Made by a program: the position numbers and the translations under genes
In this document: positions 1 to 64,000 of the stretch, piece by piece
Position numbering within the stretch: the first letter of the stretch is position 1
How the letters are laid out: each line of letters begins with the position of its first letter
NCBI GenBank assembly: GCA_045106985.1
Contig: JBGCFQ010000011.1
Location: 131,890 to 195,889 of the forward strand
Length of the DNA: 64,000 nt
Direction of reading: 5' to 3'
Source of the DNA: Pseudomonadales bacterium
GTDB lineage: Bacteria; Pseudomonadota; Gammaproteobacteria; Pseudomonadales; JAUIET01
Notes under the pieces: generated by a model
The model's database searches: none
The model's input: only the letters and a program-made list of their open reading frames with translations
Told to the model about the DNA's origin: nothing

Positions 1-263
1 AACACAACGCCGATGGCAGATCCCTTACCTTCCACCAGAGCATTGGTTGCCAGCGTGGTTGAAAGGGATACCAAGGATATATCGGCTGAGGATACTTGGC
101 CAACCGCCTCGTCTAGCACCTTCGCTAATGATGAAATAACGCCAATGCCTAGGTCACCGGTGGTTGTTACTGACTTTGCACTCGCCAACAGACATTGTTT
201 TTCAGTATCAACAATAACCGCGTCGGTGTAAGTTCCACCGGTATCAATTCCGATATTGAACAC
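1..263 (-). CDS. hydantoinase/oxoprolinase-family (ASKHA-fold) protein, N-terminal fragment; gene runs off the window start
   Basis: Absent from the ORF track because it has a GTG start and no in-window stop. Reverse translation from GTG (263-261) gives VFNIGIDTGGTYTDAVIVDTEKQCLLASAKSVTTTGDLGIGV...TLATNALVEGKG. This carries the IGIDTGGT(F/Y)TD N-terminal signature of hydantoinase A/oxoprolinase proteins. It begins 3 nt after the stop codon (267-269) of the upstream gene. Confidence 0.6.
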   Translation of the reverse strand, partial: MFNIGIDTGGTYTDAVIVDTEKQCLLASAKSVTTTGDLGIGVISSLAKVLDEAVGQVSSADISLVSLSTTLATNALVEGKGSAIGVV

Positions 264-266
264 GTC

Positions 267-2318
267 TTAGTCTCGTCGTCTTCTACGTCGCCTACCACCC
301 TCTCTCTCTGCGCTCACGGGTGTGGCTTTTGCAACGGGCCTATTTACAACTGAAAAGAGGTTTGGAAAATCGTCTGTTTTATGTGGAAACGCCATAGCGC
401 CAACAAAGTGTTCCTGGAACTTAGGCTCTACGGCCGTTTCAATTTTCTCTATGCGATCAACTAGGTCTTCTATCGTGCGTCGCGCTTGCTTATTTAACAG
501 CGCAATTCGCGCACCAGTGCCTGCAGCGTTGCCTGCGGAGGCAACTTTTTCCAAGGGGCAATCAGGAATCAATCCCAGAACCATCGCATGCTTGACGTCA
601 ATATGGCTACCAAAGGCACCGGCTAAACGAATACGATCAATTTGAGTAATCTCTAACTTTTCCATTAAGAGTTTTACACCGGCGTATAAAGCCGCCTTCG
701 CGAGCTGAATTTGACGCACATCATTTTGTGTCACCGAAATTACACGGTCGTCTTCGCCACTACCATCGTCGTACAAAACGTAAGACCAGGTCCGATCATT
801 GGGAATTACTCGAGCCGACTGGTGCTCTTCTTTACCAGCAAGGTCACCATCAATAACACCGTCTTCAGAAATTATTCCAGCAAGATACATCTCGGCAACT
901 ACCTCGATAATGCCAGACCCACATATTCCATTAACACCGAGCTTCTCAGCATGTTTTGCAAAACCCTCTTCATTAGACCAAAGCTCAGATCCTATGATAC
1001 TAAATCGCGGTTCCTTACTAACAGGATCAATACGAACACGTTCTATAGCGCCTGGGGCAGCTCTCTGTCCCGAGCTGATCTGTGCTCCTTCAAAAGCAGG
1101 ACCAGTAGGGCTGGAACAGGCTAACAATCTATCTTTGTTACCCAAAACAATTTCGGCATTGGTACCAACGTCAACCAACAAAGTGATTTCATCGAGCAAC
1201 TGCGGCTCTTCAGAAAGCACCATTGCAGCAGCATCAGCACCTACATGGCCAGCGATACATGGCAAGACGTAGGCCCGACCACCTGGATGAATCTCTAAGT
1301 CCAACTCACTGGCGTGAATATCCAGGGCATCATCAGTCGCTAGCGCAAAGGGCGCGCCGCCCAACTCCAACGGGCTTATACCTAGCAGTATATGATGCAT
1401 GACCGGATTGCCGACCAGTGTTAGCTCCAGTATCTCATTGCGCGCCGTATCGCTCTCCTCGGTTATCTGACCGATAAGCGCGTTCAAACCTTCGCGCACA
1501 ACATTTGTCATAGCCTCGGCGCCTTCTGGATGCATCATTACATACGAGACGCGGCTCATGAGGTCTTCGCCGAAACGAATCTGGGGGTTCATCATGCTGC
1601 CAGAGTGAACAACTTCGCCCGTTAACAAATTACACAAGTGTGCCGCTACCGTAGTAGACCCTACATCGACAGCCAGTCCGAAGGCACGCTCACGCAAACC
1701 TGGCCATAAGGCGATTATTTGAGTCTGTCGATACACCGCAGTAGTAACCGACCACTTTCCTTCACGAAGCGTCGGCTGCAAGGTTTTGAGTAAAGCAAAG
1801 TCGCAGCTCAGCCCAGTAAGCTGCCACTCGCGCTCGAGCGCTTCTTTAAGGCGCTGAAAATCACCTTTAGGCTCGTGCATATCGGCTTCAGCAACTTCAA
1901 CGTAGTGCAAACAAACGGCCGCGTCTAAAACGATATCTCGAAGGTCAGCGTCTTTTCGAACAATTTGCTTATGTACCTGACTGTCTGGCGGCACATCAAC
2001 GACTAAATCACCCTGTATCAACGATTGGCAACTGAGCCTGCGTCCTTTTCGCAGCTTCGACCGCCGCTCTTCAAAGCTCCGTTCGGTATCGGTAAAATCA
2101 TTAAGATGATCGAGGCTGGAGGTAAGACCGTGTTTTTGGAACTGCCCTTCGGAACATTCAATCTGACAGCGACCGCACAAACCACGGCCTCCGCAAATTG
2201 AGTCAATATCAACACCAAGATTCTGTGCCGCTTGCAAAACGGGTGTTCCCAACGCGAAGTTGCCACGCCGGCCTGATGGCATGAAAACTACTTTGGCTGT
2301 GTGCTCTGAGCTATTCAT
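267..2318 (-). CDS. corrinoid reductive activase (RACo/RamA-like): N-terminal plant-type 2Fe-2S ferredoxin domain plus ASKHA ATPase domain
   Basis: 683 aa. The N-terminus carries CGGRGLCGRCQIEC (2Fe-2S ferredoxin). The remainder looks like the COG3894/DUF4445 ASKHA domain (GLAVDVGSTT, LLVDVGTNAEIVLG). It ends in an Arg-rich tail, EREGGRRRRRRRD. The operon context is corrinoid methyltransferase genes. Confidence 0.8.
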   Translation of the reverse strand: MNSSEHTAKVVFMPSGRRGNFALGTPVLQAAQNLGVDIDSICGGRGLCGRCQIECSEGQFQKHGLTSSLDHLNDFTDTERSFEERRSKLRKGRRLSCQSLIQGDLVVDVPPDSQVHKQIVRKDADLRDIVLDAAVCLHYVEVAEADMHEPKGDFQRLKEALEREWQLTGLSCDFALLKTLQPTLREGKWSVTTAVYRQTQIIALWPGLRERAFGLAVDVGSTTVAAHLCNLLTGEVVHSGSMMNPQIRFGEDLMSRVSYVMMHPEGAEAMTNVVREGLNALIGQITEESDTARNEILELTLVGNPVMHHILLGISPLELGGAPFALATDDALDIHASELDLEIHPGGRAYVLPCIAGHVGADAAAMVLSEEPQLLDEITLLVDVGTNAEIVLGNKDRLLACSSPTGPAFEGAQISSGQRAAPGAIERVRIDPVSKEPRFSIIGSELWSNEEGFAKHAEKLGVNGICGSGIIEVVAEMYLAGIISEDGVIDGDLAGKEEHQSARVIPNDRTWSYVLYDDGSGEDDRVISVTQNDVRQIQLAKAALYAGVKLLMEKLEITQIDRIRLAGAFGSHIDVKHAMVLGLIPDCPLEKVASAGNAAGTGARIALLNKQARRTIEDLVDRIEKIETAVEPKFQEHFVGAMAFPHKTDDFPNLFSVVNRPVAKATPVSAEREGGRRRRRRRD

Positions 2319-2380
2319 AGACTTCTTCAGTGACTACTTCTTCAATGACCATATCTTCCATTATTGGAATAAAGAGACGA

Positions 2381-3286
2381 CTAACCGCGGCTGCGTCTTC
2401 TGCTTGAACGGCCACCACGTGCGCCGCTTTGATCTTCGGTCAATGGCTCACGATATTTTTTAATCCACTTTGAACAGTCCGGATCCCGTCCCATCATTAC
2501 GTCAGCTCCAAGAACGGCTTGCATAACCTCAGCATGCAGTGGGCTGGTAATTGCAGAGGTCATACCTGAAGAGATCGCCATTGTGAGAAACGCACTATTA
2601 ATGCCATTACGATTAGGCAGCCCGAAGCTTACGTTCGACGCCCCACAGGTAGTGTTAACCTTTAGTTCGTTGTGCAAACGACGGACTAGGTCCATGACTT
2701 GCACGCCCGATGTGTTAATAGCACCGATGGGCATAACCAACGGGTCAACGACAACTCGGTCACGCGAAATACCATAATCGGCAGCACGTTCTACAATTTT
2801 CTTTGCCACGTCGTAGCGAACATTGGGGTCTTGGGAAATTCCAGTCTCGTCATTTGAAATTGCAACCACCGAAGCTTCGTATTTCGCCACCAACGGTAGT
2901 ACACGATCCAAACTCTCGTCTTCACCCGTCACTGAATTTACTAGTGCTCGTCCCTGATACACAGAAAGCCCGCTTTCTAATGCCTCGATGATAGAAGAGT
3001 CTATACACAGTGGAACGTCGGTGATTGACTGAACCAGTTGTATCACCTCGGCAAGAATTCGAGGCTCGTCCGCAAGTGGAATACCGGCATTGATATCTAG
3101 CATTTGAGCACCAGCTTCAACTTGCGCAAGTGCATCTGCTTCCACACGACTGTAGTCACCGACCTTCATTTCTTCTGCTAATATTTTTCGGCCAGTAGGA
3201 TTGATACGTTCGCCAATTATTGTGAAACGTTCGTCAAAGCCAATTCTGACTTCTTTCGAAGGCGATGTGATTATAGTGGTTGTCAT
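2381..3286 (-). CDS. pterin-binding methyltransferase (methylcorrinoid:tetrahydrofolate methyltransferase, MtgA/AcsE-like)
   Basis: 301 aa. Shows the dihydropteroate-synthase-like pterin-binding fold pattern (IIGERINPTGRK, MLDINAG, ALVNSVTGE, CGASNVSFGLPNR). The C-terminus is basic: GARGGRSSRRRSRG. Confidence 0.8.
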   Translation of the reverse strand: MTTTIITSPSKEVRIGFDERFTIIGERINPTGRKILAEEMKVGDYSRVEADALAQVEAGAQMLDINAGIPLADEPRILAEVIQLVQSITDVPLCIDSSIIEALESGLSVYQGRALVNSVTGEDESLDRVLPLVAKYEASVVAISNDETGISQDPNVRYDVAKKIVERAADYGISRDRVVVDPLVMPIGAINTSGVQVMDLVRRLHNELKVNTTCGASNVSFGLPNRNGINSAFLTMAISSGMTSAITSPLHAEVMQAVLGADVMMGRDPDCSKWIKKYREPLTEDQSGARGGRSSRRRSRG

Positions 3287-3363
3287 AAAATTTCCTGCTG
3301 GGTGTTTTTAAGATTAATCTGATAGATGTCGATAATTTTCTAGAACATCTGCATTAAACCGCG

Positions 3364-4398
3364 CTATGCAACGGAAAGATCCGTAGGTTCATATAACCGT
3401 GGATGCCACGGAGTACGTCCCGCCAGAACTCCGGATCGCTCTACTATTTCAGGCACATTATGCTCTTGGCGGTACGCCATGATATGCACACCGTGCACAC
3501 CCTCTATTTCCTTTACTTCGTTGATGATATCGACGCATAGCTGAACACCCTCTTTAGCTTGGTCTTCGGCTCCTTTTAAGCGTTTAATCACAGCGTCAGG
3601 AATATGCACGCCGGCTACATTGGAACGTATCCATTCGGCTGTTCGTGCTGAGGCTAAAGGCCCCACTCCAACAAGAATAAACACCTTTTCATGCAGGCCC
3701 ATGTCACGGACTTTGTTCATATACGTTTTGAACATTTCAACATCAAAACAGTATTGAGTTTGAATAAACTGGGCACCCGCCTCTATTTTTTTCGCTAAAC
3801 GAAAAGGTCTGTAATCAAATGGAGGGGCAAATGGATTCGCAGCACCACCAAGAAACATATGCGGAGGGTGAGTCAGCTTGCGACCGCTAAGAAAGCGGCT
3901 CTCATCGCGCATCGTTCTTATCATTGACAGCGACGACATGCAGTCAAGATCGAACACGGGTTTGGCATCCGGGTGATCGCCACATTGAACGCCATCACCA
4001 CTCAGGCACAACACATTGGTCACACCCATTGCTGCGGCGCCCAAAACATCACCCTGGATGGCTATTCGGTTTCTATCGCGACCTGATATTTGAAGAACCA
4101 TTGCATAACCCTTACGAGTTAGCAGTGAACACATACCCACACTCGACATATGGCAATGCGCGCCAGACCCATCGGTGGCATTCATGGCGTCTACATAACC
4201 ATCAAAAATTTCAGCTCGTTCGTATACTTCAGCCGGATCGGCCGAGTCAGGTGGAGCAATTTCTGTTGTTACTGCGAAATGTCCTGCCCGCAAGACACGT
4301 TCTAGACGACCTGGCGATACATGCCCCGGAAGAATTGGCAGGGCATAGCCTGGAGGTGGCTCATCATCATAGATCGGAGAGCTTGGTACTTTGTTCAT
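3364..4398 (-). CDS. metF: methylenetetrahydrofolate reductase (MetF family)
   Basis: 344 aa. MetF-like TIM-barrel pattern (AVTTEIAPP, VDAMNATDG, ISGRDRNR, LCLSGDG, FLGGAANP, GAQFIQTQYCFD). Confidence 0.8.
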   Translation of the reverse strand: MNKVPSSPIYDDEPPPGYALPILPGHVSPGRLERVLRAGHFAVTTEIAPPDSADPAEVYERAEIFDGYVDAMNATDGSGAHCHMSSVGMCSLLTRKGYAMVLQISGRDRNRIAIQGDVLGAAAMGVTNVLCLSGDGVQCGDHPDAKPVFDLDCMSSLSMIRTMRDESRFLSGRKLTHPPHMFLGGAANPFAPPFDYRPFRLAKKIEAGAQFIQTQYCFDVEMFKTYMNKVRDMGLHEKVFILVGVGPLASARTAEWIRSNVAGVHIPDAVIKRLKGAEDQAKEGVQLCVDIINEVKEIEGVHGVHIMAYRQEHNVPEIVERSGVLAGRTPWHPRLYEPTDLSVA

Positions 4399-4443
4399 AC
4401 TTATCGAGTTCGTGGTAAAAGGACTAAGTAATAGAATTAATCG

Positions 4444-4899
4444 CTATAACGCATTTATTCGTTGTTCAACTGCACGTAGCCAGGCGGACTTGCCTTTAAG
4501 ACGAGAGTCCAACGGCGGCTGTATGATTTGAATGGCTTGGTCGTTTACAGGCAGGTTTTGTGTACCCTCCCAGGCAACAACCCATACACAATCCATCTCT
4601 GGCGTCACTTCGCACTTGCCATTGCTACGTACGCCGCCGCAGGGACCATTACGAATTGTCTTTGGGCAATTCATTGGGCAGGACATTCCAGTGGACCCTA
4701 AGGTGCATTGGCCGCAAGACTGTGAGTCGAACAACAGACTTTTAACGGGTTTTTCAATCGCAATTAGAATGCGATCTACGCGTTGCATGCCAATCTTTTC
4801 GAATAAAGGGTACAAACGGACCAACAAAGACTCCACGCCTTCGTAGACCGCGTGCATAAGCTTCGAGTGTCGAGCAGACCATTTTCTAGCTCGGTACAT
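4444..4899 (-). CDS. MetV-like Cys-rich protein (MTHFR C-terminal-domain family), probable small subunit of MetF
   Basis: The track ORF is 4444..5022. I trimmed it to the ATG at 4899 (MYRARKWSARH...), which overlaps the upstream stop by 14 nt. Contains a Cys cluster: CGQCTLGSTGMSCPMNCPKTIRNGPCGG...GKCEV...DCVW. Confidence 0.7.
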   Translation of the reverse strand: MYRARKWSARHSKLMHAVYEGVESLLVRLYPLFEKIGMQRVDRILIAIEKPVKSLLFDSQSCGQCTLGSTGMSCPMNCPKTIRNGPCGGVRSNGKCEVTPEMDCVWVVAWEGTQNLPVNDQAIQIIQPPLDSRLKGKSAWLRAVEQRINAL

Positions 4900-5227
4900 C
4901 GTCCCTCCCGGTTGCCACCGCAACGCCGCCATTCTTGACCATTTCATCCAAAACGGAATCTGGAAACTCGGCCTCAACCTTCGCCATTTCTTCCTGTGCA
5001 CAAGCATCAAGGTCGCCGTCACACTCTATGGGGGTCATCTCTTGACGCCACTGTTGTACATAAGAATCGGTATCACCCATGCCAGCGCGCATTGCAGCGC
5101 GGTCCACTGCCTCATGAAACCGTGCCGCGAACAGCGCCTTTCCTTTAGTGCGCCCGCGTTTTATATTTATTTGGGTAGGAATATCCCGCCAAAATACTGT
5201 AATTTTCTGAGCCCCGGATCGAGCCAT
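4886..5227 (-). CDS. small conserved protein, function unknown (resembles the family annotated 'virulence factor' domain that accompanies MetF/MetV; the name is from memory only)
   Basis: 113 aa. Operon position is between DUF1638 and the MetV-like gene, with a 14-nt overlap onto the next gene. N-terminus is ITVFWRDIPTQINIKRGR. Confidence 0.6.
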   Translation of the reverse strand: MARSGAQKITVFWRDIPTQINIKRGRTKGKALFAARFHEAVDRAAMRAGMGDTDSYVQQWRQEMTPIECDGDLDACAQEEMAKVEAEFPDSVLDEMVKNGGVAVATGRDDVPS

Positions 5228-5256
5228 AGTTACGCCCTACTCTATAATGTGTGCTG

Positions 5257-5877
5257 TTAGCCTTTCGCTATTAACGATTCAAGACTGGTTTGTAGCTCAC
5301 CGTAACCGGTGCGCTGGTATACATACTCAAGCTTTAATCTGTCAGCTGCTGCTTGCGCCTGCTTCTGTAAGTCCTGATCATCGGTTTGCGCGAGATAAAC
5401 AAGGCGTCGATAGTTCGCGAAGTACATCTCTTCCAATTCAGGATGCTTATCAATCTTCAAGCCACGAATCATTAGCCGATCAAAATGACGGGTTAAGAAA
5501 TCAGTCAGGTACAACGTACCCGGCTCTTGATCAGCCAATTCCAGAAAGTCTTGTTGCCCAGAAAAAAAAGAATAGCAGTGCGGACCAGGCAATCTCTCCA
5601 GGCCATACTCAGCTATTATTTTGTCGATTTCACCACCTGTTCCACAGTCTGCATAACCGACAAAGATTTGATCGTATTCATCACGATATTTACTTATCGC
5701 TTCACGCAATCGATCAGGAATCCATTCTGGGCGGTTATGCAACTCCGCTGGCAGGCACTGCAGTTTTAGATGCGACCAGCCATTCGATTTTTTTATTTGC
5801 TCTATTTCTTTAGCTATCGCGCCGCAGGCGATAATAAGAGTGTCTTGAGGCTTCTGAGCTGGATCGGCCATGGTCAA
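5257..5877 (-). CDS. DUF1638-family protein (commonly linked to corrinoid methyltransferase genes)
   Basis: 206 aa. Pattern: LIIACGAIAKEI...LHNRPEWIPDRL...YADCGTGGEID...PHCYSFF. Sits immediately downstream of the corrinoid protein. Confidence 0.7.
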   Translation of the reverse strand: MTMADPAQKPQDTLIIACGAIAKEIEQIKKSNGWSHLKLQCLPAELHNRPEWIPDRLREAISKYRDEYDQIFVGYADCGTGGEIDKIIAEYGLERLPGPHCYSFFSGQQDFLELADQEPGTLYLTDFLTRHFDRLMIRGLKIDKHPELEEMYFANYRRLVYLAQTDDQDLQKQAQAAADRLKLEYVYQRTGYGELQTSLESLIAKG

Positions 5878-5923
5878 GATCTTTCGGAGTAGCCTATGGC
5901 GAGTCAGACGAGCAACATCCGCG

Positions 5924-6628
5924 TCACGCGGACTGCTTCGTCTTCACCATAGCCAAACCCACGCTGGCTGCCGTTGCAGCATCTCGGCAATAGGCATCTG
6001 CGCCGACGGCTTCGCCGAACTCTTCGTTCAACGGCGCGCCGCCAACTAATACAATAAAGTCGTCGCGCATGCCCTTCTCTTTCAAGGTGTCAATCACTAC
6101 CTTCATATATGGCATCGTCGTGGTTAACAATGCAGACATGCCTAACACATCAGGCTTGTGTTCTTCGAGAGCATCGAGGTAGGAATCAACATCATTATTG
6201 ATTCCAAGATCAACAACCTCAAAGCCGTTGCCCTCCATCATCATGGTAACCAGGTTCTTACCGATATCATGAATATCACCTTTGACAGTACCGATGACCA
6301 TTTTGCCGATTGGCTTTGCGCCAGTTTCAGCAAGTAACGGCCGTAGAATACCCATTCCGCCTTTCATCGCGTTTGCCGAAAGCAACACTTCAGGCACAAA
6401 CAATATTCCATCGCGAAAATCGATACCAACAATTCGCATACCTTCAACTAGCGCATCTGCCAGCACCTTTTCCGGGCCCCAGCCTCTTGCTAGCAAGATG
6501 TTGGTACCTTCCATGATTTCATCTCGCATGCCATCATAAAGGTCGTCATGCATTTGTTCGACTAACTCGTCATCCGATAATTCTTCAAGATTGAGTTCTT
6601 CTTCGTCGTGGCCATCTTGTTCTGACAT
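5924..6628 (-). CDS. cobalamin-binding corrinoid protein (MtgC/MttC-like)
   Basis: 234 aa. Carries the B12-binding DxHxxG motif (GDIHDIGKN) followed by SALLTTT and GGAPLN. About 29 aa at the N-terminus form an acidic extension (MSEQDGHDEEELNLEELSDDELVEQMHDD). Confidence 0.85.
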   Translation of the reverse strand: MSEQDGHDEEELNLEELSDDELVEQMHDDLYDGMRDEIMEGTNILLARGWGPEKVLADALVEGMRIVGIDFRDGILFVPEVLLSANAMKGGMGILRPLLAETGAKPIGKMVIGTVKGDIHDIGKNLVTMMMEGNGFEVVDLGINNDVDSYLDALEEHKPDVLGMSALLTTTMPYMKVVIDTLKEKGMRDDFIVLVGGAPLNEEFGEAVGADAYCRDAATAASVGLAMVKTKQSA

Positions 6629-6690
6629 GGATTGATCCTCTTCTTATGATTGAGCTTAAGCAGCTCAGCCGATATTCTAGTAGTAAGTAT

Positions 6691-8247
6691 CTAGTATTCT
6701 TTATCTGGAAACGCTGACTTTCGTTGGTCGATAAATGCAATCAAAGCTTCATCTATAGCGGGGTCTAGTGCCGGCGCTTGGTAGTCCGACAACGCCGCTT
6801 TCCAGCGTTTATTCGCCAACTGCGCGCAATCAAGCGCCCCGTCTTCTTCCCATTGTTCAAAACTGTTATTGTCGGCTAAAGTCGAACGATAGAAAGCAGT
6901 CTCGAAATTTGCTTGCGTGTGTTCGGTGCCGAGGAAATGATTGCCCGGTTCAATCTCACGGAATGCACTCATCGCCTGGCCATTCTCAGACATATCCGGA
7001 CCTCGAAGCAATACACCAAGCATGTTAGCCTGATCAGCATCCATCATGAATTTTTCATAGCTCATGACCAAGCCGCCTTCAAGCCAGCCGGCCGTATGCA
7101 GCATAAAATTAACGCCAGCGAGAGCCGCTGTCTGTAAAGTGTTAGCCGCTTCATAGGCAGCTTGCGCATCGGGCAACTTCGAGGCGCACAAACCACCACC
7201 GCTCCTAAATGGTACACCTAGGCGACGCGCTAGTGCAGCGGCAATGTAAAGAATCATGCTGGGCTCAGGCACACCAAAGGTGGGCGCTCCGGACTGCATG
7301 GACACCGCGCTTGCAAATGTACCAAATACAACGGGGGCACCCGGGCGAACCATTTGAGCAAAGGCCATACCAGCCATTGCCTCTGCCAATATTTGAGTGG
7401 ATGTTCCGGCAACTGTCACCGGCGACATTGCGCCGGCAAGAATAAACGGCGATATTACAGTAGCCTGCATATTGCGCGCATACACCTTAAGCGCACCTAA
7501 CATCGTATCGTCAAACGTCATCGGTGAATTGGCGTTTATAAGGCTGGTGCAGACTGTGTTGTTTTCAACGAACTCATCGCCGAACACAATCTTAGCCATA
7601 TCAACTGTGTCCTGGGCTCGCTCTGGCGCGGTCACCGAACCCATAAATGGCTTGTCGCTGTATTTTATATGGCTATACACCATATCAAAGTGACGTTTGT
7701 TCACTGGAAGATCGACCGGCTCGCACACTGTGCCGCCTGAATGCTGCAGGCCATCGCTTAAGTAAGCCAATTTTACGAAGTTACGGAAATCTTCAATCGA
7801 TGCGTAGCGTCGACCTTTATCGAGATCTCTCACAAAGGGAGAACCGTAGGCCGGCACCATAACTGTGCGGCGGCCACCAATGATTGTACTTTTGGCGGGG
7901 TTACGAGCGTGCTGGGTGTATTCAGAGGGTGCAGACGCTTGAATTATGCTGCGACAAAGGCCACGTGGAAAACGAACACGTTCACCCTGAACGTCGGCGC
8001 CACCGGCTTTAAGAATATCGAGCGCTTCCTGGTCGTCGCGAAAATCGATACCTATTTCTTCTAATAAGGTATCAGCATTATGTTCAATTAAGGCCAATCC
8101 CGACTCATCGAGCATTTCGTAGTAAGGTATATTGCGATCGATGTAGGGCAAGTAATTGGTTTGATTGCCCTGCCGCGAAGCTTGTTTACCGCTTCGTCCA
8201 CCCGCTTTTCTTCGACTACGTCTTTCGCTCATAGGGCACAATTCCAA
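6691..8247 (-). CDS. MttB-superfamily (trimethylamine methyltransferase family) substrate:corrinoid methyltransferase, non-pyrrolysine type
   Basis: 518 aa, continuous ORF with no in-frame TAG. Family pattern: NIPYYEMLDESGLALIEHNADTLLEEIGIDF...FPRGL. The N-terminus is Arg/Lys-rich (SERRSRRKAGGRSGK). An alternative start is the ATG at 8232. Confidence 0.8.
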   Translation of the reverse strand: MELCPMSERRSRRKAGGRSGKQASRQGNQTNYLPYIDRNIPYYEMLDESGLALIEHNADTLLEEIGIDFRDDQEALDILKAGGADVQGERVRFPRGLCRSIIQASAPSEYTQHARNPAKSTIIGGRRTVMVPAYGSPFVRDLDKGRRYASIEDFRNFVKLAYLSDGLQHSGGTVCEPVDLPVNKRHFDMVYSHIKYSDKPFMGSVTAPERAQDTVDMAKIVFGDEFVENNTVCTSLINANSPMTFDDTMLGALKVYARNMQATVISPFILAGAMSPVTVAGTSTQILAEAMAGMAFAQMVRPGAPVVFGTFASAVSMQSGAPTFGVPEPSMILYIAAALARRLGVPFRSGGGLCASKLPDAQAAYEAANTLQTAALAGVNFMLHTAGWLEGGLVMSYEKFMMDADQANMLGVLLRGPDMSENGQAMSAFREIEPGNHFLGTEHTQANFETAFYRSTLADNNSFEQWEEDGALDCAQLANKRWKAALSDYQAPALDPAIDEALIAFIDQRKSAFPDKEY

Positions 8248-8453
8248 AACGCTGGCAAATCACTGTCAGCGGCAATAAAACAGCCACGCACAGGCTACTA
8301 CTAAGGTCGCCCAGCGACCAAAAAACGAAATATAGTGAGTGTTTACCCCGTGGTCAAATCACTTATTTTCTTTTAGCAAATGAATTATTTCGATATAAAG
8401 CCTCAGTTATAGCAATTTGCTTGGTATTAGCCGCTCGCGCTCTGCGACTGAAA

Positions 8454-9158
8454 TCATGAATTAGTATGCGCCCTAACAAAGGCTTGCATATGGAAAGCCG
8501 CATGCTCTGGGTGATACTGATACTCCTGAGCCACTGGACAGGCACGCCTAGCGAGGCAACCCCGCTTATTACACTCTGCGTCAGGTTTACTCTTCAGATA
8601 TGAAGCACACTTATCAACATCGTAGTGTCCTGGCGAAAATGCCTCAACAGGGCAAGCGCGCAAGCAAGGTTGTGAATAACATGTATCGCAACGGGATATA
8701 GCACGAGGGCGGGTAGTGTCTGACAAACCATATTCAACGTTGCTCGCAACCAAGGCAAATCGGTAAGCATGCCAAAGACCGTATTCTTTATGAATATGCA
8801 CCCCTAGTTGAGATGTCGCTGATAAGCCTGCCCGCTCAGCCCAGCTCAAAAACGGCCAATATGGCGGCCCCTCGGACGGAAAGAGCACTGAGCAACCGTG
8901 TTGTTCGGCAATAGACTCCCCTACTCTTTTGCTCCATCGATCTAAACTGTGCTGCTTGCCGTCAAGGCATTCATTTGAACAGCTGAAACCAGGCCAAAAT
9001 GTTGACCCAAAAGACCCTACTAAAATGATCGACGCTGGTTCGCGTAGGCCTAACCCTGCCAACTCGCTTCCTTCTGCTCGTACAACGGCCAACATATCCA
9101 AACCGAATACCTGAACTCGCTTACGTATATTTTGAAGCAGATCGCTTGTACTTGTCAT
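8454..9158 (-). CDS. 4Fe-4S cluster protein, QueG/reductive-dehalogenase-like C-terminal region
   Basis: 234 aa. Cys motifs: CDTCYSQPCLRACPVEAF and CASYLKSKPDAECNKRGCLARRACP. Same strand as the mttB-like gene and 206 nt upstream of it. Confidence 0.55.
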   Translation of the reverse strand: MTSTSDLLQNIRKRVQVFGLDMLAVVRAEGSELAGLGLREPASIILVGSFGSTFWPGFSCSNECLDGKQHSLDRWSKRVGESIAEQHGCSVLFPSEGPPYWPFLSWAERAGLSATSQLGVHIHKEYGLWHAYRFALVASNVEYGLSDTTRPRAISRCDTCYSQPCLRACPVEAFSPGHYDVDKCASYLKSKPDAECNKRGCLARRACPVAQEYQYHPEHAAFHMQAFVRAHTNS

Positions 9159-9682
9159 GGTGTACGCTTGCTACTTTAATTGAGTGACTATTGACTGGCA
9201 CAACACTGTTAGCCGCATGCCGCATGCATTGTAAATTCAGTGGTGATGGTAGACCTAAGTCTATGTCACAAGCAATGAGTGCGATCGAATCATGATTTAC
9301 AATCACGAATACGAAGTAAATAAGCACACAAATACAACAAACAAGCTCACATACCCCCAATTTAAAGGCCCTGACCCCTTTAGTAAGTCGATAACGGTCG
9401 GCAAGGCCGCCGAATGCGACACCAAAGTCCCCGTATGCGACGGTTTTACAATGGCTTACTTTTTTACCCTTTGAATATCCTTGATAAGTCTTTACCATGC
9501 ACGCGACCTAGAAACCTAATACTCATAAATTCTAGATCATTGTTACCTTTGGCTCCCAATGCAAGAAAAGTTAGCTGAGATAGCAAGCAGGTCGCGAACA
9601 ATTCGCGAACTTGATAAAGCGCCATGTGCGATTTGCATGTCTCGATATCTAACTAATTATATAAATTAACGAGGAATACCCT

Positions 9683-12499
9683 ATGTTTGAACGAAGCAAA
9701 CTTAGCGCGGCAGTGGCTTCTGCCTTGGCAGTAAGTATATCTGCCGGCACAGCCCAGGCGCAGATGCTCGAAGAAATTATTGTAACGGCTACAAAGCGTG
9801 CAGAAAGCATGCAAGACGTACCTATTTCAATTCAAGCACTGGGCGGCGAAAGCTTGAAAGAGCTTCGCGTAGAGACCTTCGATCGCTACGTAGCTTACTT
9901 ACCCAACGTGGTGAATGCAGGTAACGGACCAGGCAAGAAAGAAATTTACATTCGTGGTACAGCCACAGAGCAATCGTCGGTAACGGTTGGTCCCGCTCAG
10001 GGATCAGCGCCGGGTGTTGCACTCTACTTAGACGAAATGCCTGTTTCCTTCGGCGCACGTAACCTTGATATATACGCTGCTGATTTAGAAAGAATAGAAG
10101 TGTTGGCTGGACCACAAGGCACCTTGTTTGGCGCCAGCTCGCAGTCGGGTACTGTTCGCCTAATTACAAACAAGCCTTCGGTTGAAGGATTTGATGCAGG
10201 TTTTAACTCCAAGTTCTCTAGTACTTCAGGCGGCGGCGAAAGCGCTGCAGCCGATGTCTTTGTTAACATCCCTCTGTCCGATAAGTTGGCTGTGAGAGCA
10301 ACTATATACAGTGACAACCAAGGCGGCTGGATAGACAACGTTCCATCAACCTTTACACCTAGTGGCGCAGTTGTTGACCGCAACAGTCTTGGCTTCGGCC
10401 CCGCGCTCACCGGCGCTGACTCAGTGGCGACCGCTAGAAACGACACCATAGCGTCTGACGATTGGAATGATGCGTCTTATCGCGGTGTTCGTTTAGGCCT
10501 TAAGTACGATATCAATGATGATTGGGATATCTTGGTCCAACACACTGAACAAACCCTTGATGTTGATGGCAGCTTCCTGTCTGATCCAAGCTTGGGTGGC
10601 GATTCGAACGCAGCGAAGTTCATTCCTGAAACAAACAAAGATGAGTTTGGCCTAACGACGTGGACTTTAAATGGTCGTGTAGCAAACCTTGACATCGTTT
10701 ATACCGGGGGATTCCTCGACAGAGACGTAAGCAATAACATCGATTACACCCACTACAACAATGGTGGTGGTTACATAACTTATTACCTGTGTAGCGGTAA
10801 CGTTTACGATGCGACAGACGTTAACAACTGTTTCGACCCGACTAAGCAGTATGCTGAAACAACAACTAATGAGAGAACCACGCACGAATTCAGAATTTCA
10901 ACAGATCCTGATAACCGTTGGAGAGCAATTGGTGGCCTTTACTACAACGATGTTGAAACCACGCACATTGGTGAATTCCAATATCTATCAACTAACGCAG
11001 CTTTTGAAGAGCAAACCAACAGCTATTACAACGATAATCGTGGCGACGGCTTTTTATTGGGCAACACTACCATTCCCAATACTTCGGGCACGGTATCAGT
11101 AGGCCCAAGAAGTCCCGCTACCGTCTTCTTCAACGATTTCACTCGAACAGAAGATGAATTTGCAATTTTTGGTGAGTTTGCATTCGATTTCACTGACACA
11201 GTAAGTGCACGCGTAAGTGGCCGCTATTACAAGCTGACATCAGAATTGGAAGGCGCTTCGAACTTCTCGTTTGGCTGTCGATACGGCGCGGGCGGTTTCG
11301 GCAACTCTGACATAACAGCTGACGGCCGTTGCGATGGAACTGGTTTCAGCAACGACGTAACACAGCGACTGGAATTGTTAGGTCAAGCAAACGCGACTGG
11401 CGATCTAGCTCCAATACTGGCGGCAACGTCCCCGAACGGCGGACGTGATTTCTTCCGTGGTGGCGGTGGCGCATTCCCAGGCTCTAACCAGGCGATTGCT
11501 GATGCAATCACTAGTGGCGGACTGGACATCAGTAACATCGAAACTGATGGCTCTACTGAAGAAGATGACATCATCGTAAAGGCCACTATCGACTGGCGTG
11601 TAACCGACGACATCATGTTGTTTGGTACATATTCTGAAGGCTACCGACCTGCCACTCAGAACCGTAATGCTGGCAGACTAGCCGCCAACCAGACTGGTGT
11701 TTATCTCGGTTACAGAGTACCTACAGTGGCACTGACTGACACATTGACCAACTTTGAATTTGGCATGAAAGGTGAATTTCTTGAAGGCGCTCTTCGCTTG
11801 AACGCGACCCTGTTCTTCTCAGAAATTGATAACCTGCAGGTGTCACGCTTCGACCCATCAAACGTAGCGTTCTTGGTATTCATGGAGAACATTGGCGACG
11901 CAGAGATCACTGGTCTTGATGCTGACTTCCAGTGGGCTGCCACTGAAAACCTGACCATCACCGGTGCTTTTAGCATTCTGGATACTGAGTTGACTCGCTT
12001 AAACCCACAGCTTGATGGCGTAGCGGTTCCGGTTGGTAGCGAGCTGCCACTAAGTTCTGACTTCTCTGGCAACATACGCGCTCGATACGACTTTCCACTA
12101 ACCGCGCTTGGCGGTGACGGCTATGTTTCTGTTGGTGTTAACTATAAGGGCGACAGTGCTGCGGGGATCGTAGGAAGTGCTGCATTCCTTGAAGATACGT
12201 TGCTGTTAGCAACAGGTCGAAGCTCAGGACTGGAAATCCAGAACGAAGGTGGCAATTTTGGTACTGTTGACCTTTCAACGGGTGGCTTACCATCCAACTC
12301 GCGTTACGTGAACCCTGCGTCTACTACAATTAACCTCTCCGCCGGTGTCAACAAAGATTCCTGGACAGCTGAATTGTTCGTAGACAATGTTGGTGACGAG
12401 GAAGCTACCTTTGTACAAACTGCTGGTAAGTTCACGCCTGAGGTAACTAATCAGCGACCACGCACAGTTGGCTTACGTGTTTCATACGACTTTGAATAA
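9683..12499 (+). CDS. TonB-dependent outer-membrane receptor
   Basis: 938 aa. Signal peptide (…SAGTAQA/QM), plug-domain motif EEIIVTATKRAESMQDVPISIQAL and a C-terminal beta-barrel ending RTVGLRVSYDFE. Confidence 0.9.
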   Translation: MFERSKLSAAVASALAVSISAGTAQAQMLEEIIVTATKRAESMQDVPISIQALGGESLKELRVETFDRYVAYLPNVVNAGNGPGKKEIYIRGTATEQSSVTVGPAQGSAPGVALYLDEMPVSFGARNLDIYAADLERIEVLAGPQGTLFGASSQSGTVRLITNKPSVEGFDAGFNSKFSSTSGGGESAAADVFVNIPLSDKLAVRATIYSDNQGGWIDNVPSTFTPSGAVVDRNSLGFGPALTGADSVATARNDTIASDDWNDASYRGVRLGLKYDINDDWDILVQHTEQTLDVDGSFLSDPSLGGDSNAAKFIPETNKDEFGLTTWTLNGRVANLDIVYTGGFLDRDVSNNIDYTHYNNGGGYITYYLCSGNVYDATDVNNCFDPTKQYAETTTNERTTHEFRISTDPDNRWRAIGGLYYNDVETTHIGEFQYLSTNAAFEEQTNSYYNDNRGDGFLLGNTTIPNTSGTVSVGPRSPATVFFNDFTRTEDEFAIFGEFAFDFTDTVSARVSGRYYKLTSELEGASNFSFGCRYGAGGFGNSDITADGRCDGTGFSNDVTQRLELLGQANATGDLAPILAATSPNGGRDFFRGGGGAFPGSNQAIADAITSGGLDISNIETDGSTEEDDIIVKATIDWRVTDDIMLFGTYSEGYRPATQNRNAGRLAANQTGVYLGYRVPTVALTDTLTNFEFGMKGEFLEGALRLNATLFFSEIDNLQVSRFDPSNVAFLVFMENIGDAEITGLDADFQWAATENLTITGAFSILDTELTRLNPQLDGVAVPVGSELPLSSDFSGNIRARYDFPLTALGGDGYVSVGVNYKGDSAAGIVGSAAFLEDTLLLATGRSSGLEIQNEGGNFGTVDLSTGGLPSNSRYVNPASTTINLSAGVNKDSWTAELFVDNVGDEEATFVQTAGKFTPEVTNQRPRTVGLRVSYDFE

Positions 12500-12582
12500 A
12501 AACTGAGTTGTAGGATACTAGGGAGAGGACAGGTTCCGCTCTCTAGTCAACATGCCAGACTCTGGTAAGTAAATACAAGAAA

Positions 12583-12607
12583 GGCGAGCTTCGGGCTCGT
12601 CTTTTTT
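12583..12607 (+). terminator. rho-independent terminator after the TonB-dependent receptor
   Basis: GGCGAGC-ttcgg-GCTCGTC forms a 7-bp stem with one G-U pair. It is followed by TTTTTT at 12602-12607. Confidence 0.7.
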
Positions 12608-12641
12608 GCTTTAGCTTATACCTTATTACCACTCCTACTCG

Positions 12642-14675
12642 ATGTTGCGATCTCCAACTATGACTGAACACCAAACGCCCTCCTCACAAGAAGACAAATT
12701 AGCTCTCGCAAGAGAGTTACTCGGTAAGAAACAGTTTAGTGAGTCGGACGCGATAACCAGTGAACTGCTGGCTGAGGACCCTCAAAATATTGACGCCGCC
12801 TATGTGCGAGCCGTTTCGATGCGTTTACAGAAAAAATCGAACTCCAGTCTTGAACTACTTGAACAAGTACTCCAAGACAAACCCGACTATGGCCGCGCCT
12901 TTCAAGAACGCGGATTCAACTACTTAACTCTGAGAGATGTTGCCCAGGCAGGCACAGCATTTGAACGTGCAGTGGCCCTTGATCCGTCATTGCTTGCGAG
13001 CTGGAAGTCTTTAACCGGGTTATACAAGAAGGTTGGAAACAACTCACAAACTGAAAAAGCCCAAGAACAAGTGTCCTTTCTTGAGAAACTGCCAACTGAG
13101 CTACTAACTGTTATCAGCTATATTTCTGAAGGCAAACTTAACGACGCTGAAAGACTGTGCAAATACTATCTTCGCTCAGACAAGCTTAATGTAGAGGGCA
13201 TGCGCCTATTAGCCGAGATCGCAACAAGGCAGAAAGTACTAGATGATGCAGAGTTTCTGCTAGAGACTTGCATAGAGTTAGAACCTGATCATTTGAACGC
13301 CCAAATTCAGTTCATAAATATTCTTCTTAGAGTTCAGAAGTTCAGCAAGGCGTATCAGTACGCAACCGCATTGCTAGAAAAACATCCAGAAGATCGAGCT
13401 CTTGTATTGGCACTGTATGCCTCTGCTTGCACCGGTGTTGGTGAAAACAACAAAGCTATCAGTTGTTACCAAGAGCTCATCAGGGAAACACCAGACAACC
13501 ATTTTTATCAAGTGTCGCTTGCCCATGTCTACAAGTCTGATGGCGATTTTGCGCGTGCTGTAGAGCACTATCAGAAAGCCTACACCATCAGAGCCGATTA
13601 TGGCGACGCCTATTGGAGTTTAGCCAACACAAAGACCTATAAGTTCAGCGACGCAGAAATCGCGCAGATGACGGGTGAGGAACAAAAAGAAAGCACAAGT
13701 CCTGACGATAAAACCCAGCTCTGTTTCGCATTAGGTAAAGCAATGGAGGACAGCAGTAACTTTGAGCAATCATTTCAGTTTTATGAAAGGGGTAATGCAC
13801 TAAAGCTCTCAAGCGTGAAACATAATGCAGTGCAACTGCAGCGGCGAATAGACTCTCAAATTGAGACCTGTACGAAATCACTATTTGAGCAAAGAAAAGA
13901 CTGTGGATTTGACGATGAATCGCCAATATTCATCGTAGGCCTTCCTCGCGCGGGCTCTACCCTGATTGAACAGATTCTCTCCTCACACTCCTTGGTGGAT
14001 GGCACCATGGAGCTACACAACATCCTGAACCTGGCAAAACGCTTACGTGGTCGAGATGAAAGCCCCGGGAGTATGCCGAACTATCCGAAAATTCTGACCG
14101 AGCTAGACAGCGATTACTTCCGTCGCTTTGGCCAACAGTTCATAAATGACACTGCAGCATACAGGGAAAGTGGAACTTACTTTACAGATAAAATGCCCAA
14201 TAACTTTTTTCATGTGGGACTTATAAAATTGATTCTCCCAAATGCCAAAGTAATAGACGCTCGGCGAAACCCAATGGCCTGTTGCTTCAGTGGATTCAAA
14301 CAATTGTTTGGCGAAGGCCAGGAGTTTTCTTACGGCCTGGAAGAAATCGGTAATTACTATCGTCAGTACGTTAAGCTGATGCAACATTGGGACGAGGAAT
14401 TGCCCGGTTTTGTATTGCGAGTAAATCATGAGGATGTAGTTGCTAATCTTGAAACAGAAGTTCGACGGATCCTCGATTATTGTGGTCTCCCTTTCGAACA
14501 AGCATGTTTGGATTACCATAAGACTGAAAGGAATGTTCGAACGCCTAGTTCTGAACAAGTTCGCCAACCTATCTATACCAGCGGTTTAGATCAATGGCGT
14601 AATTTCGAACCCTTTTTGGAGCCATTAAAACAGGCCTTGGGCTCGGATATTCTGCAGAGTTACTCCATTGATTAA
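12642..14675 (+). CDS. TPR-repeat protein fused to a PAPS-dependent sulfotransferase domain (TPST-like Sulfotransfer_3 type)
   Basis: 677 aa. The N-terminal ~420 aa are TPR-like repeats. The C-terminal domain has the 5'-PSB loop GLPRAGSTLIEQIL and a 3'-PB-like segment RNPMACCFSGFKQLF. Confidence 0.8.
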   Translation: MLRSPTMTEHQTPSSQEDKLALARELLGKKQFSESDAITSELLAEDPQNIDAAYVRAVSMRLQKKSNSSLELLEQVLQDKPDYGRAFQERGFNYLTLRDVAQAGTAFERAVALDPSLLASWKSLTGLYKKVGNNSQTEKAQEQVSFLEKLPTELLTVISYISEGKLNDAERLCKYYLRSDKLNVEGMRLLAEIATRQKVLDDAEFLLETCIELEPDHLNAQIQFINILLRVQKFSKAYQYATALLEKHPEDRALVLALYASACTGVGENNKAISCYQELIRETPDNHFYQVSLAHVYKSDGDFARAVEHYQKAYTIRADYGDAYWSLANTKTYKFSDAEIAQMTGEEQKESTSPDDKTQLCFALGKAMEDSSNFEQSFQFYERGNALKLSSVKHNAVQLQRRIDSQIETCTKSLFEQRKDCGFDDESPIFIVGLPRAGSTLIEQILSSHSLVDGTMELHNILNLAKRLRGRDESPGSMPNYPKILTELDSDYFRRFGQQFINDTAAYRESGTYFTDKMPNNFFHVGLIKLILPNAKVIDARRNPMACCFSGFKQLFGEGQEFSYGLEEIGNYYRQYVKLMQHWDEELPGFVLRVNHEDVVANLETEVRRILDYCGLPFEQACLDYHKTERNVRTPSSEQVRQPIYTSGLDQWRNFEPFLEPLKQALGSDILQSYSID

Positions 14676-14710
14676 GCGACCCACATGCGCGCCTTGATAA
14701 GAATAGAATC

Positions 14711-15349
14711 TTGATTATTTCTCATCAGCACAAGTTTATTTTTTTCGCGGTTCCGAAAACCGCGACGCATTCGGTGCGAGAATTGCTTAGAATGCATATG
14801 GGCTCTAGCGACTGGGAGCAGCAAGCTCTTTATGGCAAGCAGGCTCTGCCGATTCCGGCGCTAGCCAAGCTTATTCACGGTCATATCAGTGTGCAGGAAA
14901 TCAAACCCCATTTGGACGCGGCGGCCTGGCAGAATTATGTCAAATTTGGTTTTGTGAGAAACCCTTACGATCGATTTATATCGGTTTGTTTTTTTCTTAA
15001 CAGAAACAATGAACAGTTTGCAGGCCAGGCCTTGAGTTGGATGAAAGCTGCCCTAAGTCGCGACCAATTTCGTCAGCGAATTCTGGTTAGGCCACAATAC
15101 CAGCAACTTATTGATCACAACGGCGATATAGCACTCGACTATGTCGCCAGGTACGAGAGTATTGACAAATCGCTGGTGGAGCTATCCGAATTACTGAAGC
15201 TGCCCTTCTCAGCCTTGCCAACTAAAAACAGTTCAGAGCATGGCGCCTACACTGCCTATTATGATGATGAGTTACGCGAGATGGTCAGCGAGTTCTATCA
15301 GGACGATTTCAAAATGTTCAACTACAGCTATAACTACAAAAGCGAGTAA
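14711..15349 (+). CDS. sulfotransferase family-2-like protein
   Basis: 212 aa with a TTG start. The N-terminal FIFFAVPKTATHSVRELL matches the PKT(A/G)(T/S) PAPS-binding loop of family-2 sulfotransferases. Confidence 0.65.
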   Translation: MIISHQHKFIFFAVPKTATHSVRELLRMHMGSSDWEQQALYGKQALPIPALAKLIHGHISVQEIKPHLDAAAWQNYVKFGFVRNPYDRFISVCFFLNRNNEQFAGQALSWMKAALSRDQFRQRILVRPQYQQLIDHNGDIALDYVARYESIDKSLVELSELLKLPFSALPTKNSSEHGAYTAYYDDELREMVSEFYQDDFKMFNYSYNYKSE

Positions 15350-15361
15350 GTTGAAGCGGCA

Positions 15362-16348
15362 TCAATCACCCTGATTCAAAAAATCATCGCTCAACTCTTT
15401 ATTCAGGGCCGCTCTCAGTATTCGCTGCATAATGATCGGATTTACGCCAAGCTTATTGCTATTAGTCACGAGTGCGCGCATTTCCGGATGCATTTTTGAT
15501 TTGGCTGTCTCTAATACCGATTGATACAGCGGCCAGCCAGATTTATGGTAGCCATGTAAAAGCCATACCTCTCTCCAATCCTTACATAAATCCAATAATA
15601 GAGTTTTGTAATGAAGAACAATTCTTTTGTCGTTCGCCGGGTTGGCCTCAAAATCTGCGATCAAACCTTGTGCTAAAGCGTCCATTTCTCCTGGCGCCAT
15701 TACTGGCGCGGAATTGAAACGCTCTGTACTAATGTCGACTTTCGCTCCTGGCTTATACGGTAACGTTTGAGGCTGTCGAATGTCGCTGCCCTCTTCTTGA
15801 GCCTGTCTAACCATGCCCCAAAACCTGGAAGAACCAGCGGTGTCTAACACCAAATGAGTACGATCGAAGTCACTGCTATTGATGACATTGTGATGTCTCC
15901 AGGAATCGAAAATCCAACACTCTCCAGCTTGCATATGCACTTGCTCATCACCACAATAAAACAGCACTTCGGGAAAGGTAACAATCGGGATGTGAATGCG
16001 TACTCGTGTGTACCAATGATAATTGAAGTCGACATGGCGACTTACTTCACTGCCGGCGGCCAACTTCATCAGACGTGAGCGGCCCAGCACCTCGCCGAAG
16101 CTAGCCAACACCTGTTGCAAGTACTCACACCGCTGCAAATGTCTAGTGGCTTGCATATGGCCAGAGAATTCGTTGTTGTCCTTGCCGTCTCGGGCAATTA
16201 GAGGGATAGCAGAATTGCCGACAAGACCCGAAGGATGAGCCATCCACTGAGTATCATCTAGGCTCGCGAGTTCATGCTGCAAGCGTTCAACATCAAACTG
16301 CAATGGAAGCTTGACGAATGGTTGGGTGAGTTCCATAAGGCTATCCAA
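15362..16348 (-). CDS. aspartyl/asparaginyl beta-hydroxylase-family (cupin, Fe/2OG-type) protein
   Basis: 328 aa. Core segment: LMKLAAGSEVSRHVDFNYHWYTRVRIHIPIVT...GECWIFDSWRHHNVIN, typical of the Asp/Asn beta-hydroxylase family. Confidence 0.7.
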   Translation of the reverse strand: MDSLMELTQPFVKLPLQFDVERLQHELASLDDTQWMAHPSGLVGNSAIPLIARDGKDNNEFSGHMQATRHLQRCEYLQQVLASFGEVLGRSRLMKLAAGSEVSRHVDFNYHWYTRVRIHIPIVTFPEVLFYCGDEQVHMQAGECWIFDSWRHHNVINSSDFDRTHLVLDTAGSSRFWGMVRQAQEEGSDIRQPQTLPYKPGAKVDISTERFNSAPVMAPGEMDALAQGLIADFEANPANDKRIVLHYKTLLLDLCKDWREVWLLHGYHKSGWPLYQSVLETAKSKMHPEMRALVTNSNKLGVNPIIMQRILRAALNKELSDDFLNQGD

Positions 16349-16560
16349 ATACCAACAAGGAGCAGTGCTCTATGATAGCAGTAGAACCCGATATTCGCGC
16401 ATTAATAAAGCGAGGCAAACATTGCATGCAGCAGCGTATGAGGGCAAACTTTGTTGCTAAGAAACCCATCTAAAGACGGCCATGAACGGTGAGCGGCAAG
16501 ATGTGCGACTGTAAACTTAAGTGCTCTAAGCCCTTGCAAATTTAACCGGATTTCATTGTT

Positions 16561-17877
16561 ATGCCGAGAAGAAAGGCAGAGAGCAAAATAACAAAAAGCA
16601 TACAAAGATCTAAAGCTGAAGTTAGCGCCGCTGGATCAGAGCTTCACCATCTAAATCTGGGGCCTGGAGAAGCTCTCGAAAAAGAATGGCAGGCCGCTGG
16701 ACTTACTCTGCCCAACTTGCCACAAATGCGTGAATACCGGCTACAGCGAGTCGTAGATCAGCTAAACAAAATGGGCTACGACGGCGCACTACTCTTCGAC
16801 CCAATGAACATTCGCTACGTCACCGATTCAACCAACATGCAATTGTGGGTAATGCATAACAACTCTCGTTATGTTTGGGTTGGAGCCGACGGCTCGGTTG
16901 TACTTTGGGACTACGTTGAGTGCGAGTTTCTCTCCGCACATAACCCTCTGATCAAAGACGTGCGTCCTGCTGTAAACACCATATTTTTTCTGGCAGGTAC
17001 CCGCTATGCAGAAAAAACTGACGCGTGGGCTGCCGATGTCTATAGCGTTATTGAACGGCACGCTGGCCGCAAACCTCGTATAGCCATCGATCAGTGCTGC
17101 TACCTCGGTTATAAAGCATTAGAGGGCTTTGGCGTGAGAATTGAGAGTGGCCAAGAGATGATGGAGTATGCCAGAGCAATAAAATCGCCTGATGAAGTCA
17201 ATGCTATGAAGTGCGCTGTTCACGCCTGTGAGGCGTCTATGGACGATATGTGGCGCGCCTTCCAGCCAGGTATGACTGAACGAGAGTTATGGTCAATACT
17301 CCACGCAGGTAATATCAAGCGTGCGGGCGAATGGATAGAAACACAATTACTATGTTCTGGACCAAGAACCAATCCCTGGATGCAAGAAGCTAGCAGTAGA
17401 GTGATTCAAGAAGGCGACGTAGTGGCTTACGATACGGACTTGATCGGCGCCTACGGTATGCTGGTCGACATTTCGCGAAGCTGGGTGGCCGGCAGCGTGT
17501 CGCCCTCTCCTTCGCAACAAGCTACTTATGACATGGCACGGCAACAGGTAGAGCTTAACGCCGAATTACTGACAGCTGGTAGGTCATTCAAAGAACTCAG
17601 CGATCTAGCCTGGTTCCCTGCAGTAGAAGACTATCGTCACTACGGCATGCTTTATCATGGCGCTGGGCAATGCGATGAATACCCAGAGATTCCGTTTCCG
17701 CATAATTGGGAGTCCGCCGGTTTCGACGGCGAGCTTGAGTCGGGGATGGTGTTAACCAGCGAAGCCTACGTTGGACCACGTGCAGGAGGAGAAGGAATTA
17801 AGCTGGAACAACAATACTTAGTCACTGAAAATGGGCCTGAACTGCTCAGCCATTATCCAATGGACTTTGTGCGCTAG
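16561..17877 (+). CDS. dddP: M24 metallopeptidase-fold protein, DddP-like (candidate DMSP lyase)
   Basis: 438 aa. Several long segments match my recollection of Roseobacter DddP: LLFDPMNIRYVTDSTNMQLW, AGEWIETQLLCSGPRTNPWMQE, YDTDLIGAYGMLVDISRSW, HGAGQCDEYP and IKLEQQYLVTENGPELL. The symbol is tentative. Confidence 0.6.
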   Translation: MPRRKAESKITKSIQRSKAEVSAAGSELHHLNLGPGEALEKEWQAAGLTLPNLPQMREYRLQRVVDQLNKMGYDGALLFDPMNIRYVTDSTNMQLWVMHNNSRYVWVGADGSVVLWDYVECEFLSAHNPLIKDVRPAVNTIFFLAGTRYAEKTDAWAADVYSVIERHAGRKPRIAIDQCCYLGYKALEGFGVRIESGQEMMEYARAIKSPDEVNAMKCAVHACEASMDDMWRAFQPGMTERELWSILHAGNIKRAGEWIETQLLCSGPRTNPWMQEASSRVIQEGDVVAYDTDLIGAYGMLVDISRSWVAGSVSPSPSQQATYDMARQQVELNAELLTAGRSFKELSDLAWFPAVEDYRHYGMLYHGAGQCDEYPEIPFPHNWESAGFDGELESGMVLTSEAYVGPRAGGEGIKLEQQYLVTENGPELLSHYPMDFVR

Positions 17878-17961
17878 CGTTTCGATTTCAAGCAAATCAA
17901 ATACCGACCGTCGAGTTCGAAATAAAAATGGGCCTTATGATGCCCTTTCGATATATGATGC

Positions 17962-19236
17962 GTGGTTTTGGATTCTGGGAAAATAGCTAAAGTGACTTAC
18001 GATGGCAGTGGCGATAACAGCAATGATGATGGTGAACCTCAATTTGAGCTTATCCCTCGACTGCAGCTAAACAAGGGCGCCGATCGGCGCTTGCGAAAAG
18101 GTCATCTCTGGATTTACTCAAACGAAGTAAATGTGAAAGCCACACCGCTTAAGCTGCTGCAGGCAGGGCAACAAGCTACAGTACTGTGCGATAAGGGCAA
18201 GTTTATAGGCATTGCGACAGTTAATCCTAATGGCTTGATTTGCGCGCGGCTTGTAAGTCGCCAGCCAGATCAGTTGTTGGATAAATCGTTGTTGGTGCAT
18301 AGAATCAAGCAAGCTCTTAGTTTGCGAGAGCGCTTTTACCCCGCCCCTTATTACAGACTGATCTATGGCGACTCGGACCTACTACCTGGACTGGTAGTTG
18401 ACCGCTTTGACGATATTCTCGTTGTACAAACATCTACAGCCGGAATGGACGCACTAAAGCAAGAATTGCTGGACGCATTGGATAAGTGTCTCAAACCGCG
18501 AGGCATCCTGTTTAAGAACGACCATTCCGGCCGAGAGTTAGAGGGCTTGCCTAGCGAACAAGATGCCTACGGTGCAGTACCCGATCGAGTAGAGTTGATT
18601 GAGAACGACACTCGGTTTTCTGCGCCTATCAAGGAAGGGCAAAAGACAGGATGGTTTTATGACCATCGTGACAATCGTGCAGTGCTGCAAAATTTGTGCA
18701 AAGACAAACGGGTGTTGGATGTTTTCTCGTATCTTGGCGGCTGGGGTATACAAGCTGCAAAAGCCGGCGCCAGTGACGTAATATGCGTAGACTCTTCAGC
18801 CCAGGCATTAGACTGGGCGCAGGAAAATGCAGAGCTAAATGGCGTTCAAGATAAGGTCACTATGGTTCAAGGCAAGGCCATACAGGTGCTCAAAAATTTG
18901 GTAGAAGCGAAACATCGCTTTGATATTGTGGTGCTCGACCCTCCCGCCTTTATTAAGCGACGCAAAGATCAAAAATCAGGTGAAGCTGCTTATCACCATA
19001 TCAATGAACTTGGCATGCGATTACTGGGCCGTGATGGATTGCTGGTATCTGCGTCTTGCTCCATGCACCTGCCGCAAGAAACACTCACTGACATAGTGCG
19101 CGGCTGCAGCCGAAAGTTAAACAGAAACGCTCAACTGGTTTATCAGGGAGGACAAGGTGCTGACCATCCTGTTCACCCCGCGATTCCAGAAACCGATTAT
19201 TTGAAAGCAGTATTCAGTCGGGTCTACCACGAGTAA
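17962..19236 (+). CDS. rlmI: 23S rRNA m5C1962 methyltransferase RlmI (PUA plus class I SAM methyltransferase)
   Basis: 424 aa with a GTG start; the exact start is uncertain. Pattern: LQLNKGADRRLRKGHLWIYSNEV, KTGWFYDHRDNR, VLDVFSYLGGWG, DIVVLDPPAF. Confidence 0.8.
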   Translation: MVLDSGKIAKVTYDGSGDNSNDDGEPQFELIPRLQLNKGADRRLRKGHLWIYSNEVNVKATPLKLLQAGQQATVLCDKGKFIGIATVNPNGLICARLVSRQPDQLLDKSLLVHRIKQALSLRERFYPAPYYRLIYGDSDLLPGLVVDRFDDILVVQTSTAGMDALKQELLDALDKCLKPRGILFKNDHSGRELEGLPSEQDAYGAVPDRVELIENDTRFSAPIKEGQKTGWFYDHRDNRAVLQNLCKDKRVLDVFSYLGGWGIQAAKAGASDVICVDSSAQALDWAQENAELNGVQDKVTMVQGKAIQVLKNLVEAKHRFDIVVLDPPAFIKRRKDQKSGEAAYHHINELGMRLLGRDGLLVSASCSMHLPQETLTDIVRGCSRKLNRNAQLVYQGGQGADHPVHPAIPETDYLKAVFSRVYHE

Positions 19237-19258
19237 GGTCAGACACTATGGTGCCAGC

Positions 19259-20023
19259 TCATGTTGCTAAATAGCCGCCATCTGCAACAATAGTAGCTCC
19301 GGTGGTAAAGCAGCCCATATCACTGACAAGATAAAGTACTGGCCCGAGTATTTCCTCGCTATCGGCTACCCGCTTTTGCAACGACGCATTTTTAGCGCCG
19401 TCTTCAAAGCCTGGTATTGCCGCCGCGGTAACATCAAAAAGATCCGAATGATAACTACCAGGGGCTATGGCGTTAACGCGAATATTTTTGCTAGCCCACT
19501 CAGCCGCCATTACTTTGGTTAAGGCTTCCAAGGCTGCTTTATTACTGGCATAAAACCCTTGATAAGCTGGCGGACGAAGTGCGGCAACCGAAATAAAATT
19601 AATGATGACACCGCCACCCGCTTCAGCCATTTTGGGCGCTAGACGCGACGCCAGATACCAAGGCCCTTTAACGTTCACGTTTGTCATTTTATCGAACAAG
19701 TCGGGTGACAAGGCGCTCAGTTCCCCCATTGCAGGGTTAATTGCTGCATTGTTAATGAGAATGTCGATCTTGCCGAAGCGTTGATAAGCCTGTTCTATCA
19801 AAGAATCGAGACTGTCAATCTCCCCTGTGTGGACCGAGACGGCTAGAGCTTGCCGCCCCTTCGCTTCCACCTCAGCGCAGACCTGCTGACAGTTTTCTAG
19901 CTTACGGCTGGCAACAATAATATCTGCGCCAGCATCAGCCAGCCCCAGCGACATAGCTTTACCAAGTCCACGACTGCCCCCGGTAATCAGAACGACCTTT
20001 CCGCTAAGATCAATTTCTAGCAT
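19259..20023 (-). CDS. SDR-family oxidoreductase
   Basis: 254 aa. Motifs: ITGGSRGLGKA, NNAA, YASNK. Confidence 0.85.
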   Translation of the reverse strand: MLEIDLSGKVVLITGGSRGLGKAMSLGLADAGADIIVASRKLENCQQVCAEVEAKGRQALAVSVHTGEIDSLDSLIEQAYQRFGKIDILINNAAINPAMGELSALSPDLFDKMTNVNVKGPWYLASRLAPKMAEAGGGVIINFISVAALRPPAYQGFYASNKAALEALTKVMAAEWASKNIRVNAIAPGSYHSDLFDVTAAAIPGFEDGAKNASLQKRVADSEEILGPVLYLVSDMGCFTTGATIVADGGYLAT

Positions 20024-20168
20024 AGGTATTACCTTCTAACTATTTTTCTTAGTAGATGTAACGCAAGATGTTGCGCCAAATACACGAAGCTCGCCTGGCG
20101 ACAATTTACAAAAAACATCTAGATTCTTTCATCTTTTGACGCGAGGTGAGCTGAATTGAGGACTATGT

Positions 20169-21047
20169 TCATTTTATCATCGTCTCAGGAGGCACCCCTG
20201 GCTCGCCCATAAACGGCGCGAATGACATTGGTTGTGTACCATCCACATCTTTGACCCCTAACTCCAGACCCAATTCAGCATTCCACCACGAGCGTCCGCT
20301 AAAGCGCATATAGTCATCGCATGAAGCTATGGCATCAATAATACGGCCTGGGAATTCTGGCGACTCCATGCCAGGCTTCAAAGGCTCATACTCTTCAGGA
20401 AGCGCATCGGCGTCTATCGCAGGCTGCAAGCGTTCGGTCTTCACAATGCCAGGCCAAATCGCCAGCGCAGCCACATTATGTTCTCGCAGCTCTTTACCCA
20501 TGTCGTGCATCATTTTGTCCGTGCCGGCTTTACCTATACCGTAAATAACAGAATGCAGATAAGCTTTGGCGCCGGGCGAGGAAATGTTCACTATCATGCC
20601 TCCGCCTTGCTCGACCATCTGAGGTGCAGCATAACAACTGGCAACATAGTGAGCTCTTAAGCCCAAGTCGATCATTTTGCCCCAATGGTCATTAATAGGG
20701 CGTTGCCAAAAGGGCTTCCATTCGAGAATGTCATCCGGCACCTGAAACACGTTGTTCACAAGTATATCCAGCCTGCCTTGCTCGCTCACGATTTTTGCAA
20801 TCAAAGCTTCAATCTGTGCGTCGTCAAAGTGATCACAGACAACCGCAACCGCAGTGGCGCCGCGCTGCTCAATCTCACTTGCCGTTAAATCGATTGTGCC
20901 AGGTAATGTGGAGGTTTGCCCTTCTGACTCAGAACGGCCGCTGATGTATATCGTCGTACCATTCTGCGCTAAAGCCAGCGCGACGCCTTTACCCACTCCT
21001 CGACTCGCGCCAGTCACCAAAATAACTCGATTCGATTGTAACGCCAT
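20169..21047 (-). CDS. SDR-family oxidoreductase
   Basis: 292 aa. Motifs: VTGASRGVGKG, NNV, YGIGK. Confidence 0.8.
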   Translation of the reverse strand: MALQSNRVILVTGASRGVGKGVALALAQNGTTIYISGRSESEGQTSTLPGTIDLTASEIEQRGATAVAVVCDHFDDAQIEALIAKIVSEQGRLDILVNNVFQVPDDILEWKPFWQRPINDHWGKMIDLGLRAHYVASCYAAPQMVEQGGGMIVNISSPGAKAYLHSVIYGIGKAGTDKMMHDMGKELREHNVAALAIWPGIVKTERLQPAIDADALPEEYEPLKPGMESPEFPGRIIDAIASCDDYMRFSGRSWWNAELGLELGVKDVDGTQPMSFAPFMGEPGVPPETMIK

Positions 21048-21102
21048 CGGTCTACCTCACAGCAAAAACACTGAACTGAAACACTAACACTGCAACAAAG
21101 CG

Positions 21103-22221
21103 CTATGGCGCTACAGCTTCCCAGCTATCAAAGCCCATTGGCGTGTATATACCGAACACGCAGTTTTCATGCATGCCATAGCCGATGTCGCCGTTCGACA
21201 ACTGCCAACGGCACAACATCTCATTCAAGCCCTGAATCTGGGCAAATTGCTCGGGATCCGTCATATCCCACTGCTGCCCTTCTACTTTAAGCGCACCTTG
21301 ATACACACCCAAGGAGTGCGGAGTGCCCGGCGAATAGCCTGAACCACCCAGAAGATAATTGGTTCGTAGCGGCGTGCCGGTAAGCACTAAGTCCGAGTGC
21401 GCAAAGGTGATAACCGTTTTTGCAATTTCCCGTGTGCCCGACTTGTATGTGAAATTGGCTTTGGGACTGCCCAGGTGAATCACGGGTTCATCAATTCCGA
21501 ACCGGGGAACTTTAACCGCCTCTTCTTGCATCCGATTGCCTTGCCCGTCTTCATCAAAATACACCTTAATCATGTAGTCATCGAATTGGGCTGGAATCCA
21601 GTTGTGGTAGTGACCGAAGGTTTCGTAATCGCGGTATTTCGCGTTAACACCAACTGGCTCCATTTCGCCAACATTAGGACGAATGCCCCAGGAATGGTCT
21701 CTGGCTCCCATCCATCGGTCAGGCGTAACATCGAATCGCTTGCCGTCTACATTGATATGACCCGTATAATTCCCGACTTGTGCGAATCGTTGGGTATGCT
21801 CCATAAGACGGTTGCCTGAACGCCTATAAGTAACCGGTTCTTCCAAGGCTGGAACGAAACCATCAAACACCAAATCAAAGTCCACACCATGCTCATTGGG
21901 TGCGCAACTGAGTTTTAATTTGCGTAAGCCTTCCAACACTTCAATTTTGAACGGTCCAACACTGGTATCCAGTCGATCTATGCCTAGTTCACGTGAGGCA
22001 CGAACGCAGTAATGCGTGTCGCGATAGGAGACCGTTACGAAGGCATCAATAACATCTAGGTTGGGATACTGGCCCATGCCAGTGACGATAAACAGTTCGT
22101 CATCGCAGCCGTGAATATTAAAATAATAGCGGTCGTAGAAGTTTCGATCGCCCGTGTATACGTGGTCAAATGTTTCAGGGGTTTGATGGGCTAATAAATC
22201 ATCTAAAGGACTGAGAGGCAT
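21103..22221 (-). CDS. conserved hypothetical protein (no family recognised)
   Basis: The track ORF is 21103..22329. I trimmed it to the ATG at 22221, which is preceded by AAGGAG at 5-nt spacing and removes the overlap with the MipA-like gene. It begins MPLSPLDDLLAHQTPETFDHV. Confidence 0.6.
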   Translation of the reverse strand: MPLSPLDDLLAHQTPETFDHVYTGDRNFYDRYYFNIHGCDDELFIVTGMGQYPNLDVIDAFVTVSYRDTHYCVRASRELGIDRLDTSVGPFKIEVLEGLRKLKLSCAPNEHGVDFDLVFDGFVPALEEPVTYRRSGNRLMEHTQRFAQVGNYTGHINVDGKRFDVTPDRWMGARDHSWGIRPNVGEMEPVGVNAKYRDYETFGHYHNWIPAQFDDYMIKVYFDEDGQGNRMQEEAVKVPRFGIDEPVIHLGSPKANFTYKSGTREIAKTVITFAHSDLVLTGTPLRTNYLLGGSGYSPGTPHSLGVYQGALKVEGQQWDMTDPEQFAQIQGLNEMLCRWQLSNGDIGYGMHENCVFGIYTPMGFDSWEAVAP

Positions 22222-22315
22222 GTTCGCTCCTTGTGGTTTTCTATGACTATTATGAGGAAAAGATCTTCGTTTGGACGAATTCTGGAAGGAACGTAACGAA
22301 GATCGATAATTGTAT

Positions 22316-23152
22316 CTATTCGCGGTCATCCTGCTCAGCAGTGACCATTCTTTTCGAGCGCTTCAAGATCCAAGAGACCGTTATGCCAGCGGAAATATTA
22401 TGTTCGCGCGCAAAAAGCGGGCTATCTTCATTCTCAGCACCTTGCATATTGAAGTAACGAAAAAATAGGTTCGTGTGCATGTTTTTAAAGTATCGATTCA
22501 GACTAAAACCCCAGTTCAAGCCCGTGTAACCGGCACTTGCTCTATATTCAGCACGACTGGCTGTGCTAAACGGTGCATCCACTCCATAGCTGTATTGATG
22601 ATACTTCTGGTCAGAGAAAATCAGTCCAAAGGAGCTCTTAAGATTCCAATCACCTACCGGCATATGAGCGCTCAATCTAGGGTTGCTTGTCCACCCCTCA
22701 TAGTTACCTGCGTCATCACCAAAAGCAAACGCGGCCCGAACGGGTAATTCAAACTGAAGATGCAGTGCAGCTGAGTCGACAATATCCATTTTAAGATTGG
22801 GCCCTAGCTCCGCAAGCACGTCCAGGTCCGGCATACCGGTGCGAAGCTCGTTGTCTTCGCTATCTACAGGGAAGGACCCGCCTCCACTTATACCCAAACT
22901 AAAACGTTCTGACTCAAATAGTCTGGCACGCAGTCCGTTCCTATCAGCTCGGAGAATTTTGCCTCTGTATTTGAAATAGGGTATGGGCAGTACATACACT
23001 CGGCTATCGTTGGCACCAAGATAATGTGGTTGGCTGAGTGCCGCTATTCCCACACCAAGCTCCCACGCTGGTAACTGCTCTTCGGCATGCAACAACCCGG
23101 CAGGTATAGTTAATAGAAACAAAAGAGAGAGGTAAGAACGTAGGGAGTGCAT
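22316..23152 (-). CDS. MipA/OmpV-family outer-membrane protein
   Basis: 278 aa. Has a signal peptide, then WELGVGIAALSQPHYLGANDSRVYVLPIPYFKYRGKILRADRNGLRARLF, typical of MltA-interacting protein family members. Confidence 0.75.
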   Translation of the reverse strand: MHSLRSYLSLLFLLTIPAGLLHAEEQLPAWELGVGIAALSQPHYLGANDSRVYVLPIPYFKYRGKILRADRNGLRARLFESERFSLGISGGGSFPVDSEDNELRTGMPDLDVLAELGPNLKMDIVDSAALHLQFELPVRAAFAFGDDAGNYEGWTSNPRLSAHMPVGDWNLKSSFGLIFSDQKYHQYSYGVDAPFSTASRAEYRASAGYTGLNWGFSLNRYFKNMHTNLFFRYFNMQGAENEDSPLFAREHNISAGITVSWILKRSKRMVTAEQDDRE

Positions 23153-23208
23153 AGATGCCTTAATACTTTGTTAATGCGGGCTACTTGCACCGATGTTACT
23201 CTTCTTCA

Positions 23209-24132
23209 ATGCAGCAAGAAGATACATTGCCAGAAAACTCATTGGTGAACAACAATAGCTTAGACCGCGATTTTCGCGAGCGCTACGGGCCTTGGGCTGT
23301 CATTGCCGGAGGCTCAGAGGGAACCGGAGAGTCATTCGCCCGTTTGTTAGGGGCGCAAGGGATCAATTTAATACTGTTAGCGCGGCGCGATGTTCCCTTA
23401 CAACGCCTTAAAAAATCTATAGAAAACGAACATGGAGTAATGGTTGAAGTCCTTGCTGTCGACCTCACGGCTGACCATGCTGTTGATTCAGTTATTGAAG
23501 TAAGCCGCAACAGGGAGGTTGGGTTGTTTATCTATAACCTAGGCTCCAATATTCACTACGACCGTTTCACAGAATGGCCCAGAGAATCCTTAGACTTCAT
23601 GATTCGAATGAACTGCGAGATGCCAGTGCATTTATCCCACCATTTTTCTCAGGGTATGAAGCAGCGTAAACGCGGCGGCATTGTGTTTCTCGGATCTATG
23701 GCTGGACTCGCAGGTGCGGCCTATATGAGCATTTACCCAGCGACCAAGGCGTACCTGCAAATACTTGCAGAAGGACTCTGGCACGATCTAAAACCTCTGG
23801 GAATTGACGTAATGTGTAGCGTTCTGGGGGCAACTAATACCCCCAGCCACCAGAACATGAAATTCGAAGAACTCGACGACACTGATAGCGAACCATCACA
23901 TTCTATGGCCATGGAATGTGATGATGTCGCAAGAGAAACCCTGGCTCGCTTAGGCTCAGGGCCAATCTGGGTAGTGGGAGCACACAATCGGGCGCTGTTA
24001 CCAGAAGGCTTTCTCGCTCAACGTCCTTGGGCGGTAGAAATGATGAGCATGAACACAGCGAAGATAGCGGGAATAAAGCATACGCCAATGCAGACCGAGG
24101 CACTCGTCGACAGCAACAAAAACGATGTGTAA
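23209..24132 (+). CDS. SDR-family oxidoreductase
   Basis: Motifs: AVIAGGSEGTGES and YPATK. The track start is a TTG at 23185; the first ATG is at 23209. The true start is uncertain. Confidence 0.75.
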   Translation: MQQEDTLPENSLVNNNSLDRDFRERYGPWAVIAGGSEGTGESFARLLGAQGINLILLARRDVPLQRLKKSIENEHGVMVEVLAVDLTADHAVDSVIEVSRNREVGLFIYNLGSNIHYDRFTEWPRESLDFMIRMNCEMPVHLSHHFSQGMKQRKRGGIVFLGSMAGLAGAAYMSIYPATKAYLQILAEGLWHDLKPLGIDVMCSVLGATNTPSHQNMKFEELDDTDSEPSHSMAMECDDVARETLARLGSGPIWVVGAHNRALLPEGFLAQRPWAVEMMSMNTAKIAGIKHTPMQTEALVDSNKNDV

Positions 24133-24389
24133 AGATGATTGCAACCGTCCGGGGCAACAGCACTAAAAGCACTTCTACCCAGTTTCGATTTCGCTCCTGA
24201 GATAACACATGTATAACACATGAGATGATGATGCAGATGACTGCAGAGACAACTAGCTCGCACAGCGTTGATAGAAGCGGCGCGTAATCAAGTAGTTATA
24301 AGGCCATCGGTGAGCTTGTAGCTCTCAAATTAATCTATACATATCAAAATATTAGGATCGAAATATAAAGCAGTTTAAGACCATGGTAA

Positions 24390-25241
24390 CTAGCCAGCTT
24401 TCACACCAGTATAGGTTTCTGTGGTCGCCAATGCTGAGATCCTTTGCATTATTCGTCGACCCTCAAAGTCCTGAACAGCGTAGTGTTGAACACACTGTTG
24501 ATCCCAAAGCACAAGCTCACCTTCCTGCCAACGGTGGCGGTAGGCATACTCCGGTTTTTGGATGTGCGCTAACAACATACGCAAAATCGCGTCCGCTTCA
24601 ATCGGATTCAATCCCTCAATATGACGCGTATAAGTGGAATTAACAGTCAGCCATTTGCGGCCCGTCTCTCGGTGCTCGCGAACTACCGGATGAGAATAAA
24701 GCAGCCCTTTGACAAGAGCATCCCCCATCATTTCAGCTAAGGGAATACCGCTTTGCCAGCCTAGCTCGTACAGATGACCATAATCATGCACTGCCGTCAG
24801 GCCATCCAGCAGCACTTTCATTTTATCAGACAGGCCATCAAATGCCGCCGCCGTACTAATAAAAGCGGTATCGCCGCCGTGTGCTGGTAGTTGCTTACAA
24901 TGCAACAAATTAACTAAAGGTGGGTGCTGTAAGAACGTTTCGTCGCAGTGCCACGAATCTGCTCGATCTCCCTTCTCGGAATCTATTACCGTCAAAAATG
25001 GGTATTCTTCATCAACACCAAACTGATCGGTTGCATTGTGCTCAAGCTCGCCAAACCGTCTCGCTAACTGAGCATGCTGCTCAGTGCTAAGCTCGCTAGC
25101 CTGCATTGATACAACTTGATGCTGAAACAAAGCGTGCGCAATTTGCTCAATAGTTTGATCACTAAGCGCTTGGGAAAAATCTACTCCTTCTATTCGAGCG
25201 CCGACCAGACCGCCGACTTTACGTATGTTCAAGTCACTCAC
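24390..25241 (-). CDS. TauD/TfdA-family Fe(II)/2-oxoglutarate dioxygenase
   Basis: 283 aa. WHCDETF supplies the HxD iron ligands, followed by GGDTAF. Overall pattern resembles taurine dioxygenase. Confidence 0.8.
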   Translation of the reverse strand: MSDLNIRKVGGLVGARIEGVDFSQALSDQTIEQIAHALFQHQVVSMQASELSTEQHAQLARRFGELEHNATDQFGVDEEYPFLTVIDSEKGDRADSWHCDETFLQHPPLVNLLHCKQLPAHGGDTAFISTAAAFDGLSDKMKVLLDGLTAVHDYGHLYELGWQSGIPLAEMMGDALVKGLLYSHPVVREHRETGRKWLTVNSTYTRHIEGLNPIEADAILRMLLAHIQKPEYAYRHRWQEGELVLWDQQCVQHYAVQDFEGRRIMQRISALATTETYTGVKAG

Positions 25242-25244
25242 TAT

Positions 25245-26726
25245 TTACACCCTTATCTCATTATGCGCCGCTGACCGTCCTGCTTGGCGGCCAAAAAATG
25301 TGGCGTCTCCAATACTCATTCCACTGGCGTAGCCTGCAGCACAGCGCGGTAAACCTGCGGAATTACGCCCGGCGGCGTACAGCCCCGATATTGTATTTCC
25401 TTCGACACTCAATACTTCACCAGTTGGCAAAGTGTCCAGCCCGCCAAAGGTCATTACTGCAAAATAACCTCCAGCACCTAAGGACAATTCAAATGCGGCG
25501 TAAGGTGGTTCATCTAGAGCATGCACGTATTTTTCTGCTTTGTGGAACGCTGGATCTTCGCCGTGCTCGGCATAGCGATTGTAAAAGCTCAGCGTATTAG
25601 CTAAGGCACCCTGAGGGATTTTGAGCTCTTGCTCCAACTCTTCAACTGTCTCACCGGTACCAGCGACCGGATAACCTCCTTGAGGCGGCCGTTCCAGCAC
25701 ATCAAAATAGCGGCTATCAATTATCAGATAGTAACGCTGTTCGTGACGATCGAGTATCGCACTGCCCAATCGGCCGTGATATACGTCTTCGTTAATAAAG
25801 CGTTGGCCGTTGCCATCAACAATAATCGAGTTAAGGAATTGTTTCGGTGGGTAATACGGCGTGCATATAAACCCTTCATGCATATTGATCGCCGCACCAC
25901 CGGCGCCCATTCCTATACGTATTCCGGCGCCCGTGTCGTTAGCGTTTCCGTTCGGGTAATTGCCCAGCGCCAAGCGCGGCGCGTATTTAGCTACCATAGG
26001 CTCGTTCATTATGAAGCCACCGCCGCATAGAACCACACCACAGCGCGCCTTGAAGCAACACTCTGTGCCATTAATTCGCACGACCAAACCAACTACTCGG
26101 CCCTGTTCTGAGATAGCGGTAAGCGCTCGTGCATCGCACACAATATCAACGCCTTTGTCCTTCGCACTGCGAATCAAATTTTCCATAAGCGGTATACCGC
26201 CATGGTCGCCCTTGATTAAAGGCTTGTGGCCGCGCGGCGCTGCTTTCGATGCCGCAGAATAAGGCCAGGCTTCTTCATTGCCTGATATCATCAAGCCCGC
26301 ATAGTTTGGCGTATTGGTATGCTTGCCAGCGTAATATTCAGCCTTAAATTCAATTCCTTGAGAGATTAGCCAATCATAGTGCTCCAGACTATGGTCGCAA
26401 TACAAACGCACCTTAGCCTTATCTGCATTAGGCCCAGAGGCCTCCAGCAAATACTTGTGCATTTCTTCTATATCATCGTCAAAACCGCAGGCTTTCTGGG
26501 TAGGCGTTCCACCACCCATATAAATCAACCCGCCGGCCATTGCAGTAGACCCGCCGGCATCGCTGGCGGCCTCTAGTACAATCACCTTGGCACCCGCATC
26601 GGCAGCCTCGATTGCAGCACTTATTCCAGCGCCGCCGCCGCCAAGAATTAGCACATCACATTTGGCATGCCACTCTTGTACATCTGCTGCAGCCAAAGGC
26701 TTATCCGAGAGAGATTTCTCACTCAT
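25245..26726 (-). CDS. FAD-dependent oxidoreductase (FAD_binding_2 type; 3-ketosteroid-delta1-dehydrogenase/fumarate-reductase-flavoprotein-like)
   Basis: 493 aa. Motifs: DVLILGGGGAGISAAIEAADAGAKVIVLE ... GLYAAGR. Its stop lies 3 nt before the start of the TauD-like gene. Confidence 0.75.
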   Translation of the reverse strand: MSEKSLSDKPLAAADVQEWHAKCDVLILGGGGAGISAAIEAADAGAKVIVLEAASDAGGSTAMAGGLIYMGGGTPTQKACGFDDDIEEMHKYLLEASGPNADKAKVRLYCDHSLEHYDWLISQGIEFKAEYYAGKHTNTPNYAGLMISGNEEAWPYSAASKAAPRGHKPLIKGDHGGIPLMENLIRSAKDKGVDIVCDARALTAISEQGRVVGLVVRINGTECCFKARCGVVLCGGGFIMNEPMVAKYAPRLALGNYPNGNANDTGAGIRIGMGAGGAAINMHEGFICTPYYPPKQFLNSIIVDGNGQRFINEDVYHGRLGSAILDRHEQRYYLIIDSRYFDVLERPPQGGYPVAGTGETVEELEQELKIPQGALANTLSFYNRYAEHGEDPAFHKAEKYVHALDEPPYAAFELSLGAGGYFAVMTFGGLDTLPTGEVLSVEGNTISGLYAAGRNSAGLPRCAAGYASGMSIGDATFFGRQAGRSAAHNEIRV

Positions 26727-26993
26727 TATCTGCTCTACCCGCCGTGCTCATCTTCGCCATTAACCCTACTGTATTCCCAACAGATTTTAACCGATTTTCT
26801 GCAGCATACGATCGGACACCGGGCTTGTCCATCCAGCTAAAGTTGCCATTGGTTTAGCTGTCTTCCTCCGACAGCAAAGTTTGCTTAGAATGGCCTATAA
26901 CATACGCGGGTAGCTGTCGCGCTCACGGTCAAACAAGTTTCTTGATCCTGATGCCGCAATGCTAACCCATGACGAACCCCCTACGGACCCATT

Positions 26994-27728
26994 ATGAGCT
27001 TTGAATCAATTGCCAGTTGGTTTGCAGAAAATTACAACTGGGCTGCGTCGATCATTTGGCTAATTGTTGCAATAGCGTTAACCAAGATTGGCAAATGGCT
27101 AGCGTTTCGAAATAGCGACGTGCGACGCATGCGTGATTGGAATGACGAAGAAGATAAGCCAAAGATGGCTAATCCTAAATGGAGACCCATCGCAAAGGCA
27201 AACACCAAGGTTGGTAGTGCCGCGCATCTATTTCTTATATTTGTGGCCGCGCCATTAACCTTAACTCTAGCAACTATGCCTGCATGGCGATATCTGCTCG
27301 ATATTGTCGTTCTATTACTGGTTTACGATTTTATCTATTATTTCGCACATCGATTTTGGTTTCATGGCAGCTGGATGCCAATGCGAAAGGCACACGCTTT
27401 GCACCATCAGGCACGTGACCCAAGTTGGTCTGACTCGCTTTTCGTTCATCCTGTTGAAACTGTGATTGGACTTTCAATATTTATGATTTCGCTGTTTATT
27501 GCCAGCGCGATCATGGGTGACATTCACGCCGTCGTGGCGGGAATTGCCTACGTTATCTGGACACAGATAAACACAATCAACCACACAAAATTCAACCTGG
27601 ATAAATTCCCGTTTAAGACCCTAGATTATCTAACCGACAAACATCATATCCACCATATTGACATGCATCACGGTAACTACAGCTCGATAACCCCCCTGTT
27701 TGACTGGATGTTCGGGACCCTTGATTAA
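26994..27728 (+). CDS. fatty-acid hydroxylase/sterol desaturase-family membrane protein
   Basis: 244 aa with several TM helices. His boxes: HRFWFH, HALHHQ, HHIHHIDMHH. Confidence 0.8.
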   Translation: MSFESIASWFAENYNWAASIIWLIVAIALTKIGKWLAFRNSDVRRMRDWNDEEDKPKMANPKWRPIAKANTKVGSAAHLFLIFVAAPLTLTLATMPAWRYLLDIVVLLLVYDFIYYFAHRFWFHGSWMPMRKAHALHHQARDPSWSDSLFVHPVETVIGLSIFMISLFIASAIMGDIHAVVAGIAYVIWTQINTINHTKFNLDKFPFKTLDYLTDKHHIHHIDMHHGNYSSITPLFDWMFGTLD

Positions 27729-27729
27729 C

Positions 27730-28440
27730 ATGTCGCGAGCTATGTGCGTGCGCAAGACTCAGCTACATCTCGCTGCTCGAAACGATAGTATTGATAACCT
27801 ATGTGATGCACTGACGAGTATCGCCAATCAGTTAGCCGAAGAAATAACGCTAGCAAAAGTCACTGTTCTTAGAGCGCACAGTGACGACAAAATGCGTGGT
27901 ACCGGAAACATGCAGCCCCTGGCAGCAGCGTTCGACGCAAGTCTAGAGATACTAAACTCGCCGGCTGACATAGACGCAATTCTGAAAGGCCTTTTTAATG
28001 AAGCGGATCTGGACGAGTACGTTCATCTTGATCTCAGCGCATCGCTGACAGGCGAGAATAAAGTGTTCGTACAATCAAAGCCAACGCCCATCCGCTTTCA
28101 GTACTGCATGCGGCGCAGAGCCGATTTCAGCAGCAAACAATATCTGGAATACTATGAGCAACAGCATGCGAAGTTCGGCATAGGAATGCGCGGCATTGAG
28201 GGCTATGCGCAATTCCATGTTGAACCGTTAAACAGTCAGCTCTTGGCAAGCTCAATAAGTTTTGGGGTTCACAATGTCAGCAGCGTGTCCGAATTACACA
28301 TCGCTGATATGGACACTTTCTTCACCGGTATGGCACAAGGCATAGACGCTGGCAATCCGGGAGAAGACGAAGACCGTTTTGTTGATAGACTGCGTTCGGT
28401 TATGTGGGTGTCTGATGAGATATACCGAGCCGGTTTCTAG
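27730..28440 (+). CDS. hypothetical protein, possibly EthD/Dabb-like
   Basis: The ATG lies 1 nt after the upstream stop codon. The segment FQYCMRRRADFSSKQYLEYYEQQHAKFG...YAQFHVEP resembles EthD domains. This is a weak assignment. Confidence 0.4.
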   Translation: MSRAMCVRKTQLHLAARNDSIDNLCDALTSIANQLAEEITLAKVTVLRAHSDDKMRGTGNMQPLAAAFDASLEILNSPADIDAILKGLFNEADLDEYVHLDLSASLTGENKVFVQSKPTPIRFQYCMRRRADFSSKQYLEYYEQQHAKFGIGMRGIEGYAQFHVEPLNSQLLASSISFGVHNVSSVSELHIADMDTFFTGMAQGIDAGNPGEDEDRFVDRLRSVMWVSDEIYRAGF

Positions 28441-28461
28441 CGCTAGCGCATACACTAACTT

Positions 28462-28764
28462 TCAAACACAGCTTTCAATAAAGTCCGCCAGCTCAAAATC
28501 TTTATGGCTAATGCCATTGGCATCATGTGTTGTTAGCTGAATATCCACTCTGTTGTAGACGTTGAACCATTCGGGGTGGTGGTCTTTCTTTTCCGTATAC
28601 AAAGCGACTGCAGTCATAAAAGCCCACGCTTGATTGAAGTTTTTGAAGCGAAAGGATTTAGCTAACTTACCCGATTGGTCAACAACCCACGCTTTATCGC
28701 AGCTGTTATTCAGCTGCGATAAAGCGGCGCTTAGCTCATCTGGGCTCAACGCTAAGGTAGCCAT
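28462..28764 (-). CDS. phhB: pterin-4a-carbinolamine dehydratase
   Basis: 100 aa. [42 protein letters not shown] is the PCD/DCoH signature. Confidence 0.85.
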
Positions 28765-28778
28765 CTACTGATTCCTCA

Positions 28779-29546
28779 CTATAGTTCCGGCAAGCCGGCC
28801 TGACGCAAACCTGCGGACCAACCACCTTCTGCTTTAAATTCGGCCCCCGTGCTAAAACTCGCCTCATCGGTGGCGAGAAACAAGGTGACGTTGGCTACCT
28901 CATGAGGCAGGCCAACGCGTGGCAATGCTTGATCTTTATAGGTTTCGTTGGCTTGCTCTACGGTCATAAAGTCTTTGCCATGCATATGGGTATAAACGCC
29001 GCCAGGATGCACCGAGTTCACTCGAACGTTGTACTTGCCCATTTCTATAGCGGCTACCTTGGTCATACCTCTTACGGCCCATTTACTGCCAGCGTAAGCA
29101 ATCAAGCCATTCTTAGCCTGCAAACCGTCGATAGAGGAAATATTAATAATCGAACCACCGCCACTGTCCTTCATGCTAGGAAAAACGGCCTGCATTCCAA
29201 GAAAAGGCCCGAGCTGGTTGATGCTAACAATTCGCATGAACTTCTCTTCTGTCATGTCCATGATGTTGTCGGCTTCCATAATCGCCGCATTATTTACTAG
29301 AACCTGTAACTTTCCGAGATCATTAGCTGCGTCTACTACTGCTTTCCAATTCTCTGAATCGCGAACATCCAGCTTCTTAAACACAACTCCGTCGCCAAGC
29401 TCGGCCGCCAGCGCTTCGCCCTCTTCTACCAGAACGTCTGCAATCACTACTTTTGCGCCATTATCCACAAAGGCGCGAACCGTCGCTTCGCCCATTCCTC
29501 GTGAACCACCCGTTACAATTGCGGTTTTTCCTGCCAATCTGGTCAT
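28779..29546 (-). CDS. SDR oxidoreductase, 3-alpha(or 20-beta)-hydroxysteroid dehydrogenase-like
   Basis: 255 aa. LAGKTAIVTGGSRGMGEATVRAFVDNGAKVVIADVLVEEGEALAAELG..., plus YAGSK. It resembles the Streptomyces/Mycobacterium 3alpha,20beta-HSD type, judged from memory. Confidence 0.75.
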   Translation of the reverse strand: MTRLAGKTAIVTGGSRGMGEATVRAFVDNGAKVVIADVLVEEGEALAAELGDGVVFKKLDVRDSENWKAVVDAANDLGKLQVLVNNAAIMEADNIMDMTEEKFMRIVSINQLGPFLGMQAVFPSMKDSGGGSIINISSIDGLQAKNGLIAYAGSKWAVRGMTKVAAIEMGKYNVRVNSVHPGGVYTHMHGKDFMTVEQANETYKDQALPRVGLPHEVANVTLFLATDEASFSTGAEFKAEGGWSAGLRQAGLPEL

Positions 29547-29720
29547 CTGCTACTCATTCTTGAAAACTAAGGTCTCAGTATTTTAACTGAGATCGAAGGC
29601 CCGCCCTAGTTATTAACGCTTTGCTAATAGTTCTGCGTGCAAAATTTTCAATGCCGCTGAGCATGAACCCGTAATCTGGCATAAAATAGCCCGGTCTACA
29701 AAAAATGCGAGAAATTATTT

Positions 29721-30860
29721 ATGCTCAGAGCTCTGAAGCGCTTCGGCTTAGGCTTACTTATCCTAATTGCCATAATCGCTATTCTGCTAGTGATCAATCC
29801 CCAGTTTGCGCCGTCTCATGACAGCCCTTACTTGAATTTGGTCAACGAGAAAACTGGCGGCGCGCCCTCTGAGGAAGATCTTCTCCAGCGCGTAATTCTG
29901 TATGGTGACGCAGGCTCGTCAAGCCTCGAGCCCTGGCAGGCAAGCCTGGCAAAAATAGCGGCGAGAGCCTCGATTTCGCCTGACAAAACAGCCGTGGTCG
30001 CTCTCGGCGACAACATCTACTACAAGGGATATCCGAACAAAGAGGAAGATCAAGATGAATGGAAAGAGGGCCAGTTAGAAGATATCTCTCATCTTGATGC
30101 GCAGCTGAAAATGGCAGATGTAAGTCAGGCGCGCTTCTACTTTGTGCCGGGCAACCACGATTGGTACGCTGGCGCATTGGATGACATACGCGAACACGTG
30201 AGCAAGTACGCCAATGAGAAAGATGTGTCAGCCGAGTTCAGGCCCCTACCCTCAAACATTTTGGGCGCAGTCGACGCGATTAACTTACCCGGTGTTAGCC
30301 TGGTGTTTGTTGACTCTTCAGCATTACTGACGACTAATGACGAAGAACTAAGCGATGCCATGAAAACAATGACCGCCGCGTTTGACAGTATTCGCAGTAC
30401 TTACCCGGAAAACCTGATTGTCGTAAATCAACATCACCCACTTGAAACAATGGGTCAGCACGCCGGCTACATGACACACTTTGCCTATTGGCTAATTATT
30501 AACGGGCTTGATCTATTCACAGATGTTGCCGCCGAGGACACCTACCACCCCAACTACCAGCGGATTATTCAAGCATTGGATAGCACCATAGCTCCATACC
30601 AGAACGTTATTCACGCCGCTGGCCACGATCACAGCTTGCAAGTATTCAGGCGACCGCACAGTCATGGCCCTGAATACACAATAGTTAGCGGTGCAGGGAA
30701 CACTAGCAAACTGAGCGGTGTAGGCGATTCTGAAAATTCTCGATTCGCATTATCACAAGAAGGATTTGTAGAATTAAACGTAACGTCTAACGGTACCTAC
30801 TTACAGGTGTTTGACATAAATCATGACGAAGCGCAGGCCGGCTTCTGGCTAGCCTTCTAG
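29721..30860 (+). CDS. membrane-anchored metallophosphoesterase
   Basis: 379 aa with an N-terminal TM helix. Motifs: GDAGSS, GDNIY, GNHDW, GHDH. Confidence 0.75.
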   Translation: MLRALKRFGLGLLILIAIIAILLVINPQFAPSHDSPYLNLVNEKTGGAPSEEDLLQRVILYGDAGSSSLEPWQASLAKIAARASISPDKTAVVALGDNIYYKGYPNKEEDQDEWKEGQLEDISHLDAQLKMADVSQARFYFVPGNHDWYAGALDDIREHVSKYANEKDVSAEFRPLPSNILGAVDAINLPGVSLVFVDSSALLTTNDEELSDAMKTMTAAFDSIRSTYPENLIVVNQHHPLETMGQHAGYMTHFAYWLIINGLDLFTDVAAEDTYHPNYQRIIQALDSTIAPYQNVIHAAGHDHSLQVFRRPHSHGPEYTIVSGAGNTSKLSGVGDSENSRFALSQEGFVELNVTSNGTYLQVFDINHDEAQAGFWLAF

Positions 30861-30891
30861 CTAGGTGCTGCTTTAACAGAATTAGGCGGCT

Positions 30892-31689
30892 TCACATTTC
30901 GTGACCGTCCATGCTGGCAGCCCCCGTGTTGAGTTCAGCACTTTTACCGCCGTCAACCACAAGTTCTGTGCCGGTAATGTAAGAAGCTTCATCCGACGCT
31001 AGAAAAAGAATAGCGTTGGCAATCTCTGACGCCTCCGCGATGCGTTTTATGGGCACAGTAGCGGCTGTAAAGGCTAGGCTAGCTTCATCAGGAATGGCCA
31101 CCTGAGTAGCCGGCGTCATGACAACCCCCGGTATCACAACATTTACTCTCACATTACTTGACGCACCTTCTATAGCAGCAGTGCGCGAAAGACCGATCAC
31201 TCCTGCCTTGGCAGCCGCATAGGCCCCTGTGTATGGAGTGCCAAGTAGACCACACACTGATGACAAATTAACGATTGCACCGCCACCCTGCGCTGACATT
31301 AGTTTCATTGCGGCGCGTGTGCCATAAAACAGACCGTCCAAGGTCACACTGAAAGTCCCGCGCCACTCATCGGTAGGCGTGTCGCTGATTAAGCTACCTC
31401 CGGCTATTGATGCCGCATTGTTCACTAGAATATCAAGCCGACCACAATCTGCGACAACAGACTGGATCAATTCAGCAAAAGCAAATTCATCACCAGCATC
31501 CGATACGTATGTCTGAACGCGACCGCCCGAATCTGCGATTAGCGTCGCTACCTCATTGAGAGGTTGCTCACGTCGACCAGAGATACACACCAATGCACCC
31601 TCTTGCGCAAAACGTAATGCCGTGGCGGCACCAATACCGGATCCACCTCCAGTGATAAGCGCAACTTTGTTTTCTAGACGTTCACCCAT
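30892..31689 (-). CDS. SDR-family oxidoreductase
   Basis: Trimmed to the ATG at 31689, which has AAGGAG upstream. Motifs: ITGGGSGIGAA, NNAA, YAAAK. Confidence 0.85.
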   Translation of the reverse strand: MGERLENKVALITGGGSGIGAATALRFAQEGALVCISGRREQPLNEVATLIADSGGRVQTYVSDAGDEFAFAELIQSVVADCGRLDILVNNAASIAGGSLISDTPTDEWRGTFSVTLDGLFYGTRAAMKLMSAQGGGAIVNLSSVCGLLGTPYTGAYAAAKAGVIGLSRTAAIEGASSNVRVNVVIPGVVMTPATQVAIPDEASLAFTAATVPIKRIAEASEIANAILFLASDEASYITGTELVVDGGKSAELNTGAASMDGHEM

Positions 31690-31805
31690 TTTTTTATTCT
31701 CCTTAGAGTTTCGTAATTTCAATTTATGCCGCGGCTTTCAATGTAAAATTCTTGCTAACCTACAGCCAAGCCGCGGCTCACCTCTTAACTTTCGCAGTAA
31801 CACCT

Positions 31806-32663
31806 ATGCTTCTCCCCGACATTCTAGAATCATTCACACTTGAGCGCACCTTCGAGTCGGAATCCCAGGCCATTTTTGCAGGCCTAGCAGCCGACAGCAC
31901 TGGAGAGCGGGTGTATGGCGGGCAGCTAATGGCGCAAGCTCTGAGCGCCGTGCAGCAAACAGTGGACTCACGCTTTGTCGTGCATTCGATGCAATCCAAC
32001 TTCTATAGGCCATGTTTCCCTGACGCCACTGTAGAATACAGCGTTGATATTCTGCGTACAGGAAGATCATTCGCTACCCGATCAGTACTATTGAAGCAAA
32101 ATGATAAACCTATTTTTAACGCGACATTCTCGCTGCATACCGAAGAACAAGGGTTCGAGCATTCCACTGATATGCCCGCAGCTCCAGATCCCAACACACT
32201 CATAAATGATGAAATTCGCGTAAACGCGCACTTTGAAAAGCAAGGTATAAAACACTCCTACGCTTGGCCAATTGATGTACGCTTTGTTGAACCAGCTGAA
32301 CTTGAATCTCCGGAGGTGAAGCCACCATACGATTTAGTCTGGGTAAAGGCCAATGGCCCGCTACCGAATGAAGCGACTATTCATACTCAAATGCTCGCCT
32401 ATGCATCTGACAACCCAATTAGCAGCCCTGCATTCAACATTCATGGCGAGAACCCTTTTGTTCCAGGAGTGCAAAGCGTTACCTTGAGTCACGCCCTATG
32501 GTTTCACCGCCCTGTACGAATGGACGAATGGGTGTTGTTTGAATTGAATAGTGATATCACGTACGGTGGACGTGGCTTGTGTCATGCCCGCGTCTTCGCT
32601 CAAAGTGGTGAATTAGTAGCAAGTGCAGTGCAAGAAATAGTTATGCGGAAGCGACGAGCCTAG
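31806..32663 (+). CDS. tesB: acyl-CoA thioesterase II
   Basis: Trimmed to MLLPDILESFTLERT.... Double-hotdog TesB pattern: VYGGQLMAQAL, RTGRSFATR, ...LWFHRP. Confidence 0.8.
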   Translation: MLLPDILESFTLERTFESESQAIFAGLAADSTGERVYGGQLMAQALSAVQQTVDSRFVVHSMQSNFYRPCFPDATVEYSVDILRTGRSFATRSVLLKQNDKPIFNATFSLHTEEQGFEHSTDMPAAPDPNTLINDEIRVNAHFEKQGIKHSYAWPIDVRFVEPAELESPEVKPPYDLVWVKANGPLPNEATIHTQMLAYASDNPISSPAFNIHGENPFVPGVQSVTLSHALWFHRPVRMDEWVLFELNSDITYGGRGLCHARVFAQSGELVASAVQEIVMRKRRA

Positions 32664-32761
32664 AGCACAGAAAGTAGATAGAAAGTGCATTGGATGTGTA
32701 TTATTAACTCCCTTGCGGTGCTCTAACGTCAGTCCTGATTTGTTCAAAGAGGAATACGCTC

Positions 32762-33235
32762 ATGATTCCAATCACAAAACGCCCCTTAGACTTAGCGTTG
32801 ATTGCGTTCTTTTCTATATCGGTATGCTACGGCTTACTATTCAGTTTGCCGGAAGGTTTGGGTGTCCCTGTGTCCGCCGACAGTCCTTGGCCTCCATTGC
32901 AGGCGCTGCATAGTTGGGCGGTAGCCGAGGAGCCTGCTCATTTAGACCCGCCACCCAATCTAATCGCCGCCACTTTGTTTGACGGGCTTTTCCAATCGCC
33001 AGCTCTACTGTTTGTGATGTTCGGGTTAATCAAACAGCGGGCCTGGTTGCGACCTCTCGGTCTGTTCTATGCCGGTGCAGCAATAACCAATATGTTTTTC
33101 TATTTCGTGCAGACCTTTCTTGGGCCGCATCCTCCACCCAATACTTTTTACTATCTATTGTTTAATTTACCTTGGCTAATTGCGCCGATGGCTCTCGGTG
33201 TACGCGTGCTGGTGTCAAAAGATCTTGTGACTTAA
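32762..33235 (+). CDS. EXPERA-domain (TMEM97/sigma-2 receptor/EBP-like, DUF2781) membrane protein
   Basis: 157 aa with 4 predicted TM helices. By eye it aligns to human TMEM97: DPPPNLIAATLFDGLFQSPALLF against [21 protein letters not shown], and LIKQRAWLRPLGLFYAGAAITNM against LKGSCKWIRTPAIIYSVHTMTT. Confidence 0.55.
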   Translation: MIPITKRPLDLALIAFFSISVCYGLLFSLPEGLGVPVSADSPWPPLQALHSWAVAEEPAHLDPPPNLIAATLFDGLFQSPALLFVMFGLIKQRAWLRPLGLFYAGAAITNMFFYFVQTFLGPHPPPNTFYYLLFNLPWLIAPMALGVRVLVSKDLVT

Positions 33236-33628
33236 GGCCCTGCGGGTCTCTTACCACACCTTCACACGATCCTCAGGCCTCAGATATGCTTCGAAGGCAA
33301 CGCTCTTTCTGTTTTTCCAAACCTTGTAAATTGCAGCCGTATAAGTCGAATCGCTTACTAGCGAAGCGCTTCGTCAGATAGAGCGACGAGTCCGGAATTA
33401 CGCGCAAGCTAAAATAGTCCTTCGAAGTATCCAGCGGCGTCTCATCAATAACGCCTTGAGATCTCTTTCAGCTCGCTCTGTAAGCAAAACGAAAGTGCCA
33501 TACTCTGACGGAATTTCAGTTTGCTTAAGCCAAGCGCCGTTAGTATCGGAATGGAAATCATCTTGATACTGATCAACAATGATTGTACTGACATAACCAA
33601 TTATCTATCATCGCAGGCAATCGACCAA

Positions 33629-34339
33629 ATGGTGAAAAATATGCGCAGCAATAACTACCCTATTCTTTTCGCGGCCCTGCTGGCCATTAGCTTCGCGCTG
33701 CAAGGCTGCGCGGAGAAAGAAAGTGAAGTGTCGGTTTCAGTGGCCGTCGCAGAACCAAAGAAGTTTGATATAGCTGCGCTAGATGGCCTTGGTGTGAATG
33801 AAAATGGCAAGGGCATGAGCGTTGGCGAACATCCAGTCGACATTACGATTAAGGACATGCAAGGTAAGGACTTTGCTGTAAGCAGCGCCTGGGCAGAGCA
33901 ACCAGCACTCATCGTGTTTTATCGCGGCGGGTGGTGTCCGTATTGCAATGGCCAAGTTAGAGAGCTAACTGAGAGCTACTCAAAATTTGAAGCGGCGGGC
34001 ATTCAACCAGTATTGATCAGTGTTGATACACCCGACAAATCTGCAATGGTCCAGGCCAAGTACGACATTCCCTTCCCTGTGTTGAGCGACCCTGGTTTAA
34101 AAGCACACAAGGCATTCAATGTAGTTCTTGAATTAGACTCTAAAACACAAGCTCAATACCAGGAATACGGCATAGACCTACAAAAGTGGAGCGGCGAACA
34201 GCACGCTTCTATCGCAGTAGCTTCAGCGTTCATCGTGGATATGAGAGGCCACGTGGTTTTCTCGCACGCACCAGCCGATTTTAAAACCAGACCCAGCGCT
34301 GAACAGCTGCTTGGCCTGATTCAAAATCTGGAAATATAG
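33629..34339 (+). CDS. redoxin/AhpC-TSA-family thiol peroxidase-like lipoprotein
   Basis: Start is the ATG at 33629 or 33641. Lipobox FALQGC; thioredoxin-fold motif YRGGWCPYCNGQ. Confidence 0.75.
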   Translation: MVKNMRSNNYPILFAALLAISFALQGCAEKESEVSVSVAVAEPKKFDIAALDGLGVNENGKGMSVGEHPVDITIKDMQGKDFAVSSAWAEQPALIVFYRGGWCPYCNGQVRELTESYSKFEAAGIQPVLISVDTPDKSAMVQAKYDIPFPVLSDPGLKAHKAFNVVLELDSKTQAQYQEYGIDLQKWSGEQHASIAVASAFIVDMRGHVVFSHAPADFKTRPSAEQLLGLIQNLEI

Positions 34340-34366
34340 CGTTTTTGCGTTAGGGAAGATAAGGCT

Positions 34367-35326
34367 ATGGCCACAACATTTAAAAAAGGCCTGCAGGATT
34401 TGGGCAACGGCATTTATGCCTATTTGCAACCTGATGGTTCCTGGGGCTGGAGCAACGCCGGCCTCGTTGTTGATGGGGATCAATCTCTATTAGTGGATAC
34501 TTTATTTGACGAGAAGCTTACGGCTGAAATGCTTAGCACCATGACCGATATTGCCGGGCCTAAGGCTGAGTGCATTAATTGGTTGGTAAACACGCACGCT
34601 AATGGTGATCACTGCCATGGCAATCATTTAGTGAGTAACGCCGAAATTATCGCTTCTTCTACAGCAGCGCGTGAGATGGATGATTTGACGCCAGAAATGA
34701 TGGCTGAGCTAATGCGAGCTGCTTCGGGACTTGGGGACCTGGGTGAATACTTAATTCACTGTTTTGGCGCATTCGACTTTGAACAAATCACTCATACTCC
34801 ACCAACTCAAACTTTCGACGGCGAAAAAACCCTCAAGGTGGGTGATAAAACAGTGCAACTGATCGAAGTGGGGCCTGCGCATACAGGCGGAGACGTTCTC
34901 GCTTGGGTGCCAGATGACAGGACGGTGTTTACAGGCGACATTTTGTTTATCGACGGCACACCGATTATTTGGGCCGGACCAGTTAGCAACTGGATTGCGG
35001 CTTGCGATAGAATTTTGCAGATGGACGCTGAACATATTGTCCCAGGTCATGGACCAATCACCGACAAAAAAGGTGTTCAAGCGGTAGCAAGCTACCTCCA
35101 GCACATTGAACAGCAAGCAAGAATTCGTTTTGACGGCGGCATGGCACTAGCAGAAGCCGTGCACGACATCCCTCTAAATGAATTCGCGGACTGGCTAGAC
35201 CCCGAGCGAATTGCGATTAATGTAGCGACCTTATATCGTGAATTCTCAGGCGAAAAATCACAGGGCGATCCGATTCAGACGCTCACTCTTGCCGCCGAAG
35301 TGTGGAAACGCAGCCTTAAAAAGTAA
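34367..35326 (+). CDS. MBL-fold metallo-hydrolase
   Basis: 319 aa. NTHANGDHCHGN supplies the HxHxDH-type motif, with a later PGHG. Confidence 0.75.
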   Translation: MATTFKKGLQDLGNGIYAYLQPDGSWGWSNAGLVVDGDQSLLVDTLFDEKLTAEMLSTMTDIAGPKAECINWLVNTHANGDHCHGNHLVSNAEIIASSTAAREMDDLTPEMMAELMRAASGLGDLGEYLIHCFGAFDFEQITHTPPTQTFDGEKTLKVGDKTVQLIEVGPAHTGGDVLAWVPDDRTVFTGDILFIDGTPIIWAGPVSNWIAACDRILQMDAEHIVPGHGPITDKKGVQAVASYLQHIEQQARIRFDGGMALAEAVHDIPLNEFADWLDPERIAINVATLYREFSGEKSQGDPIQTLTLAAEVWKRSLKK

Positions 35327-35353
35327 GCCGCGAAAAGTAGTTGAAGGCCCAAA

Positions 35354-35728
35354 CTAGCTTTCGGTCTTGGCTACGAAATTCATCGAAACGGAATTAACGC
35401 AGTGACGGATGTTATTGTCGGTCAGACGCTCGCCTTCAAACACATGACCCAAGTGGCCATCACAGGCCGCGCATAGTATCTCGACCCGACGACCATCAGC
35501 ATCGGCATCACGTTTTATAGCGCCGGGAATTTCGTCGTCAAAACTTGGCCAACCGCAGTGCGAAGGAAATTTATGTTCCGACTTGTACAGTGGCGCATCG
35601 CATTGCTTACAGATGTAATGGCCATCAGCAAAGAAGTCATCGTACTTACCGGTGAAGGGTCGCTCTGTCCCTTTATCGAGAATAATGTACTTCTCTTCGG
35701 CGCTTAGGTCATTGCGTGTTTCAGGCAT
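35354..35728 (-). CDS. msrB: peptide-methionine (R)-S-oxide reductase
   Basis: 124 aa. Two CxxC zinc motifs, GWPSF and RHCVNS. Confidence 0.9.
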
Positions 35729-35841
35729 TGTGAATACTCATTGGAATGGTGTGTTAATAAGGTTGAGCATAATGTATCGAGGATACTTTGAGCAACCGCT
35801 TCTGCACTAGTGAATTTACAGGTTGAATTGTGGTTTGCTGC

Positions 35842-37071
35842 TTAAGTAGGCGCCAGTATGTTCTGGCCGCCCCTTCCGAGAAAGCACCAAGCCAAGGCAA
35901 ATACAGCGGCCAGCAGAACATAGCTGCCAACAATCAAGACAGAATTAGGAGGAGCCAGATAGGCAAGATAAGCGATCAATATCAATATCCCCAGGCGCCG
36001 AGCCCATGCTGTAAAAGCTGGCTCTTTGCGCTCTCCCGCTTCAAGAACACAGCTCGCATCCAACAACACTAAAACGATGAAGACTAAACCTGCAAACCGG
36101 TCCATCCAGGTCGCTGTTAAAAAGGCGAAAATATAATAACTGCCCCACACATACATTGCTGCAAGCGCCGCTAAAGAATACTGTTTAGCAAAACCAGTGC
36201 ATTGGGGGTCATACTTAGCCGGTGTTTCAGGCAGGTCTATCGCTGGTAAGTCATCAGGCCGCCACCCGGTTCTAGCCGTCAATACACTCAGTTTGCGTGC
36301 CACTCCTTTTGTGGCGAACATGTCCTGCAACATGCCCTGAAAAATATGCAGGTTCGCGCGTAGCGGATTCCAACTGTGCAGTGGTTTGCGAATGCCGAAC
36401 TCAACAGGCAGTTCTTTGCGCTCATCTTCAAAGGTACCGAACCATTTATCCCACAAGATAAAAACACCACCATAATTGCGATCAAGATAAGTAACATTAC
36501 GCGCATGGTGTACGCGGTGGTTCGACGGGCTAACGAACACGTGATCAAACCAACCCAGCCTATCTATGTGGCGCGTGTGCACCCAGAACTGATACAGCAA
36601 ATTAACTGACGCAACAGTAAAAAACATCTCGCCGGGTACACCCATTAGAAAACAAGGAATAAAGAACAGCCAGGAGTAGAAGAACGACATACTGGTTTGT
36701 CGCAGTGCGGTGGTCAGGTTGAACTCTTCGCTCTGATGGTGAGCTACGTGTGCTCCCCAGAACAACTGTCGCTCATGACTTAGGCGATGGAACCAGTAGT
36801 AAAGGAAATCGTACGCTATAAAGGTAACGACCCAGGCCAATGGGTCGGCCACCGATATCGTGAGCAGTCCGTAGCGGTCGCCAATGGTTAGAAGCACTAA
36901 GGCGCCCAGGTCGAAAATAACCAATTTGGACCCGGTACTTAAAATCCCCAGGCTCAGGCTACTGACACTGTCATTCAGACGATAATATCCAGTACCCTGT
37001 CTGCGGTCCCACCAAAGTTCCAGAAAAATAAACAGCGCAAAGAACGGTCCAGCGTAAGCAATTAAGCTCAT
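35842..37071 (-). CDS. fatty-acid-hydroxylase-superfamily membrane protein, alkylglycerol monooxygenase (AGMO/TMEM195)-like, with an extra C-terminal 4-TM region
   Basis: 409 aa. FHRLSHERQLFWGAHVAHHQSEEFNLTTALRQ resembles the AGMO-subfamily HHSSE-YNLSTALRQ motif, and HRVHH follows later. Its start overlaps the upstream stop (ATGA, 37068-37071). Confidence 0.65.
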   Translation of the reverse strand: MSLIAYAGPFFALFIFLELWWDRRQGTGYYRLNDSVSSLSLGILSTGSKLVIFDLGALVLLTIGDRYGLLTISVADPLAWVVTFIAYDFLYYWFHRLSHERQLFWGAHVAHHQSEEFNLTTALRQTSMSFFYSWLFFIPCFLMGVPGEMFFTVASVNLLYQFWVHTRHIDRLGWFDHVFVSPSNHRVHHARNVTYLDRNYGGVFILWDKWFGTFEDERKELPVEFGIRKPLHSWNPLRANLHIFQGMLQDMFATKGVARKLSVLTARTGWRPDDLPAIDLPETPAKYDPQCTGFAKQYSLAALAAMYVWGSYYIFAFLTATWMDRFAGLVFIVLVLLDASCVLEAGERKEPAFTAWARRLGILILIAYLAYLAPPNSVLIVGSYVLLAAVFALAWCFLGRGGQNILAPT

Positions 37072-38846
37072 GTTCTTGTTTTTGCCTCTCTGTTTAACCT
37101 GAATAAAGTGCCTGGACGTGCGCCAGTATCAGTATCATCTATAAAAGTGGCTTGCCCGCCGACCATCGTCATCTTGTAACCGCTCGCTCGCTGCATTAAT
37201 CGAGGAGCACCAGAAGGTAAGTCGTTAATAACCCGAGGCGCCTTCATACATAGCTTGGGCAAATCTATAACGTTCAGATCAGCACGCTTACCCTTTTCGA
37301 TCGTACCGCGATCACTTAAGCCATAGAGAGTAGACGGGTCCTGGGTCATCATTTTCACGACCAGCTCAAGGGGCAGCTTCATACCGCGATCGCGATCGCG
37401 TACCCAGTGCTGGAGCATAAAGCTGGGGTAGCTGGCATCACAAATAACATTAACATGCGCTCCTCCATCTGATGATCCTATAACTGTACTGCTGTTCTGC
37501 AATAACTGTTCAGTGGCTCGAAAGTCTCCACCTTTATAGCCAGACATGAACACTTTCAGAAAACCAGGGTTACCATTTTCCGGGTCTGAGTCCAACGTTG
37601 CTTCACAGAGGCTGTCGTAAATGGCGGTATCAGCATTCTCGCCGGTACGTTCCATCCGATGTGCGAGAGAAGCACTTGGCTCTGGTTCAAACACCGGCAC
37701 ATTGCCCCAGGCAAAAGTGCAGTCCAGGCTAGACATTAATATCATACGAGCGTTCAACAACATGGGAGCGGTCGTTGGCTCAGCAATAATTTTGGCCCTG
37801 CGTGCTGGCGTACACAACTCCTTTATTCGCTCAATAAGGGGCAAGTGCGCCACTTCGATATAACTTGGTCGATCAGCAAATGGATTGAAAGTGTCCCAGC
37901 TCATTAACAAACCCCCGCCACCGGGGGAAATAGAGGGACAGAGCCGTGCGCCTTGAGCATTCGCCTTTTCGGTTTCCTCTAAAACAAGATGGTACATTTC
38001 GGGGTTAACGTGATTCTGGCCCGTTAGAAACGCAATTGCGCAACCTGTTTCCAAACTGAGTTGACGATACAATTCCAATTCTCGTAGCGGCGCATCTGGG
38101 TCCTCACCCATTAAGCCGGCTGGCACCACTTGCACCAAACCACTTCCGGCTCGTTTTACCGCGTGAAGTATTTCGACTAATTCTCCGGCTTCTGCAAAAG
38201 TACCTGGTACTGGTTCGCCTGTGACGGATGTGTGCATTGGTATTCTATTGGTAGAGAAAGACAATGCCCCGGCCTCAACCGCTTCGCCCGCCAAATCAGC
38301 CATTGTCGCTATTTGTTTAGCCGTTGCCGGCGCATTTACATCCGCGTCATCACCAAACACATAGGCTCGCAAAGCACCGTGTGGAATCTGCGCTGCGATA
38401 TTAATAGCGCGGTTATCGCGGTCCAATGCATCAAGATATTCGGGAAAAGTTTCCCAGGACCATTTTATGCCGTCGGCTAAAGCTGAACCGGGAATATCCT
38501 CAACACCTTCCATCAAATCAACAAGAAACTGGTGCGAATCAGGCCGAACCGGTGCAAAGCCAACACCGCAGTTGCCCATAATGGCGGTCGTTACTCCGTG
38601 GTAGGCTGAGGGAGCCAACAAATTATCCCACGTGGCCTGGCCGTCGTAATGCGTATGCACATCCACAAAACCAGGAGTGGTCAGCTCACCTTGTGCGTCA
38701 ATTGTCTTGCTGGCGGTTACATTGCTTGGCGCTTGCCCATCGAATATCTCGGCAATCAGACCGTCTTGTATTGCAAGATCTGCCGGCCTTGCTTTAGCTC
38801 CAGTACCATCTACTAAATTGCAATTCTTTATCAGCTTGTCAAACAT
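37068..38846 (-). CDS. amidohydrolase, N-acyl-D-amino-acid deacylase (D-aminoacylase)-family
   Basis: 592 aa. MFDKLIKNCNLVDGTGAKARPADLAIQDGLIAEI...TPGFVDVHTHYDG is the typical D-aminoacylase family N-terminus. Confidence 0.7.
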   Translation of the reverse strand: MFDKLIKNCNLVDGTGAKARPADLAIQDGLIAEIFDGQAPSNVTASKTIDAQGELTTPGFVDVHTHYDGQATWDNLLAPSAYHGVTTAIMGNCGVGFAPVRPDSHQFLVDLMEGVEDIPGSALADGIKWSWETFPEYLDALDRDNRAINIAAQIPHGALRAYVFGDDADVNAPATAKQIATMADLAGEAVEAGALSFSTNRIPMHTSVTGEPVPGTFAEAGELVEILHAVKRAGSGLVQVVPAGLMGEDPDAPLRELELYRQLSLETGCAIAFLTGQNHVNPEMYHLVLEETEKANAQGARLCPSISPGGGGLLMSWDTFNPFADRPSYIEVAHLPLIERIKELCTPARRAKIIAEPTTAPMLLNARMILMSSLDCTFAWGNVPVFEPEPSASLAHRMERTGENADTAIYDSLCEATLDSDPENGNPGFLKVFMSGYKGGDFRATEQLLQNSSTVIGSSDGGAHVNVICDASYPSFMLQHWVRDRDRGMKLPLELVVKMMTQDPSTLYGLSDRGTIEKGKRADLNVIDLPKLCMKAPRVINDLPSGAPRLMQRASGYKMTMVGGQATFIDDTDTGARPGTLFRLNREAKTRT

Positions 38847-38904
38847 TACTCAATCCCTTTGCGAAGTCTGTTGTCATAGTCGAGAGTGTTAGACCATTGT
38901 GCGC

Positions 38905-40107
38905 CTACTCTTGAGGCAACTCTAGCGAGCGTTTCGCTATCAGATTTAGCTGAACCTCAGAGCTACCGCCGGCAATGGTATAGCCTCTGGCATTCATCCA
39001 GTCAGCTGCGCGTTGCGTCTCGTCATAGTATGCGTCTGCATCCCACCTAGTGCCAGAAAGGCCAAGCACGTCCACTAACAATTCCGTTTTTTCCTTTAGG
39101 TTTTCCGTGCCTGCCAGTTTGAAGATAGACGTCATTCGCATATCCAATACCCCAGCCATTCCCTCTTCAAAAGCGCGAGCCTGGGTTAAATCCAGAGCCG
39201 CTTTATTCATCATTTGATCTACCACTCGGGCTCGAAGGTCCGCGTCTTGTAAGCGACCATTATCGTCGACCCCAACATACTCTATTGCGTATTCAAGAAG
39301 CGATTTGGGCGGAGCGGGCATGGTGTCGTCCATAGAGCTCATCATTTTGCGCTCGTGCACAAGCAAAGCCTTGGCGATTGTCCACCCCTGGCCCTCCTCG
39401 CCCACTAGATTGGCTTTGGGCACAACAACATTCTCTAGAAACGAATCGCAGAAATGCGATTCGCCCGTTAGCAAAGGTACTGGTCGAACCGCCACTCCTG
39501 GAGTGTCCATAGGAAACAACACAAAACTTATACCCTGCTGCTTAGCACCTGTGTCGTCTGTACGCACCAAGCAAAACATCCAGTCGGCTTTATCACCGTC
39601 ACTGGTCCAACATTTTTGCCCGTTTACTAGGTAGTGATCTCCTTGGTCCTCGGCCTTGCATCGCAGACTCGCAAGATCGGATCCTGACCCCGGTTCACTG
39701 TACCCCTGGCACCAGCGAATAGATCCATTCACGATATTGGGGATATGCTGCTGTTTCTGCTCCTCGCTGCCAAATTCCAGTAAAGCGGGCCCCAGCATCC
39801 AAATACCATGACCTATCAAGGGGTCGCGGCAATTCAAGCGTTGCATTTCTTTCTTCAAGATTTTGGCTTGTTTTGAATCCAGACCTCCTCCGCCATATTT
39901 GCTGGGCCACTCAGGCACGGTCCACCCGCGTTCAGCCATGCGATCCAGCCATAGCTTTTGATCTTCTGACTTGAAGACAAACTTGCTACCACCCATAACA
40001 TTGTCACTTCGATCAGTAGCCGCAGGGGTACGCATGGATGCTGGGCAGTTGGCTTCTAACCAAGTACGCGTTTCTTCACGAAAGGCGTCGTAATCTATTT
40101 CAGACAT
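38905..40107 (-). CDS. acyl-CoA dehydrogenase family protein (one subunit of an adjacent pair)
   Basis: 400 aa. Motifs: CQGYSEPGSGSDLASL and a C-terminal GGSSEVQLNLIAKR. The expected QxHGGxG region reads LGLSGTRW. Confidence 0.8.
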   Translation of the reverse strand: MSEIDYDAFREETRTWLEANCPASMRTPAATDRSDNVMGGSKFVFKSEDQKLWLDRMAERGWTVPEWPSKYGGGGLDSKQAKILKKEMQRLNCRDPLIGHGIWMLGPALLEFGSEEQKQQHIPNIVNGSIRWCQGYSEPGSGSDLASLRCKAEDQGDHYLVNGQKCWTSDGDKADWMFCLVRTDDTGAKQQGISFVLFPMDTPGVAVRPVPLLTGESHFCDSFLENVVVPKANLVGEEGQGWTIAKALLVHERKMMSSMDDTMPAPPKSLLEYAIEYVGVDDNGRLQDADLRARVVDQMMNKAALDLTQARAFEEGMAGVLDMRMTSIFKLAGTENLKEKTELLVDVLGLSGTRWDADAYYDETQRAADWMNARGYTIAGGSSEVQLNLIAKRSLELPQE

Positions 40108-40154
40108 ATTTCTACTTAATCTCTATGCATTCTAACGAAAAGGTTTTTCTTCGG

Positions 40155-41294
40155 TTAGAAATTGTTCAGTAATGCGAAACGGTTTTTATGAAAACCGCTG
40201 TTGCCTAGCAGTTGCAGCGAAACGCGGCAGCGTTTGAAATACAAACCCACATCAAGTTCATCGGTTACACCAATGCCCCCATGCATTTGCACAGCTTCGT
40301 TTGCAATCAATTGAAAGGTATCGTTGGCACGGCATTTAGCGGTGCTGACGCACGCAGCGGACGTATTGCGTTCTTCGTCAATTGCTGACAAAGCGTCTAC
40401 CACGGCGCTACGAGTTAGCTCTAGCTCAACATACATTTTGGCAGCACGGTGCTGCAGCGCCTGAAAGGAACCTATTTTTGCGCCAAACTGTTCTCGCTCC
40501 TTTAGATACGCAACGGTACGATCAAAAAGATGCTGTGCGCCGCCCAGCATTTCTGCGGCCAGGCAGGCACGAGCACGATCCAGTGCCGCATCTAACGCAG
40601 GAAAGGCATCATCTCTATTCCCCAGCAAAGCACTGTTGGAAACAGCTACGTCACTTAGCTCTATATCCGCATAATCTCGGCTATCAACCAGCTTACTTCT
40701 GTTGCGCTGCAGGCCCTCAACTACTGAGTCGAGTACAAAGAGCGACAAACCATGCTGCTCACCAGCCTCGCCAGATGTACGAGCTAACACAATCACTTTG
40801 TCCGCAGACATACCATCAATCACAAATGCTTTGCAGCCGTTGAGAATATACTGGTCGCCCTCTTGCCGAGCAATAAGCGCTGTCGCCAAGGGTGAATGAT
40901 GGGGACCTTCATCTATTGCTGAAGCGATTATTGACTCGCCAGCCGTAATTGAGGGTAGCAAGGCTTCTTTTTGCTCTTCGTTCCCCGCTAACTCAATCAA
41001 AGAGCCGCTTAGCACAACGCTAGAAAGCATTGGTGTTGCCGTCAACAACTGACCGCATTCTTCAAAAACAGATCCTAAGGCGAGATAGCCAAATGCCAGG
41101 CCGCCATATTGCTCCGGCGCGGTAATGGCCGATAAGCCCAGTTCTGCCATGCGAGCCCACGTCTCAGGATCACAGGCCTGCCTTGTGTCGCTGTCACGCA
41201 ATGCACGGAAATGTTGGGTATTGGCATTATCACGAAGAAAATCACGGGTGCTGTCACGCAGCATTCGTTGTTCTTCGTTAAGAACAAGTGGCAT
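40155..41294 (-). CDS. acyl-CoA dehydrogenase family protein (second subunit of the adjacent pair)
   Basis: 379 aa. VQMHGGIGVTDE is retained, but the C-terminal signature is degenerate (LLGNSGFHKN in place of GxSE(I/V)Q). Confidence 0.8.
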   Translation of the reverse strand: MPLVLNEEQRMLRDSTRDFLRDNANTQHFRALRDSDTRQACDPETWARMAELGLSAITAPEQYGGLAFGYLALGSVFEECGQLLTATPMLSSVVLSGSLIELAGNEEQKEALLPSITAGESIIASAIDEGPHHSPLATALIARQEGDQYILNGCKAFVIDGMSADKVIVLARTSGEAGEQHGLSLFVLDSVVEGLQRNRSKLVDSRDYADIELSDVAVSNSALLGNRDDAFPALDAALDRARACLAAEMLGGAQHLFDRTVAYLKEREQFGAKIGSFQALQHRAAKMYVELELTRSAVVDALSAIDEERNTSAACVSTAKCRANDTFQLIANEAVQMHGGIGVTDELDVGLYFKRCRVSLQLLGNSGFHKNRFALLNNF

Positions 41295-41496
41295 TTAGTA
41301 GCTCCTGGAGCAAGTGTCGTTAAAAGAGCCGAATTATACCTTTTGAAACCCGTTTTGGCGTTTGCATTTCCGAATGGTATGCATGATTAAGAAACGGTAT
41401 AGGATCGAGTTACGTTTTCTTAATTGCTCACTGTAAAAGAGGGCGAAATCGACCTGATAACGATAGAATTAGCCGCACATTCTGTGGAGCAAAATA

Positions 41497-42399
41497 ATGA
41501 GAGTATTGATTGTTGGTGGTACTGGGCTAGTTGGTGGTCATGCAGCTATTCATCTTCGGCAACAAGGTCATGATGTAAGCATTATGGCTCGCAGCGCCCC
41601 AACAGCGACAGATCTTCAGAATATCCCATTCATAGCCGGAAATTACATTGAAGATGATGTGACCGATGGCCGGCTGGAGGGCTTCGATGCTTTAGTATTT
41701 GCGGCGGCACAGGATATACGCCAGATGCCTATGGATGGATCAGTGACGCCCGATGAATTCTTCCAACGTGTGAATGACCATGCTGTTCCCCGCTTTTTTG
41801 AGGCTGCCAAGGCATCCGGTATGCGACGAGCAGTGTACATAGGCAGTTTTTATCCCCAAATTGCGCCCGAGCAAATTGATAAAAGTCCCTATGTTCACTC
41901 GCGTCATGTTACCGATGAAGCGGTTCGAGCACTCAGCTGCGATGAGTTTAATGTATGCAGCGTGAACGCGCCCTTCATTCTTGGGCATCTGCCTGGCTTA
42001 GACATTCCTCACATAGCTGGGCTCGTTGCCTACGTTAGCGGTCATCTCCCCGACCTACCCTTATTTGCCCCACAAGGTGGAACCAACCATATTAGTGCCC
42101 GTTCCGTAGCGCAGGCCGTCAAAGGTGCATTAGAGCGCGGTGAATCAGCTAAGGCATACTTGGTAGGTGACGTAAATATGACTTGGAAGGAATACTTAGA
42201 GTCTTGGGCCAGAGCCGCTGGCGCCTCAACTGTGCTTGAGGTAAAAGAAGATGACCATCCTATTTTGCCTAATGTAATTATGTTCGCCGGCGCTGGCGCT
42301 TTAGTGAGCTATGAGCCAGATGCGGCGGAAACAGCATTGCTGGGTTATAGCCGCGATCAAATTGCCGAAGAAATACGTGCCGTTGTAGCGTCGGCATAA
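41497..42399 (+). CDS. NAD(P)-dependent epimerase/dehydratase (extended SDR) family protein
   Basis: 300 aa. MRVLIVGGTGLVGGH Rossmann motif. Confidence 0.75.
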   Translation: MRVLIVGGTGLVGGHAAIHLRQQGHDVSIMARSAPTATDLQNIPFIAGNYIEDDVTDGRLEGFDALVFAAAQDIRQMPMDGSVTPDEFFQRVNDHAVPRFFEAAKASGMRRAVYIGSFYPQIAPEQIDKSPYVHSRHVTDEAVRALSCDEFNVCSVNAPFILGHLPGLDIPHIAGLVAYVSGHLPDLPLFAPQGGTNHISARSVAQAVKGALERGESAKAYLVGDVNMTWKEYLESWARAAGASTVLEVKEDDHPILPNVIMFAGAGALVSYEPDAAETALLGYSRDQIAEEIRAVVASA

Positions 42400-42531
42400 T
42401 AAAGTTATCGCCCTAGCCCTGAGCAGGGACAGGTTACGCAATACCTACTAAGCAATATCCACGCCCTCTGCCGGAGAAACCCTGCAGAGGACGTGATATA
42501 TTTACAGGCCCAACTAGAAACCGTTCGCGCT

Positions 42532-44370
42532 ATGACTCATATGACTCAGTACACCGCTCCCGTAAAAGACATGATGTTCACCCTGACAGATATCCTTGGC
42601 ATGGAGGATTATTGCGGAACTGCAGGCTTGGAAGAATTCACCCCGGAAACCCTTGAGGCCGTGTTTAGTGAAGGTGGCAAGCTTATAGACAACAAGGTAG
42701 CACCCTTCAATCTTGAGGCAGACAATGAAGGAGCCAAGTTCTGCAATGACAGTGGTGACGGTGTTGTGGAATTTCCGCAAAGTCTAGTCGATGCTTGGAA
42801 GGATTACTCAGCCGGTGGTTGGGCAGGCTTGGCTTTTCCAAGCGAATACGGCGGTCAGGGATTTGGCCAGCTAGGTTATGTACCCTTTCACGAAATGATG
42901 ACCTCAGGAAGCATGAGTTTCGTGCAGGCACCGGGCCTAACCTTAGGCGCAATGGAGGCTATAAAAGCGCATGGCACTGAAGAAATGCGTGCCATGTACT
43001 TTCCAAAAATGGCTAGCGGTGAATGGACCGGCACAATGAACTTGACCGAACCTCACGCCGGTTCGGATGTTGGGGCACTCAGAACCAAGGCGGTAGCGAA
43101 CGATGATGGCACCTACAAAATAAGTGGCAACAAAATCTACATCACCTGTGGTGATACCAACTTTTCCGAGAATATCGTACATCTTGTATTAGCTCGCCTA
43201 GAGGGAGCGCCCTCCGGCTCGCGCGGGATATCGTTGTTCCTGGTACCCAAATTCATTCCAAATACTGATGGTTCTCCCAGCGCTGATGGCTCCATCGGCG
43301 AACGTAATGATCTTCGTGTAACGGGTATAGAACATAAGCTAGGCCTTCGAGGATCGGCTGCTTGCGCGATGAGTTATGGCGATAATGGCGGCGCAACCGG
43401 CTGGCTGATTGGAGAGGAAAACAAAGGGCTCGCATGCATGTTCACGATGATGAACACTGCACGTCTGCACGTCGGCTTACATGGTGTTGGCATCGCCGAA
43501 CGCGCCTATCAAATGGCGGTCAGCTACTCACGAGAGCGCGTGCAAGGCGTTCCTGTCGGAAGTAAAACTGGAACAGAAGAAACCATTGTAAATCACGCCG
43601 ACGTTCGCAGAATGTTGTTAGAAGTACGCGCAAAAACTGCCGCTTCCCGCGCCATTTGTTACCTCTTGGCAAAGGCTATGGATATGGCTCATGCCTTACC
43701 TGAGCAAAGCGAAGAGCAACTCTACTGGAAAGGCCTGAGTGATTTGATCACGCCTTTGGCGAAAGCCTACTCTTCGGACATTGGAGTAGAATGCGCTTCA
43801 GAAGTAGTGCAGATTTTTGGTGGCATGGGTTTTATCGAAGAAACCGGTGCGGCACAACTCTACCGCGATGCACGTATTGCGCCTATCTATGAAGGCACCA
43901 ACGGCATTCAAGCCTGGGACTTAGCAAATCGAAAACTTAAGATGAATGGCGGTCAGCATTGGCAGATGTTGCTCAACGATATCGAGCAGTTTTCCGAAGG
44001 TCTGGAAGGAGAACTGCAAGAGACCGGCCAACAGCTTGGTTTAGCCACAGCGGCTTGTCGCAGTACGGCTGAGTACTTTTTAGCGAGCCATTCAGAAGGA
44101 AAGAGTCGAGATGTTGCAGCAGGCAGCGTAATGTTTCAGCGTTTGCTGTCAGAAACAGTCGGCGCCTGGTTGCTTGCAAGAGGGGCGAAAAGCGCTGCCG
44201 CGAGAATTGCCAGCGGTGACAGTGACCGCGACTACTTGAGAACGAAAATCACCATAGCTCGGTTTTTTGCTGGGCAATTCTTGCCGGCAAGCATTGCGTC
44301 TGCTCAATCGGCTTGCGCGGGCGACGAGTTATTGTTTGCAGACGATGAGAGTATGCTCTCATCGTTCTGA
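42532..44370 (+). CDS. long-form acyl-CoA dehydrogenase (N-terminal AcdH_N-type and C-terminal extension; FadE/DmdC-like architecture)
   Basis: Trimmed to the ATG at 42532; 42541 is also possible. Pattern: TQYTAPVKDMMF, MNLTEPHAGSD, IYEGTNGIQAWD, followed by a ~150-aa C-terminal domain. Confidence 0.8.
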   Translation: MTHMTQYTAPVKDMMFTLTDILGMEDYCGTAGLEEFTPETLEAVFSEGGKLIDNKVAPFNLEADNEGAKFCNDSGDGVVEFPQSLVDAWKDYSAGGWAGLAFPSEYGGQGFGQLGYVPFHEMMTSGSMSFVQAPGLTLGAMEAIKAHGTEEMRAMYFPKMASGEWTGTMNLTEPHAGSDVGALRTKAVANDDGTYKISGNKIYITCGDTNFSENIVHLVLARLEGAPSGSRGISLFLVPKFIPNTDGSPSADGSIGERNDLRVTGIEHKLGLRGSAACAMSYGDNGGATGWLIGEENKGLACMFTMMNTARLHVGLHGVGIAERAYQMAVSYSRERVQGVPVGSKTGTEETIVNHADVRRMLLEVRAKTAASRAICYLLAKAMDMAHALPEQSEEQLYWKGLSDLITPLAKAYSSDIGVECASEVVQIFGGMGFIEETGAAQLYRDARIAPIYEGTNGIQAWDLANRKLKMNGGQHWQMLLNDIEQFSEGLEGELQETGQQLGLATAACRSTAEYFLASHSEGKSRDVAAGSVMFQRLLSETVGAWLLARGAKSAAARIASGDSDRDYLRTKITIARFFAGQFLPASIASAQSACAGDELLFADDESMLSSF

Positions 44371-44396
44371 GAATATCTACGCTCATTTGTGGTCTC

Positions 44397-44822
44397 TTAC
44401 AGAGAGACCAAACGCTCTTCTTTCCAGTCAATAATTAGCTCGCGGCGCATGAACAACCACTTGCCATCATGGCGCTCAAGTTTGTCCTGATATCGGATCG
44501 ACCATTCGTCAACTACGCCTTTGCCGTCGCGTCGTTCCTTTAGCAAATGCGCTGCCACGCAGTAACACTCCCCTTCAGCAAGGTCACCATCCACCGCATA
44601 GTGACACTGAGAAATACGATGTTGGGTAAGTTCGAACATATCGGTCAAAATGCCGACGGTTGTTGCAGCTTGATCTGGGCCACCCATAGGAGGCAAGTTT
44701 GGTACGACCATTTCTAACTGTGGGTGCAAACAGCTCGCTAATAGGGTTTGATCTAAACGATCACAGCCACGCGCATAGCGATAGACCGCATCACGAATTT
44801 GCTCCAGATCTGACATGCTCAT
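44397..44822 (-). CDS. SnoaL-like/NTF2-fold protein
   Basis: Trimmed to the ATG at 44822, which has GAGAGGAAG upstream. Pattern: IRDAVYRYARGCDRLD...ITQHRISQCHY... Confidence 0.6.
   Translation of the reverse strand: MSMSDLEQIRDAVYRYARGCDRLDQTLLASCLHPQLEMVVPNLPPMGGPDQAATTVGILTDMFELTQHRISQCHYAVDGDLAEGECYCVAAHLLKERRDGKGVVDEWSIRYQDKLERHDGKWLFMRRELIIDWKEERLVSL
44718..44733. promoter_or_regulatory. possible LexA (SOS) box upstream of polB
   Basis: CTGTGGGTGCAAACAG fits CTGT-N8-ACAG and lies 107 nt upstream of the polB ATG, inside the SnoaL-like CDS. The central 8 nt are GC-rich, unlike the AT-rich consensus. About one such match is expected by chance in 64 kb. Confidence 0.25.
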
Positions 44823-44839
44823 GATATTCTTCCTCTCAT

Positions 44840-47260
44840 ATGTCCTCTCCCCCACCAATTGAAACATCGATATTATCAGGCTTCCTGCTGAGCCGCCATT
44901 GGCGCGATACCGACGCAGGCGTTGAGCTAAGCTACTGGGCAAGTACGGATAGCGGCCCACTGCAGATTCTGATTACCGGCCAAGAGGCCTTATGTTTTTG
45001 TGAGCGAGAAAAGGAGTTACCTACTGCGGTCGAAAGCGGCATTCGCCGAGTGCCACTGGCACTGCGCAGCCTGCAAGGGCAAACAATAGACGGGCTTTAC
45101 TCTAAATCACAGCGTTCGCTAACCGAGTTCTCTAACACGAACAATGATTTATTCGAATCAGATATTCGCTTAGTAAATCGGTACCTGATGGAACGGTTTG
45201 TTAGTGCTTCATTTAGGCTTTCTGGCGAACTAGAGCAAAAGAATGGTTACTTACTAAGCCGCAATCCGAAGTTAGCCAATACGAATTACCAACCAGTGCT
45301 AACGGCTGCATCTCTTGATATTGAAACTGATGGCTTTGGCGACACACTTTATTCGATTGCAGTGGCACACACCAAAGAATCGGTTGTGTTTATGCAGGGC
45401 GATAATAACCAAGGAGCCCACAGCACAGACAACACCGACAGCCAACACGAAAAATACTCTGTGCGCTATTTTTCAAATGAACGTACGCTTCTAAGAGCTT
45501 TCTTTTTATGGTGGCGAAAACTCGACCCAGACTTGATCATCGGCTGGAACGTTGTGGGCTTTGATTTGTATTTTTTGCAGAACAAGTGTCGCCAACTCAA
45601 CATTCCCTACGCTTTGGGCCGGGCGGATAAAATTGCATACGTAATGCCGCGAGACAAAACTGACCGAGGCATTCAGGCGCCGGCGAGAGCGCGTATACCC
45701 GGGCGGGCTACTCTGGACGGAATCGATCTTTTGCGAGCAGGATTTTGGTCGTTTGAAAGTTTCTCGCTTGAGAATGTCGCCAGTAAAATGCTTGGCAAGG
45801 GCAAGATAATCAAGCAAAGCGGAGCTGAAAAAGTTCATGAAATCAATCGCCAGTTTCGAGAAGATAAAGAGCAACTAGCGGCGTACAACATTGAAGATTG
45901 TTTCCTCGTGCAAGAAATTTTCGAACACGCCGATTTATTTAACTTCGCCATACAGCGAGCACAAATGACGGGGCTAGACATCGATCGTATGGGCGGCTCA
46001 GTTGCAACTTTCGATAACGTTTACTTGCCGCGCCTGCATCGCCAAGGTTTTGTCGCGCCCGACATCAAGCCGGATCGAGGCACAGGGCTTGGCAGCCCCG
46101 GTGGTTATGTGCTCGACTCGCAACCTGGCTTGTATCGCGATGTTTTAGTGCTGGATTTTAAATCGCTGTATCCAAGTATAATCCGTACATTTTTAATCGA
46201 TCCATTGGGCCTGCACATAGCCGACTTGAGCAAGCATAGTCTGGAAAAGGATGATGGCAAAAGTGTTGATAGAACGACTACAGAGAATGTACAGGGTTTT
46301 CTTGGCGCTGAATTTTCTCGCGAAAACTCCATACTTCCCGACCTCGTTGGCGAGCTCTGGAACCAGCGGGACAAAGCAAAAGCGTCAAACAATGCAGCGC
46401 TATCGCAGGCTATTAAGATCATTATGAATTCCTTCTACGGTGTACTGGGCACACCAGCCTGCCGTTTCTACGACCCCAAGCTCGCCTCCAGTATTACGCT
46501 AAGAGGGCATGAAATAATCACTAAAAGTTTGCAGCTTATCGAGCAACAGGGCTTTAAAGTTATCTATGGCGATACCGATTCGCTATTTGTTTTGTTGCCT
46601 GAGAATAGCAGCGAAAAACAGGCGAATGACGCCGGCACGACGCTAGCGGCATCGCTTAATACTTATTGGCGAGAGACGTTGAAAAGTACCCAAAAACTAC
46701 AAAGCTATTTAGAAGTTGAGTTCGAAACGCATTTTCTGAAATTTCTGATGCCAACCATTCGCGGTGAGAGTACCGGCAGTAAAAAGCGCTATGCTGGTCT
46801 AATTCGCAACGCGGATAATAGCGTCGAAATTCAATTCAAAGGGCTTGAGGCGGCGCGCACAGACTGGACGCCGCTAGCACGTGAATTTCAGCGCGAACTG
46901 TACTGGCTGGTGTTTCACGATGAGGACCACAAGACACTGGTAAACAGCGCTGCTGAACAACTCTTGGCCGGAGAGCTGGATGACAAGCTAGTGTATCGCA
47001 AACGACTGCGTCGAAAGCTGGAGGACTATACAAAGAATGTTCCCCCGCACGTGCAAGCTGCACGCAAACTGGACAAGCCCGGCTCTTATATTGAATACGT
47101 TATAACATTAAACGGCCCAGAACCAGTTGAACAACAAAGATCAGCAATCGACTACCAGCATTATCTAGACCGGCAACTTGCACCGGCAGCCGATGGCATA
47201 CTTCACTTTTTAGGGGATAGCTTCGCGGAACTTACGAGTACGCAACTCGACATGTTTTGA
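44840..47260 (+). CDS. polB: DNA polymerase II (family B)
   Basis: 806 aa. The N-terminus GFLLSRHWRDT...GPLQI parallels E. coli PolB. Exonuclease motif LDIETDG and polymerase motifs DFKSLYPSII and YGDTDSLFV are present. Confidence 0.9.
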   Translation: MSSPPPIETSILSGFLLSRHWRDTDAGVELSYWASTDSGPLQILITGQEALCFCEREKELPTAVESGIRRVPLALRSLQGQTIDGLYSKSQRSLTEFSNTNNDLFESDIRLVNRYLMERFVSASFRLSGELEQKNGYLLSRNPKLANTNYQPVLTAASLDIETDGFGDTLYSIAVAHTKESVVFMQGDNNQGAHSTDNTDSQHEKYSVRYFSNERTLLRAFFLWWRKLDPDLIIGWNVVGFDLYFLQNKCRQLNIPYALGRADKIAYVMPRDKTDRGIQAPARARIPGRATLDGIDLLRAGFWSFESFSLENVASKMLGKGKIIKQSGAEKVHEINRQFREDKEQLAAYNIEDCFLVQEIFEHADLFNFAIQRAQMTGLDIDRMGGSVATFDNVYLPRLHRQGFVAPDIKPDRGTGLGSPGGYVLDSQPGLYRDVLVLDFKSLYPSIIRTFLIDPLGLHIADLSKHSLEKDDGKSVDRTTTENVQGFLGAEFSRENSILPDLVGELWNQRDKAKASNNAALSQAIKIIMNSFYGVLGTPACRFYDPKLASSITLRGHEIITKSLQLIEQQGFKVIYGDTDSLFVLLPENSSEKQANDAGTTLAASLNTYWRETLKSTQKLQSYLEVEFETHFLKFLMPTIRGESTGSKKRYAGLIRNADNSVEIQFKGLEAARTDWTPLAREFQRELYWLVFHDEDHKTLVNSAAEQLLAGELDDKLVYRKRLRRKLEDYTKNVPPHVQAARKLDKPGSYIEYVITLNGPEPVEQQRSAIDYQHYLDRQLAPAADGILHFLGDSFAELTSTQLDMF

Positions 47261-47385
47261 CTGATGGCATTCATAGATTATTGTGCGGTTGATCGACCTG
47301 CATTCTCATCATGGCTCGGCTACAATGCGGCTTGATTTAAAAGAATGATTCCACCACTTCATTTAGCACGAGGTTTTCGGCAACT

Positions 47386-48150
47386 GTGAATTTACTATTA
47401 GCAAACAAAGTCGCACTGGTTACAGGCAGTGATCGCCGTACGGGTGAAATTATTGCAGATACGCTCGCCGCGGAAGGTGCCACCGTTATCTATCATGGCA
47501 ATACCGAAGCGCCGAACAAAACCTTGGCGGTTAAAGGGGATGTTGCAAGCGAAGAAGGTTGCGCAGAACTTGTTACTGCAGTGAGAAACTTGGGCCTCAG
47601 CGTTGACATCTTAATCAATAACTATGGCACAGCTGACATGCACTCATGGTCAAATAGTAGTACCGAAAAGTGGCTAGAAATGTACCAGGTAAATGTGCTT
47701 TCGGCCGCCCGAATGGTGCAAGCTTTTGTTCAGGAAATGAAAGATTCCGGCTGGGGAAGGATAATAAACCTAGGAACAATTGGTTCACACCAGCCAAACA
47801 ACATTATGCCAGCTTACTACGCCGCAAAAGGTGCGCTTGCAACTATGGGCGTGAGCTTGGCGAAGGAGTTAAGTAGCACCGGCATTACAGTAAACACAGT
47901 GGCACCGGGTTTAATCCGCACAGAGCAAGTTGAACAAGGCTTTCGAAAACGAGCTGCCAAACATGGCTGGGGAGAGGATTGGGATACAATCGTGAGCAAT
48001 GTAGTCGCCAAAGACTACCCTAACCCCTGTGGTCGCATTGCGGAGCGTGAAGAAGTAGCTGATCTTGTGGCATTTCTATGCAGCCCGAGGGCCGATTTCA
48101 TAAACGGACAGAACATCCGGATTGACGGTGGTGCAGTGAGTTACGTTTAA
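47386..48150 (+). CDS. SDR-family oxidoreductase
   Basis: 254 aa with a GTG start. Motifs: VTGSDRRTGEII, NNYG, YYAAK. Confidence 0.8.
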   Translation: MNLLLANKVALVTGSDRRTGEIIADTLAAEGATVIYHGNTEAPNKTLAVKGDVASEEGCAELVTAVRNLGLSVDILINNYGTADMHSWSNSSTEKWLEMYQVNVLSAARMVQAFVQEMKDSGWGRIINLGTIGSHQPNNIMPAYYAAKGALATMGVSLAKELSSTGITVNTVAPGLIRTEQVEQGFRKRAAKHGWGEDWDTIVSNVVAKDYPNPCGRIAEREEVADLVAFLCSPRADFINGQNIRIDGGAVSYV

Positions 48151-48170
48151 AAAGATATTCTATCTATATA

Positions 48171-48196
48171 AAAGGGCGCTCATTGCGCCCTCTTTT
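48171..48196. terminator. bidirectional rho-independent terminator between convergent genes
   Basis: AAAAGGGCGC-tcatt-GCGCCCTCTTTT. A GC-rich 7-bp stem is flanked by an A-run and a T-run, between the SDR stop (48150) and the cysC stop (48224). Confidence 0.75.
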
Positions 48197-48223
48197 ATAT
48201 ACCCAACAAGCGCAACAAAATGC

Positions 48224-48844
48224 CTACTCGGAAATTATTCCCCTCTTGCGCAACTCAGCCAGTAAAACATCTACTTCTTCTTCCAGCGACATGGTCGCGC
48301 TATTTATCACAATCTCTGCGTTGTCGGGTGCCTCATAAGGGTCGTCAATCCCTGTAAAGTTTTTTATTTCACCTGCACGGGCTTTCTTGTATAGACCCTT
48401 TGGGTCACGACTTTCAGCAACGTCTAAAGGCACGTCAACAAACACCTCGATAAACTCCATGCCAGATGCTTCATGCAAAGCACGAACCTGGTCACGATCG
48501 GCGCGATAAGGACTGACAAAACTGGATAACGCAATCACTCCTGTATCAACAAAAAGCTTAGCAATTTCGCCGATGCGTCGAATATTTTCGGTGCGATCTT
48601 CGGCAGTAAATCCAAGATTCTTATTGATCCCTAGTCGAACGTTATCACCGTCCAATCGATAACTAAGACGCCCAGCTTCGTGCAGAACTCCCTCCAGCGC
48701 GACAGCCACTGTACTTTTGCCACTGCCCGACAAGCCTGTGAACCAAATTGTTGCGCCTTTCTGGCCAAGTAGCTTATTGCGATGGTCTCTGGTGATATCA
48801 CCCTCATGCCAAGTAACATTCGTCGCCTTCTGCTTTGCCATCAC
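48224..48844 (-). CDS. cysC: adenylyl-sulfate (APS) kinase
   Basis: 206 aa. Motifs: WFTGLSGSGKST P-loop, LDGDNVR, FVSPYRADR. Confidence 0.9.
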   Translation of the reverse strand: MMAKQKATNVTWHEGDITRDHRNKLLGQKGATIWFTGLSGSGKSTVAVALEGVLHEAGRLSYRLDGDNVRLGINKNLGFTAEDRTENIRRIGEIAKLFVDTGVIALSSFVSPYRADRDQVRALHEASGMEFIEVFVDVPLDVAESRDPKGLYKKARAGEIKNFTGIDDPYEAPDNAEIVINSATMSLEEEVDVLLAELRKRGIISE

Positions 48845-49044
48845 TATCTCCTGCTTGTTGATTGAGGTGTGTTAACCGCGCTTAGCTCTTTTTGCCTAAA
48901 GCCAGCGACTAAGCAGAGTATTATACTCGATTAGTGCACAAATAAGCTGCCTCTCTGTCTTTGGTAAGCTATGCCTAAAACCACATGCATTGTCTCGGCG
49001 GCGACCGCTAATTGCCGCAATCGCAAGCTATGGCATTCAGTCTT

Positions 49045-49887
49045 CTACTGCAATAGCGATTCAGCTTTTAGCAAGCCTAGCTCTTTAGCTATGGACGGCC
49101 CCTTTAGTATCTCAGCTGGCAGCCAACTCGGATCAGCTTCGTTATCAGCCAACCAAGCTACTACAGCCGCAATGCTTTGCGGTGTGCACGTTTTGTATTG
49201 CGCCAAAGCTGCTTCATCAATGCCCGCTGAACGCATGACCTCTGTAATAACCGTTCCAGGCTCTATGTTAAAAAAGCGTAAACCGCTATCTGGATGCTCC
49301 ACTCGCAGGGCGCCAGCCATTCTACCCAAGGCCGCCTTTGATGACGGGTACACGAATCCCCACCCTCCTTTGTCCGCTGGCGCTGGCGGATTGTGTAGAG
49401 CAGTGTATGACAACATATTGATTATTGTTCCCACCCCCCTTTTTAACATACCCGGAAGAAAGTTCTGAACCAATGCTAAAGGGGTGAAAACATTACCTTG
49501 GTACATGGCCTCAAGATGCGCCCTCGTGGTTGCAAGCACTGGCGTAAGGTTGCCAGGACCTTGATAAATTGCATTGTTAAAAAGAAGATCTATTCGGCCA
49601 AAATGACTTAGGGCTTGGTCAGCCGCTGCCTGAACAGCATTTGCTTGCAGAATGTCGGCTTTTAAACACAGCGCTTCTCGCCCATAGCTACTAATCGCAT
49701 GCGCGGTTGCTTCCAAGCTGCCCGCCAGAGGCATATTGCCCGCAACGTAGTCCTGACTTTCACCTTCACTTAGAGTACGGGCGCTGATCGCTACATCGTA
49801 GCCGTTTCTTGCTAGCGCAACGGCTGTTTCTGCACCTATACCTCTACTCGCTCCGCTAACGAAGGCTACTTTAGTATGGTTGGACAT
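49045..49887 (-). CDS. SDR-family oxidoreductase
   Basis: 280 aa. Motifs: VSGASRGIGAE, NNA, YPSSK. Confidence 0.8.
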   Translation of the reverse strand: MSNHTKVAFVSGASRGIGAETAVALARNGYDVAISARTLSEGESQDYVAGNMPLAGSLEATAHAISSYGREALCLKADILQANAVQAAADQALSHFGRIDLLFNNAIYQGPGNLTPVLATTRAHLEAMYQGNVFTPLALVQNFLPGMLKRGVGTIINMLSYTALHNPPAPADKGGWGFVYPSSKAALGRMAGALRVEHPDSGLRFFNIEPGTVITEVMRSAGIDEAALAQYKTCTPQSIAAVVAWLADNEADPSWLPAEILKGPSIAKELGLLKAESLLQ

Positions 49888-50046
49888 GGACCTCTCCGAA
49901 GAAACTGAGCAACAAATGCTACCAGCTCGGAGTGATTGAATGGATTACAAGATTATCGGAAAACAGAACTGTCGGCTTAGGTCTGACTCTGGAGACCGCT
50001 ATATCGAAGACAGATAGATAGGGGGGTTCTTGTTTAGTATGTAAAA

Positions 50047-50415
50047 TCAGGCCATCTGGCCTGGCTTATCCATCCAGCAATCACCGTTCTCTAAATACGC
50101 CGGGCTACGCTTCTCATCAACACCGCGGGCTGCCGAGGGGCGCAATTTCAAATCATCGACACCGAAAATACAAAAGCGAGAGCTTTTTACCAATGCAGGC
50201 TTCGTCTCTTCCACGCTTTTCTCAACACCCCTATTCACTGACTGGTCCGCGATTGCACCAAAAGCCAAGCCACAAGCCAACAAAAGCATAAACATGGCCG
50301 CGTAAAATTGGGCAGCGGAGGCGCGCTGCTGACCACTCTTGCGTTGCAGCAGTGCAGCGCCCTGTTCGGCGATCTGCTCTGTAGTGTCTGTTCTATTAGC
50401 GATGCTGTGTGACAT
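50047..50415 (-). CDS. hypothetical single-pass membrane protein
   Basis: 122 aa with one hydrophobic helix (FYAAMFMLLLACGLAFGAIA). No family recognised. Confidence 0.4.
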   Translation of the reverse strand: MSHSIANRTDTTEQIAEQGAALLQRKSGQQRASAAQFYAAMFMLLLACGLAFGAIADQSVNRGVEKSVEETKPALVKSSRFCIFGVDDLKLRPSAARGVDEKRSPAYLENGDCWMDKPGQMA

Positions 50416-50426
50416 AACGATCCAAC

Positions 50427-50494
50427 TGTGAACTGGGTTTGCTGCTTATAACCTAAGTATCAAACTTTGTTTGTGAACTCAGGTTTTGCTTATA
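50427..50494. repeat. imperfect ~23-nt direct repeat pair in the leader/promoter region
   Basis: TGTGAACTGGGTTTGCTGCTTATA (50427-50450) and TGTGAACTCAGGTTTTGCTTATA (50472-50494). GCTGCTTAT and ATAAGCAGC also form an inverted pair. Confidence 0.5.
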
Positions 50495-50634
50495 ATAAGC
50501 AGCGCCAACCCTTATCAACAATGCCGTTTATCCAGTAACGCCTATAAAATCATCATTTACAGGTGCACTATCAAAAATATCGACTACCAACACTACCGGA
50601 TATCGGGCAGAGCAGCTGCAGAAGTGCAGTGTCG

Positions 50635-51348
50635 CTATCGATAAGTAATCAACTTTTCGCCAAGTTGATGTCCAAGAACATCCAGAAAAGAGTGGTCATT
50701 GAAATACGAAAGCGAGGTTCGACTGCCAGCTCCACTGTAAAATATCTGAGTAACAGAACAATTAATCACTGGCTCATAGAACTGATAGGTTTGTGCACCT
50801 CCTAGACCGAGAACTTGGGCAACAACGGTGGCTATCGTGCCACCAGATGCAAATATACCTATGGTTTTGCCCGAACCATGGATCTGCATAACGTTCGCCA
50901 TCGCTTGGCGGACACCGCTGGAGTAGTCAGCCCAACTTTGAATTGCCTCGTTGCTGCACTCTGGCGACACCCAGTGGTTAAAAGAAGCTTCAACAATCTT
51001 CTGAAAGTTCTTGCTGACGCCCAACCCCGATTCCACTATTTCTTTGATTGCTGGCTGTTGTTCAATAATCACCGGCAACAGCTGCTCTATTTGCTCATCG
51101 TTACGGATTTCATTGAACCTGGCATCAATATGATGAACTGGGACGGTGGGCTGAGAAGCGATCGCCAGCGCTGCGGTCTTCTTTTGGCGCTCTAAATTGC
51201 CGCTGTAGACTGCATCAAACTGAATGTTGCAATCACGCAAATAGTGGCCCAATACTTCAGCCTGCCGACAACCAAGTCCTGAAAGCTCATCATAGTTGGC
51301 CGCCCCAAATGAAGCCTGCCCGTGTCTTATCAGATAGATTGTCGCCAT
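50635..51348 (-). CDS. histidine phosphatase (phosphoglycerate mutase-like) family protein
   Basis: 237 aa. IYLIRHGQ carries the catalytic RHG motif. Confidence 0.8.
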   Translation of the reverse strand: MATIYLIRHGQASFGAANYDELSGLGCRQAEVLGHYLRDCNIQFDAVYSGNLERQKKTAALAIASQPTVPVHHIDARFNEIRNDEQIEQLLPVIIEQQPAIKEIVESGLGVSKNFQKIVEASFNHWVSPECSNEAIQSWADYSSGVRQAMANVMQIHGSGKTIGIFASGGTIATVVAQVLGLGGAQTYQFYEPVINCSVTQIFYSGAGSRTSLSYFNDHSFLDVLGHQLGEKLITYR

Positions 51349-51475
51349 AATGCCAGTCCTTTTGTTCTGTCTTCAAATCAGCCTGCCATCATACAAGTGG
51401 GTCGCTTACAGGTATACTCTGCGCCTGGAAACAATCGTTCACAGAAGGGATCACGCAAGTGATCAAAGAAGGACA

Positions 51476-52633
51476 ATGACACAGTATCAGTTCAGTACCA
51501 CACCCGACATTTGCATAGGGGCCGGCAGCTCCAAACGTACTGGGGAGTTAGCTAGCGCTCTGGGGATGAAGCACGCCCTTATTGTTTGCGACCCCGATAT
51601 TAAGAGTTTGGGCCTACTAGACCAAGCCCTTGAAAGCCTTGAAAATCAAAAGGTTAAGATTAGTATCTACAGTGACGTAATAGCCGATCCGCCTGAACAT
51701 ATAGTGACAGCGGCGGCAGCCGAAGCGCGAATGGCAGGCTGCGATGGTGTGATTGGGCTAGGCGGCGGCAGCTCATTAGACACGGCTAAACTTGTAGCGG
51801 CACTCATCATAGGCGATCAGACTCTAAGCGAGATGTACGGTGTTGATCAGGTACGCGGTAAGCGTGCGCCACTGATTCAAATTCCCACTACGGCCGGTAC
51901 CGGCTCCGAAGTTACTATGGTGGCGATTGTTACCACCGGTGGAACCACTAAAGCCGGCGTTGTTAGCCGAACCCTGTTAGCCGACAAAGTCATTCTCGAC
52001 CCCGTTTTAACGAAGGGCTTGCCGCCTCACATAACAGCAGCGACCGGCATAGATGCGATGGTGCATGCCATAGAAGCCTACACCAGTGTTCGACTCAAGA
52101 ACCCTTTATCAGACATGCTCGCCAGGCAGGCATTAGAGCTGATGTGTGGCAGCATCCAGCTCGCGGTCAAAGATGGTAGTGACATGCGCGCCCGAGAGGC
52201 GATGCTGCTTGGTGCAATGCTCGCTGGCCAGGCCTTTGCCAACGCTCCAGTTGCCGCTGTTCATGCCCTAGCCTACCCGTTGGGCGGTAATTACCATATT
52301 GCCCACGGACTCAGTAACTCGCTGGTGTTGCCGCATGTATTGCGATTCAATGCCAAAGGCGCTGCCGAGCTTTACCATCAGCTTGCCCCGATTATCCTAG
52401 GAGATGCTCCGTTAGCAGGCAACGCGCGTGCAGTGACCGAGCAGTTAGCGCAGCATTTTCACGCCTTAGCCGCTGAGCTTGGCTTGCAGACAAGTCTGCG
52501 GGAAATGAATATTGCTGAAAGCGATCTCGATATGCTGGCTGGCGAAGCCATGCTACAGGAACGACTTCTCATCAATAACCCTCGACCTATGACCCATGCC
52601 GATGCTTTGGGGATATACCAACAAGCCTATTGA
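51476..52633 (+). CDS. iron-containing (group III) alcohol dehydrogenase
   Basis: Trimmed to the ATG at 51476 (MTQYQFSTTPDICIGAG). Motifs: GLGGGSSLDTAK and the His cluster AMVHAIEAYT ... HALAYPLGG..HIAHG. Confidence 0.8.
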   Translation: MTQYQFSTTPDICIGAGSSKRTGELASALGMKHALIVCDPDIKSLGLLDQALESLENQKVKISIYSDVIADPPEHIVTAAAAEARMAGCDGVIGLGGGSSLDTAKLVAALIIGDQTLSEMYGVDQVRGKRAPLIQIPTTAGTGSEVTMVAIVTTGGTTKAGVVSRTLLADKVILDPVLTKGLPPHITAATGIDAMVHAIEAYTSVRLKNPLSDMLARQALELMCGSIQLAVKDGSDMRAREAMLLGAMLAGQAFANAPVAAVHALAYPLGGNYHIAHGLSNSLVLPHVLRFNAKGAAELYHQLAPIILGDAPLAGNARAVTEQLAQHFHALAAELGLQTSLREMNIAESDLDMLAGEAMLQERLLINNPRPMTHADALGIYQQAY

Positions 52634-52649
52634 CCGTTAATTACCGCCT

Positions 52650-53087
52650 ATGAAAGACCCACTCTCGCGACGTACTGAATATAACTGGTTTACTGATATC
52701 TCCACCCGCTGGATGGATAACGATATCTATGGCCACATCAACAACGTGGTCTATTACAGCTACTTTGATAGCATCGCCAATAAGTTTCTGATTGAAGAAG
52801 GCGGGCTGGATATACACAACGCCAGTACTGTCGGCTTCGTTGTCGCCTCATCTTGCCAGTATCTCTCGCCGCTCGCCTACCCTATGGCTCTGGAAGGAGG
52901 CTTTCGTGTGAACAAGTTGGGGAACAGCTCGGTGGAATATGGCTTAGCGATTTTCGAACAAGGCCGCACCGAAGCGTCAGCTCATGGTACGTTCACGCAT
53001 GTGTTTGTAGAGCAAGCGAGCAACAAGAGTACAGCGATACCAGCACGTATACGCTCTGCATTGGAAGCGTTGAATCCCGAAAGATAA
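52650..53087 (+). CDS. acyl-CoA thioesterase (4HBT/YbgC-like hotdog)
   Basis: 145 aa. RWMDNDIYGHINNVVYYSYFD carries the catalytic Asp/His-region pattern. Confidence 0.75.
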   Translation: MKDPLSRRTEYNWFTDISTRWMDNDIYGHINNVVYYSYFDSIANKFLIEEGGLDIHNASTVGFVVASSCQYLSPLAYPMALEGGFRVNKLGNSSVEYGLAIFEQGRTEASAHGTFTHVFVEQASNKSTAIPARIRSALEALNPER

Positions 53088-53155
53088 AAGAAAACAAAAT
53101 CCCCTCGAAAAACCAAATTCCTGAGGGAAAGATGCGCGTCTATGGCGCATTCAGC

Positions 53156-53971
53156 TTATTTATCAGCGGCGTCTACGTTATGGAGTGCCGTAATGTCGAA
53201 GGAAGGAATGTACATCTGCGGCGTTTTACCACCATCAACCGGCAAGATAACACCCGTTATAAATGACGCTTGGTCGGAGGCCAGAAAACAGATAGCTTCT
53301 GATATTTCTTCGGCCTGAGCATGACGCTGCATGGGTATTGAACCGGCCACCAAATTGCTCATTTCTTCGCTTTTACGAAACGCAGCCTGTTGGCCTGGCG
53401 TTACGACGGATCCTGGTGCGACTACATTTAACCTTACGTTGTGGGGAGCAGCCTCCATAGCGGCACAGCTGGTAAACTGGTTCACAGCTGCTTTCGAGCC
53501 TGAATAAGCACTAGCAGCAATGCCCGCTCGTAGGCTGCTAACAGAACTGACATTGATAATTGAGCCCGAACCCTGAGCTATCATAAGCTTCATTGCTTCC
53601 TTACAACCAACAAATACACTATCAACCGACGCAGTGAAATTCGCCCGCCAATTTTCTATGGTCTGGTCAACAACCATGCCGCCGACAACCGAGGGTGCAT
53701 TGTTAACCAGCACATCAAGCCGGCCATGTTTCTCGTGTGTTTCTTGAATAAGACTGGCAAAGCCCTCGAGGTCATTAACATCCAAGGCAACGGCTGTTAT
53801 CCCTCCAGCAGCGCCCTTTAACTCGTCTACTAGCTCATCAAGTTTTGGCTTTCTACGAGCACAAGCAATCACATGCGCACCTTCATTAACAAGCTGCCGG
53901 ACCACTGCTCGGCCTATGCCCAAGCTACCACCGGTAACAATTGCGACCTTACCCTCGAATCGACTAGTCAT
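53156..53971 (-). CDS. SDR-family oxidoreductase
   Basis: 271 aa. Motifs: VTGGSLGIGRA, NNA, YSGSK. Confidence 0.85.
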   Translation of the reverse strand: MTSRFEGKVAIVTGGSLGIGRAVVRQLVNEGAHVIACARRKPKLDELVDELKGAAGGITAVALDVNDLEGFASLIQETHEKHGRLDVLVNNAPSVVGGMVVDQTIENWRANFTASVDSVFVGCKEAMKLMIAQGSGSIINVSSVSSLRAGIAASAYSGSKAAVNQFTSCAAMEAAPHNVRLNVVAPGSVVTPGQQAAFRKSEEMSNLVAGSIPMQRHAQAEEISEAICFLASDQASFITGVILPVDGGKTPQMYIPSFDITALHNVDAADK

Positions 53972-54018
53972 TCGTAAACCTTATAAAACAATATGTTGCA
54001 ACAAATAGTTAATGTGCT

Positions 54019-55185
54019 TTACAGCTTGCCTAATAGCGCACCACCAGTAGGAACACCCACACCGGAAGTAACGAGCACGTTATTAATGTTCTTCTTAGGC
54101 TGATTAACAGACGATCCGCGAACCAGTTTGGCAGCTTCAACGATTCCGTTTACCCCATGAATGTAAGCTTCGCTGAGCTGTCCTCCATGAGTGTTGGTCG
54201 GCAAGCGGCCGTCTGCTCGCAGCTCTCCATCGAGCACAAACTGGGGGGCTTTGTATGGCTCACAAAAACCCCAGCTTTCAAGTTGCCACAACACGATAGG
54301 CGTAAAGGCGTCGTAAATGATCGCAGCGTCTATATCATCCGGGGTAAGCCCACTTTGTTTGTAAGCTTCTTTTGCCGCAATATCCATCGACGGGATGGCT
54401 GCAATCTCGGGGCGATAAAAACTGGTCATAGACTCCATATTAGCCGCGGCTGCTTGTCCCACTCCTTTTATAGCGACAGGAGTTTGTTTCAGATCCTTAG
54501 CTCGCTCGGCCGTTGTAACAATCACTGCACTGCCGCCGTCGCTTTCAAGACAACAATCAAGCAGCTTCAGTGGAGACACGATTTTACGGGCCGTGTCGTA
54601 CGTTTCACGGTCAAACGGCTGCTCGTAAAACAACGCCGCTGGATTCTTAGATGCAAATTCGCGCTGAAGGTGGGCAATCTCAAACATTGCGTCCTGACAA
54701 TCTTCGGTTAGATGCATATAGCGCTGCGAATACATCGCCACCCAACTAGCCGGCGTCATCAAGCCATAGGGCGTATACCACCCCCAATGAATAGCGTCCG
54801 CTGTGAGCAATGGGCCAGAAACGCCAGAACTATAACGATGGCCGGATCGTCCATTCAACGATCGATAGCAAACAACGCATTCAGCCATACCGCTGGCAAC
54901 CGCCATAACGGCCTGGTGGATAAGGCCTGTAGCCGCGCCACCGCCATGCGGAACTCGAGAGTAAAAAGTAAGGTCGCCAATGCCGACCGCTCTCGCTAAT
55001 TCAATTTCGTCTGTATTGTCCAGGGTGAAGGTCGTCATACCATCGACATCTGACGGCTTCAGCCCCGCATCATCGAGCGCATCTCGCACTGCCTCGGCCG
55101 CCAGCTGAAGCTCAGAACGCCCCGAATTCTTTGAAAACTCAGTGTTAGCCAGACCTACAATGGCCGATTTATCACAAATACTCAT
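54019..55185 (-). CDS. thiolase-fold lipid-transfer protein (SCP-x/Ltp2-like; candidate retro-aldolase)
   Basis: 388 aa. Thiolase-like fold with a C-terminal NTHGGQLSEAYIHGVNGI. It occupies the position that ltp2 holds after chsH2-chsH1 in M. tuberculosis. Confidence 0.7.
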   Translation of the reverse strand: MSICDKSAIVGLANTEFSKNSGRSELQLAAEAVRDALDDAGLKPSDVDGMTTFTLDNTDEIELARAVGIGDLTFYSRVPHGGGAATGLIHQAVMAVASGMAECVVCYRSLNGRSGHRYSSGVSGPLLTADAIHWGWYTPYGLMTPASWVAMYSQRYMHLTEDCQDAMFEIAHLQREFASKNPAALFYEQPFDRETYDTARKIVSPLKLLDCCLESDGGSAVIVTTAERAKDLKQTPVAIKGVGQAAAANMESMTSFYRPEIAAIPSMDIAAKEAYKQSGLTPDDIDAAIIYDAFTPIVLWQLESWGFCEPYKAPQFVLDGELRADGRLPTNTHGGQLSEAYIHGVNGIVEAAKLVRGSSVNQPKKNINNVLVTSGVGVPTGGALLGKL

Positions 55186-55234
55186 TCAATAACCTCTTGC
55201 TGATTCCGCTGTATGACTGTGCTTATCGCTGCTC

Positions 55235-55654
55235 CTAAGGAAGCGCCACACTCACGGAACCCTCCATATGCATGCCCCAAACGTTGTTTTCGCCCACAAC
55301 ATTCACCTTAACCACATTATTCTCGGCGTCCAGTTCTGTAATTTCACCACTAACACTCATAATCATCCCGGGTACGTTAGGCGCTCCTAATTTTACCTTC
55401 AGCGCTTTCATGACGGCTTCCGGCCCAGACCAATCAGTGACATAGCGAGCCATTAATGCCTGGCTAGTTAAAATATTCATAAAAACGTCGGGTAGCCCCA
55501 TATCTTGAGCCACCTTTGGCACATGATGACAAGGCTCAAAGTCACGCGTCGCCAAAGCGCCGCAACTAATAAGCGAACTGGTTATATCGATATCAAGCTG
55601 AGGTAGCTTGTCGCCGACCTTAACGGCAGCGAAATTCATTGTTTCAAAACTCAT
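55235..55654 (-). CDS. MaoC-like (R)-hydratase hotdog subunit (ChsH1-like)
   Basis: 139 aa, single hotdog fold. Pattern: ATRDFEPCHH. Confidence 0.7.
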   Translation of the reverse strand: MSFETMNFAAVKVGDKLPQLDIDITSSLISCGALATRDFEPCHHVPKVAQDMGLPDVFMNILTSQALMARYVTDWSGPEAVMKALKVKLGAPNVPGMIMSVSGEITELDAENNVVKVNVVGENNVWGMHMEGSVSVALP

Positions 55655-55669
55655 AATCTGGTCACCTAC

Positions 55670-56644
55670 TTAGCCTTCAACCGGATAAAACTGCGGCAAC
55701 ATGGTTTTTGCATCCACCTGTTCTACCTTGCCTTTCACTTTCATGCCTATTTTGACGTCATCGGCATCAATGCCCACCACGTTTGAAATGATGCGTGTGC
55801 CCTCTTGCAGATCAATTACGGCAACAACGAGCGGGTATTTATAACCTGGAAACTTCGGATGATGCATTTCCACAAAGCTGAACACTTCACCGTCTAAGCT
55901 CGACTCAATCGAGTCCCATTCTGTAGACTGGCATTCACCGCACATCGGTCGCGGTGGGTGTCTCAATGTTTGACAACCGCTGCAACGCTGAATAAGAACC
56001 CTGCCCTCATCACAAGCATCCCACCACCAGCCATTATCTTGGCCACGCGGCGATTGCGCCCTAGTCGGAATCTCCAACTCTTCTGAACCGCTAGTCGCAG
56101 CTTTCTCAGGCGCCTCTGGAGGAATGAACTTGAACACCCGGAAACGCTGCGTGCCTATCAGCTCACCATCTTGATTCGTAAACTTGGCTAAGGTCTGCAA
56201 AAAGTAGCCCACACCCCGCCCTGTCGCTTTCTGTTCTGAGATTTCTTCGATGATCGCGTCTTCAAATAGCGCATCTCCGAGCTTCGCTTCAGCAAAATAT
56301 TCCTGGTCAACATTGGTACCCAGCGACCCACTAAAGCCGTGCTTATCAAAAAATGCGACCAAGTTTGAAAGACCGTCGCCGGGGCGCCCTGTAGAGGCCA
56401 CTGCGTAGCCTTCCTGATTCCAGGCATACATCATTGCCGGCGGTGCAACGACTTGCCCTCGGCTGCTGTTAGCGGCCCATTCGCGGTCTGTATAAGCGGG
56501 GTTCTGGTCACCCATCACTTCGGTCCAATGACGAATCATAGCTTCATTAACGGTGTCGTAGGAGCGCTTCGGTTCGGGGTGCAACGGAGTGCCAACAAAG
56601 GTCCGTAGCTCCTCCTCAAACGCTTGTCGTTCTTCAGGAGTCAT
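55670..56644 (-). CDS. MaoC N-terminal hotdog domain fused to a DUF35 Zn-ribbon/OB-fold domain (ChsH2-like)
   Basis: 324 aa. The N-terminal half is hotdog (MIRHWTEVMGDQNPAYTD). The C-terminal half has CSGCQTLRHPPRPMCGECQSTEW followed by an OB fold, which is the DUF35 pattern. Confidence 0.75.
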   Translation of the reverse strand: MTPEERQAFEEELRTFVGTPLHPEPKRSYDTVNEAMIRHWTEVMGDQNPAYTDREWAANSSRGQVVAPPAMMYAWNQEGYAVASTGRPGDGLSNLVAFFDKHGFSGSLGTNVDQEYFAEAKLGDALFEDAIIEEISEQKATGRGVGYFLQTLAKFTNQDGELIGTQRFRVFKFIPPEAPEKAATSGSEELEIPTRAQSPRGQDNGWWWDACDEGRVLIQRCSGCQTLRHPPRPMCGECQSTEWDSIESSLDGEVFSFVEMHHPKFPGYKYPLVVAVIDLQEGTRIISNVVGIDADDVKIGMKVKGKVEQVDAKTMLPQFYPVEG

Positions 56645-56818
56645 TGTTAAAACTTCCAGTGGTTAAATGGTAGATCTGGTTTAAATGTGCGGCCGCATGC
56701 TAAATGATGGGTGCAACTAAATAGCTTAGGGCGAAGGATAAACTAGGCGGGTTTAGGTTTCCATGAAGATACCGACACCCGAATCGCTCGATCGGCAGTA
56801 AACTGTATATTCAACTCG

Positions 56819-58897
56819 CTAAAAGCTGCCTTCTATCTGAAATTCAAATACAGTGCCGTATGCACGATCACGATCCTCAACAAATTCTAACTCGCCCTCT
56901 CTGGAGCCGGTAAAGACCGAACGGGTTAATTGATCTGTGTCGGCGATAAGATTTCTAGCCAGAAAGGTAGCCTTTAGACCGAAGACATTTTTGTGTTCAA
57001 TGAACAAACGCAATTCTCCGCGAGTTTGCGCCACATGAAGGATTTGCTTGCGCCTATAGGTATCAGATTTATTTAGAATTCTATGATTCAAACCCCAAGC
57101 CCACTCAGTAGCCTCTATATCATGACGCAATTCCACAAAGAGATAACTTATGGTGTCACCGTTAATTCGTCGCTGTTGATTCGTTAGTGGGTCATCCAGC
57201 ACACTGCGTTGCAGGCTTAGATCAATGGTGACTTGGGCACCAGACCAACCGAGCGCATCAAGATAGCTGGTCGACACCCATTGAGTGCCATAGCGTGTCG
57301 CTTTGTCTAAATTACCAACGGCCTCTTCGCCATTAGCCGTAGGAATGTACTCTACTATATCGTCTATGCTTTCACCCCAAAAACGCCAAGACAGGTTCCC
57401 ATGAGCACCAAACCCTTGCTCTAGCTTGAGTTCAAGCTGCCATGTTTGCGGAGGAACGAGCTGCGGATTACCAGCCGCTGAGTTCTGCTCATCAAGATTC
57501 ACTGACGAGATAAAGTCAAAGAAGTCGAGCTGCCCCACTTCCCTGGAAAGTTTCGCACTGACAGTGGTCTCGGAGCCGAACGCCTTGCTGGCACTGAGAA
57601 ACCCCTTTGGCCTGGTGAATTCCCGACTAAGCCCCAAAAGGCCCGATTGCTGAATCTGAGAAAATTCTCCACCCAAAGACAGCTGAAAATTGACAGCACT
57701 GATTGTCCGACCGTAGGTCAACATCGACTCAAATCGGTACTCTTCAACCTTTGAGCTGCCATTGTTCAAAGTTGACTCAAGCAATGGGCTGCCATTTTCA
57801 CTTTGCAACAAGCGAGACTCAGCATCAACGAAATTGTAAACCCCCTCTAAGGTTAACTGCCAACTCGCCAATTCTTTCGTCAACCAACTGTATTCGCCCC
57901 TCAAAATCGTTTCACCAATGTCTGAATCACGAAGAAACTGCTGCTTATTCAGCTCTGCGTCCAGAAGACTGCGTACCACGGTTACATCAGACAACGATTC
58001 ATTTTCTATGCGTTGATAGGCTATTAGTTTCAATCGTCCCTGCCCTGCATCAAACTCATAATCAGCGCTAAGTTCGCCAACCCTTTTAGGTAGGTCAATG
58101 TCCAGAAAACGATTGCGCGGCGGCTCAGTCGAGAGCAGTCGCCGAAACGAATTTTCATCATCGTCTTTGCGTTGACGTTCGTAAGACAACGATAGGTTGC
58201 CGATATTGCCAGTGGGCGGGTGCCAACTCAACAAAACGGACCCGCCGGGCTTATCTGAGTTATAGGTCGCAAATTCGTTGCGCTCCTCTGTTATTACGCC
58301 AACGCTGTCAGTAACTCGCTCTAGCCCCCAGTGCCCATAGCGGTCTTGCCTATTGTTGAGATTAGCCTTCCAGGTTAGAGAATTGTGCTTGCCACTCAAT
58401 GACAAATCGAAGCGGTACCATACTGGGTCGATACGAGCGCGTTGGTGTGTTCGCCATAACCACGTCCCGGTAAATGCTTGTTCGTCGATAATAACGTCGG
58501 CAACATCTCCATTTAAGCCAGGAATCCCCAGGCTGGCGCCATCCCGAATAACGATCATTCGAACAGAGGACGCTGGAACACGGCCTAACACAGTCAGCGC
58601 ACTGTCTCGCTTACCAGACACTCGCGCGCCATTAATTAGAACGTTACTGCTGGCTTGTCCCAGTCCGCGAACATTGTCGAGCTCTCGAGCAAAGAAACCC
58701 GGGACTAAATCGATCATTTCCTTGGCCGTACGTGGTGCAAACTTACTAAAGAAAGCGGCTGAGAACTCAGTGTGTTCTACCCCTGACGACTTCGATTGCC
58801 CACTCAACTCATCAGCAAGCCCTGCGTTGGGCAGCGTTGCCAGCAGGAGAGCCGCAATGAGAATTTTAGATGAGAGCTGAGACATTACATTGAACAA
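56819..58897 (-). CDS. TonB-dependent outer-membrane receptor
   Basis: 692 aa. Signal peptide, plug region (LGQASSNVLINGARVSGK) and a terminal aromatic residue (…FQIEGSF). Confidence 0.85.
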   Translation of the reverse strand: MFNVMSQLSSKILIAALLLATLPNAGLADELSGQSKSSGVEHTEFSAAFFSKFAPRTAKEMIDLVPGFFARELDNVRGLGQASSNVLINGARVSGKRDSALTVLGRVPASSVRMIVIRDGASLGIPGLNGDVADVIIDEQAFTGTWLWRTHQRARIDPVWYRFDLSLSGKHNSLTWKANLNNRQDRYGHWGLERVTDSVGVITEERNEFATYNSDKPGGSVLLSWHPPTGNIGNLSLSYERQRKDDDENSFRRLLSTEPPRNRFLDIDLPKRVGELSADYEFDAGQGRLKLIAYQRIENESLSDVTVVRSLLDAELNKQQFLRDSDIGETILRGEYSWLTKELASWQLTLEGVYNFVDAESRLLQSENGSPLLESTLNNGSSKVEEYRFESMLTYGRTISAVNFQLSLGGEFSQIQQSGLLGLSREFTRPKGFLSASKAFGSETTVSAKLSREVGQLDFFDFISSVNLDEQNSAAGNPQLVPPQTWQLELKLEQGFGAHGNLSWRFWGESIDDIVEYIPTANGEEAVGNLDKATRYGTQWVSTSYLDALGWSGAQVTIDLSLQRSVLDDPLTNQQRRINGDTISYLFVELRHDIEATEWAWGLNHRILNKSDTYRRKQILHVAQTRGELRLFIEHKNVFGLKATFLARNLIADTDQLTRSVFTGSREGELEFVEDRDRAYGTVFEFQIEGSF

Positions 58898-59107
58898 AAT
58901 AAATGGTGCTATAGGTAGAGTTAATGCGCATTGCTTGAATCATCGTAACTGAGGCGAAACAGGCGCTCTGCGCAGCTTTTTCAGCAGGTTCACTCTTATT
59001 GCACAGCATGTACTAATAATAGTGGGCGGCGCCAGAATAGCCACTGGCGGCTTAGCTAGCCAGCACCTACAACAACGCCTGGAGAAGCTTACAAAATAAT
59101 AGAATGC

Positions 59108-59156
59108 CGGTGTTGCCACCGAGGGATTTTAAGTCCCTTGCGTCTACCACAACGCC
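59108..59156 (-). pseudogene. tRNA-Leu(UAA) gene fragment (D-arm to variable arm only)
   Basis: 59108-59149 is an exact 42-nt copy of 59212-59253, which lies inside the intact tRNA-Leu. The fragment lacks the T-arm and the acceptor 3' strand. Confidence 0.7.
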
Positions 59157-59182
59157 GCCCTGACATTGTCATAAAAATAAGA

Positions 59183-59269
59183 TGGTGCCCGGACCCGGAC
59201 TTGAACCGGGACGGTGTTGCCACCGAGGGATTTTAAGTCCCTTGCGTCTACCAATTTCGCCATCCGGGC
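59183..59269 (-). tRNA. leuZ: tRNA-Leu (anticodon UAA)
   Basis: The reverse complement is GCCCGGATGGCGAAATTGGTAGACGCAAGGGACTTAAAATCCCTCGGTGGCAACACCGTCCCGGTTCAAGTCCGGGTCCGGGCACCA. It has a long variable arm, anticodon loop CTTAAAA and an encoded CCA. Confidence 0.9.
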
Positions 59270-59372
59270 GTACAGATGAATGACTTGCCTGCCTCATACT
59301 TCAACCACAACGCCATCCGGGCGGTAAAAACAATGGCTGATGTTCAGGGCTGTGCCGAACAATACATGTTAA

Positions 59373-59446
59373 TGGAGGCGCGGGTCGGAATCGAACCGGC
59401 GTTAACGGAGTTGCAGTCCGCTGCATAACCACTCTGCCACCGCGCC
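59373..59446 (-). tRNA. cysT: tRNA-Cys (anticodon GCA)
   Basis: The reverse complement is GGCGCGGTGGCAGAGTGGTTATGCAGCGGACTGCAACTCCGTTAACGCCGGTTCGATTCCGACCCGCGCCTCCA. Anticodon loop CTGCAAC. Confidence 0.9.
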
Positions 59447-59561
59447 TAAAAACAAAACGTCCTTATCAATAACGCGAAACCTCGGTTGTACCGAGGTTTC
59501 ATCTTCCCGCGCATTCTTCTGCGTGGGTCTTGCAAGAGCGAACTCTGTAGCAAGCATATAT

Positions 59562-59637
59562 TGGAGCGGGAAACCGGGTTCGAACCGGCGACCTCAACCT
59601 TGGCAAGGTTGCGCTCTACCAACTGAGCTATTCCCGC
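59562..59637 (-). tRNA. glyW: tRNA-Gly (anticodon GCC)
   Basis: The reverse complement is GCGGGAATAGCTCAGTTGGTAGAGCGCAACCTTGCCAAGGTTGAGGTCGCCGGTTCGAACCCGGTTTCCCGCTCCA. Confidence 0.9.
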
Positions 59638-59751
59638 GATATCTACGATTTCGAAACCTTCAATGTGATGGCATGAAATCGAGGCGCTTATTCTATTGTC
59701 TGAATCGCGTCTGTCAAGAAACAATAGCGGGTGATATCTCGCTTGAACAAT

Positions 59752-60306
59752 CTATTTTTGCAAACGTAGATCAGGTGCGGCCGCTTTTAGGTAAATAAAC
59801 ATCGACCAGAGGGTCAAAAGAGCCGCTGCGTACAATAAAAAATATCCTAGATAAGCCAGCTCTAAGAGTAGGTTTTCACCGACCGCCAAGAGGATGGAGA
59901 TAGAAATCATCTGAAAAGCTGTCTTAATCTTGCCGACGTAGGACACCGCAACGCTGGTACGCTTACCAAGGTCTGCCATCCACTCGCGCAGCGCCGAGAC
60001 CAGAATCTCCCGACATATAATGATACACGCTGGCACCGCAAACCATGGACTAGCATGCAACTCCACCAACAGAACCAAGGCAACGGCCACCATCAACTTA
60101 TCGGCCACTGGGTCCAGAAAAGCGCCAAATGGCGTGCTTTGATCCAGTTTACGGGCAAGATAGCCATCCAGCCAGTCGGTAATCGCGGCAAGCACAAAAA
60201 TTGATGTGGCCACGAGATAGTGCCATTTAAAAGGCCAATAAAACACCAGCACTAACAGCGGTATTAACGCTATTCGAAGCATAGTCAGTGCGTTGGGTAT
60301 GTTCAT
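59752..60306 (-). CDS. pgsA: CDP-diacylglycerol--glycerol-3-phosphate 3-phosphatidyltransferase
   Basis: Trimmed from the track ORF (..60525) to the ATG at 60306 (MNIPNALTMLRIALIP...). The motif DWLDGYLARK...G..LDP.ADK is the CDP-alcohol phosphatidyltransferase signature. Confidence 0.9.
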   Translation of the reverse strand: MNIPNALTMLRIALIPLLVLVFYWPFKWHYLVATSIFVLAAITDWLDGYLARKLDQSTPFGAFLDPVADKLMVAVALVLLVELHASPWFAVPACIIICREILVSALREWMADLGKRTSVAVSYVGKIKTAFQMISISILLAVGENLLLELAYLGYFLLYAAALLTLWSMFIYLKAAAPDLRLQK

Positions 60307-60379
60307 TGCTTTTTGTCTTACTCGTTTAGGCCTATGCCCTGTTGGTGCCTGGATAGGGTCAGAGCTGGCTAAGCCTAGT

Positions 60380-62203
60380 TTAGTCGCTGTGCAGGCTGTT
60401 ATAAATGTCGTTAGCTGTTTTTTCACTAATACCGGGCACTTTGCCCAACTCTTGGGAACTGGCTCGCTGAATTTCCTGCAAACCGCCAAAATGACGTAAG
60501 AGAGCCTGGCGACGCTTGGCTCCAACGCCGTCTATAGACTCAAGTACCGAGGTATTCCTTTTCTTCGAACGCCGCGCTCGGTGACCGGTAATAGCGAAGC
60601 GATGCGATTCATCACGCACCTGCTGTATCAAATGCAATGCAGGCGCATCTGACGCCAAAACCAGTTCTTCTCGACTACCTCCCTCAATGATTTGCTCCAT
60701 ACCGGCCTTACGGGTTGGTCCCTTCGCCACAGCGAGCACCCGTATATCCTCAATGCCAAGCTCATGCAGCACCTGTTCGGCTTCTGAAAGCTGGCCTTTA
60801 CCCCCATCAATTAGCAAAACATCTGGCTTGCGGCCTTCGCCTTTCTTTAGCCTTAAAAAACGGCGTCGCAATGCCTGAGCCATTGCAGCATAGTCATCTC
60901 CCGCTTGCACGCCTTCAATATTGAAGCGCCTATAGTCAGTTTTGCGCGCACCGGACAAATCAAACACCACGCAGGATGCTACGGTGGCCTCACCCGAGCT
61001 GTGACTTATATCAAAACACTCTATGCGCTGCGGCAGCTCCGTTAGCTGCAAGGCTTCCTGCAGGTTTTCGAATCGACTGGCAATACTTTGTCGATTAGCT
61101 AGCCGGGCCTCTAGATTTTGCTGGGCCGCGACCGTCGCTAACTTGATCCACTCGGCTCGACTTGAACGTGCTTTAGCGCTTACGGTGATCTTACGACCGG
61201 CTACTTCCGTTAACGCCGCTTCAAGCACATCCTCGTCTTCTATGGCCTGATCAATGACTATTTCTCTGGGCGTCTCCTTTGCAAGCCCTCCGACATAATA
61301 CTGACTTATGAACGAGAAAAGCACCTCGGCACTGCCCTCTTCGAGGCGTGGCGCCGGGAAGTAGCTGCGGCTCCCTAGAATACGACCACCTCGAACAAAC
61401 AAAACATGAACGCAAGCGATGCCGGATGACTGCACTGCCGACAGAATATCAATGTCGCCGCGCTTGCCCTCAATGAATTGTGAGTCTTGCATGCGTCGCA
61501 AATCGGACAGCTGATCTCTTATTGTGGCGGCGCGTTCGAACTCCAGCTCAGCCGAGGCTGCTTCCATAGAATCGGCCAGTTCTTTGAGTAGCAGCCTGTC
61601 CTGCCCGGCAAGAAACATCCGCGTGAACCGCACACTCTCCTCATATTCTTTGTCGTCGACCATGCCGACACACGGTCCGGAACAGCGGTGTATCTGATAT
61701 TGCAAGCAAGGACGAGAACGATTTCTATAGACACTGTCTTGGCATTGCCTTACGCGAAATATTTTCTGTAATAGATGCAAACTCTCACGCACCGAGCCCG
61801 CATTTGGAAAAGGACCAAAATACTCGCCTTTGCGACTCTTCGCGCCACGGTGGAAACCAAGGCGCGGGTGTTTGTGATCCGTCATTAGAATGTAGGGGTA
61901 GGACTTATCGTCACGGAGCAAAATATTGTACTGCGGGCGATGAGCTTTAATTAGGTTCTGCTCGAGAATCAGAGCTTCCGCTTCGCTATTGGTTATGGTG
62001 ACCTGAACGCTGGCAATCTTATTAACCAGAGCCACAGTTTTAGAGTTAAGGCCGCGACTGCGAAAATAACTGGAGACCCGGTTCCTCAGGTTCTTGGCTT
62101 TGCCGACATACAGCACGTCACCATCCGTGTCGAGCATCAGGTAAACGCCAGGGCGGCGGGTGAGTGCTTTTAAAAAAGTGGCAGAATCAAATTCTTCCTG
62201 CAT
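60380..62203 (-). CDS. uvrC: excinuclease ABC subunit C
   Basis: 607 aa. GIY-YIG N-terminus (PGVYLMLDTDGDVLYVGKAKNLRNR), the UvrBC-interaction region and a C-terminal HhH. Confidence 0.95.
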   Translation of the reverse strand: MQEEFDSATFLKALTRRPGVYLMLDTDGDVLYVGKAKNLRNRVSSYFRSRGLNSKTVALVNKIASVQVTITNSEAEALILEQNLIKAHRPQYNILLRDDKSYPYILMTDHKHPRLGFHRGAKSRKGEYFGPFPNAGSVRESLHLLQKIFRVRQCQDSVYRNRSRPCLQYQIHRCSGPCVGMVDDKEYEESVRFTRMFLAGQDRLLLKELADSMEAASAELEFERAATIRDQLSDLRRMQDSQFIEGKRGDIDILSAVQSSGIACVHVLFVRGGRILGSRSYFPAPRLEEGSAEVLFSFISQYYVGGLAKETPREIVIDQAIEDEDVLEAALTEVAGRKITVSAKARSSRAEWIKLATVAAQQNLEARLANRQSIASRFENLQEALQLTELPQRIECFDISHSSGEATVASCVVFDLSGARKTDYRRFNIEGVQAGDDYAAMAQALRRRFLRLKKGEGRKPDVLLIDGGKGQLSEAEQVLHELGIEDIRVLAVAKGPTRKAGMEQIIEGGSREELVLASDAPALHLIQQVRDESHRFAITGHRARRSKKRNTSVLESIDGVGAKRRQALLRHFGGLQEIQRASSQELGKVPGISEKTANDIYNSLHSD

Positions 62204-62308
62204 AGCTTACTCATAGTTCCTGCGCAGGTCTTGTATAGATATGTGCAGCATAGGTCTTCGGGGTGTCTGGGCTAACTAGGCTACGTCTGGGATAAATAGA
62301 CAATTCGC

Positions 62309-62959
62309 CTATCTATCCAACCCTTCTTCGATCAAACCGTGGCGCACGGCCAGCAGAGCTAACTCAACGTCGCCTTTGATCTCAAGCTTTTCAAACAAGC
62401 GGTAGCGATAGCTGTTAACAGTTTTGGTGGAGATGCTGAGCTTCTCGGCAATGTCCGGCACCTTGTCGCAAGATATAATCATCATTGCAATCTGTAGCTC
62501 TCGTTCTGACAGTTGATTGAAAGGAGATTCGTCCTTGCCCGATGTAAAGGGCTTCAACGCCATATCTTGGGCAACTTCAGGGCTTATGTAACGCTGCCCG
62601 CTTTCAACTTTGCGTACCGCGTCCAACATCTGATCGGGAGTAGAGCCCTTGGTAATAAAACCTTTGGCGCCTGCCTGAATGAGTTTTGCTGGAAAAGGGT
62701 CGTCCGTATAGGCCGTTAAGGCAATCACTTTGATAGATGAGTCGTGAGCTACAATTTTTCTCGTTGCCGCCAAGCCGCCTATTCCCGGCATACGCACGTC
62801 CATTAAAACGATATCTGGTTGTAGCTGCCGGCACAACTTAACAGCTTCTTCTCCAGTAGCGGCCTGCGCAACTACTTCTACATTTGGCGCATCGGAGAGC
62901 ATTCTCACTATGCCCATTCGTACTAGATCATGATCATCAGCCACTAAAACGGTGATCAT
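62309..62959 (-). CDS. uvrY: two-component response regulator, UvrY/GacA (NarL/FixJ) family
   Basis: Trimmed to MITVLVADDHDLVRMG. REC domain (DIVLMDVRMPG) plus a LuxR-type HTH (LSERELQIAMMI...STKTVNSYR). Confidence 0.9.
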   Translation of the reverse strand: MITVLVADDHDLVRMGIVRMLSDAPNVEVVAQAATGEEAVKLCRQLQPDIVLMDVRMPGIGGLAATRKIVAHDSSIKVIALTAYTDDPFPAKLIQAGAKGFITKGSTPDQMLDAVRKVESGQRYISPEVAQDMALKPFTSGKDESPFNQLSERELQIAMMIISCDKVPDIAEKLSISTKTVNSYRYRLFEKLEIKGDVELALLAVRHGLIEEGLDR

Positions 62960-63141
62960 TTGGTTCTCTCCATCTCTAACTACCTGGTTCTCAATGGCAC
63001 TAGGCAACACTTATAGTGTTCAACCAAGTATCCATTACGGCGCCTTCCCTGTGCGATTATTCTTATGAAAAACTTATTGTATGGTGGCAACCTTCTTGTC
63101 GAGCTGCCTCTTTTCAGACTACCACTGCTACTCCGTGGTTA

Positions 63142-64000
63142 CTAGTAGATTCTGGGCTCAAAGTGTAGTTGAACTGTAAACATATCAAATACCGAGAGCT
63201 GCACTTTCTCAGCAAACTTCAGAAGCTGCTTTCCAGACGCGCCACCACGATTTACCAGCACTAAAGCCTGCTCGCTATGCATGCCTAGAACGCCTTCGTT
63301 GCGACCCCGCCACCCGGCTTTATCAATCAACCACGCAGCCGCCAATTTGAACTGAGATGGGTCAGTTGTTGGATAAAAAACAATACCACTGTGCCGCACG
63401 CGCAAGTCTTTTAACTGCTCGGCACTCACGATGGGGTTCTTGAAAAAACTGCCGGCATTCGGCAACACTTTTGGATTCGGTAGCTTCGCCTCACGTATGC
63501 GAACAACAGCGTCCTTCACTTCTAACGGAGTCGGTTTTACAATGTGCTCAAGCGCTTCTGCAAGCGCAGCGTATTCTGCGTTCACTCTTGGCTTCTTCCA
63601 CAACTTGAAACGCACTGATTCAATGACTGTGGCGTCGCGCAGAGTAGTTTTAAACACGCTGTCCCTGTAAGCAAACAAGCACTGAGCCCGATCATAAGTA
63701 ACGCGTTCAGCAGACTCCAACACTCGAAAGACAACATGCTGAACGAACTCGCTTAGCTCCACACCGTAAGCCCCAATATTCTGCACTGGCGCGGCGCCTA
63801 CCGTGCCAGGAATGAGCGCCAAGTTTTCAAGCCCAAAATAACCAGCCGCAACGCTGTGGTTTACTAGCGAGTTCCAGTTTTCTCCAGCACCCACATCTAA
63901 AACGATACTATGCCTGTCTTCAGAAACTATCGTCACCCCTGCTAACGCTATTTTAAGGCATGCTGGCACTTCCGCGCTGTGAAAAACAATATTGCTGCCC
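63142..64000 (-). CDS. murB: UDP-N-acetylenolpyruvoylglucosamine reductase, N-terminus beyond the window end
   Basis: The reading frame stays open past the track's ATG (63969) to the window edge. The C-terminal region (NAGSFFKNP, AAWLIDKAGWRG, QALVLVN) matches MurB. Confidence 0.85.
   Translation of the reverse strand, partial: GSNIVFHSAEVPACLKIALAGVTIVSEDRHSIVLDVGAGENWNSLVNHSVAAGYFGLENLALIPGTVGAAPVQNIGAYGVELSEFVQHVVFRVLESAERVTYDRAQCLFAYRDSVFKTTLRDATVIESVRFKLWKKPRVNAEYAALAEALEHIVKPTPLEVKDAVVRIREAKLPNPKVLPNAGSFFKNPIVSAEQLKDLRVRHSGIVFYPTTDPSQFKLAAAWLIDKAGWRGRNEGVLGMHSEQALVLVNRGGASGKQLLKFAEKVQLSVFDMFTVQLHFEPRIY

Follow-up and report, generated by a model that had tools for sequence, protein, structure and literature searches.

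A ChsH2-ChsH1-Ltp2-type gene trio, probably for steroid side-chain cleavage, in a marine Pseudomonadales/Cellvibrionales-type bacterium

The actinobacterial igr system (Mycobacterium tuberculosis Rv3542c-Rv3540c and its Thermomonospora curvata counterpart; PDB 6OK1, 4W78 and 4WNB) comprises the MaoC+DUF35 fusion protein ChsH2, the single MaoC hot-dog protein ChsH1, and the thiolase-fold retro-aldolase Ltp2. Within ChsH1/ChsH2, only ChsH1 carries the Asp/His dyad, and M. tuberculosis ChsH2 has a Tyr at the position of the catalytic His (PMC11321319). In T. curvata, the TcChsH2 zinc finger is of the canonical C4 type and the roles of the TcLtp2 residues are known from mutagenesis (PMC12329534). 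Genetic work has validated a proteobacterial version of the module in C. testosteroni TA441: ORF40-44 (ChsE1E2, ChsH1H2, and Ltp2), likewise with a fused MaoC+DUF35 ChsH2, take off the propionyl residue of the C3 side chain, and the Ltp2 of this strain shares 63% identity with the M. tuberculosis enzyme (PMC12502768). Bile-acid-degrading Proteobacteria have Shy/Sal (CtShy-CtSal; 9MYR, 8VWR), also a MaoC+DUF35 hydratase that docks a thiolase-fold retro-aldolase devoid of the nucleophilic Cys. Shy, however, is homomeric, without a separate ChsH1-type subunit, and has a C3H1 finger, while Sal acts on C5 side chains and features Tyr302/Cys304 (YDCY) and a Gln at the second-Tyr position.

Here, we analyzed a 64,000-nucleotide stretch of DNA from a Pseudomonadales bacterium (hereafter the window). 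A preliminary description had listed five ORFs, the middle three having a MaoC-N+DUF35/MaoC/thiolase-fold architecture; ORF coordinates, all on the minus strand, and a domain scan bear out both points (Table 1). The ChsH2-like stop codon lies 15 nt from the ChsH1-like gene, 47 nt separate the Ltp2-like and SDR genes, and a terminator-like hairpin (53131-53151) follows the convergent gene pair at the SDR end. Gene order and architecture are those of the igr system, and comparison of the proteins, whose similarity to solved structures goes well past what chance would give, identifies the three middle genes as clear relatives of ChsH2, ChsH1, and Ltp2. The nearest relatives of this trio come from marine Pseudomonadales/Cellvibrionales MAGs.

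Table 1. Features of the locus and a further steroid-related gene in the window
Feature	Coordinates	Strand	Size	Remark
Outer-membrane protein	58885/58897..56819	minus	688/692 aa	
Conserved non-coding block upstream of chsH2-like	56734..56774	minus		alignment of seven related loci
ChsH2-like MaoC-N+DUF35 fusion	56644..55670	minus	324 aa	
ChsH1-like single MaoC hot-dog protein	55654..55235	minus	139 aa	
Ltp2-like thiolase-fold protein	55185..54019	minus	388 aa	
Classical SDR	53971..53156	minus	271 aa	
3-ketosteroid-Δ4(5α)-dehydrogenase homologue	25245..26726			PDB match 4AT0, E=4.5e-105

The Ltp2-like protein matches T. curvata Ltp2 (PDB 6OK1_A, E=3.2e-134, 451 bits in HMMER), compared with only 136 bits for CtSal (9MYR_A), 72-103 bits for true thiolases, and 67 bits for BbsB. 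It also scores 565 bits against the NCBIfam model PRK07855 "lipid-transfer protein" (cut-off 469), contains the Pfam domain Thiolase_C_1, and is 53-54% identical to mycobacterial Ltp2. In the alignment, its Tyr291 and Tyr341 occupy the positions of the catalytic Tyr294 and Tyr344 of TcLtp2, and this pair is invariant among all full-length Ltp2 homologues from a set of 80 genome loci fetched with Ltp2. The canonical thiolase residues are not retained: as expected in the preliminary description, the nucleophilic Cys is replaced, namely by a Gly within GGGAATG, and the acid/base Cys of the thiolase HDCF motif is an Ala in YDAF.

These replacements bear on whether the locus could encode an ordinary beta-oxidation cycle, in which a true DUF35-assisted thiolase (BbsAB- or SCP2-type) would act together with the SDR as a 3-hydroxyacyl-CoA dehydrogenase. 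The thiolase fold, the DUF35 partner, weak matches to the NCBIfam BbsA and BbsB models, and an SDR directly downstream would all fit such a cycle. MaoC hydratases yield (R)-3-hydroxyacyl-CoA, a substrate of SDR-type dehydrogenases in MFE-2-type systems, and this also counts in its favor. The BbsA match reaches only 35 bits (cut-off 250) and the BbsB match only 82 bits (cut-off 750), however, and the bit scores given above place the protein with Ltp2 rather than with thiolases or BbsB. Because the cysteines are missing, the thiolase reading is effectively refuted, and we regard its probability as negligible.

The ChsH2-like protein combines a MaoC-N-like FAS1_DH_region (9.9e-14) with zf-ChsH2 (6.9e-12) and OB_ChsH2_C (2.2e-14) Pfam domains, and matches both the DUF35 part of ChsH2 (6OK1_B, 3.1e-35) and its MaoC domain (4W78/4WNB, 3.7e-19). 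In its motif GDQNPAY, the catalytic His is changed to Tyr, as in GDRNPIY of M. tuberculosis ChsH2, and its zinc finger (Cys221-x2-Cys224-x10-Cys235-x2-Cys238) is of the C4 type. The MaoC-N hot-dog would be non-catalytic and would bind the substrate rings, while the C-terminal DUF35 part (zinc ribbon and OB fold) would dock the aldolase. The ChsH1-like protein has only a weak Pfam MaoC_dehydratas match (2.4e-4) but aligns with the 127-aa ChsH1 chains 4W78_B/4WNB_B (7e-22), its Asp38 and His43 matching Asp29 and His34 in M. tuberculosis ChsH1. With the dyad kept, it is predicted to be the MaoC hot-dog subunit responsible for catalysis in the enoyl-CoA hydratase.

The ChsH1 dyad, the ChsH2 His-to-Tyr change, the C4 finger, both tyrosines, and the absence of the thiolase cysteines are all shared with igr ChsH1-ChsH2-Ltp2. 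Order, architecture, and catalytic residues agree with the initial proposal of a ChsH2-ChsH1-Ltp2-type hydratase/retro-aldolase set. The accompanying analogy to Shy/Sal fared less well: the type is that of Ltp2, and the bit scores, the separate ChsH1-like protein, the C4 finger, and the combination of YDAF with a second Tyr place the window system outside the Shy/Sal family.

All three genes were detected in 65 of the 80 loci, and their order is identical in every one of these 65, which span Cellvibrionales, Myxococcota, Binatia, and Mycobacterium. An acyl-CoA dehydrogenase (ACAD) pair adjoins or interleaves the trio in about half of them. ACADs are interleaved (ChsH2-ACAD-ChsH1-Ltp2-ACAD or similar) in TA441, in Myxococcota, and on the plasmids of Vibrio alfacsensis and Novosphingobium ES2-1, whose homologues sit in igr-like clusters. 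The window trio, in contrast, stands alone and, unlike igr, has neither a ChsE1/E2 ACAD pair nor cyp125 alongside. Further differences from igr are the Gram-negative marine host and the SDR as a conserved downstream partner. This SDR (Pfam adh_short_C2, 4.7e-55) reaches no curated NCBIfam cut-off, and its best PDB matches are generic SDRs (~1e-38). Many Cellvibrionales loci nevertheless have an orthologue (65-90% identity) just after the trio, so the association first noted in the window extends well beyond it; the SDR is a conserved partner of these three genes, presumably an accessory oxidoreductase.

We consider it likely, at a probability of roughly 70%, that the trio (56644..54019, minus strand) encodes a ChsH1-ChsH2-Ltp2 machinery with which a marine bacterium of Pseudomonadales/Cellvibrionales type cleaves steroid side chains. 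From the homology, we infer that the ChsH2-like and ChsH1-like proteins would form a heteromeric MaoC enoyl-CoA hydratase, with the Asp/His dyad supplied by the latter and the bulky rings held by the remodelled, inactive hot-dog domain of the former. What this enzyme would hydrate is an alpha-methyl-branched enoyl-CoA attached to the ring, for which 3-oxo-pregna-4,17(20)-diene-20-carboxyl-CoA serves as the model. Because the resulting beta-hydroxyl would be tertiary, it could not be oxidized for thiolysis. The Ltp2-like protein would instead dock on the DUF35 tail of the ChsH2-like protein, with its C4 zinc finger, and catalyze a retro-aldol cleavage of the C-C bond in which Tyr291 acts as base and Tyr341 as acid, releasing propionyl-CoA and a 17-keto steroid.

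A departure from the igr enzymes is found in the YDHF motif of TcLtp2, whose oxyanion-hole His296 is an Ala in the window protein. The resulting YDAF is universal in the sub-clade of this protein (Cellvibrionales, Myxococcota, and Binatia), whereas the steroid-linked actinobacterial and proteobacterial plasmid homologues retain the His. Since replacement of His296 cost TcLtp2 14-fold in catalytic efficiency (PMC12329534), the YDAF sub-clade could differ from TcLtp2 in substrate or mechanism. It is conceivable, though rather unlikely, that the same chemistry removes a branched C3 unit from another bulky alicyclic or isoprenoid acyl-CoA, such as a hopanoid, a diterpenoid, or another compound with a ring-attached 2-methylpropionyl side chain. 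The setting of the trio would suit such a substrate: housekeeping genes (tRNAs, pgsA, uvrC, and DNA polymerase II) surround it rather than a catabolic island, and the window contains no match to a KshA-like query, no acyl-CoA ligase, and no ChsE1/E2-type ACAD pair adjoining the trio. Against it, the orthologous YDAF-sub-clade trio of Oceanicoccus is accompanied by a CoA ligase, an ACAD pair, TetR regulators, and, 3 kb away, a KshA-type Rieske oxygenase, and Cellvibrionales isolates (BD1-7 clade, Halieaceae) use cholesterol for growth (PMC5790920). The identity to mycobacterial Ltp2 is also in a range comparable to that of the validated TA441 enzyme.

The window itself further argues for a steroid, since it encodes a strong homologue of the steroid ring-A enzyme 3-ketosteroid-Δ4(5α)-dehydrogenase (4AT0). 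The preliminary description had stated that ring-degradation genes were absent from the window. This is correct for the kshA/hsaC type as tested, including Rieske and extradiol-dioxygenase Pfam domains, none of which occur among the scanned ORFs (nearly all non-overlapping window ORFs of at least 150 aa), but not for the ring-A dehydrogenase homologue. The window also holds an ACAD pair that is orthologous (43-47% identity) to a pair flanking the module on the Vibrio plasmid; ChsE4 and Tcur3483, both steroid ACADs, are the best matches of its 400-aa member.

The upstream outer-membrane ORF opens at a TTG (58897), but the database copy has 688 aa, which places the start at the ATG at 58885. The protein has no Pfam or NCBIfam match at 1e-3, its Plug match (E=0.018, 16 bits) being below the gathering score; relatives at 35-42% identity, however, bear Plug/TonB_dep_Rec matches. 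Its AlphaFold model (pLDDT 89.2, pTM 0.83) retrieved TonB-dependent transporters as all 50 of the Foldseek matches listed (best 8THE, E=1.2e-20, TM ~0.55), and it shares their signal peptide and C-terminal Phe, although identity to solved transporters is ~12% at a TM of about 0.5-0.55. A comparison of 52 family members showed no conserved TonB box. The protein is thus predicted to adopt a divergent plug-and-barrel, TonB-dependent-transporter fold; its earlier designation as a TonB-dependent receptor has indirect support, from the Pfam matches of its relatives and from the confident structure model.

The preliminary description had further proposed this receptor as a dedicated uptake route, which would make the outer-membrane protein, trio, and SDR one operon importing and degrading a bulky hydrophobic substrate, which might be a steroid or steroid glycoside. 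The five genes share a strand, neither a sigma-70-like nor a terminator-like site was predicted within the 174 nt before the chsH2-like gene, and each of the seven members of the clade to which the window belongs has the outer-membrane gene near the trio. TonB-dependent receptors are implicated in sphingomonad steroid uptake (PMC8399759), and in one Halioglobus MAG a different receptor ends a divergent ACAD-ACAD-CoA-ligase operon beside the trio. Yet only 5 of the 80 Ltp2 loci, plus L085 and the window, carry the outer-membrane gene, all within this small clade. Alphaproteobacterial family members (37-42% identity) instead have the cell-division/cell-wall genes ddl and murB on either side or lie in different housekeeping contexts, without the trio. 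Four sister MAGs carry a GH123-like gene between the outer-membrane gene and chsH2 (in relative L002, it directly meets the outer-membrane stop codon), and a fifth retains a remnant. The conserved block ~90-130 nt before the chsH2-like start, with invariant columns C.GT.....C.T.G.AA...TATCCTT in the seven aligned loci, is kept whether the outer-membrane or the GH123-like gene lies upstream, and is a candidate promoter or operator of the trio itself. A riboswitch is absent, TonB-dependent receptors are common here, the window itself having a second one, and among relatives the outer-membrane protein is 53-61% identical where the trio is 78-92%. We therefore regard the operon as improbable, more so than a non-steroid substrate, and the link of the outer-membrane protein to substrate uptake as weak.

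The outer-membrane gene probably has no functional tie to the trio and is most likely a separate, fast-evolving gene whose adjacency is a lineage-specific accident. The trio itself is an ordinary further example of the already known ChsH1-ChsH2-Ltp2 system, probably for cleavage of the steroid C3 side chain.

The trio of ChsH2-, ChsH1-, and Ltp2-like genes lies between an upstream gene for an outer-membrane protein and a downstream SDR gene. All five ORFs run head to tail on the minus strand, with successive gaps of 174, 15, 49, and 47 nt, and their coordinates, strand, and domains agree with the preliminary description of the locus. The 5' side of the outer-membrane gene is occupied by genes for tRNA-Leu, tRNA-Cys, and tRNA-Gly, followed by pgsA, uvrC, a LuxR-type response regulator, and murB, the last ~4 kb away. 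Downstream, genes for a thioesterase and an Fe-alcohol dehydrogenase converge with the SDR gene, and a terminator-like hairpin separates the SDR and thioesterase genes. G+C content is flat across the region at about 0.50.

Coordinates of the features discussed (window positions unless a comparison locus, L plus number, is named)
Feature	Position	Strand	Product or remark
Outer-membrane protein ORF	56819..58897	-	692 aa from TTG
Outer-membrane protein, database version	start ATG at 58885	-	688 aa
ChsH2-like ORF	55670..56644	-	324 aa
ChsH1-like ORF	55235..55654	-	139 aa
Ltp2-like ORF	54019..55185	-	388 aa
SDR ORF	53156..53971	-	271 aa
Conserved block upstream of chsH2	56734-56774
GH123-like gene	L001 2305-4194; L002 6553-8445; L003 6554-8443; L004 6638-8482
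GH123-like 3' remnant	L030 8257-8542
Outer-membrane homolog loci	L081-L083, L086		Hyphomonadaceae-type contigs
Outer-membrane homolog loci	L084, L087		Sphingomonadales
Halioglobus segment divergent from trio	L016 1070-7609	-	includes 767-aa receptor
Flavoprotein	25245..26726	-	493 aa
TauD/TfdA-family dioxygenase	24390-25241	-
ACAD pair	38905..41294		379 and 400 aa
Apparent operon with ACAD pair	35842-41294	-
EXPERA/EBP-domain protein	32762-33235	+	157 aa
Corrinoid-type cluster	267-8247	-
Second TonB-dependent receptor	9683..12499	+	938 aa
Receptor and sulfotransferase segment	9683-15349	+

Domain and structure searches place each member of the trio. In Pfam, the ChsH2-like protein comprises FAS1_DH_region, zf-ChsH2, and OB_ChsH2_C, the ChsH1-like protein MaoC, and the Ltp2-like protein Thiolase_C_1. 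Among solved structures, the Ltp2-like protein matches Ltp2 of T. curvata (TcLtp2; 6OK1_A) at 3.2e-134 (451 bits), the ChsH2-like protein matches ChsH2-DUF35 (6OK1_B) at 3.1e-35 and the MaoC domain of M. tuberculosis ChsH2 at 3.7e-19, and the ChsH1-like protein matches ChsH1 at 7e-22. The Ltp2-like protein also clears the NCBIfam model PRK07855, 'lipid-transfer protein' (565 bits; cut-off 469). An assignment of the 139-aa protein as a HadAB-type dehydratase of fatty-acid synthase was rejected, since its HadB score is 40 bits and the cut-off of that model is 203.

We further compared individual residues with published mutagenesis data and structures (PMC12329534, PMC11321319). In TcLtp2, Tyr294, the first residue of the YDHF motif, is the catalytic base and Tyr344 the catalytic acid (PMC12329534). 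Tyr291 and Tyr341 of the Ltp2-like protein align with these two positions, and both tyrosines are invariant in every full-length homolog at the 80 loci fetched by Ltp2 homology. The nucleophilic cysteine of the true thiolases 7YVY and 6ESQ is replaced by glycine, within 'GGGAATG', and the acid/base cysteine by alanine, the HDCF of 6ESQ aligning to YDAF. With both catalytic cysteines absent, a true-thiolase reading was discarded. The DUF35 domain of the ChsH2-like protein carries Cys221, Cys224, Cys235, and Cys238 in a Cys-x2-Cys-x10-Cys-x2-Cys arrangement, a C4 zinc finger; the canonical C4 finger on the C-terminal DUF35 domain of ChsH2 is the motif of the Ltp2 partner (PMC12329534). In the ChsH1-ChsH2 hydratase, the catalytic dyad resides in one subunit and is lost from the other by a His-to-Tyr exchange (PMC11321319). 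The same division is seen here: the ChsH1-like protein retains the Asp/His dyad (Asp38 and His43), whereas the ChsH2-like protein reads 'GDQNPAY', with tyrosine in place of the dyad histidine as in M. tuberculosis ChsH2.

The Shy/Sal systems differ from this set. They feature a YDCY motif with the catalytic Cys304, a glutamine at the position of the second tyrosine, a C3H1 finger, and a homomeric hydratase, whereas the proteins of the window combine YDAF with the second tyrosine, have a finger of the C4 type, and include the ChsH1-like protein as a distinct subunit. In agreement, the Ltp2-like protein scores only 136 bits against CtSal (9MYR_A) and lacks both the YDCY and the glutamine of Sal. 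Together, the residues, the C4 finger, and the low CtSal score identify the system as the Ltp2 type, which acts on C3 side chains, and not as the Shy/Sal type. The ChsH2-ChsH1-Ltp2 enzymatic reading put forward earlier is therefore upheld and can be narrowed to the Ltp2 type.

By analogy, a ChsH1-ChsH2 hydratase and an Ltp2-DUF35 retro-aldolase would take the terminal propionyl unit off a steroid side chain, as in the Ltp2 model reaction, where 17-hydroxy-3-oxo-pregn-4-ene-20-carboxyl-CoA would yield a 17-ketosteroid and propionyl-CoA. We predict this function for the trio with a probability of roughly 0.7. The main rival explanation retains the same chemistry and assigns it to another bulky branched acyl-CoA. 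In a scan of one genome per species, which gave the 80 loci, the order ChsH2-ChsH1-Ltp2 was found in all 65 loci in which the three genes were detected; in the other 15, a contig end truncates the locus or one gene escaped detection under the 50%-coverage filter. The closest aldolases (77–92% identity) come from marine Pseudomonadales/Cellvibrionales MAGs (Spongiibacteraceae, Halieaceae, and Halioglobus), followed by a Porticoccaceae MAG (71%), Myxococcota and Binatia (58–68%), and Mycobacterium (53–54%). Roughly half of these loci also have an ACAD pair, either next to the trio or interleaved with it. Interleaved ACAD genes likewise occur on Vibrio and Novosphingobium plasmids and in ORF40-44 of C. 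testosteroni TA441, where knocking out the genes established which of them serve as dehydrogenase, hydratase, and aldolase (PMC12502768). The orthologous trio of Oceanicoccus sp. shares its locus with genes for a CoA ligase, a pair of ACADs, two TetR regulators, and an oxygenase of the Rieske/KshA_C type. Moreover, Holert et al obtained cholesterol-degrading isolates from two groups of Cellvibrionales, the BD1-7 clade and Halieaceae, and attributed steroid-pathway matches in marine metagenomes to these families (PMC5790920). Given the conserved order, the ACAD and KshA contexts, the TA441 knock-outs, and the cholesterol-degrading Cellvibrionales, a steroid substrate is the most likely one, and the finding is an expected one: the lineage is already linked to sterol degradation, and the trio belongs to a known type of system.

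The window and its six closest relatives (L001-L004, L030, and L085), referred to here as the window's clade, have no ACAD pair, CoA ligase, or regulator adjoining the trio, and the cognate alpha2beta2 ACAD (ChsE1-ChsE2) was not found alongside it in any of them; it may be encoded elsewhere in the genome. The detachment of the trio from its usual ACAD partners in this clade is modestly new. The ACAD pair that the window does encode is only 26–31% identical to the trio-adjacent pairs of other genomes. It is orthologous (43–47% identity) to a second pair that immediately follows the igr-like module on the Vibrio alfacsensis plasmid, and the best solved-structure matches of its 400-aa member are ChsE4 (4X28_A) and Tcur3483, which ties it to steroid-type ACADs. 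The pair opens an apparent operon, in which genes for an amidohydrolase (592 aa) and a member of the fatty-acid hydroxylase/sterol-desaturase family (409 aa) come next, in this order.

The statement in the preliminary description that the window holds no ring-degradation genes stands for those of the kshA and hsaC type, but a ring-A homolog had been overlooked. This 493-aa flavoprotein matches 3-ketosteroid-Δ4(5α)-dehydrogenase (4AT0) at 4.5e-105 and KstD structures at ~1e-31. A gene for a TauD/TfdA-family dioxygenase begins 3 nt downstream, and a fatty-acid-hydroxylase-family gene and an EthD-like gene are divergent from the flavoprotein gene. About 28 kb away from the trio, this region has the appearance of another steroid-type locus. 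Searching the window by tblastn with the KshA-like, CoA ligase, TetR, OYE, SnoaL, luciferase-like, and alpha/beta hydrolase proteins of related clusters gave zero matches, and the best 120 of 3033 matches to the Oceanicoccus KshA-type query include none on contigs of the window or its relatives. The window also encodes nine SDR-family proteins, two of the fatty-acid-hydroxylase/sterol-desaturase family, one SnoaL-like protein, and one protein of the EXPERA/EBP family (emopamil-binding protein, sterol isomerase superfamily; E=4.3e-8). The EXPERA/EBP domain is unusual in bacteria, and the window is rich in lipid- and sterol-type enzymes.

Two further clusters were noted in the window. The first encodes an MttB-family methyltransferase (743 bits), a B12-binding corrinoid protein, a RACo-type reductive activator, a pterin-binding methyltransferase, and MTHFR-like proteins, a predicted gene content typical of corrinoid-dependent quaternary-amine demethylation. 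In the second, the gene for a canonical TonB-dependent receptor precedes two sulfotransferase genes, one for a TPR-sulfotransferase (677 aa) and the next for a 212-aa protein; an APS kinase is encoded elsewhere in the window (48224-48844, minus strand).

Judged by its sequence, the protein encoded directly downstream of the trio is a classical SDR. In many Cellvibrionales loci, orthologs sharing 65–90% identity with it are encoded after the trio or after a second MaoC gene, and we regard the association with the trio as real. A specific enzyme name was not adopted, as NCBIfam and PDB matches are generic and 7-alpha-HSDH reaches 187 bits against a cut-off of 350.

The Ltp2-like protein of the window departs from TcLtp2 at the position of His296 in the YDHF motif, which is alanine (YDAF). 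Another 79 homologs, among them a second paralog at some loci, also carry YDAF and belong to Cellvibrionales, Myxococcota, and Binatia, whereas YDHF is kept at six Mycobacterium loci, in one Myxococcota paralog, and in the homologs on the Vibrio alfacsensis and Novosphingobium ES2-1 plasmids. His296 of TcLtp2 contributes to the oxyanion hole, and its replacement costs 14-fold in efficiency (PMC12329534). Because the loss in the histidine variant is only 14-fold, the residue is not essential, and we treat YDAF as a sub-clade trait that does not exclude its bearers from the Ltp2 family. A large Ltp2 sub-clade naturally devoid of the oxyanion-hole histidine, spanning Cellvibrionales, Myxococcota, and Binatia (homologs at loci L001-L074), is modestly new. 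In seven loci (L008, L010, L012, L013, L015, L032, and L089), a second Ltp2 paralog and a stand-alone DUF35 protein are encoded after the trio and SDR. These Cellvibrionales paralogs, located at ~12.0–13.6 kb in each locus, are 55–57% identical and carry YDAF and both tyrosines, an arrangement that suggests two aldolase systems in tandem. A GMC oxidoreductase gene comes next in L089, L015, and L012, and L089 additionally encodes a GMC small-subunit-like partner, a ThuA-like protein, and another SDR.

The outer-membrane protein has no Pfam or NCBIfam match at 1e-3 and no barrel-model match; Pfam Plug reaches E=0.018 and 16 bits, below the gathering score of 23.9. It has about 150 relatives; among those from Hyphomonadaceae and Sphingomonadales, which share 35–42% identity with it, a precomputed match to Plug is present in most and a barrel match in some. 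An AlphaFold model built from a 52-sequence alignment (pLDDT 89.2, pTM 0.83) contains more than 22 DSSP segments, and all 50 Foldseek matches shown are TonB-dependent transporters with probability 1.00 (best E=1.2e-20, TM ~0.55, ~12% identity). At the level of this predicted model, the assignment as an N-terminal plug in a beta-barrel, the fold of TonB-dependent transporters, holds. Among the 52 aligned members, the stretch of 10–40 residues that separates the signal peptide from the conserved plug start 'F.P.TA.DM..PGF' is variable, with no common TonB-box-like motif, and the family may have a degenerate TonB box.

The preliminary description had further proposed that this protein imports the substrate of the trio. 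In sphingomonads, TonB-dependent steroid uptake has been proposed (PMC8399759), and the idea is reasonable in principle but lacks support here. The outer-membrane gene precedes the trio only in the window's own clade. Elsewhere, its homologs lie between ddl and murB in the division/cell-wall cluster (Henriciella and two other Alphaproteobacteria-type contigs) or amid unrelated housekeeping genes (Sphingopyxis and Allosphingosinicella). Within the clade, four sister MAGs carry a gene for a 630-aa membrane-anchored GH123-like glycoside hydrolase between the outer-membrane gene and chsH2, which in L002 begins at the base immediately following the stop codon of the outer-membrane gene; it is deleted from L030, which retains a recognizable 3' remnant, and has left no trace in the window or L085. 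A block ~90–130 nt upstream of chsH2 is conserved regardless of the preceding gene. A promoter/terminator scan of the 174-nt gap called no site, its totals not exceeding those of shuffles, and no riboswitch was detected ahead of the outer-membrane gene, where the RNA search yielded only the three tRNAs. Between the window and its six relatives, the outer-membrane protein is 53–61% identical, as against 78–92% for the trio and SDR, and has thus either evolved much faster or been replaced. Since genes for TonB-dependent receptors are common in these genomes, with another in the window itself, a chance adjacency to the trio is plausible, and the genomic contexts argue against a dedicated role with it. 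A conserved pairing with a His_Phos_1 gene in Sphingopyxis and the window's clade was also considered and dropped, as the phosphatases are not detectably orthologous. In a Halioglobus MAG (L016), the operon divergent from the trio encodes, in order, two ACADs, an acyl-CoA ligase, and a 767-aa Plug-domain TonB-dependent receptor; this receptor is unrelated to the outer-membrane protein of the window and has no ortholog in the other trio loci examined, including L023 with its orthologous CoA ligase.

It would go considerably further to propose that the family of the 688-aa protein, plug-and-barrel proteins without a TonB box and outside Pfam, was recruited in one Spongiibacteraceae-like clade as an importer of sterols or, given the GH123-like gene, steroid glycosides, and that it forms, with a YDAF-type Ltp2 sub-clade whose oxyanion hole does without the usual histidine, a distinct Gram-negative marine route for the removal of sterol side chains. 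We consider this improbable. The passage of steroids across the Gram-negative outer membrane is poorly understood, and the data on this locus do not single out the neighboring outer-membrane protein as a good candidate for it. The trio itself gives uncultured marine Pseudomonadales/Cellvibrionales a well-supported ChsH1-ChsH2-Ltp2 set, consistent with earlier evidence for sterol degradation by this group both in the sea and within sponges, and could aid the annotation of MAGs, which at present label such proteins as 'lipid-transfer protein', 'OB-fold protein', and 'acetyl-CoA acetyltransferase'.
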